Below are positions 1 through 64,000 of a stretch of 64,000 bases of DNA, piece by piece. The notes under the pieces were generated by a model, which ran no database searches, was not told the origin of the DNA, and saw nothing but the letters and a program-made list of their open reading frames with translations. Numbering within the stretch: position 1 is the first letter of the stretch; the number at the start of each line of letters is the position of its first letter. The stretch comes from a virus: IMG/VR virus record IMGVR_UViG_3300034122_002202, positions 32,001-96,000 of that record. One strand, 5' to 3'. The translations under genes and the position numbers were made by a program.

Positions 1-1629
1 AAATGGTATACCGAAGGAACCGCATATTATTCGTTTGTAAGAACAACTGTCAGCGTAGTGCCGGTAATAGGCGAACAGGGTTTTCAAGGTTTTCAAGGAA
101 ATCAAGGTAGTCAAGGTTCACAGGGAGAACAAGGATTCCAAGGAGATCAGGGCAGTCAGGGGGAACAGGGTTTTCAAGGTCATCAAGGCGAACAGGGATT
201 TCAAGGTCAACAGGGTTTCCAAGGAAACCAAGGAGATCAAGGACTACAAGGAAATCAAGGTTTACAAGGAAATCAGGGTGAACAAGGCAATCAAGGCAAT
301 CAAGGCGAACAGGGTTTTCAAGGAAATCAAGGGGAACAAGGCTATCAAGGAAATCAAGGTGAACAGGGAGATCAAGGATTTCAAGGTAGTCAAGGAGATC
401 AAGGTTTTCAAGGTGAACAAGGATTCCAAGGAAATCAAGGAGAACAGGGATTTCAAGGTTTTCAAGGAGATCAGGGAAATCAAGGTTGGCAGGGTGAACA
501 AGGTTCACAGGGCGATCAAGGATTCCAAGGAGAACAAGGCAATCAGGGTGAGCAAGGTTTCCAAGGAAATCAAGGCGACCAAGGTTTCCAAGGTGAGCAA
601 GGATTTCAAGGCAATCAAGGATTCCAAGGCGAACAGGGCGAGCAAGGATTTCAAGGAGAACAAGGGAATCAAGGCGATCAAGGTTGGCAGGGCGAACAAG
701 GCAATCAAGGAGAACAGGGAAATCAAGGTGATCAGGGATCACAGGGAGATCAAGGTAATTATGGCAATCAAGGCGACCAAGGATATCAGGGAGCAACTGG
801 TAGCTTTGGCGGTGTAACAGTTGAATATAAAATAGATACAAATAATTATTCAATCAATGATCCAGGCGACAATTATATAAGATTTAATAATGCTTCTCTT
901 GCATCAGCTACGCATGTTATAATTGATGATAATCCAAATAATGCAAACATAGATCTTTCTCTGTTCTTAGCTACAATCGCTGCTTCAACAAGCACTATGA
1001 AAGGTCATTTTAAATTATCCAAGAAAAATGACTCTACAGTATTTGCACTTTACACTATAAGCAATTCTTTAGAGCAAGAGCCTAGCTTCTTTGATGTCAC
1101 AATTTCTTATCTGTCTGGAATCGGAACATTTTCTAATGATGATGAAGTATTGCTCACTTTTGCAAGAACTGGGGATAAGGGCGATACTGGATATCAAGGT
1201 AGCCAAGGATTACAAGGCGTTGTTGGAACCACAGGCAATCAAGGCTCACAAGGCTATCAGGGTGTCGTAGGAACAACTGGTAATCAAGGATCACAAGGAA
1301 ACCAAGGTTATCAGGGTGTTGTTGGAACCATTGGAAACCAAGGCTACCAAGGAGTCGTTGGAACAACTGGATCACAGGGTTCGCAAGGTTTTCAAGGAGT
1401 CGTTGGAACAACAGGAAACCAAGGCTCACAAGGCAACCAAGGGTATCAAGGTTACCAAGGTGTAACTGGCCCAGTTGCCGGAACTGCTAATCAAGTTGTT
1501 TATAAAAATATAACTAACGATGCTGCTGGTTCTTCAAATTTTACTTTTGATGGAACAAATGCAGTACTTGCTGGAAGCTTATCATCTTCGGCAATAATCG
1601 GTGCGGATATAGATGGGGGTGCATTCTAA
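1..1629 (+). CDS. Collagen-like tail fibre protein (5' truncated by window)
   Basis: Frame is open from base 1 (KWYTEGTAYYSFVRTTVSVVPVIGEQG...), so the ORF-track start at 58 is not the true start. About 80 Gly-X-Gln triplets, a globular insert (DPGDNYIRFNN...LTFARTGDKG), a second collagen run, and C-terminal DIDGGAF. Confidence 0.8.
   Translation, partial: KWYTEGTAYYSFVRTTVSVVPVIGEQGFQGFQGNQGSQGSQGEQGFQGDQGSQGEQGFQGHQGEQGFQGQQGFQGNQGDQGLQGNQGLQGNQGEQGNQGNQGEQGFQGNQGEQGYQGNQGEQGDQGFQGSQGDQGFQGEQGFQGNQGEQGFQGFQGDQGNQGWQGEQGSQGDQGFQGEQGNQGEQGFQGNQGDQGFQGEQGFQGNQGFQGEQGEQGFQGEQGNQGDQGWQGEQGNQGEQGNQGDQGSQGDQGNYGNQGDQGYQGATGSFGGVTVEYKIDTNNYSINDPGDNYIRFNNASLASATHVIIDDNPNNANIDLSLFLATIAASTSTMKGHFKLSKKNDSTVFALYTISNSLEQEPSFFDVTISYLSGIGTFSNDDEVLLTFARTGDKGDTGYQGSQGLQGVVGTTGNQGSQGYQGVVGTTGNQGSQGNQGYQGVVGTIGNQGYQGVVGTTGSQGSQGFQGVVGTTGNQGSQGNQGYQGYQGVTGPVAGTANQVVYKNITNDAAGSSNFTFDGTNAVLAGSLSSSAIIGADIDGGAF
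70..801 (+). repeat. Gly-X-Gln collagen repeat (9-bp periodicity)
   Basis: Uninterrupted GEQ/GFQ/GNQ/GDQ/GSQ/GWQ/GYQ triplets; DNA pattern caagg-nnnn. Confidence 0.95.
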
Positions 1630-3854
1630 TGCCTAGCGTTTGCGTTTCTGGTGCTGGTAACCCTGTTGCAAATGGAACCTATACACAAAGTGGCAGCGTA
1701 TGGATAAAAGATGTAAACACAAGCATAGAATATGAAAATGACTATGGTGACAGAGACTATGCTTGGATGTTACGATATCAGGGCAATTTATTATATCAAA
1801 GTGCATCAGCTTCAGCTACACCAGCAACTACTGGATGGGTAACTGTTTATGGCACTGCTCCTGCACCAACAGTTACAGCAGGAGCATGTGCAGAACCTAC
1901 TACTACAACTACTACAACAACTGCTGAACCTACTACAACTACTACAACTACTACTACAGCAGCACCTTTAGTTGACCCATACTGTGTTTCTGGTGCTGGA
2001 ACCGCTGTTGCTAACGGAACATACACTTTTGTAAATAGTTCGTACAACATGTTTATGTCTGGATATTGGCAGCATGTGAGCGAGATAAATTTGAAGATGG
2101 GCTATGGCATGATGGGGTCGTATGAAATCTACAATGATTACACTAGACTTTATTACGCATCGACCTTAACTGGCACTTGGACTGTAGATTATGGTACTGG
2201 ACCTGCACCAACAGTAGCATCAGGGGAGTGTGGAACAACTACTACCACTACTACTTCAGCACCAACTACTACAACTACTACTACTGCTGCACCAACTACT
2301 ACAACTACTACAACTACTACTACTGCTGCACCTACGACTACAACCACAACAACACTACCTCCAGATAAAATTCGTATTAAAAGATCTAGTACATCTTCTT
2401 CTGTTCCTGCTACACTTTTATTGGGTGAATTAGGGATAAATATAGTAGATCAAAAAGTTTGGGTTGGAAACAGTAGCGAAGTTCCTGTTGTGTTGTCAGA
2501 TTATCAAAATACTTTTGTATATCAAGGGGATTGGGATCTTGCTGTTAATTACAAAAAGAACGATGTGGTAAAACGGAATGGTTCTTTTTATATGACCACT
2601 CGTTCTGTTGCTAACAATGGAGTAGACCCCGCTACAGATAACGGAACAGGTGGTTGGCAAATATTTTCTAACACTGTTGGAAACCAAGGATTTCAAGGAA
2701 GCCAAGGACTACAAGGTTTGCAAGGCAATCAAGGTGCAGCAGGAACTAATGGATCTCAGGGGAACCAAGGTTACCAAGGTGTCGTTGGAACTACTGGTTC
2801 ACAAGGTTTACAAGGATTGCAAGGTGCATCAGGAAACAATGGATCGCAAGGTTTTCAAGGATTAACTGGAACAGGGAATCAAGGTTGGCAAGGTGAACAG
2901 GGATGGCAAGGACATCAAGGGGATCAAGGATGGCAGGGCGATCAAGGATTCCAAGGAAGACAAGGTTTTCAAGGTCATCAAGGGGATCAGGGTTGGCAGG
3001 GTGATCAAGGTTTTCAAGGCATAACAGGAACAGGCAATCAAGGCAATCAAGGTTTTCAAGGTATAACAGGAACAGGGAATCAAGGTTCTCAAGGAAACCA
3101 AGGTTCACAAGGCAATCAAGGAAATCAAGGCACACAAGGATTTCAAGGTCAACAAGGAAACCAAGGATTTCAAGGAAACCAAGGATTTCAAGGAAATCAA
3201 GGCACAACCGGAACGGCTGCTACTGCTGGGGGGTCTAGTGGGCAATTTCAATACAAAAATGTATCTGGGGGACTTTCTGGGGCTGCTGCATTAACTTATC
3301 AAGCTGTAGCTGGAGATGATATAGGTGTTTACGCTACTTCTAGTTCTCAAGTTCCACTTGTTGTCCAAGGAGCAACTAGTCAAACCAACAATCTTTTTGA
3401 AATTAGATCTTCAAATGCAACAGTTCTTTTATATGTTACTCAATCTGGTGGTTTAAATGTTAGTGGTGGAGACATAGTAGTAGCTGATAGCAATTTAGTT
3501 ATCAAAAATAGTGGTAATGGTCGAACAATCACAATAGCAAAACCTTCTACATTTGCAGCCAGTTATACGCTAACTTTACCTCAGAATGCAGGAACAGCTA
3601 ATTATGCACTTGTAACTAACGGGTCAGGTACATTATCATGGGCTTCAAGTGTTTTAAGTGCAACTAATCTCGCTGGTGGTGGTGCAGGGCAGATACCTTA
3701 CAATACTGCATCTGGTGCAACAAGCTTTCTTGCTGCTGGAACAGCGGGGCAAGTATTGCAATCCAATGGAACAGCAGCACCTTCTTGGGGTACACAAACT
3801 TCTAAGTCATCAGGAAGCGATATTTTCTTAGCTAACAATTTTGGAGGTTTATAA
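1629..3854 (+). CDS. Multidomain collagen-like fibre/adhesin protein
   Basis: Two copies of a CVSGAG..ANGTY module, poly-Thr linkers, an Mtd_N/hyaluronidase-like segment (KIRIKRS...GELGINIVDQKVWVG), a CBM5/12-like motif (YQGDW...YKKNDVV..NGSFY), G-X-Q collagen, and a fibre-type C-terminus. TAATG coupling to the upstream gene. Confidence 0.75.
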   Translation: MPSVCVSGAGNPVANGTYTQSGSVWIKDVNTSIEYENDYGDRDYAWMLRYQGNLLYQSASASATPATTGWVTVYGTAPAPTVTAGACAEPTTTTTTTTAEPTTTTTTTTTAAPLVDPYCVSGAGTAVANGTYTFVNSSYNMFMSGYWQHVSEINLKMGYGMMGSYEIYNDYTRLYYASTLTGTWTVDYGTGPAPTVASGECGTTTTTTTSAPTTTTTTTAAPTTTTTTTTTTAAPTTTTTTTLPPDKIRIKRSSTSSSVPATLLLGELGINIVDQKVWVGNSSEVPVVLSDYQNTFVYQGDWDLAVNYKKNDVVKRNGSFYMTTRSVANNGVDPATDNGTGGWQIFSNTVGNQGFQGSQGLQGLQGNQGAAGTNGSQGNQGYQGVVGTTGSQGLQGLQGASGNNGSQGFQGLTGTGNQGWQGEQGWQGHQGDQGWQGDQGFQGRQGFQGHQGDQGWQGDQGFQGITGTGNQGNQGFQGITGTGNQGSQGNQGSQGNQGNQGTQGFQGQQGNQGFQGNQGFQGNQGTTGTAATAGGSSGQFQYKNVSGGLSGAAALTYQAVAGDDIGVYATSSSQVPLVVQGATSQTNNLFEIRSSNATVLLYVTQSGGLNVSGGDIVVADSNLVIKNSGNGRTITIAKPSTFAASYTLTLPQNAGTANYALVTNGSGTLSWASSVLSATNLAGGGAGQIPYNTASGATSFLAAGTAGQVLQSNGTAAPSWGTQTSKSSGSDIFLANNFGGL

Positions 3855-3856
3855 CT

Positions 3857-4303
3857 ATGCCAGTGACATCAACACCTATTTTTCCTCAAGCCCCATACTT
3901 TGTTGCAAAAACACTTGCAGCACAAACAGCATGTACAACTAGAGGCCCAACAGCAACGGCTAGCCTTGCAGCAGCTAACATCATCGAAGTTGTGCCGACT
4001 TCTACCAATGGCCTAAGAATTGATAGCATCCAAGTCAATGCTTGTTCTACTTCTTTTACTGCACCTACCGCTGGTAATATCGTAGGCATATGGGTATGGG
4101 ATGGCACTACAGCTTATTTGTTTACAGAAATACTTGTGACCGCTGTAACTCCTTCAACTACTGTTGCTGGATTTACTACTACATTGACTTTTGCCAACCC
4201 TCTTGTTTTACCATCTACATTTAAACTTTTTGCCTCCGTTAGTGTTACTACTACCGCTAGCACTACTGCATTGCAAGTTTGTGTAATGGGGGGAAGTTAT
4301 TAA
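3857..4303 (+). CDS. Small beta-rich virion/fibre-associated protein
   Basis: GGAGG RBS; 148 aa; lies between fibre and collar genes. Confidence 0.55.
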   Translation: MPVTSTPIFPQAPYFVAKTLAAQTACTTRGPTATASLAAANIIEVVPTSTNGLRIDSIQVNACSTSFTAPTAGNIVGIWVWDGTTAYLFTEILVTAVTPSTTVAGFTTTLTFANPLVLPSTFKLFASVSVTTTASTTALQVCVMGGSY

Positions 4304-4989
4304 TGGCTGGAGCGTTTAACTATGGCATGATACCAAGCAATTCGCCAAAGGGTTCTGCGTTTCAAGCAGTCCAAGAAACTACTATATCGTCTGGTATTAT
4401 TCAAATGTTTGCTGGTTCTACTGCTCCAAATGGGTGGCTTATATGTGATGGAAGTACTGTTAGTAGAAAGACTTATGGCGATTTATTTAAAGTTATTGGA
4501 ACCACATATGGGGCTGGCAATTCCAATACTACATTTGCATTACCAGATATGAGAGGGCGATTACCCATAGGTGCTGGAACAGGCACATCTTTGACAACTA
4601 GAACTTTAGGGGCGAATTTGGGTGCAGAGACAGTAACATTAGCACAAACAAATCTTCCACCACATACCCATACCGCTACAGTTGGAACACAAAGTGCTAA
4701 TCATACTCACACAGGTACAAGCGGTGGTCAAAGTGTAAATCATACACATAGCTATGGTTTACCGATAGGAACTACTGGAGCTACAAATGGTATTATAGAT
4801 TCGCTTACTGCTAGTAGTTCGGGAACACCGCAAACAGGTGGTAATTCTGTTGGTCATACTCATTCAACTACATTCGGAACTCAAAGTGCTACGCATACAC
4901 ATACAGTTACCAATTCAAACACAGGTAGTGGAACGCCATTTGGAATTATGCCCCCATCAATAGCTATTAATTTTATTATAAAGATATAG
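4303..4989 (+). CDS. Phage tail-collar domain protein with HxH needle, paralogue 1
   Basis: Collar motif GIIQMFAG..AP.GWLICDG...LF..IGTTYG....F.LPDMRGR and five HxH motifs. Start moved to ATG 4303 (TAATG overlap; matches the paralogue N-termini). Confidence 0.9.
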   Translation: MAGAFNYGMIPSNSPKGSAFQAVQETTISSGIIQMFAGSTAPNGWLICDGSTVSRKTYGDLFKVIGTTYGAGNSNTTFALPDMRGRLPIGAGTGTSLTTRTLGANLGAETVTLAQTNLPPHTHTATVGTQSANHTHTGTSGGQSVNHTHSYGLPIGTTGATNGIIDSLTASSSGTPQTGGNSVGHTHSTTFGTQSATHTHTVTNSNTGSGTPFGIMPPSIAINFIIKI

Positions 4990-5028
4990 GTGAAAATTGG
5001 CTGGATCTTTTTCTTATAATTCGATACC
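4967..5028 (+). repeat. 62-bp perfect direct repeat, copy 1 (junction of collar genes 1 and 2)
   Basis: ttaattttattataaagatataggtgaaaattggctggatctttttcttataattcgatacc is identical to 5658-5719. Confidence 0.95.
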
Positions 5029-5680
5029 CACTAACTTCCCTAAAGGTAGTTCTTTTGAGCCTATAAAAACACCAATCATACCGACTGGTGTAATAGAAAT
5101 GTTTGCTGGTTCTGTTGCTCCAATTGGATGGTTGATTTGTGATGGAAGTATTGTGAGTAGAGTAGCTTTTAGCGATTTATTTAAAATTATAGGCACTACT
5201 TATGGTTCTGGAAATTCTAATAGTACATTTACTTTACCAGACATGAGAGGCAGACTACCTATTGGTGTTGGTTCTGGTTCTGGTTTAACCACAAGGACAT
5301 TAGCAGCAACTCTTGGTTCAGAAACAGCGACATTAGCAGAAACCAATTTGCCTTCTCACACACATGCAACTACAGTAGGAACAGAAAGTGTTACGCATAC
5401 ACACACAGGAACAAGTGGAGGTGAAAGTGCAAATCATGTACACAACTTTTCTCATACTGCGGGTACATCTGGTTCATATGGGTTAATGGACTCAGGAACA
5501 GCTAGTAGTTCTGGTCAACCTAATACTGGTGGCATTCAGCAAAACCATACTCATGCTACTACGACAGGAACAGAAAGTGCTACCCATAACCATTCGGTGT
5601 CTAATTCTAATACTGGAAGTGGAACAGCATTTGGTATTATGCCTCCATCCATAGTTGTTAATTTTATTATAAAGATATAG
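4997..5680 (+). CDS. Phage tail-collar domain protein with HxH needle, paralogue 2
   Basis: TTG start after AGGTG RBS; same collar motif and five HxH motifs; ends VNFIIKI. Confidence 0.9.
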   Translation: MAGSFSYNSIPTNFPKGSSFEPIKTPIIPTGVIEMFAGSVAPIGWLICDGSIVSRVAFSDLFKIIGTTYGSGNSNSTFTLPDMRGRLPIGVGSGSGLTTRTLAATLGSETATLAETNLPSHTHATTVGTESVTHTHTGTSGGESANHVHNFSHTAGTSGSYGLMDSGTASSSGQPNTGGIQQNHTHATTTGTESATHNHSVSNSNTGSGTAFGIMPPSIVVNFIIKI

Positions 5681-5719
5681 GTGAAAATTGGCTGGATCTT
5701 TTTCTTATAATTCGATACC
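5658..5719 (+). repeat. 62-bp perfect direct repeat, copy 2 (junction of collar genes 2 and 3)
   Basis: Identical to 4967-5028, offset 691 bp. Confidence 0.95.
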
Positions 5720-6371
5720 AACTAACTCCCCTAAAGGTAGCTCCTTTCAAGGTTTACAATCATCCATTACTCCTATTGGTGTTATAAGATTTTTTGCTGG
5801 ATCTGTAGTTCCTAACGGATGGCTTTTATGCAATGGAAGTACTGTTAGCAGAAAAGCTTATGGCGATTTATTTAAAGTAATAGGAACAACTTTTGGTGCT
5901 GGCAATTCTAATGACACTTTTACTTTGCCTGATATGAGAGGCAGGATTCCAATTTGTGCAGGAACAGGCACTTCTTTAACCACTAGAACTTTAGGGTCAA
6001 ATGTAGGAGCAGAAACCGCAACACTATCTGAAGCTAATATGGCTTCTCATACTCATACAGCCACAGTAGGAACGCAAACCGCTAATCATACACACTCAGG
6101 AACAAGTGGTACAGTGTCTGCTGATCATACGCATGGTTGGGGAAGAAATGTGGGATCGTTTGGATCATATGGCTTAAGAGATGGCACGAATAGAAGTGCT
6201 AATGGAACCCCTAATACGCAAGGAGCACATCAAGATCATAGTCATGGTACTACTACTGGAACTGAAAGTGCTAATCATAATCATACAGTTACAAATTCCA
6301 GTACTGGAGGTGGAACTGCATTCGGGATTATTCCACCAGCGATAGTTGTTAATTTCATCATAAAAGCATAG
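5688..6371 (+). CDS. Phage tail-collar domain protein with HxH needle, paralogue 3
   Basis: TTG start; collar motif; five HxH motifs; ends VNFIIKA. Confidence 0.9.
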   Translation: MAGSFSYNSIPTNSPKGSSFQGLQSSITPIGVIRFFAGSVVPNGWLLCNGSTVSRKAYGDLFKVIGTTFGAGNSNDTFTLPDMRGRIPICAGTGTSLTTRTLGSNVGAETATLSEANMASHTHTATVGTQTANHTHSGTSGTVSADHTHGWGRNVGSFGSYGLRDGTNRSANGTPNTQGAHQDHSHGTTTGTESANHNHTVTNSSTGGGTAFGIIPPAIVVNFIIKA

Positions 6372-6379
6372 GAGCAAAA

Positions 6380-6940
6380 ATGTTAAGCTTAAGTATCATA
6401 CTGACAAATAGGATAGATAACTCTGGAATAGCAACAGAGGACATATACAACATCAATCTGATTAAAACAAATTCAGATGGTGTTTCAAGAAATATAACCA
6501 TGCCAGTTTTACTTGACTCAGAAATTGGCAAATTTATATCTAAGCTTGCTGATCAAACATGGGATTATATAGCTGCTGCACCTCCAGATGCTCTCTCTCA
6601 AGCAAAGGCGTGGTCATTTCAAAATATAGACAATGAATGGGCAGCTTTAGAAAAAGTTGGTTGGGATTCTGGTCGTGGCTATCGTTTAGGCATTTCACCT
6701 TCTGATGTGGCACTTCTTGTGGGTGTATTTTCTCTTGCAAAAGAGGCAGCAGCATTGGGCCTAGAACTTCCCAACCTAATTAGCATGGATAATACGCCTG
6801 TTGTTTTCTCGTCTATAGAAGAAATGACCGCTGTTCTTTTAGAATATGGTCAAGCTCGTTCAATCTTAGCTAGCACCTTTGCAGAAAAAAGAAAGGTAGT
6901 AGAGAATGCCACAGAAGTTGGAGTGACAGGTGTAATTTAA
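6380..6940 (+). CDS. Putative tail fibre assembly protein (DUF4376-like)
   Basis: AGGAG RBS; follows the fibre genes; helical C-terminal half ending ...RKVVENAT resembles DUF4376-type proteins. Confidence 0.45.
   Translation: MLSLSIILTNRIDNSGIATEDIYNINLIKTNSDGVSRNITMPVLLDSEIGKFISKLADQTWDYIAAAPPDALSQAKAWSFQNIDNEWAALEKVGWDSGRGYRLGISPSDVALLVGVFSLAKEAAALGLELPNLISMDNTPVVFSSIEEMTAVLLEYGQARSILASTFAEKRKVVENATEVGVTGVI
6929..6940 (+). promoter_or_regulatory. Putative late-promoter motif GGTGTAATTTAA
   Basis: Instance of the recurring GGTGTA(T/A) motif, upstream of the holin-like gene. Confidence 0.45.
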
Positions 6941-6975
6941 TGTAGGCACAACTACATTATTTGGGGGTTAGAACA

Positions 6976-7263
6976 ATGGATGATAAAGACTTTATCCTAT
7001 TAATTGAACGATTAGGTGTTTCTTGCAGCTTTTTAATATTCTTTGTTTGGACAACCTATAGAGCATCTACTTGGTTGGGTGAGAAGATCATCCTTCCTTT
7101 GCATGATAGACACATCAAATTTATAGATAGGTTGGAAAATGGTCTAGAAAGTGTGGTCAAAAGCCAAGAAAACACTATGGACATACTTAATCAGATATTG
7201 TTGAACACTAGGGAATTACACGAACTCAAAAGGAATAAAAAGGAAACTGCCAATGCAGAATGA
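6976..7263 (+). CDS. Holin-like small membrane protein
   Basis: One N-terminal hydrophobic helix (LGVSCSFLIFFVW) followed by a coiled-coil, basic tail; ATG 6976 after a GGGGG RBS. Confidence 0.5.
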   Translation: MDDKDFILLIERLGVSCSFLIFFVWTTYRASTWLGEKIILPLHDRHIKFIDRLENGLESVVKSQENTMDILNQILLNTRELHELKRNKKETANAE

Positions 7264-7366
7264 GATTATTTACACAAACGACACCATTGTTGCTGTACAA
7301 TACACTGTATTAAATAGCAATGAGTGTACTTACATATATACAAGTGGGTTTGTTTATGGCATGTGA
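7253..7366 (+). CDS. Small hypothetical protein (37 aa, not in ORF track)
   Basis: AAGGA RBS; [37 protein letters not shown]; overlaps both neighbours and fills the gap. Confidence 0.4.
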   Translation: MQNEIIYTNDTIVAVQYTVLNSNECTYIYTSGFVYGM

Positions 7367-7604
7367 TTGTGCTCCAGATCAAGGTGCTGTTTATCCACCA
7401 AATTATGTTGGTGCAGCAGTAAATGCAGCTTCGTTGTTGCTCATAGAATGTGCTGATTGTTATGGGAGATGTGTTTATAAAATGCAAACTATTAATCAAA
7501 TAGCTACTTGGGTTTTAGATGCTAATACTTGTTCTGAAACAATGCCTTCTGATGGAACTAGTCCATCTTCAAGCATGAGTGTAATTTATATTGCTTGGGA
7601 ATAA
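7356..7604 (+). CDS. Small Cys-rich protein
   Basis: [10 protein letters not shown]...CADCYGRC..W...C; start ATG 7356 overlaps the end of the 37-aa ORF. Confidence 0.55.
7578..7590 (+). promoter_or_regulatory. Putative late-promoter motif variant AGTGTAATTTATA
   Basis: Variant of the recurring motif, about 30 nt before the protease ATG. Confidence 0.35.
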
Positions 7605-7606
7605 TA

Positions 7607-9607
7607 ATGAAGTTAACTGATGAGATAAAGAATAAAATACAAGAATTATATGACTTAACACCAGATGATGTTCATGGTGTTTCTTTTGGTTTTAAACATA
7701 CAAATAATATTAACACTGGAAAAGTTGGGGTTGTTTTTAATGTAATAAAAAAATTAAATGAAAATGAGTTAGGAAACAATGAAATACTTCCAAAAACTAT
7801 TCGTGTAGATGGTATTGACATAATAACAGATGTTGTAGAATCAGAACCCATAAAAGGTTTAGCTTGCTACAACGATTTATATGGTCAACCACTAGAATAT
7901 TTTAATTTTACTTCTACAAATACAAATGTTACTAGATTAAGTGGTAGTTATGGTATGATAACACCATTTCAAGGTGGTCAAGAAATATCTCGTTTTCCAG
8001 ATAAATATTCTGGGAGTTGGTTTACAACAAAACCTTATATAAACACTAATGTTGGAACGCTTGGTTTTTGGGCAACAGATGAAATAGACAATAAAGTTGT
8101 TGGTGTTACTAATGCACATGTTGCAATTTCAGACTTCATAATTGCATCAGATAGAGACACACAAAAAGAATTAGATTATACATATAATATTTATGATGAA
8201 TTAGAATGGTTTATTGACAAAAAAAAACATAGACCAGGACTTTTTAGTTTTGATAATGACAGCACTAAAAAAGTTATCCGTATAGGTTCTACTAAAAGAT
8301 ATTATCCAGTTAGTTTAACAAATGCTAACTATATTGATGCTGCACTTTATTATCCAGAAAATATAAGTCATATTAATCATATTCATACCCCAACAACTAA
8401 TCCAGATAGTTATTCTTTAGAATATCCTTTTGCAACAACAGAAGAGATAGATGATTTACTATTTAATCCAACAGAAGTTTATAGTACTGGTAGAACTACT
8501 GGCCCAAAAGGTTGGAATACTTGTAAATTACAAATACAATCTATAGGTTTTTCAACTACAATTGGTTATGACGATATAAGAGGATCTAGTGTTTCTGGAG
8601 TTTCATATTCTGATTGCATACAATTTAAATATCAGCCTAGTTATAATAATTCTTTTTGGCCAGTTTTTTCTGGAGATTCTGGATCTGCATTAGTTAAAGT
8701 TATTAATGGCGTTAAAAAAATTATAGGTTTGGTTTTTGCTGGAGGAAGATTTGATGGTATAGCTGCAAGAATAGATAGAGTTGCATCTTTAATGAAGATA
8801 AAGGCTTATGATAGTGCATCATCAACCACACCATCGACACCTACTATTTATTCAATTAGTGTTACAGACCCAAGAATAAGCCAGCCAACATTAACTATAG
8901 ATGGAAAATTATATTATCAAGCTGGATTTAGAAGTTTGGGTGGTGCAACTCCCACCCCGACTCCTACGCCAACACCTAGTCCGACTCCTAGTCCAACACC
9001 TACGCCTACACCAACACCAACACCAACACCAACACCGACTCCTACGCCAACACCAACGCCTACACCGAGTCCAACACCGACTCCTACGCCAACACCAACG
9101 CCTACACCGAGTCCAACACCGACTCCTACGCCAACGCCTACACCAACGCCAGTACCGACTCCTACGCCAACACCAACGCCTACACCGAGTCCAACACCGA
9201 CTCCTACGCCAACGCCTACACCAACGCCAGTACCGACTCCTACGCCTAGCCCAACGCCAGTTGCTATACCAGAAAACAACATAAAATATAATGCTGGCGA
9301 AACATTAGACTTAAGATTAACAGATGATTATTATGCAATAGATGGTAGGGGTATAAACTTTATTTCTGATGATTATCCAAATTTAAGTGAAGTAACATCA
9401 ATGTTTTATGTTGATGGCAAAATAAATTTTTCAAAGACAATTTCTTATATTGATAGCAAAACTTTAAGACTTGAACTTAGCAGCACAAACTTACAAAGTA
9501 TTGGTGCTGGAAGATGGTCTTATGAAATTAGATCTATTTTTCCTAGTGGTCATACTGTGACAATTAGTGTTGGCAATTTAATTATCACGCCAGCATTTGG
9601 AGATTAA
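7607..9607 (+). CDS. Trypsin-like (Nal1-like, clan PA) serine protease with Thr-Pro linker and C-terminal putative anchor domain
   Basis: Catalytic triad motifs TNAHV, IDAAL and GDSGS; Nal1-type N-domain (VHGVSFGFK...LPKTI..DG...TDVVE); about 100-aa (TP)n linker; C-terminal domain shared with 12866..16474. Confidence 0.85.
8948..9259 (+). repeat. (Thr-Pro)n linker repeat
   Basis: About 50 TP/SP dipeptides with 42-bp higher-order units. Confidence 0.95.
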
Positions 9608-9610
9608 AAA

Positions 9611-12600
9611 ATGTCTAATTGTATTGATCCATTAAACATAAACTTTAAACCATCTTATGAGGGAGAACTTTTACTGTTGGGGGCATGTTCCTATACTGCA
9701 ACAGAAAAAGATGGGAATTTAATTTGGGAAGAGAATGAAGAATTGAAGGTTTATGGGGTTGGTGGTTGTAATTGTAGTGTATCACCACCACCAATATCAG
9801 ATGAAAATTTAAATCCAATACTTGCAAATTTGCCAACCTCACAAGGACAAATATATTCTACTGGAACATGTTCTGGTAATTGTGCTGAAGGAAGTACTAC
9901 ATGTCAGATTGTTGGTTTTCTTTCTAATGGTACTAATTGTGATATGGGTTGTGGATGGACTACTGAAGGTTGTGCTGAAGGATCAACTACTGAAGCACCA
10001 TTATGTTCTCCTAGTTCTTGCACTTTTAATCTGTCTGAAATTTCACCAGGAATGTATTATTATATGGAAGGCACAACATGTTTGTACGGTTGTATTTGCG
10101 ATGGAGAACGACCAGCTAGTGCAACCGAAGTGTCTCAACCTACAGTTACTTATAATTGTATACCAGCACCTACTAGTACTTCAACTTCAACTTCAAGTAC
10201 TGCTGCACCAACAACTTCAACTACTTGTAATCCAACAAGTTGCAATGGAGTTAATGCATGTTGTAATGGCGTATGTACAAATCTTAATGAAGACCAGAAT
10301 CATTGTGGTGCATGTGATGCCCCTCCATGTGCTGGCCCTTGTTGCGTTGGAATATGTTGTGCAGCAATGGAGTCATGTAGCGATGGAGTTTGTTGTCCAG
10401 CAGGGCAAGAAGGTTGCAATGGGGTGTGTTGTCCAGCAGGGCAAGGATGTTGCGATGGGCAATGTGTGACACTTCAAACTGATGCACATTGTGGTGGTAC
10501 TGGACCAGGAAGGAATGGTTGTGAGCCTTGTCTAGCAGGAAGGACATGTTGTCCTTTTAATGAATCAATAGGTATTTGCATAAATGTAAATGGCACAGAT
10601 TGGAACAATTGTGGTGGGTGTGGTGTTCCATGTCAGACTAATCAAATATGTTGTGATGGGGTGTGTGTTAGTACTGGAACTGCTGAACATTGTGCTGGGT
10701 GTGCTCCTTGTGGAGCTAATGCAACATGTTGTGGTGGTCAATGTCTTAATAATCTACCACAACAAGAATGTAATGCTTTAGTTTGGGCTGCAACTCCTGG
10801 TGGTGATAGTCCAGCATGTTATTCTGTTGGTCCAGCAAATAGTCAATTTGGTTCATGTGCAACTGGAATGCAAGTTGGTAGCAATACTTGTAATCGTCAA
10901 ATTTGTGGCGATTGTCCTTTTGAAGATTATTTAATATGTTCAACAGCATGTACTGCACTTTTAACATCTAATCCCAGTCCATCAGTTGAAGATGGCGATA
11001 CATTTTATTTTAGCACAAAAGCAGATGCAGAAGCTTTTGCTGGTGCAAATACTGGCGATTGTTTTCTTGGGTGGACAAAATTTTCTTCATCTTGTGGTTG
11101 CACTGGTTGTGAAAAGATATATTTAAATAGTCTTCCGTCTGACAGTGGTAGTGCAGGACCATTTAAAACTAAAGGATTTTGTGAATCAACCATAACCTCA
11201 AATGCATGTACAGAAGAAGAACTTCCAAATACTTATGCAGCAGATTTGACAAATAATCAATGTGGCAGTGGTGCTGCTGGTTGTTTTTCAAATGGTGCAT
11301 GTAGATGCCCTGGATCTGAGTGTCTTAGTGGTGGAACAGTTTGTGGGGATGGCGAATCTAATTTTTGTATTGGTGCATCAAGTTGTCAAGTTCAAATTAC
11401 TATAAGTTATAGTGTTAATACTGGTGGTGTAAATGTTCCACAAACATCTACTACTATAGCAAGTGGAACTATGTTGTCTCAGTATTCTCTTGTTCAAGTT
11501 GCAAATGTAATACCAGAAAACATTAATGATACAGTTTATGGTTATTTAAAATTAGAAACAAGCGATACTTTTGTTAATAGCACAGGGCAGAGTTTAGGGG
11601 CGAATGTTACTTCATCTGTTACAATTTTTCAAAACACAATAGAAAGTGAGCTTTCTGGATCGGCAACAGTAACTGTTCTTCCATATTGTCCTGCATCTCC
11701 ACCACCATCGCCCCCATCGCCCCCAAGCCCTAGTCCATCGCCTAGCCCCAGTCCGTCACCTTCACCGAGTCCATCACCTTCGCCATCGCCTTCACCTAGT
11801 CCTAGTCCATCACCTACACCGAGTCCAAGCCCGACTCCTAGTCCATCGCCAACGCCTAGCCCAACACCGAGTCCTACACCAAGCCCGACTCCTAGTCCAA
11901 CGCCTTCACCGACACCGAGTCCAACGCCTAGCCCTACACCTTCACCTAGTCCTACACCTAGTCCATCGCCATCGCCTAGCCCGACTCCAAGCCCAACGCC
12001 AAGCCCGACTCCTAGTCCAACGCCTTCACCTACACCGAGTCCAAGCCCGACTCCTAGTCCAACGCCTTCACCGACACCGAGTCCAACGCCTAGCCCTACA
12101 CCTTCACCTAGTCCTACACCTAGTCCATCGCCATCGCCTAGCCCGACTCCAAGCCCTAGTCCAACCCCTTCACCTACACCGAGTCCTACACCGAGTCCTA
12201 CACCTAGTCCATCGCCATCGCCTAGCCCGACTCCAAGCCCTAGTCCAACCCCTTCACCTACACCGAGCCCTACACCAAGCCCGACTCCTAGTCCAACGCC
12301 TTCACCGACACCGAGTCCAACGCCTAGCCCTACACCTTCACCTAGTCCTACACCTAGTCCATCGCCATCGCCTAGCCCGACTCCAAGTCCAACGCCTAGT
12401 CCAACACCTAGTCCAAGCCCAAGCCCAACGCCTTCACCTACACCGAGTCCAAGCCCGACTCCTAGTCCATCGCCAACGCCTAGCCCAACACCGAGTCCTA
12501 CACCAAGCCCGACTCCTAGTCCAACGCCTTCACCGACACCGAGTCCAACGCCATCGCCTAGCCCGACTCCTAGTCCAACGCCTTCACCTACAACTATTCC

Positions 12601-12856
12601 AAGTCCTTTAATTTACAACATTGATTATTCTGCAAGAACAACAACATCAGTAACAGTTACTTGGCGAAGTGAGATACCATTAACTAGTCGTGTTTTATAT
12701 GGAACAACACAGGTTTTATCTCCATCGACTTATCCAAATTATGGTTATCAAAATTCAACAATAGAAAATACTCAACTAACTACAACACATAGCATTACTG
12801 TCACTGGTCTTTTGCCCAACACAACATATTATTTTAGACCAGTTGGTCATATATAG
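9611..12856 (+). CDS. Cys-rich protein with STIG1-like repeats, Ser/Thr-Pro stalk and C-terminal FN3-like domain
   Basis: About four D..(N/H)CG.C motifs, many other Cys, a stalk of about 300 aa (SP/TP)n, and C-terminal VTVTW...[17 protein letters not shown] (FN3 signature). Confidence 0.8.
11696..12592 (+). repeat. (Ser/Thr-Pro)n mucin/extensin-like repeat
   Basis: GC-rich tract with three near-exact copies of about 110 bp starting near 11881, 12043 and 12277. Confidence 0.95.
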
Positions 12857-12865
12857 GAGTTTAAA

Positions 12866-15800
12866 ATGAGTTGTTCTCAAAGTTGTACTTATTCATTCGA
12901 CACTTACTCAGGATATTGGGTTCTTGTAAACCCATGCAGTGAAGGTAGTTGTGTGTGTCCACCATCACCTCAAAGGGTTGGAACTCTTGGTGAGCAGGTA
13001 ACTTATGATTGTATACCAGATGGATCAGGAGATGATGGTTGTTTTCCATCATGTGGCGAAGGTCTTACTTGTTGTGCTTTTCAAGATGTAATACCAGGAC
13101 CATTTGCATATGAATGTGTAAATTTGTTAACAAATGATCAAAATTGTGGCAGTTGTGACAATTGGATAATTGGCACAATCTGTTGTAATGGTGTTCAAAA
13201 ATATTATTTGACTGATGAAAACAACTGTGGAACTTGTGGTCATGTATGTGCTCCAGATGAACATTGTTGTGGGGGTGCATGTGTTCCTAGATTACAAAGA
13301 TGGAATTGCTCAACTTGTGGCACAGTTTGTGAAAATAATGAAACATGTTGTAATAGTGGTTGTTCAAATATTTGGTATGATGCAGCAAATTGTGCTGGTT
13401 GTGAAAATGCTTGTCCTCCTGGTCAAATATGCAATCTTGGCGTATGTACGCCTCCCTGTCCTACTGGTACTCATCCATGTGCTGGAGAGTGCGTTTCAGA
13501 TAATGCAGAATGTGATGTCTGTAATAATTCATGCGTATACCCTTTGGGATGTTGCAATAATCAATGTGTCAATGTAAATACAGATAATTCAAATTGTGGT
13601 AGCTGTGGAAATATTTGTCCTATTGGTCAAATATGTTGTAATGGAAATTGTATAGATCCTCTAACAGATAGTTCAAATTGTGGTGATTGTGGAATAGTTT
13701 GTGAAGCAGGAAGACTCTGTTGTGATGGGCAATGCGTAACACTTAATACTAATGCAAATTGTCGTGGTTGTGGAATTACTTGTGCTGAAGAAGAAGAATG
13801 TTGTGGCAATGGTTGCACAAATACTTTAACTGATAATTCAAATTGTGGTGCTTGTGGAACTGTTTGTGGTACTGGAACGGCTTGCTGTAATGGAATCTGT
13901 ATAGATATCTTAGAAAACGATGCAAATTGTGGTGCTTGTGGAGTAACCTGTGGCGTAGGAGAAGCATGTTGTGACGGAAGCTGTATAGATATATTAAGCG
14001 ATGAATTACATTGTGGTGGTTGCACTGCTTGTGCTCAAGATGAAATGTGTTGCGATGGAATATGTAAAGAAGTATTAACAGATAGATTAAATTGCGGTAG
14101 CTGTGGAACTATTTGTCAGGGAATATGTTGCAATGGAATTTGTATAGATCAAACAATAGATAATGCTAATTGTGGTGATTGTGGAGTAGTTTGTGCAGCA
14201 GGAAGAACTTGTTGTGAGGGTCAATGCGTTTTAGATTCAGTTGCTCTATGTTGTGTAAATCCAGTTTCTTTACAGAAAAAAATAACATATTTTAAAGGTG
14301 ATAATAATAATTGTGGCAGTTGTGGAAATGTCTGTGCTATAGGAGAAACATGTTGTGATGGTCAATGTAAAAATATAAGTACTGACAATGATAATTGTGG
14401 TGCTTGTACATGGGATTGTCTTCCTCCTGCTACATGTATAGAGGGAGAATGTACCAGTCCATTTTGTGGCGGTTCATATATTCCTTGTGCGAGTGATGAA
14501 TTTGGTGATCCCTATGCGTGTTGTTTTGGAGAATGTAAAGATCTAAATTTAGATTCAGAAAACTGTGGTTCTTGTGGAAATGTTTGTGGTCCTGATGAAG
14601 AATGCTGTAATGGTCAATGTACAAACACTATGGGTGATCCTAATAATTGTGGTGCATGTGATGCTTTTCCATGTGTTGGTTCTTGTTGTTCTGGAGTTTG
14701 TTGTGATCAAGCAGAAAAAGTGTGTTGTTTTGGTGAATGTATAAATTTAAATACAGATTTTTCAAATTGTGGAGATTGTGGAGTTCAATGTGCATCAGGA
14801 GAATATTGTTGTGATGGAATATGCATAAATATAAGAATAGATATTGAAAATTGTGGGGGTTGTGCAACTCCTTGTGCAGAAGGTCAAATATGTGTTGATT
14901 GGGAGTGTGTTAATCAATCGCCTAGTCCAAGCCCCAGTCCATCACCTTCACCGAGTCCTAGCCCTAGTCCATCGCCATCGCCTAGCCCAAGCCCCAGTCC
15001 GTCACCTTCACCGAGTCCTAGCCCTAGTCCATCGCCTTCACCAAGTCCTAGCCCTAGTCCATCGCCATCGCCTAGCCCAAGCCCCAGTCCGTCACCTTCA
15101 CCAAGTCCTAGCCCTAGTCCATCGCCTTCACCAAGTCCTAGTCCAACGCCTTCGCCTACACCTAGCCCAACGCCTTCACCGACTCCAAGTCCAACGCCTA
15201 GCCCAACGCCTTCACCAAGTCCTAGTCCAACGCCTTCACCGACTCCGAGTCCAACACCTAGCCCTAGTCCAACGCCTTCACCGACTCCGAGTCCAACACC
15301 TAGCCCGACTCCTAGTCCAACGCCATCGCCTACACCAAGCCCAACACCTAGCCCGACTCCTTCGCCAACGCCTTCACCGACTCCGAGTCCAACACCTAGC
15401 CCGACTCCTAGTCCAACGCCATCGCCTACACCAAGTCCAACGCCTTCACCGACTCCTAGTCCGACTCCTAGTCCAACGCCTAGCCCTACACCTTCACCTA
15501 GTCCAACGCCTAGCCCAACGCCTAGTCCAACACCGAGTCCTACACCTAGCCCGACTCCAAGCCCAAGCCCAACGCCTTCACCGACACCTAGTCCATCGCC
15601 AACGCCTAGTCCGACTCCAAGCCCAAGCCCAACGCCTTCACCTACACCGAGTCCTACACCTAGCCCGACTCCAACTCCAACACCGACTCCAACGCCAACT
15701 CCTACACCAACTCCAACACCGACACCTACCCCAACGCCTACACCTACTCCTACGCCAACGCCTACTTCAGAAGAATATCTTGGTTATGAAATAGCTGTAT

Positions 15801-16474
15801 TTACATCTAACTTAAATCCTAATCCATCAGAAGGATTTACTTTAGGGGTTAGTCTTTCTTTGGGAAAAAGATATGAAAATTGTCAAAACATATATGCACA
15901 ATTAATAAATGGTGATGGAACAAATTATGGCGTTTCACATTCAACAGGATTTGTAAATCTTACAAACGGAAATTATCTATTTACTGGAATAATACCAACA
16001 TCATTTAGAGGTGCGATTAAGTTTTATTGTGGGTCTGAACTTTTAGGTGCTACTGCAATTAATCCAGAAGAATATGAAAATGTAGATGTTAAAGTAAGTA
16101 CAAGGTGTGCTACTTCTGGAGTAGGAGTTCCAGCATTAACAAATCCAATACCAATTAATCCAGAAGATCCTATAGAACTAAGACTCACAGATGACTACTT
16201 AACAGAAGAATCAAGGTCGATAGACATAACTTCTGTTGATTGGCCAGATCTAACTGGTTCTACTACAGACTTTATGATTGATTCTAGACCAACATTCATT
16301 AAACGAGCACAGCTACTTAATGGAACATCTTTAAGAATTGAACTTAGCAATGAAGAATTAGCACAAATTGGGGCAGGAAGGTGGTCATATGAATTTAGAT
16401 CTACATTATCTAATACCCATATAATTACGCTGTCTGTTGGCAATATAGTTATAGTGCCACCATTTACCGATTAA
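12866..16474 (+). CDS. STIG1-like Cys-repeat protein with Ser/Thr-Pro stalk and C-terminal putative anchor domain
   Basis: About 18 repeats of CC.G.C.....D..NCG.CG..C, a stalk of about 280 aa SP/TP, and two C-terminal beta domains, the last homologous to the protease C-terminus. AGGAG RBS. Confidence 0.85.
13130..14910 (+). repeat. Tandem STIG1-like cysteine repeats (about 28 aa unit)
   Basis: [61 protein letters not shown] and others. Confidence 0.9.
14918..15766 (+). repeat. (SP)n-(TPSP)n-(TP)n stalk repeat
   Basis: Direct reading of the translation. Confidence 0.95.
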
Positions 16475-16479
16475 AATAT

Positions 16480-16492
16480 GGTGTATTATTAA
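16480..16492 (+). promoter_or_regulatory. Putative late-promoter motif GGTGTATTATTAA
   Basis: Intergenic, upstream of 16524. Confidence 0.55.
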
Positions 16493-16523
16493 TTGAAACA
16501 ATACTCTAACCATAGAGGCTATT

Positions 16524-17054
16524 ATGTACTGGCAAGCAGAATTCATAACATTATTGAGAGTTTTACTAGACGATTTAGTTTCTCCACAACTCTATACAGA
16601 CAAACGACTTACGCAAGTAATTGCTGTTGCTGCTCAACTAGTTACTTCAGAATTAAGATTTGCAAATAATTTTCAAGTTGATATTCAAGCACTTACAATT
16701 AATCCTAGTCCAGTAGATAGGGCGACTACTAGAGATGACAACTTTATAAATTTAGTGACTATAAAATCAGCATGTTTAATAGAGCGTGGCGAGACAAGAA
16801 GGGCTGTTGGTCAAGGAATTGCTATTAGAGATGGTAGTTCTTCTATTGACTTGCGTGGAACTATGGATGGTAGAATGAAATTACTAGAAAAGGGTTGGTG
16901 TTCTGTTTACGAAGAAGTTAAACTAGAATATCAAACGGCAAGAGTTGGATTAGTAGCTGGTGCTGCTATAATGAGTCCGTTTAGAATATTTGCTGGTTCT
17001 AGAGATCAAGTTTATTATACTAGCAATGAAGGCAGAACATTTTTCCCAAGATAA
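16524..17054 (+). CDS. Putative head-tail adaptor/neck protein
   Basis: LRVLLDD...YTD..L N-terminal pattern typical of head-tail connector proteins; synteny. Confidence 0.5.
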   Translation: MYWQAEFITLLRVLLDDLVSPQLYTDKRLTQVIAVAAQLVTSELRFANNFQVDIQALTINPSPVDRATTRDDNFINLVTIKSACLIERGETRRAVGQGIAIRDGSSSIDLRGTMDGRMKLLEKGWCSVYEEVKLEYQTARVGLVAGAAIMSPFRIFAGSRDQVYYTSNEGRTFFPR

Positions 17055-17065
17055 GGAGTAGGTAG

Positions 17066-17524
17066 ATGGCAACTCATCATATAATTAATAGCGGTGTGAT
17101 TAAAATTGGATCTTCAACTATTCAACCAACTGAAGGGCATCCTTCTGGAGAAGTAACTACTTACAATAGGGTTGATGTTAGAACATTTTCTGATATTGAA
17201 CCAGTAAATTTAAGTAGAAATTTTGGCTATTACAATGTAGATACTAGCATGAGCGATAGTCTTGAAGATGGTTCTAGTGCTATTGCTGCAACAGGAATTA
17301 GCCAACAAATCTTCCCTGCAAAATCAGGAAGAAATTATTTTTACTTTAAAAACAATTCTACTGGAATTATGCACTTGAATTTTGGTGAAGATGCTGATAC
17401 AACTACATCATATAATTTGGCAGCAAGTCAAGAACTAGTATTTGAAAATGGATTTGTTCCATTGGATGCTGTCAATGTTTATTCAGTTGAGCTATCTGGA
17501 TTGTTTGTTGCAAAACAGGCTTAA
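17066..17524 (+). CDS. Hypothetical virion protein (small beta-sandwich C-terminus)
   Basis: AAGGAG RBS; R.YFYFKNNS...HLNFG pattern; structural context. Confidence 0.5.
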   Translation: MATHHIINSGVIKIGSSTIQPTEGHPSGEVTTYNRVDVRTFSDIEPVNLSRNFGYYNVDTSMSDSLEDGSSAIAATGISQQIFPAKSGRNYFYFKNNSTGIMHLNFGEDADTTTSYNLAASQELVFENGFVPLDAVNVYSVELSGLFVAKQA

Positions 17525-17554
17525 TTTAAGTTTTAGGAAGCTAAAGGAGGATTT

Positions 17555-19354
17555 ATGTTTTTAACTATTGGTATGCCTACATACGATGATTTCGATGGTG
17601 TTTACTTTACACTTCAATCTCTAAAAGCTTATCATGATCTAGAAGGTGTTGAGCTTTTAGTAGTAGATACAAAGCCAAAACTTTGTGAAGACACCAAAAA
17701 ATTGTGCGAAAGTGTTGGTGCTTCCTATTATCATAGACCTGATTGTCAGGGAACAGCACCAGCTAAAAATGCAGTATTTGAACTTGCAAAAGGTAAGTTT
17801 GTTATGTGTGTTGATTGCCATGTTTTGTTAGTCAAAGACTCAATTAAAAAACTTAAAGAGTATTTAAAGCAAAACGAAAATACAAAAAATTTAATTCAAG
17901 GACCACTTCTTTACGATGATCAAAAAAGCACATCTACGCATTTTGATCCAGGCTGGAGAGGTCATATGTATGGAACTTGGGGCAATGATCCTAGAGCTAT
18001 TTCAGAAGAAGAATTTGAAATTCCAATGCAGGGTGGTGGGCTTTATTGCTGTAGAAAAGATGCTTGGCCAAAATTTCATCCAGCATTTCGTGGATTTGGT
18101 TCTGAAGAAGGATACATTCAAGAAAAGTTTAGGCAGAATGGTGGCAAAGCAGTTTGTCTAACATTTTTAAAATGGATACATAGATTTGGCAGACCAAAAG
18201 GTGTTCCATACCCATTATCTGTTGTAGATAGAATTTTTAATTATATTGTTGGTTGGACAGAAATTGGTTGGAATCATAGAGAAGTAATTAATTATTTTAG
18301 TGGTAAAGTAACGCAAGAAGAGCTATTTAAAGCAATTTCTGATTCAGCTAAATTTATTGGCAATCCCACTCCAATAAACTCTTCAGAAAAAAATGCAATT
18401 AAAGTTAAAGCTTATGTTATTGGAAGAGAAAGTGTAACTACTGAAGAATCATTTAAAAAAATTAAATGGACTAAAGAAAAAGAATATATGTTGGGTGCAA
18501 ATTTAAAATCTGTATTAGAAAAATTTATCGCAGAAGGAAATGACTATGCGTTAATATGTAAGGGTAATTTAAGGCTAGAAAAAAATATAAATATAATGAT
18601 TGATTTTTGGCCATTAATTAAAACAGGTCAAGCAAAGATAACTATATTTGATCAGATAAATAAGTCATCTCTAAAGACAAAGCATTCTCAACTTTCTTAT
18701 AAAATTGCAGATATTGACGAACTAGACGATGCACCTTTATATTTTGTTAGCAAAGATTTTGCACAAAAAGTTCTAGATGATTACAAAGAAGGTGCAGAGT
18801 TTTCTTATATTTGTGAAAAAGAAAATATTGTTCCTTTTCTTTATACATTTGAAGAAAACATTCTTAGACTTAGAATGCAATATGTTCCTCTACCTAATGT
18901 TGATGGTGGGCTTTCAGTTGAAGCAGTAAGAGAAATTGTTTGGGCAGCAAGCAACTCGTATTGTTTAGATATAAGCTCAGAAGGTCTACAAACCACCATT
19001 GCTCTTTGCCAAAGGGGTCTTGGAGTAGTTAGAGTAGATGAATATAAAAATAAATCTAAAGAGCAATTACAAACAACAATAAAGAATTTTAGCTATGAAA
19101 ACTTTATTCTTACAGATAAAGAAGATGATTTTCAAGCACCAGAAGAGAACCCTAGAACTCTACTGATTAACTATAAAGGCTTGTCTCAAGAACTTATTGA
19201 TTTTTCATTGGTCAAACAAGAAACATTTTTAAGGTCTAAGGACTGCTTAATTATAGTCAATGCAGACCAAGAAGTTGCAGATATTTATAAAAAATCTGAA
19301 AAACTTAGTGTAATTAATTCATCAGACGATTATTTAATTTTAAAGAAGCTTTAA
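17555..19354 (+). CDS. GT-A glycosyltransferase resembling polypeptide GalNAc-transferases (GT2/GT27-like), with C-terminal extension
   Basis: LTIGMPTYD, LLVVD, AKN...AKGKFVMCVDCH (DxH), PMQGGGL, GFGSEE, QNGG, HRF...PYP; strong AAGGAGG RBS. Confidence 0.8.
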   Translation: MFLTIGMPTYDDFDGVYFTLQSLKAYHDLEGVELLVVDTKPKLCEDTKKLCESVGASYYHRPDCQGTAPAKNAVFELAKGKFVMCVDCHVLLVKDSIKKLKEYLKQNENTKNLIQGPLLYDDQKSTSTHFDPGWRGHMYGTWGNDPRAISEEEFEIPMQGGGLYCCRKDAWPKFHPAFRGFGSEEGYIQEKFRQNGGKAVCLTFLKWIHRFGRPKGVPYPLSVVDRIFNYIVGWTEIGWNHREVINYFSGKVTQEELFKAISDSAKFIGNPTPINSSEKNAIKVKAYVIGRESVTTEESFKKIKWTKEKEYMLGANLKSVLEKFIAEGNDYALICKGNLRLEKNINIMIDFWPLIKTGQAKITIFDQINKSSLKTKHSQLSYKIADIDELDDAPLYFVSKDFAQKVLDDYKEGAEFSYICEKENIVPFLYTFEENILRLRMQYVPLPNVDGGLSVEAVREIVWAASNSYCLDISSEGLQTTIALCQRGLGVVRVDEYKNKSKEQLQTTIKNFSYENFILTDKEDDFQAPEENPRTLLINYKGLSQELIDFSLVKQETFLRSKDCLIIVNADQEVADIYKKSEKLSVINSSDDYLILKKL

Positions 19355-19370
19355 TTGTATAATTATCAGT

Positions 19371-19381
19371 GGTGTATTATA
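19371..19381 (+). promoter_or_regulatory. Putative late-promoter motif GGTGTATTATA
   Basis: Intergenic, starting 15 nt before ATG 19386, with no evident RBS. Confidence 0.55.
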
Positions 19382-19385
19382 CATT

Positions 19386-19907
19386 ATGGGCAAATTATTT
19401 ACATTATCTGATGATGTCAAAAAAATAGCTCAAGATGCTATAGATGACCTAATAGATCAATTGGGCAAGGATTGCCTATTGGTTTATCCTCCACTTCCAA
19501 ATGTTTGTGTTAACTGCGTTATAGATCCAATTGGAAATAAGTCATCAAATCATTGGACTAATGGTGGACCTATGCCATTTCCAAATAACAGTATTTGCCC
19601 TATGTGTGATGGTAGGGGGTATCATTTTTCAGAAACAACAACTCCGATAAAGCTTTTAATATCAAATAGCCCTTCTGATTGGTTTGTTAAAATTCCAGCA
19701 AACATACAGCATCCAGCAGGAACAATTCAGACCAAGGGATATATAAAAGATTTAGCAAATGTTTTGCAGTCAAGAAAAATGATTATGCAAATAAGCTTAG
19801 AGCCAATGATTAGATATACATATGAACTTGCTGGCGAGCCTATTGATCAAGGAAACATAGTGCAAAACAGATATTGGGTTGCTGTATGGAATAGAATAGG
19901 AGCTTAA
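19386..19907 (+). CDS. Putative head-closure/neck protein with Zn-ribbon
   Basis: CVNC...CPMCDGRG motif; position among head-tail genes. Confidence 0.5.
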   Translation: MGKLFTLSDDVKKIAQDAIDDLIDQLGKDCLLVYPPLPNVCVNCVIDPIGNKSSNHWTNGGPMPFPNNSICPMCDGRGYHFSETTTPIKLLISNSPSDWFVKIPANIQHPAGTIQTKGYIKDLANVLQSRKMIMQISLEPMIRYTYELAGEPIDQGNIVQNRYWVAVWNRIGA

Positions 19908-19908
19908 A

Positions 19909-20565
19909 ATGGCTTCTTTTAGATACAATGTTGAGCTTAACCAACAACAATTTGCATTAGCTGTAGCACAAGAACTAAAAGCAATTCTTGATCGAACAAT
20001 CAGTCAGTTAATTAGAAAAATAAGGCCAAGTCTTATTGCCTATATTGAAAACAAATTAAGAAAAGACCCTAATAATACATACTACTCTTTAGATATTGGA
20101 GATTTAAGAAACGATTTTGGCTTTAGGTCAGGACAAAATGCTGGAGAAAGAGTTGTAAAAGCAATATCTGGATCAATTGAACTTACAAAACTTGGACCAA
20201 CTTCAGCAAGTTTGGGCGGGGTTAGATTGCAATTGTTAAAGGGTGGCATAGAATTTTTATTAGATAAAGATTTTGGGGCTTATGATTCAAATGGAAATAC
20301 TGTAGATTGGCTAAGATGGCTATTGACTGCTGGCGACACTATAGTTGTTGCTGATTATCAGGTAATGAAAGACAAGGGTACGCCTTTAAAGGGTTCAAGA
20401 AGTGGTTACGCATTAATGATTTCTCCAAAAATGTCAAAGGGTTTTAGGGTAGACCCAAATCATTCTGGAACAATAGATGATAATTGGATAACTAGGGCAT
20501 TAGCTGCAACAGAAGTAGACATGCTAGCAAAGTTACAACAAGGCTTAGAGGAATTATTAAAATGA
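19909..20565 (+). CDS. Putative neck/tail-completion protein
   Basis: Synteny between head-closure and terminator-like genes; AGGAG RBS. Confidence 0.4.
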   Translation: MASFRYNVELNQQQFALAVAQELKAILDRTISQLIRKIRPSLIAYIENKLRKDPNNTYYSLDIGDLRNDFGFRSGQNAGERVVKAISGSIELTKLGPTSASLGGVRLQLLKGGIEFLLDKDFGAYDSNGNTVDWLRWLLTAGDTIVVADYQVMKDKGTPLKGSRSGYALMISPKMSKGFRVDPNHSGTIDDNWITRALAATEVDMLAKLQQGLEELLK

Positions 20566-21518
20566 GTATAAAATTTCATGGCGTAACAAATTATGGTGAT
20601 GCCTTAACTTCAGACCTATTAGAAACATCTGTCCATATGTTTATGCAGAATGGATTTTTATCTGCTGGTGCTTTTACAAATATTTATGTTCCAACAGGAG
20701 TTTACCCGACAGGAGTTGGCTCACATTCTTTACCATCTTATAAGATGAGACTTTCTAGAGATCCTAGATATGCAAATGGTTCTGTTTGGGAAGGTGCTAG
20801 ATCAGATTGGGTGTGGGAGTCTGGAGTTGAATATACCCATCAGCCTATAAGCATTAGTGGTATATATGTAAACACATCTTTTATACCTAAAAATACATCT
20901 GGACCTTCTGGATATAAGATAAATTATCCCGAAGGAAAAATTATTTTTAATTCCCCAATAGCTACAACTAGTACAGTTAAATGCGAACATTCTTATAGAA
21001 ATGTAAAGATTGTATCTGCTGATATACCTTGGTTTCAAACTATACAATACGACAGCTTTAGAGTTGATGATGTTCAATTTTCGTCTAAAGGGTCTGGTGC
21101 TTGGGATGTCCTTTCCCTAAATAGAATACAGCTTCCTGCCATAGTTTTAGAAACATTGCCATCCGTGAGCATGACACCTTATGAGCTAGGAGCTATTAAT
21201 AGGGTTCATAAACAAGATATATTAATGCATGTTTTTGCAGAAACACCTTGGGATAGAAGGCAAGTTCATGATGTTATTATTAATCAATGGGAAAAAAGAT
21301 TTTGGGGTATAGATAAGACAAAACTTTTAGCCGATCAAAAATACCCGCTTACATATGATGGGCAAATAGCTCCATCTGGATTAAATTATGGAGATATAAC
21401 AACTGATTATCAATGGAAGCTGATATCTTTTGATAAAATTAGATCTCAAGAGCAGTTTGCTGCCCCACCTATGTATAGATCTAGCATAAGAGTTACTTTC
21501 TCAATAGATTCTCTTTAA
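20562..21518 (+). CDS. Putative tail terminator/completion protein
   Basis: Immediately before the tail tube; QLPAIVLE...QDILMHVFAE..WDR pattern of terminator-like folds; ATGA overlap. Confidence 0.5.
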   Translation: MSIKFHGVTNYGDALTSDLLETSVHMFMQNGFLSAGAFTNIYVPTGVYPTGVGSHSLPSYKMRLSRDPRYANGSVWEGARSDWVWESGVEYTHQPISISGIYVNTSFIPKNTSGPSGYKINYPEGKIIFNSPIATTSTVKCEHSYRNVKIVSADIPWFQTIQYDSFRVDDVQFSSKGSGAWDVLSLNRIQLPAIVLETLPSVSMTPYELGAINRVHKQDILMHVFAETPWDRRQVHDVIINQWEKRFWGIDKTKLLADQKYPLTYDGQIAPSGLNYGDITTDYQWKLISFDKIRSQEQFAAPPMYRSSIRVTFSIDSL

Positions 21519-21521
21519 ATT

Positions 21522-21535
21522 GGTGTATTAATTAA
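21522..21535 (+). promoter_or_regulatory. Putative late-promoter motif GGTGTATTAATTAA
   Basis: Intergenic, upstream of the tail tube gene. Confidence 0.6.
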
Positions 21536-21581
21536 ATGAGGGTTGATTTTTGGACAGAATTTTATATGGGAGATTCATAAA

Positions 21582-22682
21582 ATGGCAAATCGAAGAATAT
21601 TTTACGCTTGTCAAGCAGTAGGTATCGCAGCAGATGGTAGCAGCACTTACCAAGAAGTTCGTGGTCTTCAATCTGTTGGTATTAATACCACTTTTAATCT
21701 TCAACAAGTTTTTGAAATCGGTATGATTTCAATCTATGAAAACATTGAAGGCGTTGCAGATGTAGAAGTTACACTTGAAAAAGTACTCGATGGTTTTCCA
21801 TTGTTGTACCATCTTGGAACTCAAGGTGCTTCTAGTTCTACTTTGGTTGGTCGATCTAATAAGAAAGCAATTCTTGCTCTTTCTATTACTGACGATACTC
21901 AAGAAGCTGCTTCTGGAGTTCCAAGTTCTACTTGTATTGTTTCTGGATGCTTTGTAAGTCAAGTTTCTTACAAAATTGGCATCGATGGAAATGCTACTGA
22001 ATCAGTAACTATGGTTGCAAACAATAAAGTTTGGAATACTGGTTCTACTGGCAAGTGGACACCAAACTTCCAACCAGTAGACAATAGTGGTAGCAATCCT
22101 ACTTGGGATGCTGATCCATATGATGAGGCGACTAATTTTAGTGCTCAACGATCTGCTTCTGGCATTGCCCAAAGACAGCATCTTAATATGAGCAAATCAC
22201 TTTTCCCAACTCAGATTCCTGGTATTGATGCTTCTGGTAAAAATACTCTTAATACTACTTTAAATTGCTTTAATACATCTTTCCAATCTGCTTCTGCTTC
22301 TGCGACTCTTGGTCGTGAACAGATTCTTGAATTGGGTCGAAAAGCACCTTACTTCCGATATACTAAATTCCCAGTAGAAGTTACTGCTGAATTTGAAGTA
22401 TTGGCAAAAGGTGGAGATGATATTGAAGTAACCGAAAGTGGTTCTGCTTTCAATAGTTACAATGGTAACAACTTGAAAGATCAGACAATTAAGTTAGTTC
22501 TTACTGAAGGTACTGTTATTGATCTTGGTACAAAAAACAAGATGCAATCTTGTAATTACCAAGGTGGTGGTGTTGACGGCAATAATGCAACTGTCACCTA
22601 CTCATTCCGAACCTTCAATGACTTTACTGTTAAGCATCCAGTAGATCCTACATCTGCTTTACGAAGCACTGCTGATCTATAA
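21582..22682 (+). CDS. Major tail tube protein (probable)
   Basis: Start MANRRIFY after GGAG; beta-rich (GLQSVGINTTFNLQQVFEIG...); own promoter motif and terminator; precedes chaperones and TMP. Confidence 0.7.
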   Translation: MANRRIFYACQAVGIAADGSSTYQEVRGLQSVGINTTFNLQQVFEIGMISIYENIEGVADVEVTLEKVLDGFPLLYHLGTQGASSSTLVGRSNKKAILALSITDDTQEAASGVPSSTCIVSGCFVSQVSYKIGIDGNATESVTMVANNKVWNTGSTGKWTPNFQPVDNSGSNPTWDADPYDEATNFSAQRSASGIAQRQHLNMSKSLFPTQIPGIDASGKNTLNTTLNCFNTSFQSASASATLGREQILELGRKAPYFRYTKFPVEVTAEFEVLAKGGDDIEVTESGSAFNSYNGNNLKDQTIKLVLTEGTVIDLGTKNKMQSCNYQGGGVDGNNATVTYSFRTFNDFTVKHPVDPTSALRSTADL

Positions 22683-22702
22683 TAGTTTGCAAACAAATAT
22701 GT

Positions 22703-22735
22703 GGGCAGCAGGGAAACCTGTTGCCCCTTATTTTT
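22703..22735 (+). terminator. Rho-independent terminator
   Basis: gggcagcagg-GAAA-cctgttgccc stem with GNRA loop, followed by cttattttt. Confidence 0.85.
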
Positions 22736-22746
22736 AGGAATATAGG

Positions 22747-23793
22747 ATGGATCAGTTTAAGAAGGAATTATATATTAGTAGAATTATTACTGGATTTTTT
22801 CGTTGTAAAATCAACGGAAAAGTCTATTTGCTTAAACAGCCAGATCGCCACACTCGCCACATCGCTCAAGAAATATTCATAGAATCATTTGAAGAAGCAG
22901 AATTAGAAGGTCTATACAATCAAGAAGAATTAGAATTCTTCATGTATAGCAATAATGTATGGGATGAAGAAAAAGAAAAACAAATCGTTCAAATGCCAAA
23001 AGATATTGAGGAATTAAAAGTAAGACTATTTGAAGCCACATTTAAAACAGAAGAACGAAAAATAATTAGAAAAATGTTAAAAATAGCAAAGCAATCATTC
23101 TCTGAACTATACAGAGAAAAAAATGCATATAATCATTTATCATGTGAGGGCATTTCCTCTATGAATAAAATGAGGTATTTAGTTGGTAAAGGGCTTTTAT
23201 TTGAAGATGGAACTAGAGTTTGGGAAGGCGATGATTTTTGGAAGCAGACAGAACCACTTTTAGAAGATGCCACTTCGGTATTTGTTGAAAATAAAATATC
23301 TGATTCTGAATTTAGAGAAATAGCAAGAACAGATCCTTGGCGATCTACATGGTCATGTAAAAAGTCTGAGGGGAGCTTATTTGGTGTTCCTGCTGTAGAT
23401 TTAACAGAAGAACAAAAAAGCGTTATCATTTGGTCATCACTCTATGATAATATATATGAGCATCCAGAATCACCATCAGAAGAAGTTTTAGAAGATGATG
23501 ATATGCTTGATGGATGGTTGATTTTGCAAAGAAGAAAAAGGGTTAAAAAAGGAGTAGAAACTGGAATAGATGGATTACTATCAAATGACAAAATAAGAAA
23601 CAGCAAAGAAATATTTATAATTGCAGAAAGCAAGGAAGATGCTAAGAAGATAGAATCTTTAAATGATATGAATGCAAGGATGATTAAGAAAGAAAGATCA
23701 CAAGCTCTAAAAAAACATGGCACTCTTGCAGAAGAAAATATGCCCGACTCCATAAGGGATATTCAAATGCAAATGAATGCTGGAGGTAAGTAA
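22747..23793 (+). CDS. Putative tail assembly chaperone
   Basis: Charged helical protein between tube and TMP; P..EVLEDDDMLDGW motif. Confidence 0.5.
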   Translation: MDQFKKELYISRIITGFFRCKINGKVYLLKQPDRHTRHIAQEIFIESFEEAELEGLYNQEELEFFMYSNNVWDEEKEKQIVQMPKDIEELKVRLFEATFKTEERKIIRKMLKIAKQSFSELYREKNAYNHLSCEGISSMNKMRYLVGKGLLFEDGTRVWEGDDFWKQTEPLLEDATSVFVENKISDSEFREIARTDPWRSTWSCKKSEGSLFGVPAVDLTEEQKSVIIWSSLYDNIYEHPESPSEEVLEDDDMLDGWLILQRRKRVKKGVETGIDGLLSNDKIRNSKEIFIIAESKEDAKKIESLNDMNARMIKKERSQALKKHGTLAEENMPDSIRDIQMQMNAGGK

Positions 23794-23794
23794 A

Positions 23795-24160
23795 ATGGAC
23801 ATATATTCACAAATGGAAGATGCTTCTAACTTTTCTAAAAAGGATGAAGAAAGAAACAGGAAAAAGTATGAGACTGAATCAAAAGCAAGATTGCAAAAAA
23901 TTATAACTACTAAGCTAAGAACATCATTTATTGGTGCTCTTTCTTCTTTTGAACAAAACTTCGGAGAGATTTGGGGATATGGAATAAGTGAAGCTGATTT
24001 AACTGACAAACAAAGAAAGTGGAGGGAACTATGGGATCTGTGTAGAACAAATGTTTTGAACAATGGTAATCATCAAATTAGATCTTGCGAAAATGAGATA
24101 ATGCAGTATATTGTTTATTGGAACAGACACCAGAATATTCTTAAGCAAAAGGAGGATTAG
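23795..24160 (+). CDS. Hypothetical protein (tail assembly region)
   Basis: GGAGG RBS before ATG 23795 (MDIYSQ...). Confidence 0.6.
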   Translation: MDIYSQMEDASNFSKKDEERNRKKYETESKARLQKIITTKLRTSFIGALSSFEQNFGEIWGYGISEADLTDKQRKWRELWDLCRTNVLNNGNHQIRSCENEIMQYIVYWNRHQNILKQKED

Positions 24161-24162
24161 TT

Positions 24163-25035
24163 ATGAGTGTCACAAATAAGAAGCAGTTTAAGGTAACTTT
24201 GGATAGCAAAGAAATCGAACTTTGTGTTGTTCGACCTAATGTTAAGCAAAGGCAAGAAGGGCAAAAGATTTACAATAAAGCATTTAGAGATGCTGTCGAA
24301 TCTGGAGCAATTCTTCGTGGTAAAGTCAATAATGTTATGCGAGAGCAGAATCTTTGGGATGATAACAAAGAAGCTGAATATCGCAAATTATTGGAAAAAA
24401 TTAATGGGGCAGAAAGAAAGATTAAGTCTGGCGGTATTAAACTCAATCAGGCTAAGGACTTAGCTCTTGAAATGAGGAAAGATCGTGCGGAACTTAGGGC
24501 TTTAACCTCTGAGCGATCATCTCTAGATAATAATACTGCTGAAGGTCAAGCAGATAATGCCCAATTCAATTACTGGGTTAGTTCGTGTACGGTGTATTCA
24601 GAGACAGGGAAAACATATTTTAGTAATTATGAAGATTACTTAAATAGAGATGACGATCCAGCAACTGGACAGGCAGCAGGAAGTCTTGCTATGTTGCTTT
24701 ATAATCTTGATCCAGATTATGAAAAGAAGCTCCCTGAGAACCAGTTTTTATCTAAATATAACTTTGTGGATGAAGAGTTGCATTTAGTTGATAAGACAGG
24801 CCGAAGGATTGATTCTGAGGGTAGGCTAGTCAATAAGGATGGTAGGTATATTAATGAGGCTGGTGAACTCATTGATATTAACGGCAATCGAGTTAACGAG
24901 GAAGGAGATTATGTTGTTGACTTCTCTCCATTCCTTGATGACGAAGGCAAGCCGATTCAAGAAAAAGTTGAAGCTGTTAAAACAACAGAAGCACCAGCAG
25001 TTGTTGTTGAACCAGCAAAGGTCGTTGAGAACTAA
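24163..25035 (+). CDS. Putative tail assembly chaperone
   Basis: GGAGG RBS; directly upstream of the TMP; repeated (D/N)xxGRx(I/V) beta-hairpin units near the C-terminus. Confidence 0.5.
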   Translation: MSVTNKKQFKVTLDSKEIELCVVRPNVKQRQEGQKIYNKAFRDAVESGAILRGKVNNVMREQNLWDDNKEAEYRKLLEKINGAERKIKSGGIKLNQAKDLALEMRKDRAELRALTSERSSLDNNTAEGQADNAQFNYWVSSCTVYSETGKTYFSNYEDYLNRDDDPATGQAAGSLAMLLYNLDPDYEKKLPENQFLSKYNFVDEELHLVDKTGRRIDSEGRLVNKDGRYINEAGELIDINGNRVNEEGDYVVDFSPFLDDEGKPIQEKVEAVKTTEAPAVVVEPAKVVEN

Positions 25036-25055
25036 ACGGACAGTATCGCATAGAT

Positions 25056-25105
25056 GGGCAGGGTTTAATCGTAGAAGTAACTACGCTTATGCTCTGCCCT
25101 TTTTT
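25056..25105 (+). terminator. Terminator/attenuator hairpin upstream of TMP
   Basis: gggcagggt...cgtag-aagtaa-ctacg...gctctgccc followed by tttttt. Confidence 0.7.
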
Positions 25106-25119
25106 ATTGAGGTATAAAA

Positions 25120-28100
25120 ATGGCTTTTAATTTAACTGCTCAATTGAATATTGCTCTCAATAGTGCTTCTTTGAGAAATGCTTCAAGTCAGATAAATTCA
25201 GCATTAAATACAAACACGCAAATAAAGCTTGGTATTGATAGAAATAGTTCTTCTGGATTGGGGCAAATAAAGTCTCAAATTTCTGAAGCTACTGATTCTA
25301 TGGAGAACTTTGGTAGACAAGCTGGCTTTGCTGCCAAAAGGTTTGCTGCATTTGCCGTTACTGCTGGCTCAATCATTGCTTTTACTAACACAATGAAAGA
25401 AGCCGTTTCTGCTGCCGTAGATTTTGATAGAGAAATGATTAGATTAAGACAAGTTTCTTCAGACACAGTACAAGATGTTGCTGCTGTAGGTGATCAAGTA
25501 ACAAATTTATCTAAAAATTTAGGTGTTTCTAGCAAGGATTTGATTGGCGTAGCAGTAGTTTTAAAACAAGCTAACTTAACTCTTTCTGAAACTAAAGATG
25601 CCTTAGAAGCAATGGCACAAGCTGCTTTAGCACCAAACTTTGATAACCTCAAAGATACGACTGAAGGTGCTATTGCTATTATGAAGCAGTTTAAGGTTGA
25701 GGCAAAAGACCTTGGTGCAGCTTTAGGTTCTGTTAATGCTGTAGCGGGTGAGTTTGCTGTTGAAGCATCAGACATTATTGAGGCGATTAGAAAGACAGGG
25801 GGTGCATTTAAAGCTGCTGGTGGTCAATTAAATGAACTTATAGCTTTATTTACATCAGTACGACAAACGACAAGAGAAAGTGCCGAAAGTATTGGTACTG
25901 GTTTGCGAACTATATTTACACGAATACAAAGAAATGATACGGCTAACGCCCTAAAAGAAGTTGGTATAAATCTTAGGTATACAGCAGAAGAGGCTAGAGC
26001 TTTAGGAGATGTTGGATTAGAACAGCAGTTTGTTGGTCCATATGAAGCAGTCAAAAGATTATCTGCTGGACTTTCTGAACTAAGGTCAACAGACCCCCGA
26101 TTTAGTGCCATTGTTGAGCAATTAGGTGGTTATAGGCAGATCAGTAAGGTTATCCCACTTATTCAAGAATTTGCTACTGCACAGAAGGCATTGGGTATAG
26201 CTCAAGCTGGTAGTGTGTCTTTAGCTGTTAATGCTGGTCAAGCACAGGATGCTCTTGCTGTAAAACTACAGAAGTTGAAGGAAAGCTTTTTTGAGGTTGG
26301 TAGAAGTATTGTTAATAGCCCCGGCTTTAGAAGTTTAGCTGATACATTCATTGGTGCTGCCACTTCTGTTTTGTCATTAATCAATTCACTTAAAGGTTTA
26401 CTCCCATTATTTACTGCCCTTGCTGCCGTAAAAATTGGTCAAGGACTTGGCTCTTTTGCCACAGGTTTTGTAAAAGGTGCTGGTGCAGATACTTCATCTA
26501 TTAAAAAGACAGGGTCAGCTAGAAAAGCAGATGGTGGTTTTCTTAGGATGCAAAAAGGTGGCATAGTTCCTGGAAGTGGAACTGGAGATAAAGTGCCAGC
26601 TTTGCTTGAGCCAGGTGAGTTGGTTGTGCCTAGAAATCAAGTTGTAAGACAAAAGTACAATCAAGAAAACATGCCAGGAAATGCTGGAGAAGTAAAAAGT
26701 GCAACAATAAAAGGAAGACAAAGATTAAAAAACAAAGAAGGGCAAAATTTATTTTCAACATTGGATTTGCCACAAAACACACGCAAGATTTCTGTATCTG
26801 AATGGTTGTCTAAAAAAATTCCTGGAAGTGAAAATATAGATGTTGATGATGAAAAACAAGTTTCAGAATATTTAGCTAAAAAGAAAAAAAATAAATCAAA
26901 TAAAGCTAAAAAAGAAACTCATTTTACTCATGGTGATTTAGGGTATACTTATGAAATTAAAGATGCAAGTGGACAAACGACACAAACAAAACATTATTCA
27001 AATATTGGTATAGATTTACCGAGCAATTGGAATTTAGATTGGAATAAACAACCAAACCATATTTTTGTTAAAGGAAAAACGCTTCAGAATTACATTCAAA
27101 AAAGAAATGTTTTTAAGACATTCCAAGGAAAAGGATCAACATCAAGTTTATATACAACAAAAGACTTAAAAGAATTTTTTAGTAAAAAAGAAAATATAAA
27201 AAATGCAAAGTCAATATTAATTAATTCAATAAATGCAGATCAAAAATATGATATTGATCCACAGGTTTCTAATTCTTTAGAACCAGCGTTTGCTAATATT
27301 AACAATTTAATCAATAAGTTTCATGACAAAGAAGAAGGCAATCAAAATTTTGGAATAACCGCATTTTCAAAAAATAAAAAAATAATAAGAGTACCAAAAA
27401 ATACTGGTGGATCGGTTAATAGACAGAGATTTATGGAAGGTGAAGAAGTAACTCATCGTAAAGCTTTTCTCGATAATTCATTTAATCCTGGCATGAAGTT
27501 AAAGTCTGCATTGCAGGACACCCCAAGAATTATATTCAAAAGACAACCAAAGGAATATGAAAAATTCCCAAACATGGATCACACATCCCCTCATTTTGAA
27601 CAATTTTCAGAAATGTTTGTTGGTTCCAGAAAAGCATCTCAGTTTAAAAGAGCCGTTGAATATCAAAGGTTGTACCAAGAAGCACTTAAAAATAATGATG
27701 TAGAATCAGCTAATAAATACGACAAACTTAATAAATTGCCAGCCAATATGAGATTGTTGGCAGCAGCAAAAGCATTGCCTTCAGCCCAAGAAAAAGCCAG
27801 AACAAATTCGTTTGAGGATGGAAATTTTGATTATGAGAAAAATCTATTAGTTAATTATAGTGGTAAAAAAACCACAACAAGACATGAATTAGGTGCTCAT
27901 GCTGCTGCTTATGGGGCTTCAAAAGAAGGTTCTCCTTTAGCAAATTCTCTTTTTGGATCTATTGGTAGGCGTATGGGGGCATATGGCAAAGGAAGCGGTG
28001 AAACGACTCTTATTTCTGAAATGCAAGCACATACTATTCAGTCTGCAAAACAAAAAGATAAAATTAACTCTTTGAAAGAGTTTATTTCTTCAGAGAAAAT

Positions 28101-31100
28101 GGCAAAACTTTATAAAAGTGAAGCTCATGGAACACTTGCTGATTCAATGCAAAAAGGTTCTGAGATACCAACAGCAGGAGTATTGGGTGGTAGACATAAA
28201 GATATAGAAATTGATGTTCTTAAAAGAATGATGCAAGATGCTTATGGAGATAATCCAGAAGTTCTAGCTGAAAAAATGTCTCTTTTAAATCCAAGTGATT
28301 CATCTAATAGGGTTAATTTTGGTGCTCTTTTTGCAGACTCAAAAGAAACTAAAAGATATGCTTTTGGTGGAAATGTAGGCAGACAAATGTTTGCTGATGG
28401 CGATAAGGCTACTGCAAAGCCACAAAGCTTTGAAGAATTTTCTAAAGGATTAAACCCAAAACAATTGGCAGATTTTAAAGAAAAAATAAAATCAGCTAAA
28501 CAAATAATAGTAAATGCAAGAACATCTGGATCAATGAAATTAAAGTCTGTTGGATTTAATTTTCTTGGTACAAAATTTAATATGATACCAAATAAAGATC
28601 TTGCAGACAAAGGAAGTGCAAAATCAAAAGATGGAAAACCAACATATGACTTAAAAGGAGTTAAATCTTTAGATGAGCTTCTTTCTAAAATACCACCAAA
28701 TTATTCAGAAGAACTAAGAGCAAAAATTGGTAGAGCACAAGATAAGTTTCTAGGAACAAAAAATATTAAAGACCTTAAGTTTGCTTATGATTTTGGCGAT
28801 AAGCGTGGCCCATTAAATATACAGCTAGAAAAAGATGTGATAAAATTTGGAAGTATTGCTTCATTTCCTTGGAAACCAAAAACAAGAAAAGAAAAACGCA
28901 CTGAAGAATTAAGAATAGCCACAGAAAGAAACGCTAGAAAAAAAGCTGAGAATATAGATAAATCAAGACAAAAATCAGAAACGGCATCAGGATTAAGTTC
29001 TTTAATTTCATCAATAGATGAAGAAAATCAACAAAATAAATTTTACGGAATCGCTAGAGATACAAAAGTATTTGAGGGTTCAGATCAATATAAAGAGTTA
29101 CAAAAAAAATTAGCTTTAGATAGACAGCGAAGAGAAGGAAGAGGACTGCCTAATTCAACAGAAAGCGTAGAGCCAGAAAATCTAATTGGAATAAATGAAA
29201 ACTATAAAGCAATTCAACCTATTAGTGGAACATCGCCACAAGCACAAAAATTAAGAATGCAAATGGAAGAAAGGGAATTTCAAGGCCCAATTATTGGAAT
29301 AGCAAAAAACCAAAAAACTAAAAAAGAACCAAGAGTTAAAAAAACAGAAAGTGAAAGATATAAATTAGCAAGAACACAATCTGCACCAAGACAAGAAAAA
29401 ACCTTATTTGATGAAAGCGAACTTTCTAAAATAGGTACATATCAAACACAAGAACAGAAGTTTAAAGACAATGCTGATAAGATAAAGAGATTTAGGGATG
29501 CAGCAAGTGAAAGTGCTAGAGTTAAATTTAACTTAAATCCAAGACAACAAAGAAGAGCAATAGCTAATGAAAATTTGGCAGATAACTTAATGAGTTTAAG
29601 GTCTAAGGGAACTGGAAAGCCAATCGTATCACAGGCACAAGCAGTAGCACCAGCACCAGCACCAGCATCAATTGCTGCACAAGCAACAAATAGAAATTCT
29701 GCTGTTGAAAGTGTAATTCTTAAGGCTTTAGCTGGTAAACAAAGTGAATTCTGGAAAACACTTAGGGAAAAAGTAGGTGATAACGAATCTATTAATAAAG
29801 CACTTGCAAGCTTACAAGATCAAGGAAAAGTAGTAGGAGATCCAAACAAAATTGGTTTCTACTTACTTGCAGAAAAAAATAAAGTAGCTAAAACTCGAAA
29901 AACAAAGCCAGTTGTTTCAGAGCCAATAACAACTACTTCAACTAGAGCACCATCACCACAAATTCCAGAAGATTCCTATAATCCCTATGGTAAACCAAAA
30001 AAACCAAGGGCGAAAAAAAATACTGCCAGTTCTGCACAACAAAGCAATTTTTATAATGCACAAGAATCTGAATATCAAAAACTATTAGATAGCATTAATG
30101 CTCAGTCCAGATCTAAAAAAGTAAGTCGTTTTGCATCTGGTGGATTAGTACCAGGAACTGGCAATTCTGACACTGTTCCTATGGATTTGCCCGAAGGCTC
30201 TTTTGTAATTAGAAAGTCTTCAGTTAATAAGATAGGGGCAGATAATTTAGCAAAAGCCTCAAGATTCGCCAATGGTGGTATTGTTCCTGCGTTACTAACT
30301 CCTGGTGAATATGTATATAGTCCAGAAGAAGCAAGTAAAATTGGATCTTCAAAATTACATGCAATGAATAAGTTTGCCAAATTTGCTAGGGGTGGACCTA
30401 TTGGTCTTGGAAGAAGCGGTAAGTTTGATCCAAATAATCCAGATGATATTAAAAAATTAAAAGAAACTCTTGAAGAACAATTAAGGTATGAAGACCCAAA
30501 CAAAGATGAAAATACTGTACAAATAGAAGTTAAACAAAATACAGATGAAATACAAAGAAGAGCACAGCAATATACATCAGATGAAAATGCAAGACAACAA
30601 GCAGAAACAACTGTTAATAGTAGAAATGCATTGGTTGCTAGACAAAGAGGAAGGGTTGGTGCTTCACAACAAAATGTTAATGCTGCAAGATCAAATGTTC
30701 AATCTGCTACTACAGCAAGAGACTCATATATTGATGAGGCAAACACACAAAGAGGATTAGTTGCATCTAATCGACAAGAAGCCACAAGACAGCAAGCAAG
30801 AATAACATCTTTAACTGCTAGGGGTGCATCAGCAACTGACCCTAGATTGATTGCTGCTAATGCTGCTTTGATAGCAGCTACTACTGCGGAAGCAACTGCT
30901 AGAAATTTACAAGCTAGAGCAACAAGGAACGCAATTTCTGCTAACAATCAAGTTGTTGCTAATACAAACACACTTAATGGATTATTAGTTACGCATGGAC
31001 AAGAAGTAAGGAATTTAACTAGAGCCGAAAATGCAGCAACAACCGCAGTACAAGGTCTTGAGGCAGCAACACTAAAGGCTGAAGGATCAGCACAACTATT

Positions 31101-34100
31101 AGATGAATATCAACAAGATGCAGCAGGAAAAGTTTTGCTTGCTGGAAAAGTAATTGGAGAAACAAAGCCACTTTCTGGTCGTGGCTCAATGGAAAATATA
31201 TTAAAAAGAAAAGAAGCAGATTACGAAAAACAAACAGGTAGAAAAGCAGGAAAAAACGAAAGAGAAACATTAAAAGGTGATGCACTTTCTGAATATAGAA
31301 CGGCATCAGAAAAACAACTTAGAGCAAAAGCAGTACAAAGTGGTAAACCAATAAGCGAATTAAATCTTCAAGCTACTGCTGATCAATACACTAGGGAATT
31401 TTCTGAAGGAAAAAGAAAAGCTAATTATAATAAACAAGGAGAAATTATTGGAGATAGATCTTTAGCTGGAGATCTTACTGGTAATGCAAGAAGAGGAAAA
31501 ACAAATACTGATTATACTGCCGAAGGCGATTTAACTTCTAAAGGTAAAGTAAAAGACTTTGCTTCTAGAGCAATTTTTGGTGCAAAAAGAACTGACTTTG
31601 AAGCTGGATCAGAAGGGGATCAACAGTTTAAAGAATCAAGAGGAAGTACTTTAGCTAACAGACTAACTACTGCTGCCGTTGGAGCTAGTTTTTTAAGTGA
31701 AAGAATTAAGTCTTCTGGTGGAACAGTAGCGGGAATAGTTTCTAAGGGCGAAGGAGATACTGTAAAAGTAGATGAAGGTGCAGCTTCTAGTTTTAAATCA
31801 GCACAAGCTTTTGGTGCAGCACTAAGTTCAGCAAGTACATATGCTGCTGTTGCTGGTCAATCATTAGCTAAATATGGTCTAGTTGTTGCTGGTGTAGGTG
31901 CTGGATTAGCTGGAATAGTTGGTGCATTTGAAGGCTATCATAATGGAATAAAACAAGCAGAAGCAGAAATAAGAGAAGCAAAGATTGCTCAAGCATTAAA
32001 TAATTTGCAAAATATATTTGAAAGAGTATCAAATGGCTTGCTTGAAGTAAATGATTCTACACTAAGAAAAATATCTGAAAATCAAAAAGTTGTTAGTCAA
32101 GAAAACGCTACAAAAGCATATGAAGAATCTGGTGGCAACAATAGTCGTTTTATGAAAGCCTTAAACACTATTAGTTTTGGACTAACTGGAACTGATGTAA
32201 ATCAAAAAAAGTACAATGAAGCATTATCCAAATCTTCAAAAGAAACTAACGCTGCACAAATAGGGCCATTAACTAATGTTTTAAATAAATATAGTGAACA
32301 AATAGGTAAAGATGCAGCACTTAAAATAAAATCTGGCGGTGGAGATATATCTACAACAAATTTTGAAGATATCAAGGGTGGATTACTTAAAGATTTGAGG
32401 TCTTCTGGTGGCGGTGCAGGGGCCGAACAAATAGCTAAGATTGCTTCTGCTCAAGATATTAGCATTGCAGATGCAGAAAAACAATTTATAAAAACACTGC
32501 AAGAGTCTTTCCAAGCAGAAAAAATAAAGTCTGTAACTACTAAAGCAGTACAAGAAAATGCAAGGGCTATAAATTCAATGCAGTCACTTAGCAATGCAGT
32601 TAATGCTGCTGCTGCATCTGCCGATTCTTTTTCATCAAAGTTAGATACAAATTCATCATTATTTGAAGGTTCAATTGGATCAACAAAGCTAACTTCTTTT
32701 GCAGAAAGAAGCGGTGGATCAACTCCCGATTTTGCAAAATTTAATATGGCAATAACTGAATCTGCTGGATTATTAGGTGCTTATGGACAAGAGTTTAAGA
32801 GTCAAGGTAATGCAGTAAATGCAGCAAGTCAAATTTTACCAGACATTCTTGCACAATCTGTAGCTAATCCAATATCTGGTAAAGAAACAGCAACACAAAT
32901 AACTGATGCATTAAAAGAAGGGTTAAAAGCAAGAGGAATAACAGGTGCTGCTGCTGATCAAGTAGTAAGTTCTGTTGGTGGAAAAGTATCATCAGAAGAC
33001 TTTACTAAATTGTTAGCTGAAGCTGGTGGCGATGTTTCTAAGGCAACCCAAAAATTATTATCTGACATTCGTGATCCACTCATAAGTGCATTTACCGAAA
33101 TAGATAATAAATTAACTGAAGCTGGAAATAAATACATAAGTGGCCTTGAGGATTTAGCAAAAAGACAAAAGGCTATTGGTGATCAAATAGGAAGACTTTC
33201 TGAGTTAAGAAGTAGGTCTAGATCTTTTGCAGCCAATGAAATACAAAGACTTCCTGGGGCACAACAAGGAGTAGCAGAAAACATAAACTTGCAAGGTGCA
33301 AGAAATGATTTTTCTGAACAACAACAAAGACTAACTGGTTTTGGTGCTGGTGCAGCAGAAAATCCTGCTGCCATAGCTTCTAGATTAAAAAACACGCAAC
33401 AACAAATAAGAGTTCAAGAAGAGAAAGTATTAAATACAAACAAGTCTACAAATGGTGGTGCAGAATTTAGAAATGCAGCATTAGAACTAACAAAATTAAA
33501 ATCTCAAGCATCTAATTTAAATGATGCATTAAAAAACCTTACTGATCAATCAAAGAAACTAGAAGCAGCACAAGCTAAACTTGCACAAGTTAGACAAAAT
33601 ATAGATGAAAAAAGAACTTTAGGAAGAAGATTATTAACTCAAAGTCCAGAAGAACAACAAAAAATGTTGCAAGGACAGGCAGTATTTAATCAAGTACAAG
33701 CTAGAGGTGGCAGTCTTCAAGGTATGAGTACTGAGCAAAATGCTATTCTTTTTGATTTTCTAGATAATTTTGGTGCTGCTGGAAAAAAAATACAAGACCA
33801 AATACTTGATGCTAATGGTTATGGTGCTGGCAAAGATGATAAGGCAGAAGAAAAAGCTCTCGTTGCAGAACAAGCTAGAATTTTTGCCCAACAAGAAGAG
33901 GCACAAAGACAGATAATAGCTAATCAGCAATCATTGCAACAAGACTATTTTAGTAATTTAGATTCAAGAAATGAAAAGTTTTATTCTGAGTTGCAAAAGT
34001 TTATTCAAGAGATGCAGAAGAACACATTAATAGCAGAAAAAGGAAAAGAACAACAAAAAGCAGCACAGATTAAAGATGTTCAAAAAGAAGGCAAGTTTTT

Positions 34101-37100
34101 AGGTGAATCTGGATTTAATACTAAAGAAGATTTTGAAAAATTAAATACATATAAAGGACAAGTTGAAGATTTAGCAAAAAACAAACAAGAACAAAAAAGA
34201 TTAGCCGAAGCAAATTCTAAGTCTATTAGGACTCGTATAAAAACAGATGATAATAATGTAATTACTAATACTACTGATATTGAGAGCGATTTAGTAAAAC
34301 AAGGTGGATATAAAGCAAGTGAAGCTACAAAAATAAGAGAAATTACGCAAGAAAAACTTTCTGAGGGAAATAATGCAAGTGATTCGTTAAGATTGGCAAA
34401 AGAACAATTTCAGCAACAAAGAGGGGATGAACTTAATGCACAACAAACAAAAATACAAGATAATTTTAAAGCTTCTGGAATTGAAGAAAAATTAAATAGT
34501 TTAGTACAAAAATTAGCTGGTAATGAAATATCATTTGTTCAATTCGATAGAGCTTTAGCTAGCGTTAAAGAACTTCAACTTGGAGTTGGTGAAGGATTAT
34601 CTACTGCTGCAATAGGTGCTGAAGCAAGAATAAAAGCTTTAAATGAAGCTATAAATGGACTTGGTGGAATTCAACAATTGCCAAATGCAGAAGCCAAACC
34701 TCAAGTTTCAGCTTTTGCTGTTGGTGGTTCAGTATTTAAACCAAGGGGTACAGATACAGTTCCTGCAATGTTGACACCAGGAGAATTTGTAGTAAATAGA
34801 AGTGCTACACAACAAAATCTACCATTATTACAATCTATAAATAGTGGAAAAACATCTTATCTTAGTGGTGGTGGAAAAGTTGGGTATTATGAAGATGGTG
34901 CTACTCCTGTTGAAAATAAACCACTTAATTACAATCAAGAATTTATTGAAAGTGATGAATATAAAAACGCTACTAAGACAAAATATTTGCAAGTAAATAG
35001 TTTTTCTGGAGATTTAGAATCTAAAGCATTTAAACTACAAAAAGATAAAACAAATAACGATTATTTAAAAGAATCAAATGTGATTTTTGGTTCTTTTAGA
35101 GGATTAACTTCAACTATAAATAAAGCTATTTCAAATAGTAATGAAAAAGAAAATATAAGTAAAATATACAGTAAAAACTTTACAACATCAGCAAATGATT
35201 TTATTAAAGAAAGAAAAGATATAAAAGAATTGGGTATTGATGGACTATACAATCATAATGACTTTGCTTATGATCTTGAACTAAAAAATCCAACAGCATC
35301 TATTTTAGATTTTTTTAATAAACAAGCAGAAAAGGATGCATCATCAAGGAATACTGGAATAAATAGTTTTGAAAGTCAAAAAGAAAAACTTAAAAATAAA
35401 ATAGCTGCAAAAAAATCACTAACAAATGCTCTTGGTGGAGGACTTAGTATATTATCTGGTGGAATATTAAATCTAACGCCCACTTATTCAGAATTTGACA
35501 ATTTTTTTCCAACCACTAAACTTGGTAAAAAACAAAAAGAAGTGGAAACTTCATCTAAAGATTATGTTGATTTTGCATTAGGAGTAAAACAAAAAGGTGA
35601 TCCAGAACAGATGGATTATACGCAAGATGTTGCTAACGCAAGAAAACAATTTGACAAAAGAAAAGCAGAAGAAAGACAAAAAATAATAGATGAACAACAA
35701 AAATTAAAAAATGAAAAAGAAGGGCAGTTTAAAAAAGACACATCAGGAAAATTAGACACTTCAAATGTTTTAGATAAACAAGGTGTTATTGCAAAAACAA
35801 AAGATATAGAAAAACAAAAAACAAAACTTAAAGAGTCAGGCATTCAAGGTGACTATGTAAATAGCGGATCAATTAATGAAGTAGGAGCACAAAATGTAGA
35901 TAAATTTATTAAAGAAAAGGGTGCAAAAGAAGACAATTATTTCTTTAGAAGAAAAGGAAGTCCAGAAGCTATAGCAAAAATATATTTGCAAAGAGAGGCA
36001 CAGGCACAGGCTATTATTGGAAAAATGAAGTTGATACAAAATGATCCAAATATAAATTTAGAAAAAATTGATCCTAAAGTTTCTTTTGCAACTGGACAAA
36101 AAGAACTTCAAAAATTAATAAATGGACAAGAAACAGCTATAGATAAAAAATCACTATCAAATATATCACCAGGACAAAAGAAAATAGTTGGTTCATTTAT
36201 AACTATGAACTCTTTTGAAAGTGCTGCAACTTCAAAAGGTCCAGAAATGGATTCATATATAGAAACATATGGAAAAGCCATAAATAAAGATCCACAAGTT
36301 TTAATTGAAAAATTAATAAAGGCAAAAGAAAAAAGATCTGATATTAGCGGTGATCCAGAATTTATAACTGCACAAGCACAAGGCATATTTGAAGCTTTGA
36401 TGTTTTTAGATAGAGAAGCTAAAGCCAATAAAGTATTTGCAAATAGAAATCAAATAAAAAAAGGAAAAGGTTTGCTTGGTGTTTTAGAAGAAAAATCTGA
36501 AAAAAACATTAAGTCTTTTACAAAGTTTGGAAAATTAAAAGGAAATATAGATGATAAAGGATTAGGGAATGTAGATTTTGGTGCAAAAGACCCTACGGAA
36601 GTAGACTTTAATACAACTAATTTTAGAACTGCTATTCCACCACAAAGCATAGAAGATATTAAGAAATTGGCATCTTCTAAAAATGGCATCAATAACAATT
36701 TACTTACGGATCTTGGAGCAACAGCAAGCATTAGCAATTATGGATACTTAAATTTTCCTACAGTAAAAGACGATGTTGTTTTAGGATTAGAAAAAGATGG
36801 CGGTTTGTTTAAAGTAAATTCTTTCCCAAAACAAGACGCTGAAGGAAAAACAACATTTGAAAGACAAGCAAAAATTGCATTATTAGAAAATAAAAATACA
36901 TATCAACAACTAGTGGAAATATCAAAACAAATCAAAGGAACGCCAAGCGTTGATCTTAAAGGCCCATCAGCAAATGTTCAAGCTAATCCTAATCAAAATG
37001 TTAATACTTTTGATCCAAATGGAGATCCAGCACAACAAATTAAACAAATACAAAAAGAAAAACAAAATGCAAAAGCAATAGAAGCAAAAGAAACAAAAAC

Positions 37101-39204
37101 AACAAGAAGAGATGTTAAAAATTTAAATAAAATTGAAAACCCTAGATTTAATGTTGGTCAAAGAGTTCCTACTAGAGATGAATTTCAAAACGACACAGTA
37201 GATTTATTTAAAAACTTTGTAGAACTTAAAAACACTCTTTATAGACAAAAATCAAAAGAACTTATTGTAGGACAAGATTCAGATAAAATAGTTAATACCG
37301 ATCAAAGCTTATATGAAGGAGAAAAAGAAGCTCAATATGGAAATAATCTTCTAGCATCTTCATTTAAATATTTTACAAGAGATCCAAATGCTCAAAAATT
37401 AGATTATAGCATAAGAGAAATAAGTACTTATTTTCCTATTGAAGAACCATACACATATAAGTTAAATAGGTATCCAGAACTTTTAGCAAAGATCGCTAAT
37501 TTTTATAAATTTGGAGAACAAACAGAAGGATCTCCAGAGTATGTAAAGTCTGTTGCTAAATTAAAAAATGATGCAGAAGTAGATACTAAAGCTTTATCTG
37601 TGTCAGTTCAAAATGCAAAGAAAATGGAAGATTATTATGATTCATTAATACAACAAAATAATCTTTTATTAGAACCTCCTACTGCACCAACACCAGTTGG
37701 TTTTGACCCAACAAGGTTTGCGACACAAAATAGTCAAATACCTATATATAGAGCAACTGGCGGTAATGTTCCATCATATAGACCAAATCCTAATCCATCT
37801 TACTTTAAGCCTAAAGGTACAGATACAGTACCCGCTATGTTATCCCCTGGTGAGTTTGTAATAAATGCTGGTGCTACTGCCAAACATGGCGATTTATTAA
37901 GTGCGATAAATAGTGGGCAAGATGTTGGGTATTCTGCCACTGGTGGTTTAATAGAATATCTTGCTTATGGAGACAATGCAACTAGCTTTAACAAGCGATT
38001 AAAAAATGCTGGCATTACTCAAAAAGGAATGATGGAAGCAATTCAATCTGGTGATCAGCAGCAGATATATGAAATGAATCTTAAAGCAGGAGATGCACAG
38101 AGAAATAGTAGAAATGAAGCTCTTAGTAAAAATCTTGAAAAGCAACTTGGATTTAATTTCTTTAAGGGATCAGATGCTAATAAAAAAAGAGGCGTAGAAA
38201 GAATTGGAGATGCAGGAAACTATGGTGAAGGACCACAAGAGGTTGGTTCATATGCAATAGAAACTAAACCAATACAAATAGCAAAAATTGAAGCACAAGC
38301 ACAAAAAAAACAAAAATCGCAACAACAAATGACTATGCCATTACGCCCACCTACTCAACAAACAACAACAACTCCACCAGATCCAAAAGATAAGAAACCA
38401 GATACCACAGGTGCAGCAACAACAACACAAACACAAAGTATAGGGGAAATAGAACAGTTAAAAGCCAAGATGGCAGCATTACAAGAACAACAGGATGCTA
38501 TGGCCAATGAAGAATTATACTTTTTTAAAGGTGGAATGCCAACATCTAGTTCTGACACTATTCCAGCCATGTTAACTCCAGGTGAGTTTGTCGTTAACGC
38601 AAGATCATCATCTAAGAACGCATCTTTGTTACACGCAATAAATACTGGAAAAGATGTTGAAGGCTTTGCAAATGGTGGTACTGTTGGTTATTATGCTGGA
38701 GGAAAAACAGGTGGTGGAGGAAAAACATCTAGCTTACTTTTGCAAGCTGCAATAACATTTAATAATGGAACATCAAGATTTGATGCTGCTATATCAAGAA
38801 TGAACAGGCCTGATGGCGGTTCTAACAATAACAATCAAATAAACATAGCAAAGTCTAGTTTTGAAGAACTTTCAAGAATATTAAAAACTGAAATAAAAAT
38901 AGGATCAGGACCAATAGACAAATTTAATAATGCAGTTACACAATTTGGTACAAACTTAACAGGATTTAACAGTGGATTTAGTTCATCATTAGAAAAATTT
39001 AAAACATATGCAGATGAATTAAATGCTGCAATAAGTAGAATACCAGGAACATTAAACTTACAAATAATTGGAAACTTAAATGCTTCTTTAAATGTTAGTT
39101 TTGATGTAAATAGTGTTTATATGGCAGTAACAGATGCTACCACATCCCTAAAAGGATGGATAACTAGTGAAATAAGTAGGCAAATAACAGATGAAATGGC
39201 TTAG
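25120..39204 (+). CDS. Giant tail tape measure protein (4694 aa) with inserted domains
   Basis: N-terminal TP901-family TMP core (AVDFDREM...VNAVAGEFAVEA...TTRESAESIGTGLRTIFTR), hydrophobic Gly/Ala segments, coiled coils, and repeated DxVPAMLxPGE motifs. Confidence 0.93.
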   Translation: MAFNLTAQLNIALNSASLRNASSQINSALNTNTQIKLGIDRNSSSGLGQIKSQISEATDSMENFGRQAGFAAKRFAAFAVTAGSIIAFTNTMKEAVSAAVDFDREMIRLRQVSSDTVQDVAAVGDQVTNLSKNLGVSSKDLIGVAVVLKQANLTLSETKDALEAMAQAALAPNFDNLKDTTEGAIAIMKQFKVEAKDLGAALGSVNAVAGEFAVEASDIIEAIRKTGGAFKAAGGQLNELIALFTSVRQTTRESAESIGTGLRTIFTRIQRNDTANALKEVGINLRYTAEEARALGDVGLEQQFVGPYEAVKRLSAGLSELRSTDPRFSAIVEQLGGYRQISKVIPLIQEFATAQKALGIAQAGSVSLAVNAGQAQDALAVKLQKLKESFFEVGRSIVNSPGFRSLADTFIGAATSVLSLINSLKGLLPLFTALAAVKIGQGLGSFATGFVKGAGADTSSIKKTGSARKADGGFLRMQKGGIVPGSGTGDKVPALLEPGELVVPRNQVVRQKYNQENMPGNAGEVKSATIKGRQRLKNKEGQNLFSTLDLPQNTRKISVSEWLSKKIPGSENIDVDDEKQVSEYLAKKKKNKSNKAKKETHFTHGDLGYTYEIKDASGQTTQTKHYSNIGIDLPSNWNLDWNKQPNHIFVKGKTLQNYIQKRNVFKTFQGKGSTSSLYTTKDLKEFFSKKENIKNAKSILINSINADQKYDIDPQVSNSLEPAFANINNLINKFHDKEEGNQNFGITAFSKNKKIIRVPKNTGGSVNRQRFMEGEEVTHRKAFLDNSFNPGMKLKSALQDTPRIIFKRQPKEYEKFPNMDHTSPHFEQFSEMFVGSRKASQFKRAVEYQRLYQEALKNNDVESANKYDKLNKLPANMRLLAAAKALPSAQEKARTNSFEDGNFDYEKNLLVNYSGKKTTTRHELGAHAAAYGASKEGSPLANSLFGSIGRRMGAYGKGSGETTLISEMQAHTIQSAKQKDKINSLKEFISSEKMAKLYKSEAHGTLADSMQKGSEIPTAGVLGGRHKDIEIDVLKRMMQDAYGDNPEVLAEKMSLLNPSDSSNRVNFGALFADSKETKRYAFGGNVGRQMFADGDKATAKPQSFEEFSKGLNPKQLADFKEKIKSAKQIIVNARTSGSMKLKSVGFNFLGTKFNMIPNKDLADKGSAKSKDGKPTYDLKGVKSLDELLSKIPPNYSEELRAKIGRAQDKFLGTKNIKDLKFAYDFGDKRGPLNIQLEKDVIKFGSIASFPWKPKTRKEKRTEELRIATERNARKKAENIDKSRQKSETASGLSSLISSIDEENQQNKFYGIARDTKVFEGSDQYKELQKKLALDRQRREGRGLPNSTESVEPENLIGINENYKAIQPISGTSPQAQKLRMQMEEREFQGPIIGIAKNQKTKKEPRVKKTESERYKLARTQSAPRQEKTLFDESELSKIGTYQTQEQKFKDNADKIKRFRDAASESARVKFNLNPRQQRRAIANENLADNLMSLRSKGTGKPIVSQAQAVAPAPAPASIAAQATNRNSAVESVILKALAGKQSEFWKTLREKVGDNESINKALASLQDQGKVVGDPNKIGFYLLAEKNKVAKTRKTKPVVSEPITTTSTRAPSPQIPEDSYNPYGKPKKPRAKKNTASSAQQSNFYNAQESEYQKLLDSINAQSRSKKVSRFASGGLVPGTGNSDTVPMDLPEGSFVIRKSSVNKIGADNLAKASRFANGGIVPALLTPGEYVYSPEEASKIGSSKLHAMNKFAKFARGGPIGLGRSGKFDPNNPDDIKKLKETLEEQLRYEDPNKDENTVQIEVKQNTDEIQRRAQQYTSDENARQQAETTVNSRNALVARQRGRVGASQQNVNAARSNVQSATTARDSYIDEANTQRGLVASNRQEATRQQARITSLTARGASATDPRLIAANAALIAATTAEATARNLQARATRNAISANNQVVANTNTLNGLLVTHGQEVRNLTRAENAATTAVQGLEAATLKAEGSAQLLDEYQQDAAGKVLLAGKVIGETKPLSGRGSMENILKRKEADYEKQTGRKAGKNERETLKGDALSEYRTASEKQLRAKAVQSGKPISELNLQATADQYTREFSEGKRKANYNKQGEIIGDRSLAGDLTGNARRGKTNTDYTAEGDLTSKGKVKDFASRAIFGAKRTDFEAGSEGDQQFKESRGSTLANRLTTAAVGASFLSERIKSSGGTVAGIVSKGEGDTVKVDEGAASSFKSAQAFGAALSSASTYAAVAGQSLAKYGLVVAGVGAGLAGIVGAFEGYHNGIKQAEAEIREAKIAQALNNLQNIFERVSNGLLEVNDSTLRKISENQKVVSQENATKAYEESGGNNSRFMKALNTISFGLTGTDVNQKKYNEALSKSSKETNAAQIGPLTNVLNKYSEQIGKDAALKIKSGGGDISTTNFEDIKGGLLKDLRSSGGGAGAEQIAKIASAQDISIADAEKQFIKTLQESFQAEKIKSVTTKAVQENARAINSMQSLSNAVNAAAASADSFSSKLDTNSSLFEGSIGSTKLTSFAERSGGSTPDFAKFNMAITESAGLLGAYGQEFKSQGNAVNAASQILPDILAQSVANPISGKETATQITDALKEGLKARGITGAAADQVVSSVGGKVSSEDFTKLLAEAGGDVSKATQKLLSDIRDPLISAFTEIDNKLTEAGNKYISGLEDLAKRQKAIGDQIGRLSELRSRSRSFAANEIQRLPGAQQGVAENINLQGARNDFSEQQQRLTGFGAGAAENPAAIASRLKNTQQQIRVQEEKVLNTNKSTNGGAEFRNAALELTKLKSQASNLNDALKNLTDQSKKLEAAQAKLAQVRQNIDEKRTLGRRLLTQSPEEQQKMLQGQAVFNQVQARGGSLQGMSTEQNAILFDFLDNFGAAGKKIQDQILDANGYGAGKDDKAEEKALVAEQARIFAQQEEAQRQIIANQQSLQQDYFSNLDSRNEKFYSELQKFIQEMQKNTLIAEKGKEQQKAAQIKDVQKEGKFLGESGFNTKEDFEKLNTYKGQVEDLAKNKQEQKRLAEANSKSIRTRIKTDDNNVITNTTDIESDLVKQGGYKASEATKIREITQEKLSEGNNASDSLRLAKEQFQQQRGDELNAQQTKIQDNFKASGIEEKLNSLVQKLAGNEISFVQFDRALASVKELQLGVGEGLSTAAIGAEARIKALNEAINGLGGIQQLPNAEAKPQVSAFAVGGSVFKPRGTDTVPAMLTPGEFVVNRSATQQNLPLLQSINSGKTSYLSGGGKVGYYEDGATPVENKPLNYNQEFIESDEYKNATKTKYLQVNSFSGDLESKAFKLQKDKTNNDYLKESNVIFGSFRGLTSTINKAISNSNEKENISKIYSKNFTTSANDFIKERKDIKELGIDGLYNHNDFAYDLELKNPTASILDFFNKQAEKDASSRNTGINSFESQKEKLKNKIAAKKSLTNALGGGLSILSGGILNLTPTYSEFDNFFPTTKLGKKQKEVETSSKDYVDFALGVKQKGDPEQMDYTQDVANARKQFDKRKAEERQKIIDEQQKLKNEKEGQFKKDTSGKLDTSNVLDKQGVIAKTKDIEKQKTKLKESGIQGDYVNSGSINEVGAQNVDKFIKEKGAKEDNYFFRRKGSPEAIAKIYLQREAQAQAIIGKMKLIQNDPNINLEKIDPKVSFATGQKELQKLINGQETAIDKKSLSNISPGQKKIVGSFITMNSFESAATSKGPEMDSYIETYGKAINKDPQVLIEKLIKAKEKRSDISGDPEFITAQAQGIFEALMFLDREAKANKVFANRNQIKKGKGLLGVLEEKSEKNIKSFTKFGKLKGNIDDKGLGNVDFGAKDPTEVDFNTTNFRTAIPPQSIEDIKKLASSKNGINNNLLTDLGATASISNYGYLNFPTVKDDVVLGLEKDGGLFKVNSFPKQDAEGKTTFERQAKIALLENKNTYQQLVEISKQIKGTPSVDLKGPSANVQANPNQNVNTFDPNGDPAQQIKQIQKEKQNAKAIEAKETKTTRRDVKNLNKIENPRFNVGQRVPTRDEFQNDTVDLFKNFVELKNTLYRQKSKELIVGQDSDKIVNTDQSLYEGEKEAQYGNNLLASSFKYFTRDPNAQKLDYSIREISTYFPIEEPYTYKLNRYPELLAKIANFYKFGEQTEGSPEYVKSVAKLKNDAEVDTKALSVSVQNAKKMEDYYDSLIQQNNLLLEPPTAPTPVGFDPTRFATQNSQIPIYRATGGNVPSYRPNPNPSYFKPKGTDTVPAMLSPGEFVINAGATAKHGDLLSAINSGQDVGYSATGGLIEYLAYGDNATSFNKRLKNAGITQKGMMEAIQSGDQQQIYEMNLKAGDAQRNSRNEALSKNLEKQLGFNFFKGSDANKKRGVERIGDAGNYGEGPQEVGSYAIETKPIQIAKIEAQAQKKQKSQQQMTMPLRPPTQQTTTTPPDPKDKKPDTTGAATTTQTQSIGEIEQLKAKMAALQEQQDAMANEELYFFKGGMPTSSSDTIPAMLTPGEFVVNARSSSKNASLLHAINTGKDVEGFANGGTVGYYAGGKTGGGGKTSSLLLQAAITFNNGTSRFDAAISRMNRPDGGSNNNNQINIAKSSFEELSRILKTEIKIGSGPIDKFNNAVTQFGTNLTGFNSGFSSSLEKFKTYADELNAAISRIPGTLNLQIIGNLNASLNVSFDVNSVYMAVTDATTSLKGWITSEISRQITDEMA

Positions 39205-39213
39205 GGTATAAAA

Positions 39214-40266
39214 ATGGCAAATTATATTATTACTGGTGCTGGCAGCGGTGGAAATTTTAATGGCACATTTGTGTTTGTTAGCGGTTACTTATATGAAAAT
39301 AGCGTAGATTCAAATTACACACTAGATTATGACTCAGGACTATCTCAATGGGTTATTCGTTATCTTTCAGATGTTTATTATTATAATACCGCAAGTGCAG
39401 GAAGCCCACCACTATCTGGATGGTTTGTATCATTAGGTTTGCCATTAGCACCAACAATAATACTGATTCCACCAAAAAACATATTTAATACAAAAAATTT
39501 ATTTTTAAAATCTGCTTTTGAAAATAATGTTTCTTTATATATAAAATCATCTTTATTTAGTGCTAATTTATTACCTCTATATTTAGAAGCACACACACAA
39601 AAAGAAACAGAATTATATATAAAATCTTTTCCTCAAAGTTCAATTAATTTATTTATAAAATATTGGTATGAATATCAAGATAGTCAAGAGCTTTATATAA
39701 AAGCATTTATGGAATCGAGTAAAAGTTTATATATATCTAGTTTGGCTACACCTTTAGCAAATACTAATATAGATTTTAATATTTATGGCTCAACAGTAGA
39801 CACACAAATAAATGTTGTTGATCTATATATAAGTAGCATTACACAAAAGAATTTTGAATTATTTTTAAAGGTCAGCAATATAGGCAATAGTACAAATTTT
39901 ATTAATTTCTTTATTGATGGCAGTTTTGAAAATTTAAAAATGTTTGAAAGTTTAAATCTTTATTTGAGCAACGAATATAAATCAGTTTATAATTCATTAA
40001 ACATAACAATAATTGGTCTTGGAACTACATTTAATGGAATACCAAATAATTCATCTATGAACATGTTTATACAAAGAAATATTGAGGCAACTTGGAATTC
40101 TGTTCCTTTAATCGCTTATGGTGCTTCTCCTGCAATAACTAGCAGTATTGACTTTAATATATATACAAAAGATACTTATTTTGATTCAATAGAGTTAGTA
40201 ATTCCAGAAATAAATCAACCATTTAATGGTAATGTAGAATTATACACTCATGGTTTTGAGGATTAA
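39214..40266 (+). CDS. Tail-associated protein with GAG..NG module and L(Y/F)(I/L)K repeats
   Basis: N-terminus homologous to the modules of 1629..3854; L(Y/F)(I/L)x repeats spaced about 11-15 aa apart. Confidence 0.55.
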   Translation: MANYIITGAGSGGNFNGTFVFVSGYLYENSVDSNYTLDYDSGLSQWVIRYLSDVYYYNTASAGSPPLSGWFVSLGLPLAPTIILIPPKNIFNTKNLFLKSAFENNVSLYIKSSLFSANLLPLYLEAHTQKETELYIKSFPQSSINLFIKYWYEYQDSQELYIKAFMESSKSLYISSLATPLANTNIDFNIYGSTVDTQINVVDLYISSITQKNFELFLKVSNIGNSTNFINFFIDGSFENLKMFESLNLYLSNEYKSVYNSLNITIIGLGTTFNGIPNNSSMNMFIQRNIEATWNSVPLIAYGASPAITSSIDFNIYTKDTYFDSIELVIPEINQPFNGNVELYTHGFED

Positions 40267-40268
40267 AT

Positions 40269-41648
40269 ATGGCTGGAACATTAACTGATCCAATTCAATC
40301 TTTTTCTATTGCAGAAGATGTTCAATTCTATGAAAATGGAAAAGCAAAGCTATATTTATTTAACATATCTGTATCAGCAAAAATTGTAGCAAGTCAAACA
40401 TTATCTATAGAAAATAAAAAAGCATTCATTCTTGCAAGACAAACAGCAATAATGAATCAGTTCAAAGATTATTCAAACGCATCTGCTAAATATTTTGAAG
40501 TTCAACCAAGAGATGGAACAGCCCCATTTAAGTTTCTTCCTAGAGTTAAAAGCATTAGCTTTAAAGAAGATGTGTGGGTTAATTTTTGTGATTATACAAT
40601 TGAGATGGAAGCTGATGAGATACATATTGGAAAAGCTGATGGAACTAGTTTAAAAGTTCCAAGTTCAACAGTAAACCCATCAGATATAGATGAATCTTGG
40701 AGCACTGAATATAACCAAGAGGATTTGAGGTTAACTAAGGTTGTTCATAAAATTTCAGCAAAATCAAAATCTGTTGGTGCAAAAAAAGGTTGGGAAATAT
40801 CAAAAACAGAAGTTTTAAAAAAGATAGATGCTTTAATTCCTACAGATATACAGAAAGCTTCTACTTCTATAAGTACTTATGAAGCTACTTATGCCAATCC
40901 TTGCAATAAATTAATTAGTTATAATGTTAATCCAAACAATGGTGAGTTTTCTGCCGAAATAAATCTTGTTTATCATGATTCTACAATTTTTAATTCTGAA
41001 TTAGATCAAGATGCCTATGCTTATCATGAACAAACAGTGACAGACAAATCAACGACTGAAAGCTTAAGAGAAAGTTTAAGTATTGAAGGAACAATAACTG
41101 GACTTAATGCATTATCAAGTGGAGATAGATATGCTGCTGCTAATACTTTATGGACAACTGTAAAGACAGCACTAGATACAAAATATTTAGCCTTAACCAT
41201 ATTGTCATTTTCAGAAACCAAAGATTTAGAAAAAGGAATCATTACTTATAATTATGAAATTGAAAATATAAAAAGACCAACTGGATTTAAAAGTGAATCT
41301 ATAAGCGTAACTCTTTTTAATCCAAAGGCAGAATCACTTAAAAATTATGTTATTCATAATACAATATATGGAACTTCTGGACCAATATTTCAAGATATTA
41401 ATACAAAAAAAGTAAGAACTATGTCTGTAACAATAGAAAGAATTGGAACTGAGGCTACTCCAGATACATTAACTGGATATCAACCAACAGGAAGTGTTAT
41501 TGAATCAGACTCTATTAACTTTACTGCACAAAATAAAAAAATATCAAGAACAACAACATTTATGTGGGCAGATGATTCTATACAAGATTTTCCAACTGCT
41601 CCTGCCGTTAATTTTGCCGTGTTAAAAACTGCAATACCAAGACCATAA
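40269..41648 (+). CDS. Putative distal tail protein, paralogue A
   Basis: Downstream of TMP; shares CDYTI, DE(S/T)WS, GTITG and GPI.Q...TKK with the next gene. Confidence 0.55.
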   Translation: MAGTLTDPIQSFSIAEDVQFYENGKAKLYLFNISVSAKIVASQTLSIENKKAFILARQTAIMNQFKDYSNASAKYFEVQPRDGTAPFKFLPRVKSISFKEDVWVNFCDYTIEMEADEIHIGKADGTSLKVPSSTVNPSDIDESWSTEYNQEDLRLTKVVHKISAKSKSVGAKKGWEISKTEVLKKIDALIPTDIQKASTSISTYEATYANPCNKLISYNVNPNNGEFSAEINLVYHDSTIFNSELDQDAYAYHEQTVTDKSTTESLRESLSIEGTITGLNALSSGDRYAAANTLWTTVKTALDTKYLALTILSFSETKDLEKGIITYNYEIENIKRPTGFKSESISVTLFNPKAESLKNYVIHNTIYGTSGPIFQDINTKKVRTMSVTIERIGTEATPDTLTGYQPTGSVIESDSINFTAQNKKISRTTTFMWADDSIQDFPTAPAVNFAVLKTAIPRP

Positions 41649-41660
41649 CAGGAACATTAT

Positions 41661-43016
41661 ATGCCTACAAATTCCCCATTTTATACGCCTAGAGAACCAC
41701 TAATACCAAATAGTATGGCTATGACATTAAATGAAATGGAATTAATACCAACTCCATTAATGACCATTAGTCAACAATCAGAATTTAAAGAAAATGGGGA
41801 AGTAAAAACAATCACAAGGCAAGTAGAATTGAAAGGAAAAATTTTAGCTGTTGATCCAGTACAAGGAGAACAAGAACCAATTGGAGCAACGCCATTAGAT
41901 ATAGATAAAAAAAAGTTGAGTTTACTCAGAAATAAAATAGCAAATTTAGAATCAGTATTAGTTCATGACATAAATAATATAAATATAACAACACCAATAG
42001 TTGGACCAAATTTATCTCAATTGCCAAACTTAACTGAAAAATTTAAATTAAAATCAAAAAACTTTCAAATTAACGAAGCAAGTTTAATATGCGATTATAC
42101 GATATCCTTAGAGCAGATAGTTTTAGACACACAAGAACCAGATGAAACTTGGTCATTAGATCCAGCAGATGAATATGGAAGATTTGTAAAAATAAATAGA
42201 ACTAGAAGTATACAAGTAAAAAGCATAGAAACTGAAGATCCAACAGAAATAGATTATAACTTAGCAATTAAAAAATTAAAACCATCTACTTCAATTGTAG
42301 ATGCCTCTACATATTTAACTGTTCCAACAGGTGGGCTTTATAATAAAACAACTAGTTATTCAGTAAATACTTATAAGAATAGTGTAGAGTGCAATGAATC
42401 TTGGATTATATCAACTAATCCATATGTAATAGAACAAACAACAACCACTAAAGAATCTTCTGAATCTATATATAAATCTGCAAGTTTGCAAGGAACTATA
42501 ACTGGATATGAAGGAGAAGGAAAGACAAAGTATGCTAATGCGGAAGATAAATTAAAAGCAATTAAAAAAGCTAACCCTTGGGAAATAGGTAAGACATACA
42601 CTATTGGATCAATAACTGGTAAAGTAAAGTCTATTTCTGAAGGAACAAATAAAATATCTGGAGTAATAACCTTTTCTGTAGATATTTCTGAAGGTATAGA
42701 AGAGACAGGAGAAAGAACAAAGTCTATTACTTGGACAGATACGCCACCCTTAATTAATTTTGTTTCAATTGTAGCAATTGGTAAACCAGAAGGTCCAATT
42801 ATACAAAAATTAACAACAAAAAAAAATGGTGTTAAAACTGTAAATGTAGAGGTATTATACAATGAACCAGTTGATTCTCTTGGAAAAATAAAAATTCCGA
42901 CAGATGTTGATAGCTACAAACCAAATTCAACAGATATGTTTCTTGAAAAAGATGATGTGACTTATGATTATAAAACTGGTAAAATAACTCGTTCTGTAGT
43001 TTGGAATTACAACTAG
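41661..43016 (+). CDS. Putative distal tail protein, paralogue B
   Basis: Same shared motifs as paralogue A. Confidence 0.55.
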   Translation: MPTNSPFYTPREPLIPNSMAMTLNEMELIPTPLMTISQQSEFKENGEVKTITRQVELKGKILAVDPVQGEQEPIGATPLDIDKKKLSLLRNKIANLESVLVHDINNINITTPIVGPNLSQLPNLTEKFKLKSKNFQINEASLICDYTISLEQIVLDTQEPDETWSLDPADEYGRFVKINRTRSIQVKSIETEDPTEIDYNLAIKKLKPSTSIVDASTYLTVPTGGLYNKTTSYSVNTYKNSVECNESWIISTNPYVIEQTTTTKESSESIYKSASLQGTITGYEGEGKTKYANAEDKLKAIKKANPWEIGKTYTIGSITGKVKSISEGTNKISGVITFSVDISEGIEETGERTKSITWTDTPPLINFVSIVAIGKPEGPIIQKLTTKKNGVKTVNVEVLYNEPVDSLGKIKIPTDVDSYKPNSTDMFLEKDDVTYDYKTGKITRSVVWNYN

Positions 43017-43023
43017 GTGAAAA

Positions 43024-46000
43024 ATGGCTACTACTGATTTTGCTAGAAAAAGATTTTTAGATTTAACTGTTGTAGATTTTTCTTCATCTGTTGGATGGAA
43101 TGATTCAGAATCATCTGTAACCATAAATCTTGCTCCAGAAGATGGAGAAACTATAAAGTCATATAAATTAGGGGAACCACTTGAATTTGAAATGGGTTCT
43201 TTTAAATTTAATGGTTTTTTAGATAGAGTAATTGAAAAACATAATGGTAGTGGTTTTACTTATGAAATAAAACTTAACGATGGAAAAGATTTAATTAGAA
43301 ATGTTGAGTGTATTACATCTTTATATGGAACTTCAGATCCAAAAGAAGATGCACCAATAATAAATTTGTTTAATGTTTTTAGGTATCATGAATCTAAAAG
43401 TTTTGGTGCTAGTCAAACTAATGATACTGGAATGCCATATCAAAAATTTGAAGAAGCAGTAAATTATTTGTCTGCTAAATATGGAATTATTTCAGCAGGG
43501 AACGCATACTCAATTAAATTAGATTTTGCTTCACAACTACCAAAGTATTATAGGGTTGATGTTCCAAATATAAATTTGATGGATTTAATATCAAAAGTTT
43601 GTGATGACTTAGGATTACTTTATAGAATTGAACTTGATCCTATATTAAAAGTTTTTACTATAAAAACTACAAGTTTGGCAAATAATCCAGCCAATCAAAA
43701 AGTTAATGATGTGATTAAAGATCTTGCTAAAAATAAAGATGTTATATCTTGGGATGCTGGAGTTGAATCAACAAATAATATAGATTCTAACTTTATGTTA
43801 TGGGGTGGACAAAAAGAACATACCTTTGGATTTAATTGCTCATTAGACGATAGAATAAAACAATTTTTAGGATATGATATTGAAGGAACGCCATATTGGG
43901 TTTCAACTAAGTATGTTCCATATACAACATATTCATGCCCTTATTTGGGTGCTAGTTTAAGTTTTATTGATTTTGAAAAAAAATCTCATGCAGCAGCACC
44001 AGGATATTTTTGTTTTCCGATAAAAGGAATTGAAGATATAATTTCTTCAGATGGCGGTTTATTTATTACTTTGGATATAGCTCAAGTAGCAATAATATTG
44101 GGTGGACAACAAGATCTTTGGGAGTTGTACTTAGAAATAAGACAAGATCAAGGAGTAAGCGATTATTACCAACAAATATTTTTAAAACCACCTAGACTTT
44201 TTATAGCTCAAGTTGCAAACTTTATGCACTTTGGTGGATCAGATGAATATCCTGTCACAAGAATTTTTGGAGAAAAAGAAAATGATGTTGGCGTAATAAG
44301 AGGAACAAGAGTTTTTTCTTATTTGAAGCAATCTTTAGAAGCATATTTAGGCAAATCTTTTATGTTGCCAGTAAATTATAATGGAGCATTAACTAGCGAT
44401 TATAATATAAATGCATCAGATCCAACATCAAAAACAGATGGTCTTTTAGCAGGAAAACAAAAACTAGAATGGTATACAGATGAAGACGCTTTAACTCCTT
44501 CTGTATCTACAGACTATAGTATAAGTCTTGGCATTTCATATGTTTGGATTGAACCATCAACAGGTGCTGCAAGAACATCTAAGTCATCTTTAAATACAAG
44601 CACATTAAGTAAGACACAATATAATCAATTGTTTTCTGGACCAACCACATATAAATATAATGGAGATAGACTTACATATTATACATCAGCAGGAGCAGAA
44701 ATAACAAGTTTTGCTTTGCCATATTCTTCTTTTAACGCACCAGTACCATTTCCAGGTGGTTCTATGGGTGCTGGAAGTCAACTTGGAGTTAATTTAAAAT
44801 CAGCATCAGTAACTGAAACACCAAAAAGAATATACAACATTGTTCCTACTGACACAGGTTGGACAGAACCAGCATTATTAGATGCAATTATTGGATCTAA
44901 CACTCCAAAGGAGTACATATATGGAAACATTTTAGATGCAAATGGCAAAACAAATAATTATATGACATTTAAAAAAAATTCTGGTAATTTTATTTTTGAA
45001 AACAGTGAAGAAACATTTTTAGTTGATGATATTTTGTGGGTAAAGTGTTCTGTAAATTCAGAATATGCACTAATAGATAATCAAGAACATGTATCAATAA
45101 CAACAACAAATGCTGTAACTATATTTGATGAATTAATTGTTAATGAAGTTGGTTATTTTAATTTAACAAATTGTTTTTTTGGAATAAGAGACAAGAATAG
45201 TGTTTTAGGTCAGTCTATGACACTAAAAACTGGTCTTTTGCCAATATCTCCAAGTGGAGTATTAGTCAATTTTAAATCAACTAGAAATGATTTTTATGGT
45301 CCTTGGTATTTTGGAAATACTGTTGGTGGAAAAACAGTTGTTCAAAAAGATGATTCTTTAGTTCCTTGGACATTTAATTCTTCATCTATTTTAGAGACTG
45401 CTGCATCAGGAAAATTAAAAGACATTGTTCCAATACCATATATGGAAACAGGAACATTGACTAAGGTTGGATTACCAGAACATAGTTTGGGCGATGAAAT
45501 TGTTGCAAATGGACCAATACTAACATCTTTATCGTGTACCTATGGATCTTCTGGAGTAACTACACAATATTCATTTAGAACATTCACACCAAAATTTGGT
45601 CTACCATCAAGATACTTAAATGAAAGACTTAAAAAAACAGCCATAAAAGCTTACTCTGACAGAAAAAATCTTTTGGCATTATATAATGAATCACTTAAAA
45701 AAATTCAAGCTGTAAATAGAAGAAGGGCTGGATTTGCAATATCATCATTCTTTTTAGACTACTTAGGAAGAAGGAACGATAGAAATACGCCACATACAAA
45801 TATTATTATGGCACAAATAGCTGGTAGATATGGACCAACAAAAATAATTGGTGCTACTTTAAGTAACAGAGAAACAAACGCTGCAATTCATTCTCAAAGT
45901 GGAAAATATTTTAATAAAGGTGGCGTATCTCTAGATGGTTTATTTTCTCCATTCAATAATTTTTATAGCGGAATGTTATCTTCAAGTACAGCAACACCTG

Positions 46001-46878
46001 TTGGAGCACTCACACAATCAGATGCAAATATACCAACATCGTTTACATATAACCCTTTTAAAACTGGATCATATATAGCAAACATGGTTTCTGCTGGTGG
46101 ATCATGGGCTACATATGATGCTATAGGGGGGCAAAACGGAATTCTTGGTGGACAACCGATTGGTCTTCGTGGACCAATAATGGTTAGTGGTTGGGGAACA
46201 GATTTATTTACAAAACAAATTGTTCCAAATCAAAACGCTTATAGTACAGCAGCAGGATTTGCTGGACCAGTAGATTTAATGTGGGATAGTGCAAGAAGTT
46301 TATGGACTTCGCACGATATATTTCTTGGGCAAGCAACTTCTCCTATTGCTGCATACGACTTACTACTTGGTTCAAATTTCCCAACTGGAAATGTTGCATT
46401 GCAAACATCTTCGGGTGGTTCGCCAACTGCTGTAATGTCTGTACCAGTAAAGAACATAGGAAAAGAAATACCGCAAGGATCTCCTGTCATTGCCAAATAC
46501 TCTGTATATGATGGAAATTGGTATGTTGAAGGTCAAGGCACAACTACTACTACCACTAGCACTGCACCACCCCCACCGCCAGAACCACCGCCACCAACAC
46601 CAGAACCATGCACAGAATCTATAGAAGTTGTTTCTGGTGTAACTTGTGGTTCAGATGGATCTATAACTGTTGATAAAATTACTATTAATGTGCCATGTGG
46701 TAGTACAACAGTAACAACAACACAAAGTCCTTGGTATTTAAATGATGTTTCTGATCCATTAGCTTCTTATCGCCCATGCTATGCATGTAGTCAAACTAGA
46801 GGAAATGTTGTTCAAACCTTTAGCGATCAAGGAAATTGTAATTTTGTACGGGAAATGAGGCAACATCCTAATTGTTAA
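43024..46878 (+). CDS. Putative tail tip/hub protein with Thr/Pro linker and Cys-rich C-terminus
   Basis: N-terminal hub-like beta pattern (FSSSVGWN...FKFNGFL...LMDLISKVCDDLG); synteny; TTTTTSTAPPPP linker. Confidence 0.6.
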   Translation: MATTDFARKRFLDLTVVDFSSSVGWNDSESSVTINLAPEDGETIKSYKLGEPLEFEMGSFKFNGFLDRVIEKHNGSGFTYEIKLNDGKDLIRNVECITSLYGTSDPKEDAPIINLFNVFRYHESKSFGASQTNDTGMPYQKFEEAVNYLSAKYGIISAGNAYSIKLDFASQLPKYYRVDVPNINLMDLISKVCDDLGLLYRIELDPILKVFTIKTTSLANNPANQKVNDVIKDLAKNKDVISWDAGVESTNNIDSNFMLWGGQKEHTFGFNCSLDDRIKQFLGYDIEGTPYWVSTKYVPYTTYSCPYLGASLSFIDFEKKSHAAAPGYFCFPIKGIEDIISSDGGLFITLDIAQVAIILGGQQDLWELYLEIRQDQGVSDYYQQIFLKPPRLFIAQVANFMHFGGSDEYPVTRIFGEKENDVGVIRGTRVFSYLKQSLEAYLGKSFMLPVNYNGALTSDYNINASDPTSKTDGLLAGKQKLEWYTDEDALTPSVSTDYSISLGISYVWIEPSTGAARTSKSSLNTSTLSKTQYNQLFSGPTTYKYNGDRLTYYTSAGAEITSFALPYSSFNAPVPFPGGSMGAGSQLGVNLKSASVTETPKRIYNIVPTDTGWTEPALLDAIIGSNTPKEYIYGNILDANGKTNNYMTFKKNSGNFIFENSEETFLVDDILWVKCSVNSEYALIDNQEHVSITTTNAVTIFDELIVNEVGYFNLTNCFFGIRDKNSVLGQSMTLKTGLLPISPSGVLVNFKSTRNDFYGPWYFGNTVGGKTVVQKDDSLVPWTFNSSSILETAASGKLKDIVPIPYMETGTLTKVGLPEHSLGDEIVANGPILTSLSCTYGSSGVTTQYSFRTFTPKFGLPSRYLNERLKKTAIKAYSDRKNLLALYNESLKKIQAVNRRRAGFAISSFFLDYLGRRNDRNTPHTNIIMAQIAGRYGPTKIIGATLSNRETNAAIHSQSGKYFNKGGVSLDGLFSPFNNFYSGMLSSSTATPVGALTQSDANIPTSFTYNPFKTGSYIANMVSAGGSWATYDAIGGQNGILGGQPIGLRGPIMVSGWGTDLFTKQIVPNQNAYSTAAGFAGPVDLMWDSARSLWTSHDIFLGQATSPIAAYDLLLGSNFPTGNVALQTSSGGSPTAVMSVPVKNIGKEIPQGSPVIAKYSVYDGNWYVEGQGTTTTTTSTAPPPPPEPPPPTPEPCTESIEVVSGVTCGSDGSITVDKITINVPCGSTTVTTTQSPWYLNDVSDPLASYRPCYACSQTRGNVVQTFSDQGNCNFVREMRQHPNC

Positions 46879-46916
46879 AATTAACATTTGCACATATAGA
46901 TTAAGGTTAATTAATA

Positions 46917-48557
46917 ATGGCAGAAACATGCGACTGTTGTTTAGATAAATGGTGTTTAATTGAAAACACTCCAGATTGCTTTGTTTGCTCTAGAAATTGC
47001 GAAAATAGAGTGGCAGAATTTGATACACAACAACTTTGTGAGTCAGCTAGACCTGCATACAATGTAAACTGTAAGGTAGAATTATTTCAAAATCCAGATT
47101 GTTGGGAATGTCAATTTTCTGCTAATGGTTCATATAGTGGTCCAGATAGATATGCTTTGTGTTTAGCAGATGCGGAAATGCTAAATCAATACATACCTGG
47201 GTGTTATGACTACTGTTATTTAATTAAATATTGTGGGTCTATAACACCAACAAGTACAACTTATAGTGGGTGTTGTTATCAATACTATTGTGATTCAAGT
47301 GGAATGTTAAATCCTACTGGAAATTATATTAATTGTCCTTTAGGAACCCCGATTGATTATTGTTACACTCATTGTTATGATGAAAATTCAACTTGTAATG
47401 GTGCAATGCCCTATTATTTTTCTGATAGCCCATGTCCAATATCCTTAACTCCAAGCCCAAGCCCTGCTACTACAACATGCCCACCATGCTATAAGTGCAG
47501 CCAAAATGCTGGAGCAGGAGAAACAATAGTAGATACATTTAGGGGTCCAAATGCATGTGTATCATGTTCTAGCGTTTTAGAATCCTATAATGTAAATTGT
47601 TCAACGACTACAACGACAACTCATAATCCATGTGCTTCACCTCCGTGTTGCCCTGATGAAACTGGAACTAGATGTGGAACTAATTGCTGTTGCTGCGGTG
47701 GTGGATTAGCACCAACAGGTCCAAATTGTGAATGTCTGCCATGTGGCAGTTCTAGAGAAGAGTGTGAGGGAACAAGTACTACCTCTACCTCTACGAGTAC
47801 TAGTACAAGTACCTCTACAAGCACAACAAATACAACATCTAATCCAATTTATTGTAGTCTTTACTCTTGTAGATGGCGAGCCGTTGGAAATCAAAGCATG
47901 GGTTATGAATGGGTTATATTTAATAATAGTTGTCCACCGCCATGTACATGTTCAGATATGCCAAATTATATGGGTAATCCAGAAGCTCTATATGCAGATA
48001 TCCCATGTTCTGGAATCAATGCAACTACAACACCTTCGCCAAATTGCATGTCATTACAATGTACATATTGGTCTGGAATGTTGGGTGTTGAATGGACATT
48101 ATTTAATTCTGGTTGTATGCCACCATGTGTATGTGGTCCAGCACCATCTGGCTTTCCAGTTGAACAATATCAATACTCATTAGCTCCATGTGTAGAAGGA
48201 ACTAGTACATCGACATCGACCTCTACCTCTACGAGTACCAGTACATCAACAAGCACTTCGACTTCGACAAGTACCAGTACATCGACTAGTACGACAGAAA
48301 CACCGACCACTACGAGTACCAGTACATCGACTAGTACGACAGAAACACCGACCAGTACGACAGAAACACCGACCAGTACGACAAATCCTAGCATGGGAAC
48401 ATGTACTCAATATACCTGTGATGGAGATGGCTTTTTGATATTTATTAATAGTGTTTCATCTACTGAGGCCAATTGTGGTAGCAGTTATTGTTATGGTAAT
48501 TGTTATGCAGACGAATCATGTAGAGGGCAAACAGCCTATCTATATTCACCCCCTTAA
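46917..48557 (+). CDS. Cys-rich protein with Ser/Thr-rich linkers
   Basis: Several duplicated Cys modules; (TS)n tracts near 47772-47840 and 48201-48385. Confidence 0.7.
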   Translation: MAETCDCCLDKWCLIENTPDCFVCSRNCENRVAEFDTQQLCESARPAYNVNCKVELFQNPDCWECQFSANGSYSGPDRYALCLADAEMLNQYIPGCYDYCYLIKYCGSITPTSTTYSGCCYQYYCDSSGMLNPTGNYINCPLGTPIDYCYTHCYDENSTCNGAMPYYFSDSPCPISLTPSPSPATTTCPPCYKCSQNAGAGETIVDTFRGPNACVSCSSVLESYNVNCSTTTTTTHNPCASPPCCPDETGTRCGTNCCCCGGGLAPTGPNCECLPCGSSREECEGTSTTSTSTSTSTSTSTSTTNTTSNPIYCSLYSCRWRAVGNQSMGYEWVIFNNSCPPPCTCSDMPNYMGNPEALYADIPCSGINATTTPSPNCMSLQCTYWSGMLGVEWTLFNSGCMPPCVCGPAPSGFPVEQYQYSLAPCVEGTSTSTSTSTSTSTSTSTSTSTSTSTSTSTSTTETPTTTSTSTSTSTTETPTSTTETPTSTTNPSMGTCTQYTCDGDGFLIFINSVSSTEANCGSSYCYGNCYADESCRGQTAYLYSPP

Positions 48558-48589
48558 TGCTAGTATGTAAGATGAAAAAAGTGAATTGC

Positions 48590-48600
48590 GGTGTATATAA
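48590..48600 (+). promoter_or_regulatory. Putative late-promoter motif GGTGTATATAA
   Basis: Intergenic, upstream of the AAGGAG RBS of 48622. Confidence 0.55.
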
Positions 48601-48621
48601 CTATATCTAAGGAGAAAAATC

Positions 48622-49236
48622 ATGGCTACATTTGCTTTTTATTCAGCAGGAAACGACATAGGTTCAAGTGGCGTGGGCTTTTTTGGAAGCTCTGGATTTG
48701 GATCATCTGTTTCTGTAGGTGCGTATCAAGATTCTACCTATATAACTAACAGTAATGGCACTATTGCTGGTGCTGCACTAAATAATATTAAATATTCTCA
48801 TCCAAGTTCTGGCATAGTTAATGGAATTGGATCTCCAAGCGGTTTAAATCTTCAAGCAATAACCAATGCTCAAGCCAGTTTAAATGTGCGTTTTACCCAT
48901 ACTAGCCCAGTAGCCACACAGAATGTAAAGTTAAGGATCTACGACAGATCAAACATTAACAATGCAGCTAGTGGTGTTACTACTAAAGTTGCAGAAATTA
49001 TTCATCCAACCTTAACTAATGTTTCAGATGGTTCTGGATCTGCTTCTTGGCAAACGCCAGCAGGATCTGGATCAATTGTATCATTAGCTAATTCGCCTGG
49101 AATGTCAGGCTTAAGTCCAAACGGAAGTGGAACAACGGCAGACAGGCACGATTGGTTTCTTGCTTTATCTGCATCTCCAGATTCAATTGGTTCAAAAACC
49201 CAATATGCTATGTGGGTTGAACTTGAGTATCTCTAA
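48622..49236 (+). CDS. Hypothetical virion protein
   Basis: Strong RBS; Gly/Ser-rich beta protein; last gene of the plus-strand block. Confidence 0.6.
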   Translation: MATFAFYSAGNDIGSSGVGFFGSSGFGSSVSVGAYQDSTYITNSNGTIAGAALNNIKYSHPSSGIVNGIGSPSGLNLQAITNAQASLNVRFTHTSPVATQNVKLRIYDRSNINNAASGVTTKVAEIIHPTLTNVSDGSGSASWQTPAGSGSIVSLANSPGMSGLSPNGSGTTADRHDWFLALSASPDSIGSKTQYAMWVELEYL

Positions 49237-49366
49237 GTTTAAGTTCTTCTTTAATTAATTTAGAAATCTCCTTTGACCATTCGGTATCATATCCGTCTAG
49301 CCAAAGGAGTTCTTTTTTAAGCTCTTCAGTCTTTAAAGAGCTAACATCAATACCAACATCACTCAT
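49208..49366 (-). CDS. Small hypothetical protein (52 aa)
   Basis: Start MSDVGID overlaps the stop of 49359..49727 (ATGAGTGA). The ORF-track extension to 49540 is probably spurious. Confidence 0.55.
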   Translation of the reverse strand: MSDVGIDVSSLKTEELKKELLWLDGYDTEWSKEISKLIKEELKLRDTQVQPT

Positions 49367-49727
49367 CTTTGTTTTCGCCTCGGTATTTGCTCCAACCATT
49401 ATGTGGTCCATAAGAACCAGCTTCACGATCAGGCTTGCCATTAGCATCAAGCTTGCGTACTGGGAAAATCCCACCACCATCTTGTCGCTGCCCATAAGAC
49501 AATCTTGCCCTACATTTTGAGTTAGTGCAACCCATCTCAAAATATTCGTAGACTTTCTTGTTTTTCTCTACGGATCGTGTTTTTGGCATAATTGCGGTAT
49601 TGCCACACAACCCACACTTTTCTTCATTAAAGATTTCGGAAATGCCTCCTACTTCTCTAAACACATCTTTAACAGAGTCACAATCAATTTCAATTGTGCA
49701 AAACTTTGTTGGGATAATAGCCTTCAT
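49359..49727 (-). CDS. Zn-finger hypothetical protein
   Basis: CGLC...CTNSKC; GGAGG RBS. Confidence 0.65.
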   Translation of the reverse strand: MKAIIPTKFCTIEIDCDSVKDVFREVGGISEIFNEEKCGLCGNTAIMPKTRSVEKNKKVYEYFEMGCTNSKCRARLSYGQRQDGGGIFPVRKLDANGKPDREAGSYGPHNGWSKYRGENKDE

Positions 49728-49729
49728 AA

Positions 49730-50395
49730 TTACTTCCTCCAGTTAGAGTTATAGCCCTTGAACTTAACATTAATAGACGCTTGATTTCTTTGCATTTCAG
49801 ACAAATGTGATATTACAGCAACTGCTGACTTGTATGGAATTTCTTCAAGCTTTCCATTAAAGTTAAAATCCTTTGCTGCACCCAAATAAGCTGGCACATT
49901 GATATCATTTCTTTGGCAGAGAGTTTCTATGAAATTCATCTGCGTAGGAGTTATTTTACCATTAACCCCAGTTTCTTCAAGAGGAACTAGCCCTGCCTCT
50001 TCAGCAGCGATTACTTTGCGTAATTTAAGCAGCTTCCTCAATGCTCGACCTTCAGCCCTAGTTTCAGCTATTGCAGAAGAATAGACAGCAAATCGGTGGT
50101 CACAATTGCCAGGATAGCAATCAGCTACACTTTGTTGCGATACTACCTCTTCTCCAATACGAACTGTAACTTCATATTCAACAACACATCTATTATCATT
50201 TTGAGGTGTTGGTGATTGTACAACTTTGGCATTTCCATCAATAATTGGCCCAAGAAGTAGTTCTGTAACTCTCCTTAAACCATCTACTGTTGGATTTCCA
50301 TCAGCTAGTTCATCTGGACCAAAATGAGATAGGACATACTCATTCCAATCTCTACTAGTTCTAAGAGGAATTTCATTCTCTTCTTCATCTAACAT
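49730..50395 (-). CDS. Putative Rad52/Sak-like single-strand annealing protein
   Basis: GLRRV..LLG, ADC, AETRAEGRALRKLL, and C-terminal IT..Q..FI..L helix. Confidence 0.55.
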   Translation of the reverse strand: MLDEEENEIPLRTSRDWNEYVLSHFGPDELADGNPTVDGLRRVTELLLGPIIDGNAKVVQSPTPQNDNRCVVEYEVTVRIGEEVVSQQSVADCYPGNCDHRFAVYSSAIAETRAEGRALRKLLKLRKVIAAEEAGLVPLEETGVNGKITPTQMNFIETLCQRNDINVPAYLGAAKDFNFNGKLEEIPYKSAVAVISHLSEMQRNQASINVKFKGYNSNWRK

Positions 50396-50398
50396 TAA

Positions 50399-51163
50399 TT
50401 ACTCCAGTTCAAAAAAACATTCCTTCGTACCATTCTTAACTAAGTCTATTGTATGCAAAAGTTTTTTCAAGATCGTTCTCATATAAAATCCAGAACTATT
50501 TCCATCTATGTTTTTTACACGAATCATTTTCATTCCAGCATTTATTATAAATCCAGTTTTTTTATTATCACTAGCCACTTGTTTTTTATGTATATCCTCA
50601 CCCCAAATAGACCTAAAATGACTTGGCCCATCTATTTCTATTGCCAAATTAAGGTCAGAAATAAATATATCTATATGTTGTTTTCTGTCAATAGCCCAAA
50701 ATTCTTTGTGAAAATCTGCTTTAAAACCTTCTTTTTTCAGTCCAGTAATCAAGAACTTTTCTAGTTTAGATCCATATACTGCTGCTGCCCTAACTGATAT
50801 TGCTGCTGCCTTTTGCATTTCTTCTACTTTTTGCACAGACTTAGCTTCCCATTGCTGTCTAGACATTTCAGCCCTTCTTTTTTTTTCATCCTCTCCCATT
50901 TCTTGCCATACATTAGCAATAGAGTCACTTATCTTATTCTTTGTAGCTTCTGATGTTTTCTTGCCTTTTGTGGGGTGTTTACACCTACCAGTTTCTATAG
51001 CTTTTTCTTGTGCTTGAGATTTATCCCTAAGTGGTATGCCAAATTCTACTAAAGCCCTTCTAACTTTATTGGGATATGTACCAAATTCTTCTGCTATTTG
51101 ATATGTAGATTTAACTTGTTGTACATAATGCTCAATTAAGTATTCATGCGTTAACTGGTTCAT
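50399..51163 (-). CDS. Homing-type endonuclease (HTH + NUMOD3-like + Vsr/DUF559-like nuclease)
   Basis: STYQIAEEFG..PNKVRR HTH; GKKTSEATKNKIS; SKLE...IDIFI..LNLAIEIDGPSH...D..K. Start MNQ after AGGAG. Confidence 0.75.
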   Translation of the reverse strand: MNQLTHEYLIEHYVQQVKSTYQIAEEFGTYPNKVRRALVEFGIPLRDKSQAQEKAIETGRCKHPTKGKKTSEATKNKISDSIANVWQEMGEDEKKRRAEMSRQQWEAKSVQKVEEMQKAAAISVRAAAVYGSKLEKFLITGLKKEGFKADFHKEFWAIDRKQHIDIFISDLNLAIEIDGPSHFRSIWGEDIHKKQVASDNKKTGFIINAGMKMIRVKNIDGNSSGFYMRTILKKLLHTIDLVKNGTKECFFELE

Positions 51164-51617
51164 TTTTATCACTCCTAAATATTTCGCTTAATTTAAAGTC
51201 TTCAACCACCAAACATTTTTTATTCCACGCCTCTTCAATAGCTAATGCATGTCTATTACTTCTAGCAACCAATTTAATTTTACTGTTTCCATATATTTGC
51301 TGAATGTCTTCATAATCAAAAGATTGCAATCTCATCCATTCTAAATCCCAAACATAAAAATAAAAGCTTTTTACAGATGGATTTTTTAATATAAGTTTGC
51401 ATGAATCTATATCTGTAGCAACAATGTTCTTGCCTTTATAATTCCAAAAATCATACATCATAAAGATAGAGAATCCATTGTTTGCATTAATAGTGTAGTC
51501 ATTTTGAGAAAATACAACTAAATCATTATCATGTGACTGTTTAGTCAAAAGATATGAAAGCTGACTAAACCTTATTTTATTTACAACAATTGCTATTTCC
51601 ACTGAATAGTTCCTCAT
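51144..51617 (-). CDS. Hypothetical protein, possible glycosyltransferase-like fragment
   Basis: IVATD...FYFYVWDLEW...LVARS pattern similar to GT-B N-domains. Confidence 0.4.
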   Translation of the reverse strand: MRNYSVEIAIVVNKIRFSQLSYLLTKQSHDNDLVVFSQNDYTINANNGFSIFMMYDFWNYKGKNIVATDIDSCKLILKNPSVKSFYFYVWDLEWMRLQSFDYEDIQQIYGNSKIKLVARSNRHALAIEEAWNKKCLVVEDFKLSEIFRSDKNEPVNA

Positions 51618-52317
51618 GGATTATGCCATTTAAATCTAGACTGCTATTTATTTGAACATGGTCTTTCATTATTGACTTTATCGAATCTTGATTTTCTGGT
51701 TTTACGAATAACAACATTAAAGAACCATCCATTTTGCCACCTATTGCACCATTAAGCCTACAATCAGAATAAAGTTTTTCTATGTATGAATTCTTAGATG
51801 CTGGATCAACATCTCTTTTTATTTTCCAGTACGAGTTTATTAATTGACCTAAAAACACCCAATTTTTTTCTTGATATGCACCATAAAAATCCCCAACCAT
51901 CTTTTCAAGATTGTCCATTTTATGAAATGATTTAGCTATAGAATTATCGTATTGAAAAAAATCTTTATTTATTTCATAAAGCATAATATGATCAAAAAAT
52001 TCTTTTTCATAATTAAGCTTTATTGAAAACCAAAGATGATCTGAAATTGTTAAATAGTTCAATCCACCAAATACAGCAGATTGAATTTTAGCAAAGTCAT
52101 CATTAGGGTAAAGATCTTTTATAATTATATTTTTTTCAAAATGATTATTCATATATACATAATTTAATACTTTTAATGTTGCATCACATAGAGCTTGTGT
52201 TTCAATTATTGTATTAAAGTTAACAGATGTCCAAAAATTACATGATGCAAAACTAATTACTTTATTGGTATGATCACCAATTATAGTTATTGGTCTTGGA
52301 ATTCTAAATGCTAACAT
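51577..52317 (-). CDS. GHMP-kinase-like protein (HddA-like, degenerate)
   Basis: PRPITIIG.HT N-terminus; C-terminal LGQLINSYWKIKR...IEKLY....NGAIGGK; canonical PxGxGLGSS absent. Confidence 0.6.
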   Translation of the reverse strand: MLAFRIPRPITIIGDHTNKVISFASCNFWTSVNFNTIIETQALCDATLKVLNYVYMNNHFEKNIIIKDLYPNDDFAKIQSAVFGGLNYLTISDHLWFSIKLNYEKEFFDHIMLYEINKDFFQYDNSIAKSFHKMDNLEKMVGDFYGAYQEKNWVFLGQLINSYWKIKRDVDPASKNSYIEKLYSDCRLNGAIGGKMDGSLMLLFVKPENQDSIKSIMKDHVQINSSLDLNGIIHEELFSGNSNCCK

Positions 52318-53015
52318 AACCACTCCATAATATTGCTTTGATCTATTGTGGATTGATTAAACTCTACATCTATTTGTGGACACGAATCATTTGTTTCTAA
52401 AAAGAAACAATTCAAATTTAAAAACTTAACTTCTTTGTTGTCTTCAGTATCATAAAATGACTTAACTGTATAGTCAGCTATCTTTGCTGGATATTCAAAG
52501 CTATATATTGGAAACTTAAAACACTCTTTCATTAAAAAGCTTGAAAAATTAGAAGATGCATCTGTAAGTCCAGCTTGAACATATAGTGGCATTGAATAAC
52601 AATTCATTGTGTTTACAAAATGATTATTTATTTGGTCTGCAAATTCTTTAAAGCAGTTGTCACCATAAATAATTTGAGGGCTTGCAACTATTTTTTTATT
52701 TGTACAAAATTTATCGCATACTTTATAGGCTAGACTTTTTGATTGTTGATATGTTTTTAAATTGTATGTTTCCATCAAATGTTCTGGTTTAGTTTTAATA
52801 ATAGTCCAAGAGCATCTTACTGAACATGCTTTTAAAACATCAATTATATTATTAGATGTTTCATTGTCCTCTATTGCTATAACTACTTTTAAAGTGGTAT
52901 TGGTAAAATCTCTAGTTATCCACCACAAGCATTTTCTAAGATGATCTGAAGATTTGACAAAACCTAAATTTACACTTAATACTTCTCTAGAATTTTCTTT
53001 AGTTCTAGTAGACAT
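52311..53015 (-). CDS. Hypothetical protein, possible degenerate GT-A
   Basis: HLRKCL..I......VVIAIED pattern; GT cluster context. Confidence 0.35.
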   Translation of the reverse strand: MSTRTKENSREVLSVNLGFVKSSDHLRKCLWWITRDFTNTTLKVVIAIEDNETSNNIIDVLKACSVRCSWTIIKTKPEHLMETYNLKTYQQSKSLAYKVCDKFCTNKKIVASPQIIYGDNCFKEFADQINNHFVNTMNCYSMPLYVQAGLTDASSNFSSFLMKECFKFPIYSFEYPAKIADYTVKSFYDTEDNKEVKFLNLNCFFLETNDSCPQIDVEFNQSTIDQSNIMEWLC

Positions 53016-53842
53016 TTAGTTGACTCCTGTTCCATACCCAATAGATTAAAAAGTTTTGCTACTCTATTATGCGATGTATGATTGTTCCTTACATCTTTAT
53101 TTATTCTTTCTACTTCATCATTTAACGAATCTGGATTTTGAAGCAAGTCAATAATTGCTTTAAAAAAAGATTCTTCGTCTTCATAATTAAAATTATCTGC
53201 ACTTATTAAGTCTTTCGTCTTAGCCGATCTATACAGTATACATGGTTTTCCAGATGCGAACACCTTTAAAGGCCAAATTTCGCCAGAAAATAAATCAGAA
53301 GAAACAGATAAGGAACAAGACATTATAATATCTTTAACTAGATTTTCCTTTGCCTTTCCTAAATACTGTCTATACGGCCACTTCTTATCTCCCCATACCT
53401 TAACAATAAAGCCATTTTCAGATAAGGTGTTTAAAATAACATTGTCATTATCATCTATGTATTCACCAACATAATTAATATCAGAAATTAAGTTTGATTT
53501 TAATTTTCCTTTGAGCAAAGGATAGATATCTACAGATGGGTCAAAATTATTAAAACAATAAACATTATCATGAAAATTTTTATTTTCTAAAAAAGAAGTG
53601 TTCTTATAAAATATAACGACTTTACATTTTGGATAAAGATTTATTGCTTTTTTTGTAGCTCTATCAAATGCTGATTCACATGTAATAAATAAATCTGGTT
53701 TTTTTTCATAAAAAGCATCTAAGATTGATTTTTCTTTTTGCTTAAAAAATAGAAATTCATGTCCACAAGATATAAATGCTTTGCCCCAACCTGAGAATTC
53801 TTCTATGTTTAATTGTTCTCCATGAACACAAAGAATATTCAT
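52976..53842 (-). CDS. CgeB-like glycosyltransferase (GT-B)
   Basis: DINYVG, VWG..WP, KVFASG, V..NHTS.NRV. Confidence 0.7.
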   Translation of the reverse strand: MNILCVHGEQLNIEEFSGWGKAFISCGHEFLFFKQKEKSILDAFYEKKPDLFITCESAFDRATKKAINLYPKCKVVIFYKNTSFLENKNFHDNVYCFNNFDPSVDIYPLLKGKLKSNLISDINYVGEYIDDNDNVILNTLSENGFIVKVWGDKKWPYRQYLGKAKENLVKDIIMSCSLSVSSDLFSGEIWPLKVFASGKPCILYRSAKTKDLISADNFNYEDEESFFKAIIDLLQNPDSLNDEVERINKDVRNNHTSHNRVAKLFNLLGMEQESTKCLLELKKILEKY

Positions 53843-53843
53843 C

Positions 53844-54530
53844 TTAGCCTCTTTTCACTAGTTTCTTTGCTCTATCTATATCTTTGGAAGTATCTATTTC
53901 AACCATTTTCCAGTTGTTGTTCCTGTGAGCTTTGAATATACCAGAATGATCTATTATTTCATTAAAAATTTCAAAACAAAATTTCTTATGTGATCTTTCA
54001 TTATTTGTTATTTTTTTATAAAGAAGTAGCTCATTTCCGGTGAGCATAGCTATATGCCCCCACTTTGGACTTATACCATAGGAAAAATGAACTACATTGT
54101 TATCAACCACATTTACGCCAACTTCCATAGATCTTTGATTTTTTTCATTATCTATAGCAACCCAAGAACTATTTTTAGGTGTTTCTTTAAAGATATCGTC
54201 TGTAAAAACAAGATCGCCATAAATTATTAAAAGTTTTGAATAGTTGTTTCTGCTTAAGGCTAAATTAACAGACATTGATGTGTTGGTAGATTCGTAATTT
54301 TTATTTTCTATGTATGAAATTAAAGAAGGCATTTTTTCTAAAACTTTATCTTTTTGAAAACCTACTATTACAGTTATTTCGTATTTTGGAAAACACGATT
54401 GAATTATACTTATTTGTCTACCTATAACTGTTTGATCTGACGATATACCAATAGCCGACTTAGGACCATATGCCTTCATTCTTTTGCCAAGGCCAGCAGC
54501 TAATATAACAACGCCAAGTTTATGAGCCAT
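53844..54530 (-). CDS. Sugar/choline-phosphate nucleotidyltransferase (NTP_transferase/LicC-like)
   Basis: VILAAGLGKRM...PK, N..YESTN, YGDLVF, EIDT..D. Confidence 0.85.
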   Translation of the reverse strand: MAHKLGVVILAAGLGKRMKAYGPKSAIGISSDQTVIGRQISIIQSCFPKYEITVIVGFQKDKVLEKMPSLISYIENKNYESTNTSMSVNLALSRNNYSKLLIIYGDLVFTDDIFKETPKNSSWVAIDNEKNQRSMEVGVNVVDNNVVHFSYGISPKWGHIAMLTGNELLLYKKITNNERSHKKFCFEIFNEIIDHSGIFKAHRNNNWKMVEIDTSKDIDRAKKLVKRG

Positions 54531-55293
54531 TACTTATTTTGTCTCTTATTCTTGCCCAATTTTTAGTCCATATATTTTTATCTACTGTATTAGAAGAATT
54601 GTATTTTCCTGTTCTCATAATTACATATTTTTCTGGTATGTGATAACAAACGAATTTTTTAGATATTCTTATCCACCAATCATAATCTTCTGCTACACGC
54701 ATTTCTTCATCGAAAAGACCAGAGTCTTCAATTGCATATTTGGCAACCAAACTATGTGGCGGGATTATACACTCTGAAAGCAATCTTTCTGAGCAGAATG
54801 GTTCTTTGTATTGTTGATGCACTCTATTTTTATCCACAGATAAATTTTCATAGTCACAATATACAACGCCAACATAGCCTTGATGTTCAATCATTTTCTT
54901 AACTGTTTTTTTTATTTTTCCAGAAATGTGCATGTCATCTGAATCAATAAATGAAAAAAAGTCTGTTTCATCAAAACAAGACTTTATTCCAATGTTTCTG
55001 GCTGCTGATGGACCTCTAGATGTATTTGCAGCAATTAATTTTATTTGAAAATTATAATCTTTATATGTTCCAATTACTCCATCAATTTTATTTTCTGAAA
55101 ATGGTTTTGGATTAGTTATTAAATTATATACATTTTGTGCTGAATTATCTGTAGATCCATCATCAACAACGACAATGCTTTTACTGTCATACGGATCATT
55201 AGCTACACTGTCTAGACAGCTTTCTATCCAATGACCATAATTGTAATTTGGTACAACTACAGTTACTCTTGGCTGTTTACTATGCATGGACAT
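54520..55293 (-). CDS. Glycosyltransferase family 2
   Basis: VVVPNYN, VVDDGSTD, GPSAARN, FIDSDD, EDYDWW. Confidence 0.92.
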   Translation of the reverse strand: MSMHSKQPRVTVVVPNYNYGHWIESCLDSVANDPYDSKSIVVVDDGSTDNSAQNVYNLITNPKPFSENKIDGVIGTYKDYNFQIKLIAANTSRGPSAARNIGIKSCFDETDFFSFIDSDDMHISGKIKKTVKKMIEHQGYVGVVYCDYENLSVDKNRVHQQYKEPFCSERLLSECIIPPHSLVAKYAIEDSGLFDEEMRVAEDYDWWIRISKKFVCYHIPEKYVIMRTGKYNSSNTVDKNIWTKNWARIRDKISNGS

Positions 55294-56084
55294 ATGTCTT
55301 CACACTTTTTAATCATGGAAGTAAGGTTCTGTGTTGTTGCTACATACTTTATTTTTTCAATAATGCTATTTGCTGGTTTTTCAGAATTGTCATCAACAAC
55401 AGCTTGTTCATTTCCACGCAATGCATTAAATATAAATGACTGAAAGGTAAGTCCGTTATTTTCAGAATCAATCGGCTCTAACAACAAAAATCTTTGCATG
55501 TTGTCATTTAAAGCAATGTCAATTTGTTCTACAAATTTATTTGGCACAATAAAATCAGAAGTAAAAACAGACATGTATATGCAATTTGTTTTTTGCATTG
55601 CTACATTCATAGAAACATCTCCGACATATTCACCATCAACTATATGTCTAATAGACCATTTAAATGTTACTTTTTTATCATTAAGAATCTTCATTATTTT
55701 TGATGGCTGAACTTCTGGATTAGCACAGAAAATTACTTCACTAAATTGTTTGGTCTGGTTACAAATACTATCTATAATTCTAATTAAATTTGCTTGATCC
55801 TCTTTTATCATAACTAAACAGCCGACTCTAACTGAACATCTTTCTCTAGCACTTTCTTTTGCTTCTTCAAATGTTTTTCCTTCTAAAAAAGATGTTGGTC
55901 TGTATGTCATACAAGCATGATTGTTGATTACAAAAAATTCCTTTTCATCATCAAATGATTCATCTACTGCAACACCATTTTCTTTGAGCTTTTTTATTTT
56001 ATCAAAAGAGCAGTCTGTTTGAGTTTTATCAGAATAAATAGCAAAAATACAATCTTTACATGATGTGTGAACAGTTCCTAGCAT
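55263..56084 (-). CDS. Hypothetical protein (N-terminal Cys motif, GT-A-like remainder)
   Basis: TSCKDC...C...C; IDSI.NQT...EVI pattern; start MLGTVH by TAATG coupling and AAGGAG RBS. Confidence 0.45.
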   Translation of the reverse strand: MLGTVHTSCKDCIFAIYSDKTQTDCSFDKIKKLKENGVAVDESFDDEKEFFVINNHACMTYRPTSFLEGKTFEEAKESARERCSVRVGCLVMIKEDQANLIRIIDSICNQTKQFSEVIFCANPEVQPSKIMKILNDKKVTFKWSIRHIVDGEYVGDVSMNVAMQKTNCIYMSVFTSDFIVPNKFVEQIDIALNDNMQRFLLLEPIDSENNGLTFQSFIFNALRGNEQAVVDDNSEKPANSIIEKIKYVATTQNLTSMIKKCEDICPCIVNSQE

Positions 56085-56563
56085 TATTTTCTCCTTGATT
56101 CTATATAGCAATAAAACGAGTCAAGTTTGACATTCTCTATTATCATACCATTTTCTACAAGTATATTTTTTATAAAAGGTATTGTAAATCCAGATTTTTT
56201 AAAGTTCCAACCTTCTTCTTGACCGCCATATATATGTTTTGAAATATCTTCTTCTTTAATAGTTCCAATTGTTATTAATCTACATAATTCAATAATATCT
56301 TCAAAAAAAAGAAACAACCTTCCTTCATGTTTTAATTTTTTGCACCAATGCTTAATAGTGTCTTTTATTTCTAAATGACTTATAAAATTTAAAACTCTTT
56401 TGCAGGAAATAGCATCTAATTCACCATCATCTGCAATTTTACTTAAATCTTGATAATGACAATATAAAACACTTTCAGACGATGTTGGAAATGGGCTTAT
56501 ATATGTAAACTCACTGTCCTCAACATCTTCTTTAAAGAATGGTATTCCTATATTTATTTTCAT
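56084..56563 (-). CDS. Class I SAM-methyltransferase-like protein
   Basis: MKINIG, DAI....VL..I, W..KLK.EG.L, IYGGQ...KSGF; typical of GT clusters. ATGA coupling. Confidence 0.65.
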   Translation of the reverse strand: MKINIGIPFFKEDVEDSEFTYISPFPTSSESVLYCHYQDLSKIADDGELDAISCKRVLNFISHLEIKDTIKHWCKKLKHEGRLFLFFEDIIELCRLITIGTIKEEDISKHIYGGQEEGWNFKKSGFTIPFIKNILVENGMIIENVKLDSFYCYIESRRK

Positions 56564-57555
56564 AATTCCCACCAGTTTTTGGTTACTGCCTTCTGTAAAA
56601 CTTCATTCCATCTGTTTGTAAAAGATTCTAAAGAAAAATTTTGAAGTATTGTCTTTCTTGCTTCTTCACCCATTTTTCTGCATAAAGAAGGATCTTCCAA
56701 ACAATTATTCAAAAAAGATCTAAGTTCATTTTCATCATTTGAAATAAATCCATTTACGCCATTTTTAATTATTTCTGGACACATACCATTTGCAGTAGTA
56801 ATAACACAGCAACCACATGCCATAGCTTCTATTAAAGTGGTTGGCAATGGGCTAAATATTGATGTGTTTAAAAATATACTAGATCTATTATAACTATTAA
56901 CTAAATCATCAATGTCTTTAGCTGGTTCAGAAAGTTCTGGATTGCTACCGATTACAACTACTGGCATATCTTTTGTTATGCTTTGCCATAATGTAAATCC
57001 ACATTCATAATCTCTATTTTTCCAATCGTTAACAACACTTAGAATATTGTTTTCTCTTTTTATTTTCTTATTGTTAAAAACCTTAGTGTCAACCCCATGA
57101 TTGATAACTTCATGTTCTTCTTTAAAATCCCAAGATTTTACAGAATATTCAGAAATAAATATGTTTGTATTACCAAATTTTTTCTTTAATGCAGTTCTTG
57201 TTTTTGTCATGCACACATGTTCTAGGCATATTAATGGTATGTGTAAATGTTTAGATATAGTCAAAGCTATATCAAATTGCATAAATTTTTCATGACTTAA
57301 AATAGCATCGAAAACAAGATAATTTGGAATATCAGATATTTTTTCTATATTATTTAATAACTTGTGATTTTTTGGTACTTCTGCATATTGAGAATTCCAA
57401 GTTTTAATCTTTGGATTGTTTATAACCCAAAAATCAGCATTGATATCAGCCATATTAGACTGATATCTTTCATGCGTTGAAAATGTAAGTATCTTAAGTC
57501 TATCTCCACTTTTTCTAGTGGATGACCTTACTATATTACTTAATGCAGGATGCAT
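56560..57555 (-). CDS. Glycosyltransferase family 4 (GT-B)
   Basis: INHGVDT..F, FLNTS..SP.P..LIEAMACG..VIT, GVNGF. Confidence 0.9.
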   Translation of the reverse strand: MHPALSNIVRSSTRKSGDRLKILTFSTHERYQSNMADINADFWVINNPKIKTWNSQYAEVPKNHKLLNNIEKISDIPNYLVFDAILSHEKFMQFDIALTISKHLHIPLICLEHVCMTKTRTALKKKFGNTNIFISEYSVKSWDFKEEHEVINHGVDTKVFNNKKIKRENNILSVVNDWKNRDYECGFTLWQSITKDMPVVVIGSNPELSEPAKDIDDLVNSYNRSSIFLNTSIFSPLPTTLIEAMACGCCVITTANGMCPEIIKNGVNGFISNDENELRSFLNNCLEDPSLCRKMGEEARKTILQNFSLESFTNRWNEVLQKAVTKNWWEL

Positions 57556-58290
57556 CTATTCCCCTAACTGCTCAACGATATATTTAATAAGCCCATGCCT
57601 TTGTATATCATCGCCAGTAAGGAACACTTTAGCAATATCTTTATGATTAAGTTTTTCTAAAATCCACCCCATAGTGTTTCCTTCGTAATGAGGCAAGTCT
57701 GTTTGTGTATGATCACCACAAACAATAACTTTTGCATTTTGACCAAATCTAGTTAGAAACATTTTTAATTGTCTTCTTGTGGCATTTTGTGCTTCATCTA
57801 AAATAATCATAGAATCATGAAATGTTCTTCCCCTCATTAATTCAAGAGGGCATATTTCTAATATCTGATCATTTCTGATTGCTTTCATTTTTGTTTTTGT
57901 GACAAAATTACCAATTGCTTCAAGCATGGCAACCATAAAAGGCTCAGTCTTTTCCTTAAGATCGCCTGGAAAAGCACCAATCTTTTGTCCGCATTCAATT
58001 AGTGGTCTAGCTATAATAATTTTTTCTATTTTTTTCTGCATCAATAGTCCAGCAGCAACACCACAAGCTATAAATGTTTTCCCTGCACCAGCAGGACCAG
58101 AACATATTGTAAGTGTGTGCTTTTCAATTGCTTCTATATAGATATCTTGATTTTTTGTTTTACCTTTTATTTGATTCGTTTTTTCTTCTTCAACTGATTT
58201 ATCCCTTTCTTCCTTCCAAGAAACCTCTGTAGGTTCTTCTTTATAGTTTGCAATGTCTACCCAAGTTTGTTTTTTCTTTTTTGGAGGCAT
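57556..58290 (-). CDS. phoH: PhoH-like ATPase
   Basis: GPAGAGKT, RP..E, G..PG, MRGRTF, ILDEAQN, GD..QTD, RH. Confidence 0.95.
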   Translation of the reverse strand: MPPKKKKQTWVDIANYKEEPTEVSWKEERDKSVEEEKTNQIKGKTKNQDIYIEAIEKHTLTICSGPAGAGKTFIACGVAAGLLMQKKIEKIIIARPLIECGQKIGAFPGDLKEKTEPFMVAMLEAIGNFVTKTKMKAIRNDQILEICPLELMRGRTFHDSMIILDEAQNATRRQLKMFLTRFGQNAKVIVCGDHTQTDLPHYEGNTMGWILEKLNHKDIAKVFLTGDDIQRHGLIKYIVEQLGE

Positions 58291-59380
58291 GTTTAATCAC
58301 CTTTAAAAAATTTAACCCCACTTTTTCGTGGGAGAATTCGTAGGCACGATCTAAAGCAGAAGTAGCCTTAGACTTTCTAACATCCTCCATTGAATAACAA
58401 TCTCTCATCTTCCTTCTTAAGTCATGAATATCAATTGACCACCAATATTCAGATCCATCGTAGATGCCATCAAAAATCCTTTCTTGACCAAAAACAAATT
58501 CTTTATGGCAATCAACCAACCAACCAACATTGTCATTCAAATAGTCTTTGTAGCCAGAACAATTGGTTACAATAGGTGTCTTTCCAAAACCCATTGCATC
58601 AAATGCTGGTATACTCCAAGCTTCACCATAAGATGCTTGTACAAAAGCATCGCATGAATTGTGTAGTTTGTATATTGCGTTATTTGACAATCTTTCTTTT
58701 ATGCAAAATACTCTAGGGAGTCTTTTTACATTAAGTCCAGATGAAATAGAATTACAATATTTAGTAAAGTCTTCTTTATCATCATGATTTGTTTTTACTA
58801 TTAAACAAACATTTTCATCTCTTGAAAACTCTAAAAAATACGCCTTTAACAACGCTGATAAGTTTTTTCTTCTTTTTTGTTCGCCTATAGTGTAAAAAAT
58901 AAAATCTTTTTTAAAAGTATTGTCCTCTATCTGTTTTAGTTTATCAAATTTTTGAGTGTAAACAGAAAAATCTCTAGCATGAGGAACAACATATATCGGA
59001 ACTTTTACCCCACTATTTCTGCATGATTCAATCATTTGATTATTTATAACAATACAACAATCCATGTTATTTAAATGATTTTGCCATCCAGACATTCTAA
59101 ACGAAGATGTTTCATAAGCAAAAAGTGCTATGTTTAAATTAAAATTTGAATCATATTGCATATGAATTGGAAGAGTATGTTGAATAACAACATCGCAATT
59201 ATCTGCCGACCTTTTTTCTAATTCTTCAACTCTTTTGTGTGGAGTATGATTTAATGTGTTGAACTTTAATGGTCTACAAACAACATTTACGCCAACTGAA
59301 TCTAAAGATAATATATAATCTTCAGCAGCTTGACCGTATCCAGTTCCATCTCTGTAATTTCCTATGTAAAGAACTTTCAT
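58241..59380 (-). CDS. Glycosyltransferase family 4 (GT-B)
   Basis: TGYG, RKN, DAFV..S.GEAW.IP.FDAM..G. Confidence 0.9.
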   Translation of the reverse strand: MKVLYIGNYRDGTGYGQAAEDYILSLDSVGVNVVCRPLKFNTLNHTPHKRVEELEKRSADNCDVVIQHTLPIHMQYDSNFNLNIALFAYETSSFRMSGWQNHLNNMDCCIVINNQMIESCRNSGVKVPIYVVPHARDFSVYTQKFDKLKQIEDNTFKKDFIFYTIGEQKRRKNLSALLKAYFLEFSRDENVCLIVKTNHDDKEDFTKYCNSISSGLNVKRLPRVFCIKERLSNNAIYKLHNSCDAFVQASYGEAWSIPAFDAMGFGKTPIVTNCSGYKDYLNDNVGWLVDCHKEFVFGQERIFDGIYDGSEYWWSIDIHDLRRKMRDCYSMEDVRKSKATSALDRAYEFSHEKVGLNFLKVIKHASKKEKTNLGRHCKL

Positions 59381-59381
59381 T

Positions 59382-60881
59382 TTAGTTCCTTATAGATTCA
59401 TAGTGGTTATATTTAGATATTATTTTTTCTACTTCTTTATATATATCTTCCTTAGAAGACATATTGTAATTTATTCTTTTTAAAAACCTTGAAAATAAAA
59501 GAGAAAAATCATCATTAAAACACTTTAACAATTGCTTTAAAAATTCTACATTATTATCAAAAGATATTTCTGAAGGTATGCTCATATATTTTTTGGGTTC
59601 ATTCCATGTATTAGAACTTGGTACAGATAAAAAGTGGTTTTTTAACTTTTCTGAAACAGCATCATAGCTATACTTTTCTTTTGTCAAATTTAGTGTTTTA
59701 TTAGACTTGAACTTTCTTACTGATTCTGGTTGTTTAAAATATTTAATACAAATATCTACAAAATTTTGATTATCTGGAAGTGCAAACTTTCTATGTGTTT
59801 CAACTTCATAATGCATTCTTTGTACTTTTATTGGAAAACCATCTAGTTTTCTAACTATATCGTACATAGCACTATAGTCTGTAGCACAAATAGGAACCCC
59901 ACAAGAAGCTGCTTCTACTAATGGCATCCCAAATCCTTCTGCACAAGAATATTGAACATATAGATCCATTAAATTATACACCATTGCCATAGAGTCTCTT
60001 TTTGCACCAGAACTTGTGTTTGGAAACAAAGAAGATATTTTTTTACAATAATTGCATTCTATAATTGCACCATTAAAATTTGATATTGATATGTTAAAAC
60101 AGCCCCTACAACTATAAGTAAACAACAGTTTTTTTGATATTTTGGGTCTTTCAGCTATTAATTTTGGTATATCCCAACCAACATCTGGATAAGTAGTGTG
60201 CATATATAGAAATAATTTTGAAGATATCTCTTTTGGTGCTTGATTCAACAACATTTCAAATGCATCAAAAAGATCTGGAATTAGTTTTCTTTTTTGATTT
60301 CTCATAACAGAACCGATTATTAAACAATCTGGATCTAATCCATGAGATTTTTTAAATTCCTTTTTGTCTTTAATCATAGTAAAAACTTCATCTGCTGCTG
60401 GAGAAGCAGAAGAAATTAAATTTAAATTTGGATAATTTTCTTTGAGTATGTCTAAAGCCCAATCTGAGTATGTAAATATAGAATCTGCCTTAGTTAAAGT
60501 ATATATCCATTCTGAATCTAATGGAATCGAATCAATAGTTGGCATATAGGCCCAATGGAAATGTCTCTTGTAGGGAGAATCTCCAATAAAATCATCAATC
60601 CAAGGATCTCTGAAAGACCATACTACATCTGGTTTAAATTCTAAAAGAACATCTTCAAAGATTGAAGAGCCAAATCTTCCGCTAGTTTTATTTTCTTCTG
60701 GATAATATATTTTCCAAGGTGGTTTTGGAACTGACGGATGATCTTTACCAAAACACGCTATCTCTGCCAATTCAAATTCTCCTGTTTGATAAAGCCTGTT
60801 CATAATCTGGCAACCATAATTGGCATATCCAGAGTTTATAAAAGTTGCTTCACCACACAGGAGTATTCGTTTTTTTGACAT
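59382..60881 (-). CDS. Glycosyltransferase family 4 (GT-B) with CxxC insert
   Basis: SGY, RNQKRK, CRGC...CNYC, EGFGMPLVEAASCGVP. Confidence 0.9.
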   Translation of the reverse strand: MSKKRILLCGEATFINSGYANYGCQIMNRLYQTGEFELAEIACFGKDHPSVPKPPWKIYYPEENKTSGRFGSSIFEDVLLEFKPDVVWSFRDPWIDDFIGDSPYKRHFHWAYMPTIDSIPLDSEWIYTLTKADSIFTYSDWALDILKENYPNLNLISSASPAADEVFTMIKDKKEFKKSHGLDPDCLIIGSVMRNQKRKLIPDLFDAFEMLLNQAPKEISSKLFLYMHTTYPDVGWDIPKLIAERPKISKKLLFTYSCRGCFNISISNFNGAIIECNYCKKISSLFPNTSSGAKRDSMAMVYNLMDLYVQYSCAEGFGMPLVEAASCGVPICATDYSAMYDIVRKLDGFPIKVQRMHYEVETHRKFALPDNQNFVDICIKYFKQPESVRKFKSNKTLNLTKEKYSYDAVSEKLKNHFLSVPSSNTWNEPKKYMSIPSEISFDNNVEFLKQLLKCFNDDFSLLFSRFLKRINYNMSSKEDIYKEVEKIISKYNHYESIRN

Positions 60882-60889
60882 TTTAATTC

Positions 60890-61276
60890 CTATAGTATTT
60901 GATTACCGAAATCTTCTTCTTCTGCAAATACTTCTGAATGTTGTTCTTCTTCATCGTTTGCTTTCTGATCTACATACCAAAATTTTTGAACTATAAATTT
61001 AATTTTATGCCTGTTTTTTCCATTTTCTTTATCTACCCAACTTTCTGTTTTAGCAGAAGTATGCACTAAAATTCTAGAACCTTTTTTAAAATACTTCCCA
61101 ATCAAATCAGCAGTTTTTTCCCAAGCAACACAATCAATAAAAGTCATTTCTGGTTTTTCTTGATTCTTAGATGGATTTCTAACCGAAATACAAAAGTTAA
61201 CAACAGATTTTCCATTGTTTAATTTTATAAGTTCTGGTTCTCTAGTTAGCTTACCAAGGAAAGAACAAATATTCAT
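60890..61276 (-). CDS. ssb: Single-stranded DNA-binding protein
   Basis: MN...LG.LTREPEL, FIDCVAWEKTA, YFKKGS.I; acidic tail. Confidence 0.92.
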   Translation of the reverse strand: MNICSFLGKLTREPELIKLNNGKSVVNFCISVRNPSKNQEKPEMTFIDCVAWEKTADLIGKYFKKGSRILVHTSAKTESWVDKENGKNRHKIKFIVQKFWYVDQKANDEEEQHSEVFAEEEDFGNQIL

Positions 61277-61285
61277 TTCTATCTC

Positions 61286-62911
61286 CTAAATTTGAACAAC
61301 AGTTTTAACTAAAAGAGAGTCACTTTTTTTGTCTCGTTCACCTTGAATCAAGACTGTATTACCCTCTTTTAACAAAGAAGCAAAATCTTTGTACGAGTTT
61401 GGAAAACAAATGACATCATCTATTTTTCCAGTAGCATCAGATATTGATAAAAATGCCATTCTAGATCCTGGTGTTTTTCCAGCCTTTGTAAGCACTTCTT
61501 TAGACCTTCTTATTTCAACACCAAAGACCATATAGCCACTCTTTCCATCTAAGTATTCTTTGCATGTAGTGTTAGAACTACTTGTGTCGCAAGAGTCTGT
61601 AGCATTATATGTTAAAGAAATTCCTAAAGAATCCTTTTCAATCCAACAAACCCAACTTGGAATATCTATTAAAGGAGAAGGGGGATTTTTAATCATAGAA
61701 GCAATGCTTTTTAAAACCTCAACTCTTTTGACTGAAGAACAACAGCCACCTTCTTTTTTTGTCTTTGCTGAGTTTAAAATCATATCTGGTATATTAGTGA
61801 TTTCAACATTAGCTTTTATCCACTCCTTTTCTTTGTCTGTTAATTCAGACCAAGCATTAAATTCAGCAAGAAGAACCTTCCTTTTGCTGCCAAATTTTCT
61901 TAGAGCGTTAACAGCAATTAGTTTTTCAATACTTGATTTTGGCATTTCATCAGAACATTTAACAACAAATTCTTCCCAAGAATCTATACTTTTGCCGTAA
62001 TTATTTATAGCTAGTTTGATTTTTTCAAATTGAGATTGCCCAATTCCTTTTACATCAGTAATACCAAACCAAATTGATATTCCGTCAGTGTAAAAGTTGC
62101 TATTTAGCATCATTATGTCTGGAGAATAGACAGCTATATTGAATTTTTTTGCATCTTCAATTAGTTCAGATATTTCAAGCTGACTATCTGCTTTGTCTTT
62201 TGCAAAATAAAGCCAGCTAGTAAAGAATTGAACTGGAAAATGGCTCTTTAAATAAGCAGTATCATATCCAATTAAGCCATAGCAGCAACTGTGACTGCGA
62301 TTAAACGAGTATTTTTGACTCTGTTCAATCCATCCAAATATTTCTTCAGCTTGATCTTCTGAGACTACTTCTATCTTTTTAGCACCCTCAATAAACATCG
62401 TCTTACATTTTGCCATTTCGCTAGATGATTTCTTTCCCATTGCCTTACGAAGCATGTCTGCTTCTTGCAAAGTAAATCCAGCGATAACTCTAGAAAGTTC
62501 CATTGCCTGTTCTTGAAAAACAAGTGACCCATAAGTTGATTTAAGTGCATCATCAACAATAGGATGATAGGATGAAACCTCTTCTTCTCCGTTTACAATA
62601 CGGCAATAATGTGCGGTCATACTAACGCCCTTATCATCAACAGAACGCAAAGCTCCCGGTCTGATAAGAGCACCTAAAGCAGTTAAATGATCAACAGTTT
62701 TTGGTCTTAATTTTTTAGACCATTGTTTTCCAAGATCTGATTCTAACTGGAAAATTCCTTTTGTATCGCCTCTAGAAAATATATCCCAAGCAATATCGCA
62801 AGAAGGAAGATTAGTTGGATCTACTTCCATTAGAGGCAAAGAATCTTTGGTTAAAGGATCTCCAATTATTGGAAAACTACAACCACATGAAAATTTGTAT
62901 GTTTTTGTCAT
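61286..62911 (-). CDS. dnaE: DNA polymerase III alpha, C-terminal part (fingers, HhH, OB)
   Basis: GDTKGIFQLES, ALIRPG, TYG.LVFQEQ.M, AD.LRKAMGKK, YSFN.SH, YLK.H.P, VKGIG, OB motif MAF....D.TG; no PHP or palm N-terminus. Confidence 0.92.
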   Translation of the reverse strand: MTKTYKFSCGCSFPIIGDPLTKDSLPLMEVDPTNLPSCDIAWDIFSRGDTKGIFQLESDLGKQWSKKLRPKTVDHLTALGALIRPGALRSVDDKGVSMTAHYCRIVNGEEEVSSYHPIVDDALKSTYGSLVFQEQAMELSRVIAGFTLQEADMLRKAMGKKSSSEMAKCKTMFIEGAKKIEVVSEDQAEEIFGWIEQSQKYSFNRSHSCCYGLIGYDTAYLKSHFPVQFFTSWLYFAKDKADSQLEISELIEDAKKFNIAVYSPDIMMLNSNFYTDGISIWFGITDVKGIGQSQFEKIKLAINNYGKSIDSWEEFVVKCSDEMPKSSIEKLIAVNALRKFGSKRKVLLAEFNAWSELTDKEKEWIKANVEITNIPDMILNSAKTKKEGGCCSSVKRVEVLKSIASMIKNPPSPLIDIPSWVCWIEKDSLGISLTYNATDSCDTSSSNTTCKEYLDGKSGYMVFGVEIRRSKEVLTKAGKTPGSRMAFLSISDATGKIDDVICFPNSYKDFASLLKEGNTVLIQGERDKKSDSLLVKTVVQI

Positions 62912-62915
62912 ATTA

Positions 62916-63554
62916 TTATTTCTTAAATGAGTCTTTAAATTTAACTTTTGGGTATATTGATCTATGTAGTTTTAAGAAGTATGTGATTAAGTCTGCTGTT
63001 TGCTCAACATCAACTAGTGCATCATGAGCATTAGCCTTTGACATTCCAAAATGATCTCTAATAGTATCCATTTTCATATTAGGCATATCATCTGAATTTT
63101 CAAACCAAAGCAACATCATTTCATCTAAATCAAACATGCTTCTTTTATTGAAGAAAGATTGTGTGGCATTTGGTTGAACATATCCTAATTCAATACAGAC
63201 TCTTTGAAAAATCGGCATATCAAAAAATCTAATGTTTTTTCCTGCTGGAACAGGAGCTAATATATTGCTTTTACCAACCGCAAAAGTAGATATAAAATCA
63301 ATAAACCTACTCCAAACAACATCAAGATTGGGTGCAAGCTGAAGTTCTTCTCTTGTCTTTTTGTTTACTGCTAGTGCTGCTTCTTGCAAATTTCCAAAGT
63401 CTCTAGGTTTTACAAGACTATTAAAGACTGCACCTTCTATTGGTTGAAGAGTTTTTCTATTTATTGCCTTTGCAGCAATTTGAATAACTTCACAAGTATT
63501 TGTATCTAAAGATCCTGTTTCAAAATCAAAAACAATAATCGTATTACTCTTCAT
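62916..63554 (-). CDS. DEDDh 3'-5' exonuclease (DnaQ/epsilon-like)
   Basis: VFDFETG, N..FFD, HDALVDV. Confidence 0.9.
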   Translation of the reverse strand: MKSNTIIVFDFETGSLDTNTCEVIQIAAKAINRKTLQPIEGAVFNSLVKPRDFGNLQEAALAVNKKTREELQLAPNLDVVWSRFIDFISTFAVGKSNILAPVPAGKNIRFFDMPIFQRVCIELGYVQPNATQSFFNKRSMFDLDEMMLLWFENSDDMPNMKMDTIRDHFGMSKANAHDALVDVEQTADLITYFLKLHRSIYPKVKFKDSFKK

Positions 63555-63825
63555 CGTCTTCTTCTCCTTTAATAGTTAGTTCTATTGATCCATCATCAAT
63601 TTGCTGTATTTTAAGTTCGACTTCTGCATCTTCTGCTGAATCTAAAAAATCCTTATCTATAAGTAACATACCTCCATTTTGAATTGTTATTGCCTTTAAT
63701 AGTTTGTTCGCCTGTTTAACAAGATCTTTCTTTAATGAAGAGCAATCAGACAAAGCATCTAACAAGGCTGTTTGCTGGACTACCAGTTTACTTATTATAG
63801 ATATTTCAAGAGAATTATCATTCAT
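63544..63825 (-). CDS. Hypothetical protein
   Basis: 93-aa ORF overlapping both neighbours. Confidence 0.6.
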   Translation of the reverse strand: MNDNSLEISIISKLVVQQTALLDALSDCSSLKKDLVKQANKLLKAITIQNGGMLLIDKDFLDSAEDAEVELKIQQIDDGSIELTIKGEEDDEE

Positions 63826-64000
63826 TTGGTTTCCCCTTTAAAATATTTATACAACCCATTATTTTATCTAAAACTGCAACTCCAAGTATATCAAACTTAA
63901 CCATTCCAATTGACTCTAAATCTGACATTTCCATACCAGCTATCATCTGTTTTGTCTTTTTATCAAATGTCATTGGACATACTTCTGATAAAGGAATATT
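63818..64000 (-). CDS. dnaE: DNA polymerase III alpha, N-terminal/palm part (3' end only; runs off the window)
   Basis: Manual translation: NIPLSEVCPMTFDKKTKQMIAGMEMSDLESIGMVKFDILGVAVLDKIMGCINILKGKPNE*, which contains the DnaE palm motif G.vKfDiLG. Confidence 0.85.
   Translation of the reverse strand, partial: NIPLSEVCPMTFDKKTKQMIAGMEMSDLESIGMVKFDILGVAVLDKIMGCINILKGKPNE

Follow-up and report, generated by a model that had tools for sequence, protein, structure and literature searches.

The locus described here raises the question of what is glycosylated by a glycosyltransferase (GT) that an uncultured lake phage encodes shortly behind three genes for proteins with long Ser/Thr/Pro-rich stalks. 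To our knowledge, mucin-type O-glycosylation is regarded as a eukaryotic, Golgi-based process, and phage virion glycosylation is known from mycobacteriophages only. Because the enzyme has a GT27-like shape and its gene lies just downstream of the three stalk genes, the phage probably coats its own appendages with sugar, as judged from fold, motifs and gene linkage. All coordinates refer to the window, i.e. the whole stretch of 64,000 nucleotides analysed.

The stalk proteins and the transferase

The (S/T-P)n stalks of about 100-300 residues ascribed to three genes upstream of the GT were found, with lengths of 105, 305 and 286 residues. The first gene (7595..9607, plus strand) encodes a head-stalk-anchor protein of 670 aa; its serine-protease-like head matches phrog_20754 'protease' (E 9e-9, aa 11-87) and shows the motifs TNAHV and GDSGS, as read from the translation. 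Its (T-P)n stalk covers aa 451-555 (nt 8945-9259; 6 Ser, 44 Thr and 52 Pro), and its C-terminal 98-aa domain is 46% identical to the C-terminus of the third protein (E 5e-23). The second protein (9611..12856, plus strand, 1081 aa) consists of a head rich in Cys (11.2%), an (S/T-P)n stalk with 96 Ser, 54 Thr and 153 Pro (aa 695-999, nt 11693-12607) and a C-terminal FN3-like domain matching Pur_ac_phosph_N (aa 1006-1076, E 2.7e-7), with an additional short S/T tract at aa 185-199. The third (12866..16474, plus strand, 1202 aa), again of the head-stalk-anchor type, has ten Stig1-like Cys-rich repeats (Stig1, E 1e-79, 10 stretches; 19.6% Cys), an (S/T-P)n stalk with 86 Ser, 57 Thr and 141 Pro (aa 684-969, nt 14915-15772) and, at aa 1105-1202, the anchor-like domain common to the first protein. 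Ser, Thr and Pro make up ~99% of the three tracts, greatly exceeding chance, and the stalks together offer 343 Ser plus Thr residues. The DNA repeats underneath are imperfect (60-88% matches), so that it is at the protein level that the repeat is maintained.

The stalk genes end 1.08 kb 5' of the GT, the gap being filled by two small conserved plus-strand ORFs of 176 and 152 aa (16524..17524). The former (16524-17054) gave a weak Atlas lead to a DUF6712/SU10_adaptor-like family and the latter no usable Atlas lead; an ORF of 152-157 aa lies directly 5' of the GT also in the relatives L007, L008 and L010. Upstream of the GT there are, moreover, collagen-like fibres, a PHROG tail-fibre match and three Collar+gp10_C paralogues. 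The position assigned to the GT in the original prediction, inside a head-tail gene run, is therefore borne out for the tail and fibre genes, head genes not having been identified.

Poly-T/TS linkers had also been claimed for four other virion genes. A scan of the ORFs for 12-aa windows with at least 10 Ser plus Thr recovered three of them and not the fourth, all three on the plus strand and all candidate further substrates: a collagen-like tail-fibre protein (1629..3854), in which aa 203-234 (nt 2235-2330) form poly-Thr linkers; a 1284-aa protein (43024..46878), whose poly-T/P tract is short and covers aa 1173-1186 (nt 46540-46581); and a 546-aa protein (46917..48557), whose (T-S)n linkers occupy aa 284-309 (nt 47766-47843) and aa 427-489 (nt 48195-48383). 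On the minus strand, a second cluster of sugar enzymes (52976..60881, with PhoH in between) comprises a GT1-like gene (52976-53842, a weak match), a sugar-1-P nucleotidyltransferase-like gene (53844-54530), a GT2 gene (54520-55293) and three GT4 genes (56560-57555, 58241-59380 and 59382-60881). These are candidate glycan-extending enzymes, and the cluster may be linked to the stalks in that way.

The GT itself (17555..19354, plus strand) is a protein of 599 aa, in the translation of which every motif of the original prediction was located: VDCH at aa 86-89, with the D87 codon beginning at nt 17813, IPMQGGGLYCCRKDAW at aa 156-171, GFGSEE at aa 180-185, QNGG at aa 194-197 and HRFGRPKGVPYP at aa 209-220. 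Its domain 1 (aa 1-270; 17555..18364) is the predicted GT27-like GT-A catalytic domain, bearing D87-x-H89, PMQGGG, GFGSEE and the C-terminal His209. Domain 2 (~aa 283-435; 18401..18859) is small and alpha/beta, with weak GT-A-like structural matches, among them Mimivirus R699 (Z 11.2 over model residues 3-164, with 154 residues aligned). Domain 3 (~aa 440-599; 18872..19354) is assigned a class-I methyltransferase fold from structural matches and conserved columns; the top matches are the sugar O-methyltransferases MeT1 (Z 14.6, 159 aligned) and SpnH (Z 14.4, 154 aligned), the glycine-rich SAM loop being atypical. Since it is fused to the GT, the same polypeptide may methylate the glycan. The protein begins directly with the first beta strand, and it has no signal peptide, transmembrane or hydrophobic segment (maximum 19-residue hydropathy, KD19, 1.27), which fits cytoplasmic action on proteins assembled there.

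Relationship to the family GT27

The AF2 model of residues 1-290 (pLDDT 89.5, pTM 0.86) was compared with the PDB by Foldseek, where all 33 matches listed within ranks 1-50 were GT27 polypeptide GalNAc-transferases, ppGalNAc-Ts (E 3.8e-14 to 1.8e-11). VIA-align against 48,161 chains ranked mouse GalNAc-T1 first (Z 21.7, rmsd 3.4, 259 aligned) and Toxoplasma GalNAc-T3 second (Z 21.0, 254 aligned), followed by K4CP as the next family (Z 18.1, 209 aligned), while TarS reached Z 16.8. The choice posed earlier, between GT27 and ordinary polysaccharide GT2 enzymes, thus falls on GT27 as the closest fold, the identity in the structural alignments with GT27 being 11-15%.

Among the sequence methods used, the relation was detected by profile-profile comparison only. 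Searches of the PDB sequences with phmmer and hmmsearch listed no GT27 chain with E as high as 10 allowed, and Pfam recognized in the GT only the generic Glycos_transf_2, in its N-terminal half. Aligned by hhalign, the family profile A1 and the GT27 profile A3—made from ppGalNAc-Ts of animals together with homologues from phages and CPR bacteria—gave a probability of 95.4% (E 2e-8, 187 columns, 22% identity), whereas two generic GT2 control profiles aligned with A1 over the N-terminal half only (E 0.057, 97 columns, and E 0.0062, 64 columns). The motif-by-motif correspondence with GT27 drawn in the original prediction is reproduced in this alignment: D87, H89 and H209 pair with the invariant D195 and H197 (DxH) and H329 (the His of GHVF) of the GT27 profile, G182/E184 with WG-E and G196/G197 with CGG. 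GFGSEE...QNGG is aligned with WGAEN...LCGG in a GT that has no Pfam match to PF02709 (Glyco_transf_7C), the sole match to that model in the genome belonging to a different gene. D87, H89 and H209 are the predicted metal/sugar-nucleotide residues of the GT.

GT60 enzymes, the polypeptide alpha-GlcNAc-transferases, use Ser/Thr polypeptide acceptors, some members being soluble and cytoplasmic. According to the pertinent passages of PMC7185993, the replacement of DxD by DxH is confined to GT27 and GT60, the C-terminal His binds metal in GT27, and GT60 has a prokaryote-and-protist range and stands close to GT27. The window GT shares with GT60 the DxH motif and is likewise soluble, but PF11397 (GlcNAc, GT60) had no match in it at E <= 0.01 and none genome-wide at E <= 1; it should be pointed out that GT60 was compared through its Pfam model and description only. 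Sequence HMMs thus place the GT in neither GT27 nor GT60, and as membership of GT27 proper was not found, the enzyme is termed here 'GT27-like'.

The GT27 enzymes, which provide the best structural match (e.g. mouse GalNAc-T1, 8v9q, human GalNAc-T2, 2ffu/4d0t, and Toxoplasma GalNAc-T3, 8uhv), resemble the window GT in having the DxH and AGG-like motifs and the C-terminal His, and presumably the WGGE-like motif, in equal order, and both they and the window GT are tied, genetically or functionally, to Ser/Thr(/Pro)-rich tracts. The window GT differs in lacking, besides the Glyco_transf_7C match, the ricin-type lectin domain (no Ricin_B Pfam match) and the type II membrane anchor; its C-terminal model shows the additional GT-A-like and methyltransferase-fold domains in place of a lectin. 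With no anchor, it would be cytoplasmic rather than Golgi-located, unlike GT27. True GT27 homologues do occur in phages and CPR bacteria, on viral contigs alongside the family of the window GT, e.g. L006:6548-8101, in a locus that also has two paralogues of that family and a Thr/Gly/Pro-rich ORF. These are 31-33% identical to animal ppGalNAc-Ts (E ~1e-37) and match Glyco_transf_7C, a degree of homology that the window GT does not have.

Gene linkage and the choice of acceptor

The window GT belongs to a 'poly-Thr-linked GT-A' family of 1,316 clusters (E <= 1e-30, among 1.84 billion representatives), defined by a ~270-aa domain with the invariant TIG..TYDDFDG, DxH, PMQG.G, GFGGEEGY and W.HRF.RP.G..Y (alignment A1); no paper on it was found, and a tblastn comparison of the window GT with 50,697 GenBank phage records gave nothing at E <= 1e-5. 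For the viral members, 44 lineages were obtained from 79/80 loci by dereplication at 90% GT identity. Of the 44, 20 have an S/T(/P)-tract ORF in the 10 kb preceding the GT, in the same orientation as the GT, and none has one downstream, the flanks scanned being of 313,525 and 328,796 nt, respectively. The tract is in the first upstream gene in 13/43 lineages and in the first downstream gene in 0/44; comparison of the first upstream gene with the rest of the genes gives an odds ratio of 28.7 (Fisher p 2e-11), a figure in which independence is overstated, the lineages being related. Apart from their tracts, the 14 proteins compared from genes immediately upstream have no relation to one another, a single weak BLASTP pair excepted. 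Bacterial homologues sit behind secreted poly-Thr proteins: the gene immediately before the GT is a poly-Thr ORF in 26 of 78 loci, and the gene immediately after it in 0/78. The co-occurrence with S/T-rich genes proposed as a check in the original prediction is thus present, and the family is strongly and directionally linked to such genes in both phages and bacteria. Linked members are spread over the family tree (123 rows, 28 or more changes of state), and the clade of the window, L007, L008 and L010 (support 97) is linked in all its members.

Concerning the kind of tract, the family partner is mostly poly-Thr with few prolines rather than (S/T-P)n, and Ser outnumbers Thr in two of the three stalks (96 vs 54 and 86 vs 57). 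Both observations favour an unlikely alternative, the likeliest of those considered: that the GT is a protein O-glycosyltransferase with only the poly-T/(T-S)n linkers (1629-3854, 43024-46878, 46917-48557) as substrates, the Pro-alternating stalks staying bare as rigid polyproline-like spacers. The relatives argue otherwise. In the clade of the window, the nearest upstream tract genes are the stalk genes. In the closest relatives the GT is accompanied by homologous proteins, the stalks of which are TP or SP/TP in L008 and L007 and poly-T in L010 and L011; in sister phages at 62% GT identity, the N-terminus and C-terminal anchor are kept and poly-T(ASP) linkers replace (S/T-P)n. TP or TTPS repeats are found, too, in several other linked tracts (L073, L085 and L041).

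Somewhat less likely still is that the GT makes or modifies a non-protein glycan—host envelope polysaccharide, lipid-linked sugar or a capsule-like coat—with its nearness to the stalks being mere gene order. The generic Pfam assignment, the polysaccharide GT-A enzymes K4CP and TarS next in structure and the many other sugar enzymes of the phage would suit such a role; the top structural and profile matches, however, are to protein-modifying GT27 enzymes, the GT has no membrane segment, and a directional linkage to otherwise unrelated S/T-tract proteins would be hard to account for.

The flanks scanned hold no tract gene in 24 of the 44 viral lineages, and in 11 of these 24 replication genes adjoin the GT. 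Pfam was run on two representatives (PD-(D/E)XK nuclease in L045, family B polymerase in L034), the other nine being assigned by shared peptide or size; one GT neighbour has a weak TET-associated-GT match. According to the part of PMC12619734 concerned, many phage GTs act on modified bases of phage DNA, and such neighbours would agree with that role here. It is nevertheless very improbable, since the window GT sits among tail and fibre genes, its fold is unlike known DNA GTs among the matches listed, the bacterial homologues follow secreted poly-Thr proteins, and on the tree the lineages with replication neighbours branch from within tract-linked ones. Least probable of all is a catalytically dead GT, or a structural or chaperone component, towards which the atypical cofactor loop of the methyltransferase fold points indirectly, given that D87, H89, H209 and all metal-/sugar-binding motif positions are invariant in 37/37 diverse sequences of A1 (~50% identity) and that the family is so large.

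Proposed pathway and its meaning

Based on the above, we put at roughly 0.6 the probability that the GT is a soluble, cytoplasmic, metal-dependent transferase O-glycosylating the phage's own S/T tracts, its N-terminal 270 aa being a distant polypeptide-HexNAc-transferase relative (GT27/GT60 lineage). The original reading of the locus as mucin-type O-glycosylation is supported as to fold, motif correspondence and genomic linkage, from which we infer acceptor, donor, timing and physical effect. Several observations count against it: the separation of the GT from the stalk genes, the Ser-rich stalks as opposed to the poly-Thr habit of the family (Thr being preferred by GT27 enzymes as well), the 24/44 viral lineages with no tract gene in the flanks scanned, and the sequence searches, which gave a generic GT2 assignment and no GT27 chain.

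During infection, the GT would use a host UDP-sugar, bind the sugar-nucleotide via D87, H89 and H209 and transfer the first sugar to Ser/Thr hydroxyls of the (S/T-P)n stalks of the ORFs 7595, 9611 and 12866; the poly-T/TS linkers of the fibre proteins would probably be glycosylated too. This would precede the building of the proteins into or onto the particle, and the methyltransferase-fold domain and other phage GTs may methylate or extend the glycan. The outcome would be extended, protease-resistant stalks keeping variable heads—in the window or its relatives a serine-protease-like domain, Cys-rich repeats or a beta-propeller—away from the shared C-terminal domain. The stalk proteins would be situated on the virion, and their glycosylated stalks may have the stiff bottle-brush character of the original prediction.

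Two known systems may be set beside this one. The GtfA/GtfB pair of Gram-positives, GT4 enzymes of the GT-B fold, O-glycosylates long Ser-rich adhesin stalks in the cytoplasm, the enzyme gene being linked to the substrate gene; the window is alike in its candidate stalk substrate and gene linkage but differs in that its GT is a GT-A enzyme. In mycobacteriophages, GTs of the phage are believed to add sugars to structural proteins of the same phage, with glycans on the C-termini of capsid and tail-tube subunits (Freeman et al. 2023, as given in part of PMC12619734). The likeness lies in a phage-encoded GT with structural proteins of its own as candidate acceptors, whereas here these acceptors are 105-305-aa stalks of accessory proteins.

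More tentatively, and with rather less than even confidence, the enzyme may belong to a prokaryotic/phage counterpart, possibly an evolutionary relative, of mucin-type O-glycosylation: at least 1,300 clusters of soluble GT27/GT60-like transferases, each as a rule encoded right behind a poly-Thr or S/T-P 'mucin' substrate of its own, these substrates being otherwise unrelated. In phages it would serve to build stalks with swappable heads (protease, Cys-rich binders, beta-propellers) on the particle; in bacteria the tract would be glycosylated in the cytoplasm before the folded glycoprotein is exported, in many cases via Tat. If the family does consist of soluble polypeptide GTs, prokaryotes and their viruses would have mucin-like glycoproteins of their own, and the prokaryotic origins of the GT27/GT60 lineage might be sought in this family. 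A small soluble enzyme whose substrate is defined genetically could then serve mucin-like glycopeptide production, and phage particles in lakes would carry a sugar coat, with possible effects on adsorption and stickiness, on protease resistance and on grazing.

Fold and motifs of the glycosyltransferase

The reading preferred here, to which a probability of roughly 0.6 is assigned, is that a soluble glycosyltransferase (GT), the 599-residue product of positions 17555-19354 on the plus strand, would sugar-modify the phage's own Ser/Thr stalks and linkers in the infected cell. An AF2 model of its residues 1-290 (pLDDT 89.5, pTM 0.86) was compared with the PDB by Foldseek, all 33 rows among the matches listed being polypeptide GalNAc-transferases (ppGalNAc-Ts) of the family GT27—human T1, T2, T4, T7, T10 and T12, Drosophila PGANT9 and Toxoplasma T3—with E-values from 3.8e-14 and TM-scores of 0.61-0.72 to the predicted model. 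VIA-align, a method independent of Foldseek, placed GalNAc-T1 (Z 21.7, rmsd 3.4, 259 residues aligned) and TgGalNAc-T3 (Z 21.0, 254 aligned) first among 48,161 representative chains, followed by the chondroitin polymerase K4CP (Z 18.1, 209 aligned), B4GALNT1 (17.2), GlfT2 (17.1) and TarS (16.8), the peptide S-glycosyltransferase SunS reaching Z 13.9. The original prediction had seen a ppGalNAc-T-like enzyme here, and both comparisons of the modelled N-terminal domain bear it out, with GT27 nearest and, in VIA-align, above K4CP and TarS. According to PMC7185993, GT27 and GT60 group in the GT-A tree with GT7 and the chondroitin-polymerase GT2s; the order of the VIA-align matches to the model fits that part of the published tree.

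In single-sequence and family searches the GT is far less telling. Its one Pfam match is to the N-terminal half of GT2 (residues 4-109, E 8e-11), no family was found in PHROGs or NCBIfam, and the sequences of PDB chains offered nothing more specific than GT2 matches in the N-terminal part (TarS, E 1e-3; a PglI-like GT, E 0.03-0.06), with no GT27 chain at E-values up to 10. A word-indexed search returned 639 relatives among 8,000 scored candidates, some 35 of them near-full-length (46-98% identity) and many more matching residues 1-270 only (about 50% identity), the latter being either stand-alone proteins of 340-350 residues on 100-160-kb contigs or bacterial fusions with a second GT2, DUF7164, PqqD-like or ATP-grasp domains. 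In the resulting 37-sequence profile, designated A1, the invariant positions include D38, D87, H89, Q159, G160, G162, G180-F181-G182, E185, H209-R210-F211 and Y219, and among 1.84 billion representatives, searched exhaustively by HMM, 2,681 proteins reach E ≤ 1e-3, of which 1,316 lie at E ≤ 1e-30. At the level of sequence, the family is thus strongly conserved and its boundaries are sharp.

A GT27 profile, A3, was built for comparison from 22 aligned proteins, including insect, fish, brachiopod and apicomplexan enzymes named as such by their sources. The seed of that search, the phage ORF 6548-8101 of the viral locus L006, is genuinely homologous to animal ppGalNAc-Ts (31-33% identity to fish and insect enzymes, E ~1e-37; Pfam GT2 and Glyco_transf_7C, with an additional MptE-like domain). 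Aligned with hhalign, A1 and A3 matched at a probability of 95.4% (E 2e-8) over 187 columns, query positions 33-223, pairing D38 with the Asp of the VDD motif, D87/H89 with D195/H197, P157 with P274, F181-G182-x-E184 with W301-G302-x-E304, G196-G197 with G316-G317, H209 and F211 with H329 and F331, and Y219 with Y337, the paired template positions being invariant or almost so within A3. The motif-by-motif correspondence to GT27 drawn up in the original prediction is the same pairing. As controls, A1 was aligned with a profile of the other GT2 of the window (E 0.057, 97 columns) and with the WcaA-like second GT2 domain of the bacterial fusions (E 0.0062, 64 columns), and both alignments span the nucleotide-binding half only. 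In PMC7185993, GT27 and GT60 are described as the sole families in which DxH replaces DxD, a C-terminal His serving as metal ligand in GT27. Judged by profile and model, the GT is a distant relative of GT27/GT60, predicted to work likewise. By the usual criteria it is not a member of either family: Pfam finds in it neither PF11397 nor Glyco_transf_7C, although hhalign pairs the corresponding GFGSEE and QNGG motifs with those of GT27, and a ricin lectin domain and a membrane anchor are both absent according to Pfam, the model matches and hydropathy.

The remainder of the protein (residues 271-599; pLDDT of the AF2 model 86.2) falls into two parts, a small middle α/β domain, weakly GT-A-like in its matches (Mimivirus R699, Z 11.2), and, from about residue 440 to 599, a clear class-I methyltransferase fold, the best matches of which are two enzymes that O-methylate sugars, MeT1 (Z 14.6, 159 aligned) and SpnH (Z 14.4). 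The usual glycine-rich cofactor loop is atypical in the clade of the window, so that this domain, clear as its fold is, may or may not be active. The three-part architecture is confined to this clade, most viral homologues being stand-alone domains of 270-340 residues.

The phage and its stalk proteins

The source record (141,809 bp, with direct terminal repeats, rated 100% complete; the window being its bases 32001-96000) is identified by its gene content as a tailed phage, marked by tail and fibre genes together with a DnaE-type polymerase, PhoH and an exonuclease. The tail and fibre genes comprise collagen-like fibre proteins, one PHROG tail-fibre match and, at 4279-6371, three tandem paralogues (65-67% identical) with Phage Tail Collar and gp10 C-terminal domains and His/Thr-rich repeats. 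Among 50,697 GenBank phage records, tblastn found no match for the GT or for ORF 21543-22682, and the DnaE-like polymerase shares at most 29% identity with the 15 records listed and less than 60% with all 1,341 matching ones; by these comparisons the phage is one without a close cultured relative. The window also holds a single ORF of 4,694 residues (25120-39204), two adjacent paralogous ORFs of about 450 residues each (40269-43016; 27% identity, E 1e-16) and an ORF with a weak NUMOD3 homing-endonuclease motif (50399-51172).

Translation of the window located every ORF and motif named in the original prediction. The three stalks occupy residues 451-555 of ORF 7595-9607 (105 residues, 50 Ser+Thr and 52 Pro), 695-999 of ORF 9611-12856 (305 residues, 150 and 153) and 684-969 of ORF 12866-16474 (286 residues, 143 and 141). 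The DNA repeats under them are imperfect, with 60-88% matches, so the regularity of the stalks is maintained at the protein level. Short poly-T or (T-S)n linkers had been noted in four further virion genes; the count here is three ORFs (1629-3854, 43024-46878 and 46917-48557). A C-terminal domain of 98 residues, the anchor, is common to ORFs 7595-9607 and 12866-16474 (46% identity, E 5e-23) and occurs in the genome only in these two genes. As to the heads, that of ORF 7595-9607 is serine-protease-like (PHROG 'protease' on residues 11-87; TNAHV and GDSGS motifs in the translation), that of ORF 9611-12856 (9611-11692) is Cys-rich (11.2%), and that of ORF 12866-16474 (12866-14914; 19.6% Cys) carries ten repeats matching the plant Stig1 family (E 1e-79). 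Any disulfides of such Cys-rich heads would have to form after assembly in a reducing cytoplasm. A eukaryotic-virus origin, suggested by the Stig1-like repeats alone, is rejected, the tail-collar/gp10-like, tail-fibre, DnaE and PhoH genes being those of a tailed phage. The GT follows the last stalk gene at a distance of 1.08 kb, a gap containing two small conserved ORFs for which Atlas look-ups gave weak leads only.

Viral relatives of the locus carry the same parts in other combinations. In L007, the GT of which is 98% identical, a single protein of 1,178 residues has the N-terminus of ORF 9611, continues with an SP/TP stalk and an FN3-like domain, and carries the anchor of ORF 12866, for which reason the window has the appearance of having received a second head-plus-stalk module with a start of its own. 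In L008, head repeats that read like a β-propeller precede a (TP)n stalk and the same anchor, and in L010 and L011, with a GT that is 62% identical, several poly-T(ASP/SAP) linkers, hundreds of residues in total, bridge the span from the same N-terminus to the same anchor. Heads, stalk type (poly-T or S/T-P), stalk length (134 to more than 500 residues) and gene number are thus reshuffled among L007:5384-8917, L008:4184-6577, L010:4486-8214 and L011:3375-8219, with the N-terminal 40 residues and the anchor kept, which makes the stalk-gene region look like a hot spot of modular exchange.

It follows from the same comparison that one GT lineage is found now with poly-Thr, now with (S/T-P)n stalks, borne by homologous proteins, a swap that would be expected if both were acceptors, or at least equivalent spacers. 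The main alternative keeps the role of the enzyme and limits its substrates to the poly-T/TS linkers; Ser exceeds Thr in two of the three window stalks, whereas the usual partner tract of the family is poly-Thr, and we regard such a restriction as rather improbable. Modification of stalks and linkers alike remains the preferred reading.

Gene linkage in viruses and bacteria

In IMG/VR, scanning by profile located at least 447 stretches encoding GT relatives, from which 80 loci were kept; the GT ORF was recovered in 79 (L075 was dropped), representing 44 lineages at 90% identity. A tract was defined by a fixed rule (20-residue windows with S+T+P ≥ 80% and S+T ≥ 40%), and the base rate was taken from the flanks downstream of the GT and from every remaining gene in these loci, the PhoH and second GT2 of the window having given only 11 and 6 control loci, mostly close relatives and unusable for this purpose. 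A tract ORF lies on the GT strand in the upstream flank of 20 of the 44 lineages and in the downstream flank of none (313,525 vs 328,796 nt of DNA), so that the genomic association with S/T-P-rich genes named as a check in the original prediction is indeed present for S/T-rich tracts, on one side of the GT. In 11 lineages no more than 150 nt separate the end of the tract ORF from the start of the GT. With greedy gene calls, a tract is found in the first upstream gene in 13/43 cases and in the first downstream gene in 0/44, and in 22/275 of all upstream genes against 0/374 downstream (Fisher p 4e-9), the odds ratio of the first upstream gene versus every other gene being 28.7 (p 2e-11); it should be noted that the lineages are mutually related and these p-values overstate independence. 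Because the 14 tract proteins compared from the directly upstream position have no relationship to one another beyond their tracts (one BLASTP pair only at E ≤ 1e-3), the GT is linked to the tract rather than to one protein family.

The other 24 lineages have no tract gene in the DNA covered, and 11 of them adjoin replication genes. The GT stands directly after a PD-(D/E)XK nuclease in L045 (8930-9985) and a family B DNA polymerase in L034 (1564-4200), both recognized by Pfam, the remaining nine lineages being assigned by a shared peptide or similar size only; in L071 it follows an HtrL_YibB-like protein (8237-9943). Given the weak TET-associated-GT match of the L071 neighbour, the family may have a DNA-directed role in some lineages, but the replication-adjacent lineages are nested among tract-linked ones on the tree. 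As a separate observation, L006 (1-8101) brings together the family of the window GT, present as two paralogues fused to other GT2 domains, with a GT4, a Thr/Gly/Pro-rich ORF and the GT27 homologue, relatives of which lie on 100-370-kb contigs, some labelled CPR bacteria by their sources.

Pairing with a tract extends to bacteria. Scanning one genome per species gave 403 GT relatives, and the 78 loci kept belong to Chloroflexota/Thermomicrobiales, Alphaproteobacteria, cable bacteria, Planctomycetota, Actinomycetota and others. In 26 of them the GT is immediately preceded, on its own strand, by a poly-Thr ORF, and in none is it immediately followed by one; counting both strands and the whole flank, the numbers are 35 upstream and 9 downstream, including off-frame noise typical of high-GC DNA. 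Since 16 of the 26 partners have at their N-terminus an RR-type, Tat-like signal motif and, next to it, a hydrophobic stretch (e.g. L107:4508-4897, L126:4648-4887 and L153:1306-1554), the arrangement suggests that they are glycosylated in the cytoplasm and then exported as modified proteins. In a FastTree phylogeny of 123 GT domains, the linked state is present in every major clade and changes at least 28 times, 18 of these changes being forced by well-supported branches; the window groups with L007, L008 and L010 in a clade (support 97) whose members are all linked.

A proposed route of stalk glycosylation

The GT has no hydrophobic segment by hydropathy of its sequence. As a soluble enzyme it would meet phage proteins soon after their synthesis in the infected cell and, with a host UDP-sugar as donor and a metal held by D87, H89 and H209, attach the initial sugar to Ser/Thr residues of stalks and linkers. 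Of this picture, the fold, the motif correspondence and the linkage of genes are results, whereas acceptor, donor, timing, a place of the stalk proteins on the virion and any stiffening or shielding are predictions. The stalk proteins would then reach the virion already modified, where the glycans may stiffen the stalks or shield the particle.

Further sugar genes are found on the minus strand of the window (a nucleotidyltransferase-like gene, one GT2 and three GT4 genes) and in the rest of the genome, namely a GDP-mannose 4,6-dehydratase-like gene (E 4.5e-101, under the curated cut-off), two more GT2 matches, one fused to a methyltransferase domain, a Methyltransf_24 protein and a protein of 235 residues with both GT7 domains (Glyco_transf_7N and 7C); those outside the window, with a DUF6445 protein among them, lie at about 125,400-128,000 and 18,100-19,200 (G000:C1). 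The phage therefore appears equipped to extend and methylate a glycan, possibly that of the stalks.

In mycobacteriophages, phage GTs are known to glycosylate virions, as summarised in PMC12619734. The open-access literature searched yielded no description of the GT family or of the pair of GT and tract gene. Protein O-glycosylation by a GT27/GT60-like enzyme and self-glycosylation of phages are already known, each separately; the literature searched does not describe a soluble GT family, shared by phages and bacteria, that is genetically paired with its own putative mucin-like substrate.

Follow-up and report, generated by a model that had tools for sequence, protein, structure and literature searches.

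The tape measure gene and its setting

The 64,000-nucleotide stretch of viral DNA analysed here (positions 32,001–96,000 of the IMG/VR record IMGVR_UViG_3300034122_002202; hereafter the window) contains a block of large same-strand ORFs, the largest of which is the gene whose parts are listed in Table 1. An earlier note on this DNA had taken its product for a tape measure protein (TMP), an identification borne out by the matches to PF10145 (aa 125–335, E 4e-23, 82.7 bits with a cut-off of 33.2) and to phrog_28, “tail length tape measure protein” (aa 18–453, E 4e-22); the start at 26521 given in that note lies inside the gene, the true start being at 25120. In addition, SPbeta YomI and TMPs of Bacillus phages match the protein in tblastn at 24–27% identity. 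On these similarities the gene is classified as that of a TMP of the PhageMin_Tail/TP901 type. The secondary structure is predicted by the AF2 models to be mostly helical, and the hydrophobic stretches given in Table 1 (aa 70–88, 410–437 and 2248–2273) are the Kyte–Doolittle peaks of the chain.

Table 1. Coordinates of the tape measure gene, of its parts and of the ORF preceding it
Feature	Position in window	Residues	Strand	Remarks
ORF directly upstream of TMP	24163..25035		+	290 aa; possible tail assembly chaperone, from position only
Tape measure protein (TMP) gene	25120..39204		+	single ORF, 4694 aa; 0 Cys, 6 Trp
Constant N-terminal TMP domain	25120..26538	1–473	+	hydrophobic stretches aa 70–88, 410–437
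Unit M1	26539..26655	474–512	+	shortened copy, GG..GGIVPGSGTGDKVPALLEPGELVV; 50 bits
Variable cassette region A	26656..30114	513–1665	+	sub-modules A1–A4
Minor junction motif 1	27394..27444	759–775	+	PKNTGGSVNRQRFMEGE; L002 homology resumes at aa 762
Module A2	27445..28353	776–1078	+	~320 aa motif to motif; HELGAH at aa 922–927
Minor junction motif 2	28354..28401	1079–1094	+	RYAFGGNVGRQMFADG; L003 homology resumes at aa 1096–1098
Module A4	29599..30129	1494–1670	+	tentative winged-helix-like domain aa 1521–1586; absent from L002
Tandem units M2–M3	30115..30423	1666–1768	+	69 and 55 bits
Constant central segment B	30424..34701	1769–3194	+	Ala/Gln-rich; hydrophobic stretch aa 2248–2273
Unit M4	34702..34899	3195–3260	+	canonical copy; 102 bits
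Variable cassette C	34900..37743	3261–4208	+	predicted helical domain ~aa 3555–3835; predicted small beta-barrel ~aa 3798–3923
Unit M5	37744..37971	4209–4284	+	84 bits
Variable segment D	37972..38508	4285–4463	+	Gln/Thr/Pro-rich; low pLDDT
Unit M6	38509..38706	4464–4529	+	last unit, 165 aa from C-terminus; 96 bits
C-terminal domain	38707..39204 (incl. stop codon)	4530–4694	+	kept in 8 relatives

The neighbouring ORFs scanned between 16524 and 49236 gave no PHROG match, and the sole Pfam family above its cut-off was GT2, in the ORF at 17555–19354. The ORF directly upstream of the TMP gene, which likewise has neither a PHROG match nor a Pfam match above cut-off, is a possible tail assembly chaperone by virtue of its position; no −1 slippery heptamer was found, and the +1 frame is open over 24830–25115.

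The unusual size of the ORF, and nothing else, might suggest that it results from a misassembly or from run-through of several genes. Against this stand the occurrence of the same uninterrupted architecture in the contigs L002 and L003 as well as in independent metagenomic proteins numbering in the hundreds, and a dN/dS ratio with respect to L002 below 0.25 in every region of the TMP with enough differences, so that an artefactual origin is regarded as practically negligible.

Junction units along the chain

The expression [VI]P[AM][MLD]L.[PE]G[ES] matches the TMP at six sites and no others (aa 492, 1686, 1722, 3214, 4237 and 4481), each within a Gly-rich unit of 40–75 aa. Scored with a profile HMM derived from 12 units, each of the six reaches 50–102 bits, far beyond chance, and the six motif starts reported previously (nt 26548, 30130, 30265, 34714, 37747 and 38518) are therefore real. 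They correspond to (F/Y)AxGG elements beginning at aa 477, 1671, 1716, 3199, 4210 and 4467, which are the starts of the six units. The consensus of the units reads (F/Y)AxGG, 5–15 residues, GTDTVPAMLTPGEFVVN, a short helix with ..LL..IN.G and a closing (F/Y)xxGG.

The copies found inside the gene display a pairwise nucleotide identity of only 61–76%, with synonymous differences scattered along them; on these grounds gene conversion and recent duplication are rejected as origins of the repeats, which implies that the copies are kept by selection. At the protein level the units are strongly constrained. M4 is 83% nt-identical to its L003 copy while its flanks cannot be aligned, and M5 is 87% nt-identical to the copy in L003. 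Linkers rich in Pro, Thr, Ser and Gln precede M2, M5 and M6, where these residues account for 33–47% of the total, compared with 23% overall. The prediction of a homotrimer of the unit (three copies, 53-row alignment) yielded a score of 0.01 vis-à-vis a mark of 0.42, a result that speaks neither for nor against such a trimer.

A second, shorter motif, FAxGG...RQxFxxG, is present in two copies, which the earlier note had placed at nt 27400 (NTGG..RQRFMEG) and nt 28357 (YAFGG..RQMFADG). These too are genuine: in a set of 259 related giant proteins the expression GG.{2,5}RQ[RKM]F matches 62 times, in 35 of the proteins, and only once in shuffled copies; the 320-aa gap between the two is kept in the window and in five relatives.

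The unit is by no means peculiar to this phage. A search with the unit profile retrieved 23,950 cluster representatives at E ≤ 1e-3, of which 1,125 also satisfy E ≤ 1e-30, the best 150 proteins (1156–7872 aa) all containing 3–11 copies. The N-terminal domain of the window TMP is found (E ≤ 1e-10) in at least 946 proteins of 2581–8215 aa, and all the 106 newly fetched homologues of this domain have 3–8 units. Across 153 proteins the median start of the first unit is aa 523, and the distance from the end of the last unit to the C-terminus has a median of 144 aa. The tandem pair recurs in all nine other giant TMPs whose unit positions were listed (P0002–P0027 and L003). A modular TMP architecture is thus real and widespread; it is apparently undescribed so far, since the accessible literature on TMP motifs, repeats and cleavage, on ART-PolyVal and on polyvalent proteins yielded no prior description.

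Two known phages offer points of comparison. In the 1699-aa TMP of mycobacteriophage Douge (gp16, PDB 8ZDO) there are two copies of the unit, at aa 965–1013 and 1413–1461, the match having E values of 1.2e-8 and 2.6e-5 with two unit profiles; in the Douge paper, as far as its accessible text goes, the units are not mentioned and only residues 1658–1699 of gp16 are modelled. The TMPs of mycobacteriophages (Douge, TM4/Barnyard-type) differ from that of the window in belonging to another N-terminal family and in being much shorter, and small functional, host-like motifs such as peptidoglycan hydrolases are reported to be embedded in them (PMC1796659, available text), the known ones being cell-wall enzymes and not ADP-ribosyltransferases. 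Nodularia phage vB_NpeS-2AV2 resembles the phage of the window in having a genome of ~140 kb, a TMP of several thousand residues and a tandem unit pair at aa 884–990, this pair representing, unlike here, the only two copies; its N-terminal domain is absent among the 30 matches listed, out of 79, to the N-terminal domain of the window TMP.

What could be the function of such units? One explanation confines them to assembly, regarding them as periodic docking or registration points for the tail assembly chaperone, for the tube lumen or for inter-chain contacts in very long tails, and regarding the segments between them mainly as length-setting spacers that drift and recombine freely, with enzyme domains as occasional passengers. 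The copy number, which rises with the length of the protein (r 0.73) at a mean of 797 aa per copy or about one unit per 800 aa, speaks in its favor, as do the stereotyped positions of the units, namely after the N-terminal domain, as a tandem pair, flanking segment B on both sides and close to the C-terminus. On the other hand, the units are very unevenly spaced (from −10 to 2671 aa, median 760), tandem copies would hardly be sensible as spacing marks and ordinary TMPs of ~850–1700 aa also have one or two units. Taking into account also the properties of the segments described below, we hold this explanation to be unlikely.

Constant segments and exchanged cassettes

The segments delimited by the units differ greatly in their distribution. 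When the window TMP was compared by blastp (E < 1e-5) with 152 other proteins, consisting of 150 multi-unit proteins, the L003 TMP and the Nodularia TMP, the N-terminal domain was found to be common to 127 of them and region A to only 14; segment B is common to 24 proteins (in 18 of which it has segment index 3), cassette C to nine and segment D to four. The C-terminal domain, in the relatives keeping it, is 28–95% identical and is always the last segment.

Evidence of exchange comes from L002, to which the window is otherwise near-identical: nucleotide homology stops at aa 504, at the end of the M1 core, and resumes exactly at F1671, the first residue of FASGG, the breakpoints between the two being at aa 504, 762, 1494 and 1670/1671; the indel corresponding to A4 likewise ends exactly at FASGG. 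Region A is wholly or partly replaced in 10 of 10 relatives, and in all ten relatives having the region the units can be aligned (25–97%) while A1–A4, C1, C3 and D often score 0. Comparison of 12 close relatives shows fixed N-termini, central segments, C-termini and units, with the inter-unit segments replaced; 78 of 100 homology breakpoints fall within 25 aa of a unit compared with 13.6 expected by chance, a count that includes non-independent pairs and to which conserved units, tending by themselves to end alignments, also contribute. Within the window protein 9 of the 12 distinct breakpoints coincide with a unit or a minor motif. When 917 inter-unit segments were subjected to single-linkage clustering, 347 became chained into one component, which made the clustering uninformative. 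Thus, the proposal of the earlier note that the motifs are edges of modular insertion finds support, and the alignments with related TMPs for which it had called reveal inter-motif segments that are neither collinear nor conserved and are swapped at the motifs. As judged from these homology breaks, it is shown that the units mark sites at which recombination swapped cassettes among close relatives.

The inter-motif segments, correctly described before as Lys-rich, contain 13% Lys (aa 521–1670 and 3266–4210) compared with 6–8% in the N-terminal and central parts. The dN/dS ratios with respect to L002 are 0.04 for A2, 0.22 for A3, 0.14 for C1 and 0.24 for B; these values, together with the confidently folded patches of the AF2 models, show the cassettes to be real, selected protein modules and not neutral filler. 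The value for A2 and the reuse of this module elsewhere (it is found twice in protein P0106, in segment 5) point to a sequence-specific function and argue against mere spacers. The AF2 models do not predict the segments to be plain coiled coil. About two thirds of both models have a pLDDT below 50, so that large parts of A and C may be ruler sequence in an extended or disordered state. That A, C and D consist mostly of long predicted helices or of regions of low confidence is what a role restricted to assembly would lead one to expect.

Region A is modelled as small helical modules separated by low-confidence linkers. In A2 the motif HELGAH, whose spacing differs from that of the canonical HExxH, lies in a helix modelled at a pLDDT of 33–46; cassettes homologous to A2 carry HERFH, HEFGH, HELGGH or HEFGGH, so that an HExx(x)H motif is conserved in this family of modules, which has no Pfam peptidase hit, no fold match and a low local model confidence. 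No shorter protein containing A2 (aa 781–1095) was retrieved at E ≤ 1e-3 by a word-based search. For A4, Pfam DUF5805 (E 1e-3, under its cut-off) and winged-helix matches in VIA (Z 5.0–5.4, identity up to 26%) are weak leads to a winged-helix-like fold. The helical domain of cassette C is modelled with a pLDDT of 60–93 over model residues 295–575 and the cassette has OB-fold-like VIA matches (Z 5–6) that are not decisive; both the OB-like and the winged-helix-like similarities, resting on predicted models, are to be taken as leads only.

The earlier note took the segments between the motifs to be effectors, and relatives do carry effector-type enzyme domains there: of the 120 best homologues of the N-terminal domain, 13 have PF18760 (ART-PolyVal) and one has PF03496, and both in P0199 (ART-PolyVal, 82 bits) and in P0256 (ADPrib_exo_Tox, 67.6 bits) the domain, above the Pfam cut-off, lies between unit 1 and the tandem units. 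PF28597 is listed on six relatives. Only 23 of these best 120 homologues have any Pfam family beyond PF10145, a figure that fits a role in assembly with enzymes as rare passengers. A staphylococcal-nuclease-like segment seen by eye in P0008 was dropped (SNase E 0.052, 14.4 bits with a cut-off of 21), as was the combination of P-loop, nucleotidyltransferase and HELGH in P0027; both whole proteins gave only PF10145.

For the segments of the window itself such a role is not supported. PF10145 is the sole Pfam family above cut-off in the TMP, nine tiles of A and C gave none, and no Pfam, NCBIfam, PHROG or fold match identifies an enzyme in its cassettes. Foldseek searches of the PDB with both AF2 models returned nothing at E ≤ 1e-3, the models being long and mostly of low confidence, a condition under which single domains are barely tested; in wide VIA searches with the same models the best Z scores, 6.2 and 7.0, did not rise above background, and the ESM Atlas yielded only unnamed viral clusters (0.79–0.89) for aa 3555–3925 and aa 781–1165. 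The relatives P0199 and P0256 carry one effector or catalytic domain each, and the window TMP does not combine several recognisable ones in one polypeptide. Since no window cassette matches a known enzyme, “cargo” in the case of this phage rests on analogy with its relatives.

Ruler, proposed carrier and the question of cleavage

TMPs are usually treated as rulers, at most with a cell-wall enzyme attached, and those of the Thermus phages P23-45 and P74-26 have about 5000 aa. The explanation that we favor for the window TMP, with fair though far from full confidence, is that of a giant modular protein made of a constant scaffold, junction units and exchangeable cassettes, which would be both the ruler of the tail and the carrier of fast-evolving accessory modules. 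The scaffold would comprise the N-terminal PF10145 domain with its hydrophobic helices, segment B with its hydrophobic helix and the C-terminal domain; along it would be distributed the six Gly-rich units and the two FAxGG..RQxFxxG junctions, with A, C and D as exchangeable cassettes. The units would most likely be flexible, structurally autonomous joints, so that any cassette could be inserted without disturbing assembly.

From the established biology of TMPs, the whole chain may be expected to be extended in the tail tube and to specify a tail of ~0.7–1.1 micrometres: 704 nm at 0.15 nm per aa, or 1096 nm at the ratio of Nodularia phage 2AV2, in which a TMP of 3404 aa corresponds to a tail of 795 nm (0.234 nm per aa). 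If the latter ratio applies, the ruler takes up the entire chain, which leaves no slack for compact folded cargo in the tube, and the need of the 2AV2 tail for its entire TMP is a further argument for a role in assembly alone. TMPs are reported, in the accessible text of the sources, to be ejected ahead of the DNA (PMC10713586, PMC12617516, PMC13033339). Because the TMP leaves the tail first, ruler-borne cassettes would be delivered to the envelope or cytoplasm of the host as soon as infection begins.

The modular ruler and carrier just outlined does not need any cleavage at the units. A different explanation is that the TMP is a polyprotein in which (F/Y)AxGG represents the cleavage site and which is cut, at maturation or after ejection, into independent effectors; we regard this as possible although doubtful. 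Both types of junction start with aromatic-A-x-G-G, suggesting that this is their functional core, and the linkers rich in Pro, Thr, Ser and Gln that precede M2, M5 and M6 are likewise in keeping with processing. More specific is the resemblance to the 853-aa TMP of phage lambda, gpH, in which a single Gly-rich unit, FATGG .. GEFV .. helix .. YATGG, occupies aa 733–785 and lies ~70 aa from the C-terminus (the last unit of the window TMP lying 165 aa from its own). According to the available text of PMC12617516, gpH is cut in the Gly-rich region, into which this unit falls, to yield H* of ~78 kDa and a fragment of ~14 kDa, neither the site nor the protease being known; a cut after FATGG-737 would give, by calculation, 80.1 and 12.2 kDa. 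In a targeted comparison the unit aligns with gpH 733–785 with an hhalign probability of 84.5% (P 6.9e-6), but in a search of the whole PDB the same match has an E of 0.33–0.39, which is noise level and equal to that of an antibody chain. On balance, this alignment suggests that the unit probably corresponds to gpH 733–785, adjoining the region of the gpH → gpH* cleavage. Lambda gpH differs, on the other hand, in having one unit instead of six and no inter-unit cassettes.

The polyprotein explanation calls for a protease. A gpK-like JAB/NlpC protein cutting at GG was considered and found no support: unlike lambda, the genome of the window phage has no detectable protein of this type, a six-frame search of its 141.8 kb giving no matches at E ≤ 1 to Prok-JAB, JAB, Peptidase_C39 or Peptidase_C48 and no detectable NlpC/P60 domain, in a phage most of whose genes match no known family. 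An embedded protease is the other candidate, in that zincin peptidases carried within polyvalent proteins have been proposed to release them (PMC5512222, accessible text), a situation to which the conserved HExx(x)H of A2 offers a parallel; the non-canonical HELGAH, its lack of a Pfam peptidase hit and its poor local model weaken the case. Furthermore, a TMP that had been cleaved ahead of assembly would be unable to measure the tail, and cleavage would thus have to be late.

The TMP of phage T5, pb2, is reported to have membrane and muralytic roles. A search of the PDB with the unit profile found no T5-like TMP. This protein and its DT57C counterpart are described in the available text of PMC10713586 and PMC12617516 as multifunctional TMPs that are cleaved near the C-terminus and ejected, and the Ur-lambda paper, in its accessible part, proposes that the cell wall is degraded by a C-terminal TMP fragment; pb2 differs from the window TMP in having a single-function add-on and not an array of cassettes.

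Another comparison is with the polyvalent proteins, which according to the accessible text of Iyer et al. 2017 (PMC5512222) are giant, mosaic, fast-evolving and multi-module proteins delivered with the DNA, and whose ART-PolyVal domain is the one found in the 13 relatives mentioned above. They are described there as packaged in the head or delivered by conjugation, the word “tape” being absent from that text, whereas the carrier considered here is the tail ruler, a repeated junction unit sets the limits of the modules and the window TMP has no recognised polyvalent-protein domain.

A further reading, which we judge rather unlikely, would turn the tail lumen, in a large and widespread group of siphophages with very long tails, into an effector-delivery channel, their giant TMPs being true polyproteins injected before the DNA and cut at aromatic-A-x-G-G with release of ever-changing cassettes. 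Were this true, some phages would release ADP-ribosyltransferases, the modules of the present one would be nucleic-acid-binding-like and metallopeptidase-like, and the unit would be both a cleavage signal and a recombination-tolerant joint, cut as in the conversion of gpH to gpH*.

The significance of the finding lies in the single grammar, consisting of constant scaffold, junction units and hypervariable cassettes, that is followed in at least 946 metagenomic TMPs of 2.6–8.2 thousand residues. Close relatives with TMPs of 4597–5617 aa provide a natural test case for the ruler rule on a scale of micrometres, and the unit offers a concrete candidate for the region of the gpH → gpH* cleavage, a question that is ~40 years old. 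Should the cassettes act in the host, these infections would begin with the entry of a programmable anti-host or anti-defence payload, ahead of any other protein. A simple motif would mark its exchange points, a property that may prove useful both for finding early-acting effectors and for engineering tails.

A giant tape measure protein with repeated junction units

A single uninterrupted ORF on the + strand (window 25120..39204) encodes a protein of 4694 aa whose N-terminus matches both PhageMin_Tail of Pfam (aa 125–335; 82.7 bits vs. a cut-off of 33.2) and PHROG 28, “tail length tape measure protein” (aa 18–453), thereby bearing out its earlier assignment as a tape measure protein (TMP). 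With tblastn this N-terminal domain is also detected, at 24–27% identity, in TMPs of Bacillus phages, SPbeta-like ones among them. The protein has hydrophobic helices at aa 70–88, 410–437 and 2248–2273, no cysteine and only six tryptophans. The source virus record (141.8 kb, direct terminal repeats) is rated complete, and a DNA-level search found no cultured phage matching it. The ORFs scanned around the TMP gene, between 16524 and 49236, yielded no PHROG match and a sole above-cut-off Pfam match (GT2, in ORF 17555–19354), so that the tail-module context is a putative one, drawn from gene order and size.

As to the neighbouring genes, ORF 17555–19354 (+, 599 aa) encodes an N-terminal family-2 glycosyltransferase domain (E 8e-11) amid presumed structural genes. 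ORF 12866–16474 (+, 1202 aa) contains 10 stretches of Cys-rich STIG1-like PF04885 (E 1e-79) within a stretch of higher G+C (0.44–0.45 vs. ~0.30–0.35 nearby), unusual in a phage structural region. A collagen-like tail-fibre protein (ORF 1629–3854, +; PHROG 5073, E 9e-45) and a 1081-aa protein with a C-terminal FN3-like Pur_ac_phosph_N domain (ORF 9611–12856, +; E 3e-7) are encoded upstream of the TMP, not downstream. In window 24163–25117 (+), a 290-aa ORF immediately precedes the TMP gene, and a 92-aa ORF in the +1 frame (24839–25117) overlaps it. A −1 slippery heptamer is absent here and the −1 frame is rich in stops; a chaperone frameshift product, if there is one, would have to arise by a +1 or −2 shift.

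The core pattern [VI]P[AM][MLD]L.[PE]G[ES] has exactly six matches in the protein (aa 492, 1686, 1722, 3214, 4237 and 4481), in agreement with the six copies listed in the earlier note, whose starts are the (F/Y)AxGG residues opening the units. In the alignment (F/Y)AxGG is followed, after 5–15 residues, by G(T/S)D(T/K)VPAMLTPGEFVVN, by a short helix-like ..LL..IN.G and by a second (F/Y)xxGG; M1 is a shortened copy and M2–M3 a head-to-tail pair. The six copies score 50–102 bits against a profile built from 12 units taken from the window and from L003, a related viral contig, and their mutual nucleotide identity of 61–76% indicates that they are old and kept by selection on the protein. The two shorter motifs at ~nt 27400 and 28357 likewise proved real and repeated (GG.{2,5}RQ[RKM]F: 62 matches in 35 of 259 related proteins, 1 in shuffled copies), and composition confirms that the inter-motif segments are Lys-rich.

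The unit is covered by no Pfam or NCBIfam model. In cultured phages the window protein finds partners only through the units (and the N-terminal domain), and these partners, from Gordonia, Nodularia, Ralstonia, Rhizobium, Pseudanabaena and other phages, are all annotated TMPs. Run on 1.84 billion cluster representatives, the profile of the unit matches 23,950 at E≤1e-3; their number falls to 6,656 at E≤1e-10 and to 1,125 at E≤1e-30, the best 150 being all 1156–7872 aa long with 3–11 matched stretches each. When these 150 were re-scanned locally together with the window, L003 and Nodularia TMPs, longer proteins were found to have more copies (r 0.73; on average 797 aa for each copy). The start of the first unit has its median at aa 523 and the end of the last at 144 aa from the C-terminus, with irregular spacing in between (median 760 aa; from −10 to 2671). 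A search of solved structures gave two matches in the mycobacteriophage Douge TMP (aa 965–1013 and 1413–1461; E 1.2e-8). The match of lambda gpH, the lambda TMP, is weak (aa 732–786, E 0.39), an antibody chain scoring equally in a second search; a targeted profile comparison with gpH residues 700–853 gave a probability of 84.5% (P 6.9e-6) over aa 733–785, where the same FATGG...GEFV...YATGG pattern occurs, so that this region is probably related. Judged from these sequence matches, the unit is widespread among TMPs.

Cassette exchange at the units

Close-relative TMPs are encoded by two other viral contigs, L002 (3′-truncated) and L003 (TMP of 5617 aa). Window and L002 DNA are 98–99% identical over shared blocks with two exceptions: the stretch after the M1 core is replaced, homology stopping at aa 504 and resuming at the first minor motif (aa 762), and a 176-aa block (aa 1494–1670) is found only in the window, its right edge falling exactly at F1671 of FASGG. 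In the comparison with L003 the units are islands of 76–87% nucleotide identity, and DNA similarity is entirely lacking in the variable cassettes C and D. In the ten relatives compared, every unit can be aligned wherever the region is present, and so can the N-terminal domain, the central segment B and the C-terminal domain; a score of zero is frequent for the sub-segments A1–A4, C1, C3 and D.

High-identity blocks (≥85% identity, ≥150 aa) were taken from every ordered pair among 12 close relatives. Of their 100 ends, 78 fall no more than 25 aa from a unit, vs. 13.6 expected if they followed the share of the sequence that this covers. The enrichment is large in this count, which is uncorrected for phylogeny, though the ends are not independent events, for which reason the printed p-value is not meaningful. 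It supports modular insertion at the motifs, one of the readings offered in the earlier note. Of the 12 distinct breakpoints in the window protein, seven fall at units and two at the first minor motif, the remaining three lying elsewhere (aa 711, 1494 and 1994). Between the two minor motifs lies a discrete 320-aa module, A2, with identical motif-to-motif spacing in the window and five relatives; A2 is present twice, in a different segment, in the related giant TMP P0106. Furthermore, dS between window and L002 (25120–37119) ranges from 0.008 (aa 3576–4000) to 0.064–0.068 (A2, A3 and B), an about eight-fold variation that indicates recent recombination inside the gene and fits a recombinant mosaic. 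In two relatives carrying an E3_binding (peripheral-subunit-binding) domain, PF02817 (P0210 and P0220), the tandem pair immediately follows unit 1, so that unit order varies further. The units would most plausibly be self-contained, flexible joints tolerating any neighbour, a property that would explain why recombinants with a new cassette survive only when the exchange occurs at a unit.

Content of the cassettes

When proteins of 2581–8215 aa were searched with the first 470 residues, 946 of the 1528 scored were homologues at E≤1e-10, and all 106 newly fetched ones have 3–8 units. Among the best 120 of the 946, 13 are annotated with PF18760 (ART-PolyVal), six (P0008, P0155, P0157, P0166, P0167 and P0197) carry PF28597 in precomputed annotation, two PF02817, one PF03496 and one PF13441. 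ART-PolyVal occupies aa 534–735 of P0199 (3697 aa, N-terminal domain 57% identical; 82.2 bits vs. a cut-off of 31.2) and ADPrib_exo_Tox aa 1417–1576 of P0256 (4516 aa; 67.6 bits vs. 23.4), both located after unit 1 and before the tandem units, which is the position of cassette A in the window. ART-PolyVal is an ADP-ribosyltransferase family defined in “polyvalent proteins” delivered with DNA by phages and conjugative elements (PMC5512222); in the available text of that paper the word “tape” has 0 occurrences and TMPs are unmentioned. The family is absent from the window's own genome. Enzymes of effector type do lie between the motifs in relatives; the window segments contain no recognisable effector.

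AlphaFold2 models of aa 474–1665 and 3261–4460 (mean pLDDT 52.0 and 45.9; long models on shallow alignments of 12 and 7 rows, respectively) consist for about two thirds of low-confidence long helices and coil, the M5 unit being modelled at pLDDT 24–44, and both contain confident patches.

Confidently modelled patches in the window TMP
Feature	Region	Position	AlphaFold2
Small helical module	A	~aa 643–738	confident patch
Small helical module	A	~aa 813–888	pLDDT up to 94
Small helical module	A	~aa 963–1063	confident patch
Small helical module	A	~aa 1103–1163	confident patch
Small helical module	A	~aa 1523–1573	confident patch
Helical domain, ~280 residues	C	aa 3555–3835	pLDDT 60–93, beta strands after

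Foldseek found no match at E≤1e-3 with either model, and the best VIA scores (Z 6.2 and 7.0) are at background level for such models. Recurring OB-fold-like VIA matches (aa 3798–3923, Z 5–6) and winged-helix matches (aa 1521–1586, Z 5.0–5.4, up to 26% identity, a region that also gives a sub-threshold Pfam DUF5805 match, E 1e-3) are leads, not firm identifications. A2 carries HELGAH (aa 922–927), replaced by HERFH, HEFGH, HELGGH or HEFGGH in homologous cassettes, which is like a metallopeptidase signature, without profile or fold support. With confident helical patches and no firm fold identity, the segments are neither the “plain coiled coil” considered previously nor recognisable effectors.

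An alternative in which the units serve assembly alone and the cassettes are mere spacers appears unlikely. Indeed, the low dN/dS values between window and L002 (A2 0.04, with 12 synonymous and 2 non-synonymous changes, A3 0.22, C1 0.14, B 0.24; small counts) indicate that the cassettes are not neutral filler.

Possible processing, tail length and proposed delivery

Obligatory processing at the units, another explanation suggested by sequence, is rather doubtful: aromatic-A-x-G-G opens both junction types, Pro/Thr/Ser/Gln-rich linkers precede three units, and lambda gpH is described as being cut within a Gly-rich region (aa ~681–800) to a product of ~78 kDa (PMC12617516), with 80.1 kDa computed for a cut after FATGG-737, but the 141.8-kb genome has no detectable JAB, Prok-JAB, C39, C48 protease or NlpC/P60 domain, and the HExxxH module is without support as a peptidase.

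TMPs, giant TMPs, cell-wall enzymes embedded in TMPs, cleaved TMPs and polyvalent proteins are already known. In the literature consulted, as far as its text was available, no earlier description was found of a repeated gpH-type unit at the exchange points of hypervariable TMP cassettes, and the combination of unit-marked cassettes, ADP-ribosyltransferases being among them, across about a thousand giant TMPs is apparently new.

At the α-helical rise of 0.15 nm per residue, the window TMP would set a tail of ~704 nm. Nodularia phage vB_NpeS-2AV2 has a 795-nm tail (Table 1, PMC6293099) and a TMP of 3404 aa (L005 6058–16272), i.e., 0.234 nm per aa, a ratio at which the tail of the window phage would reach ~1.1 µm. 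This ratio is well above the helical value, and the TMPs of very long tails may thus be more extended than helical. On the composite reading, which we regard as moderately probable, the window TMP would be a modular protein acting both as ruler and as carrier.
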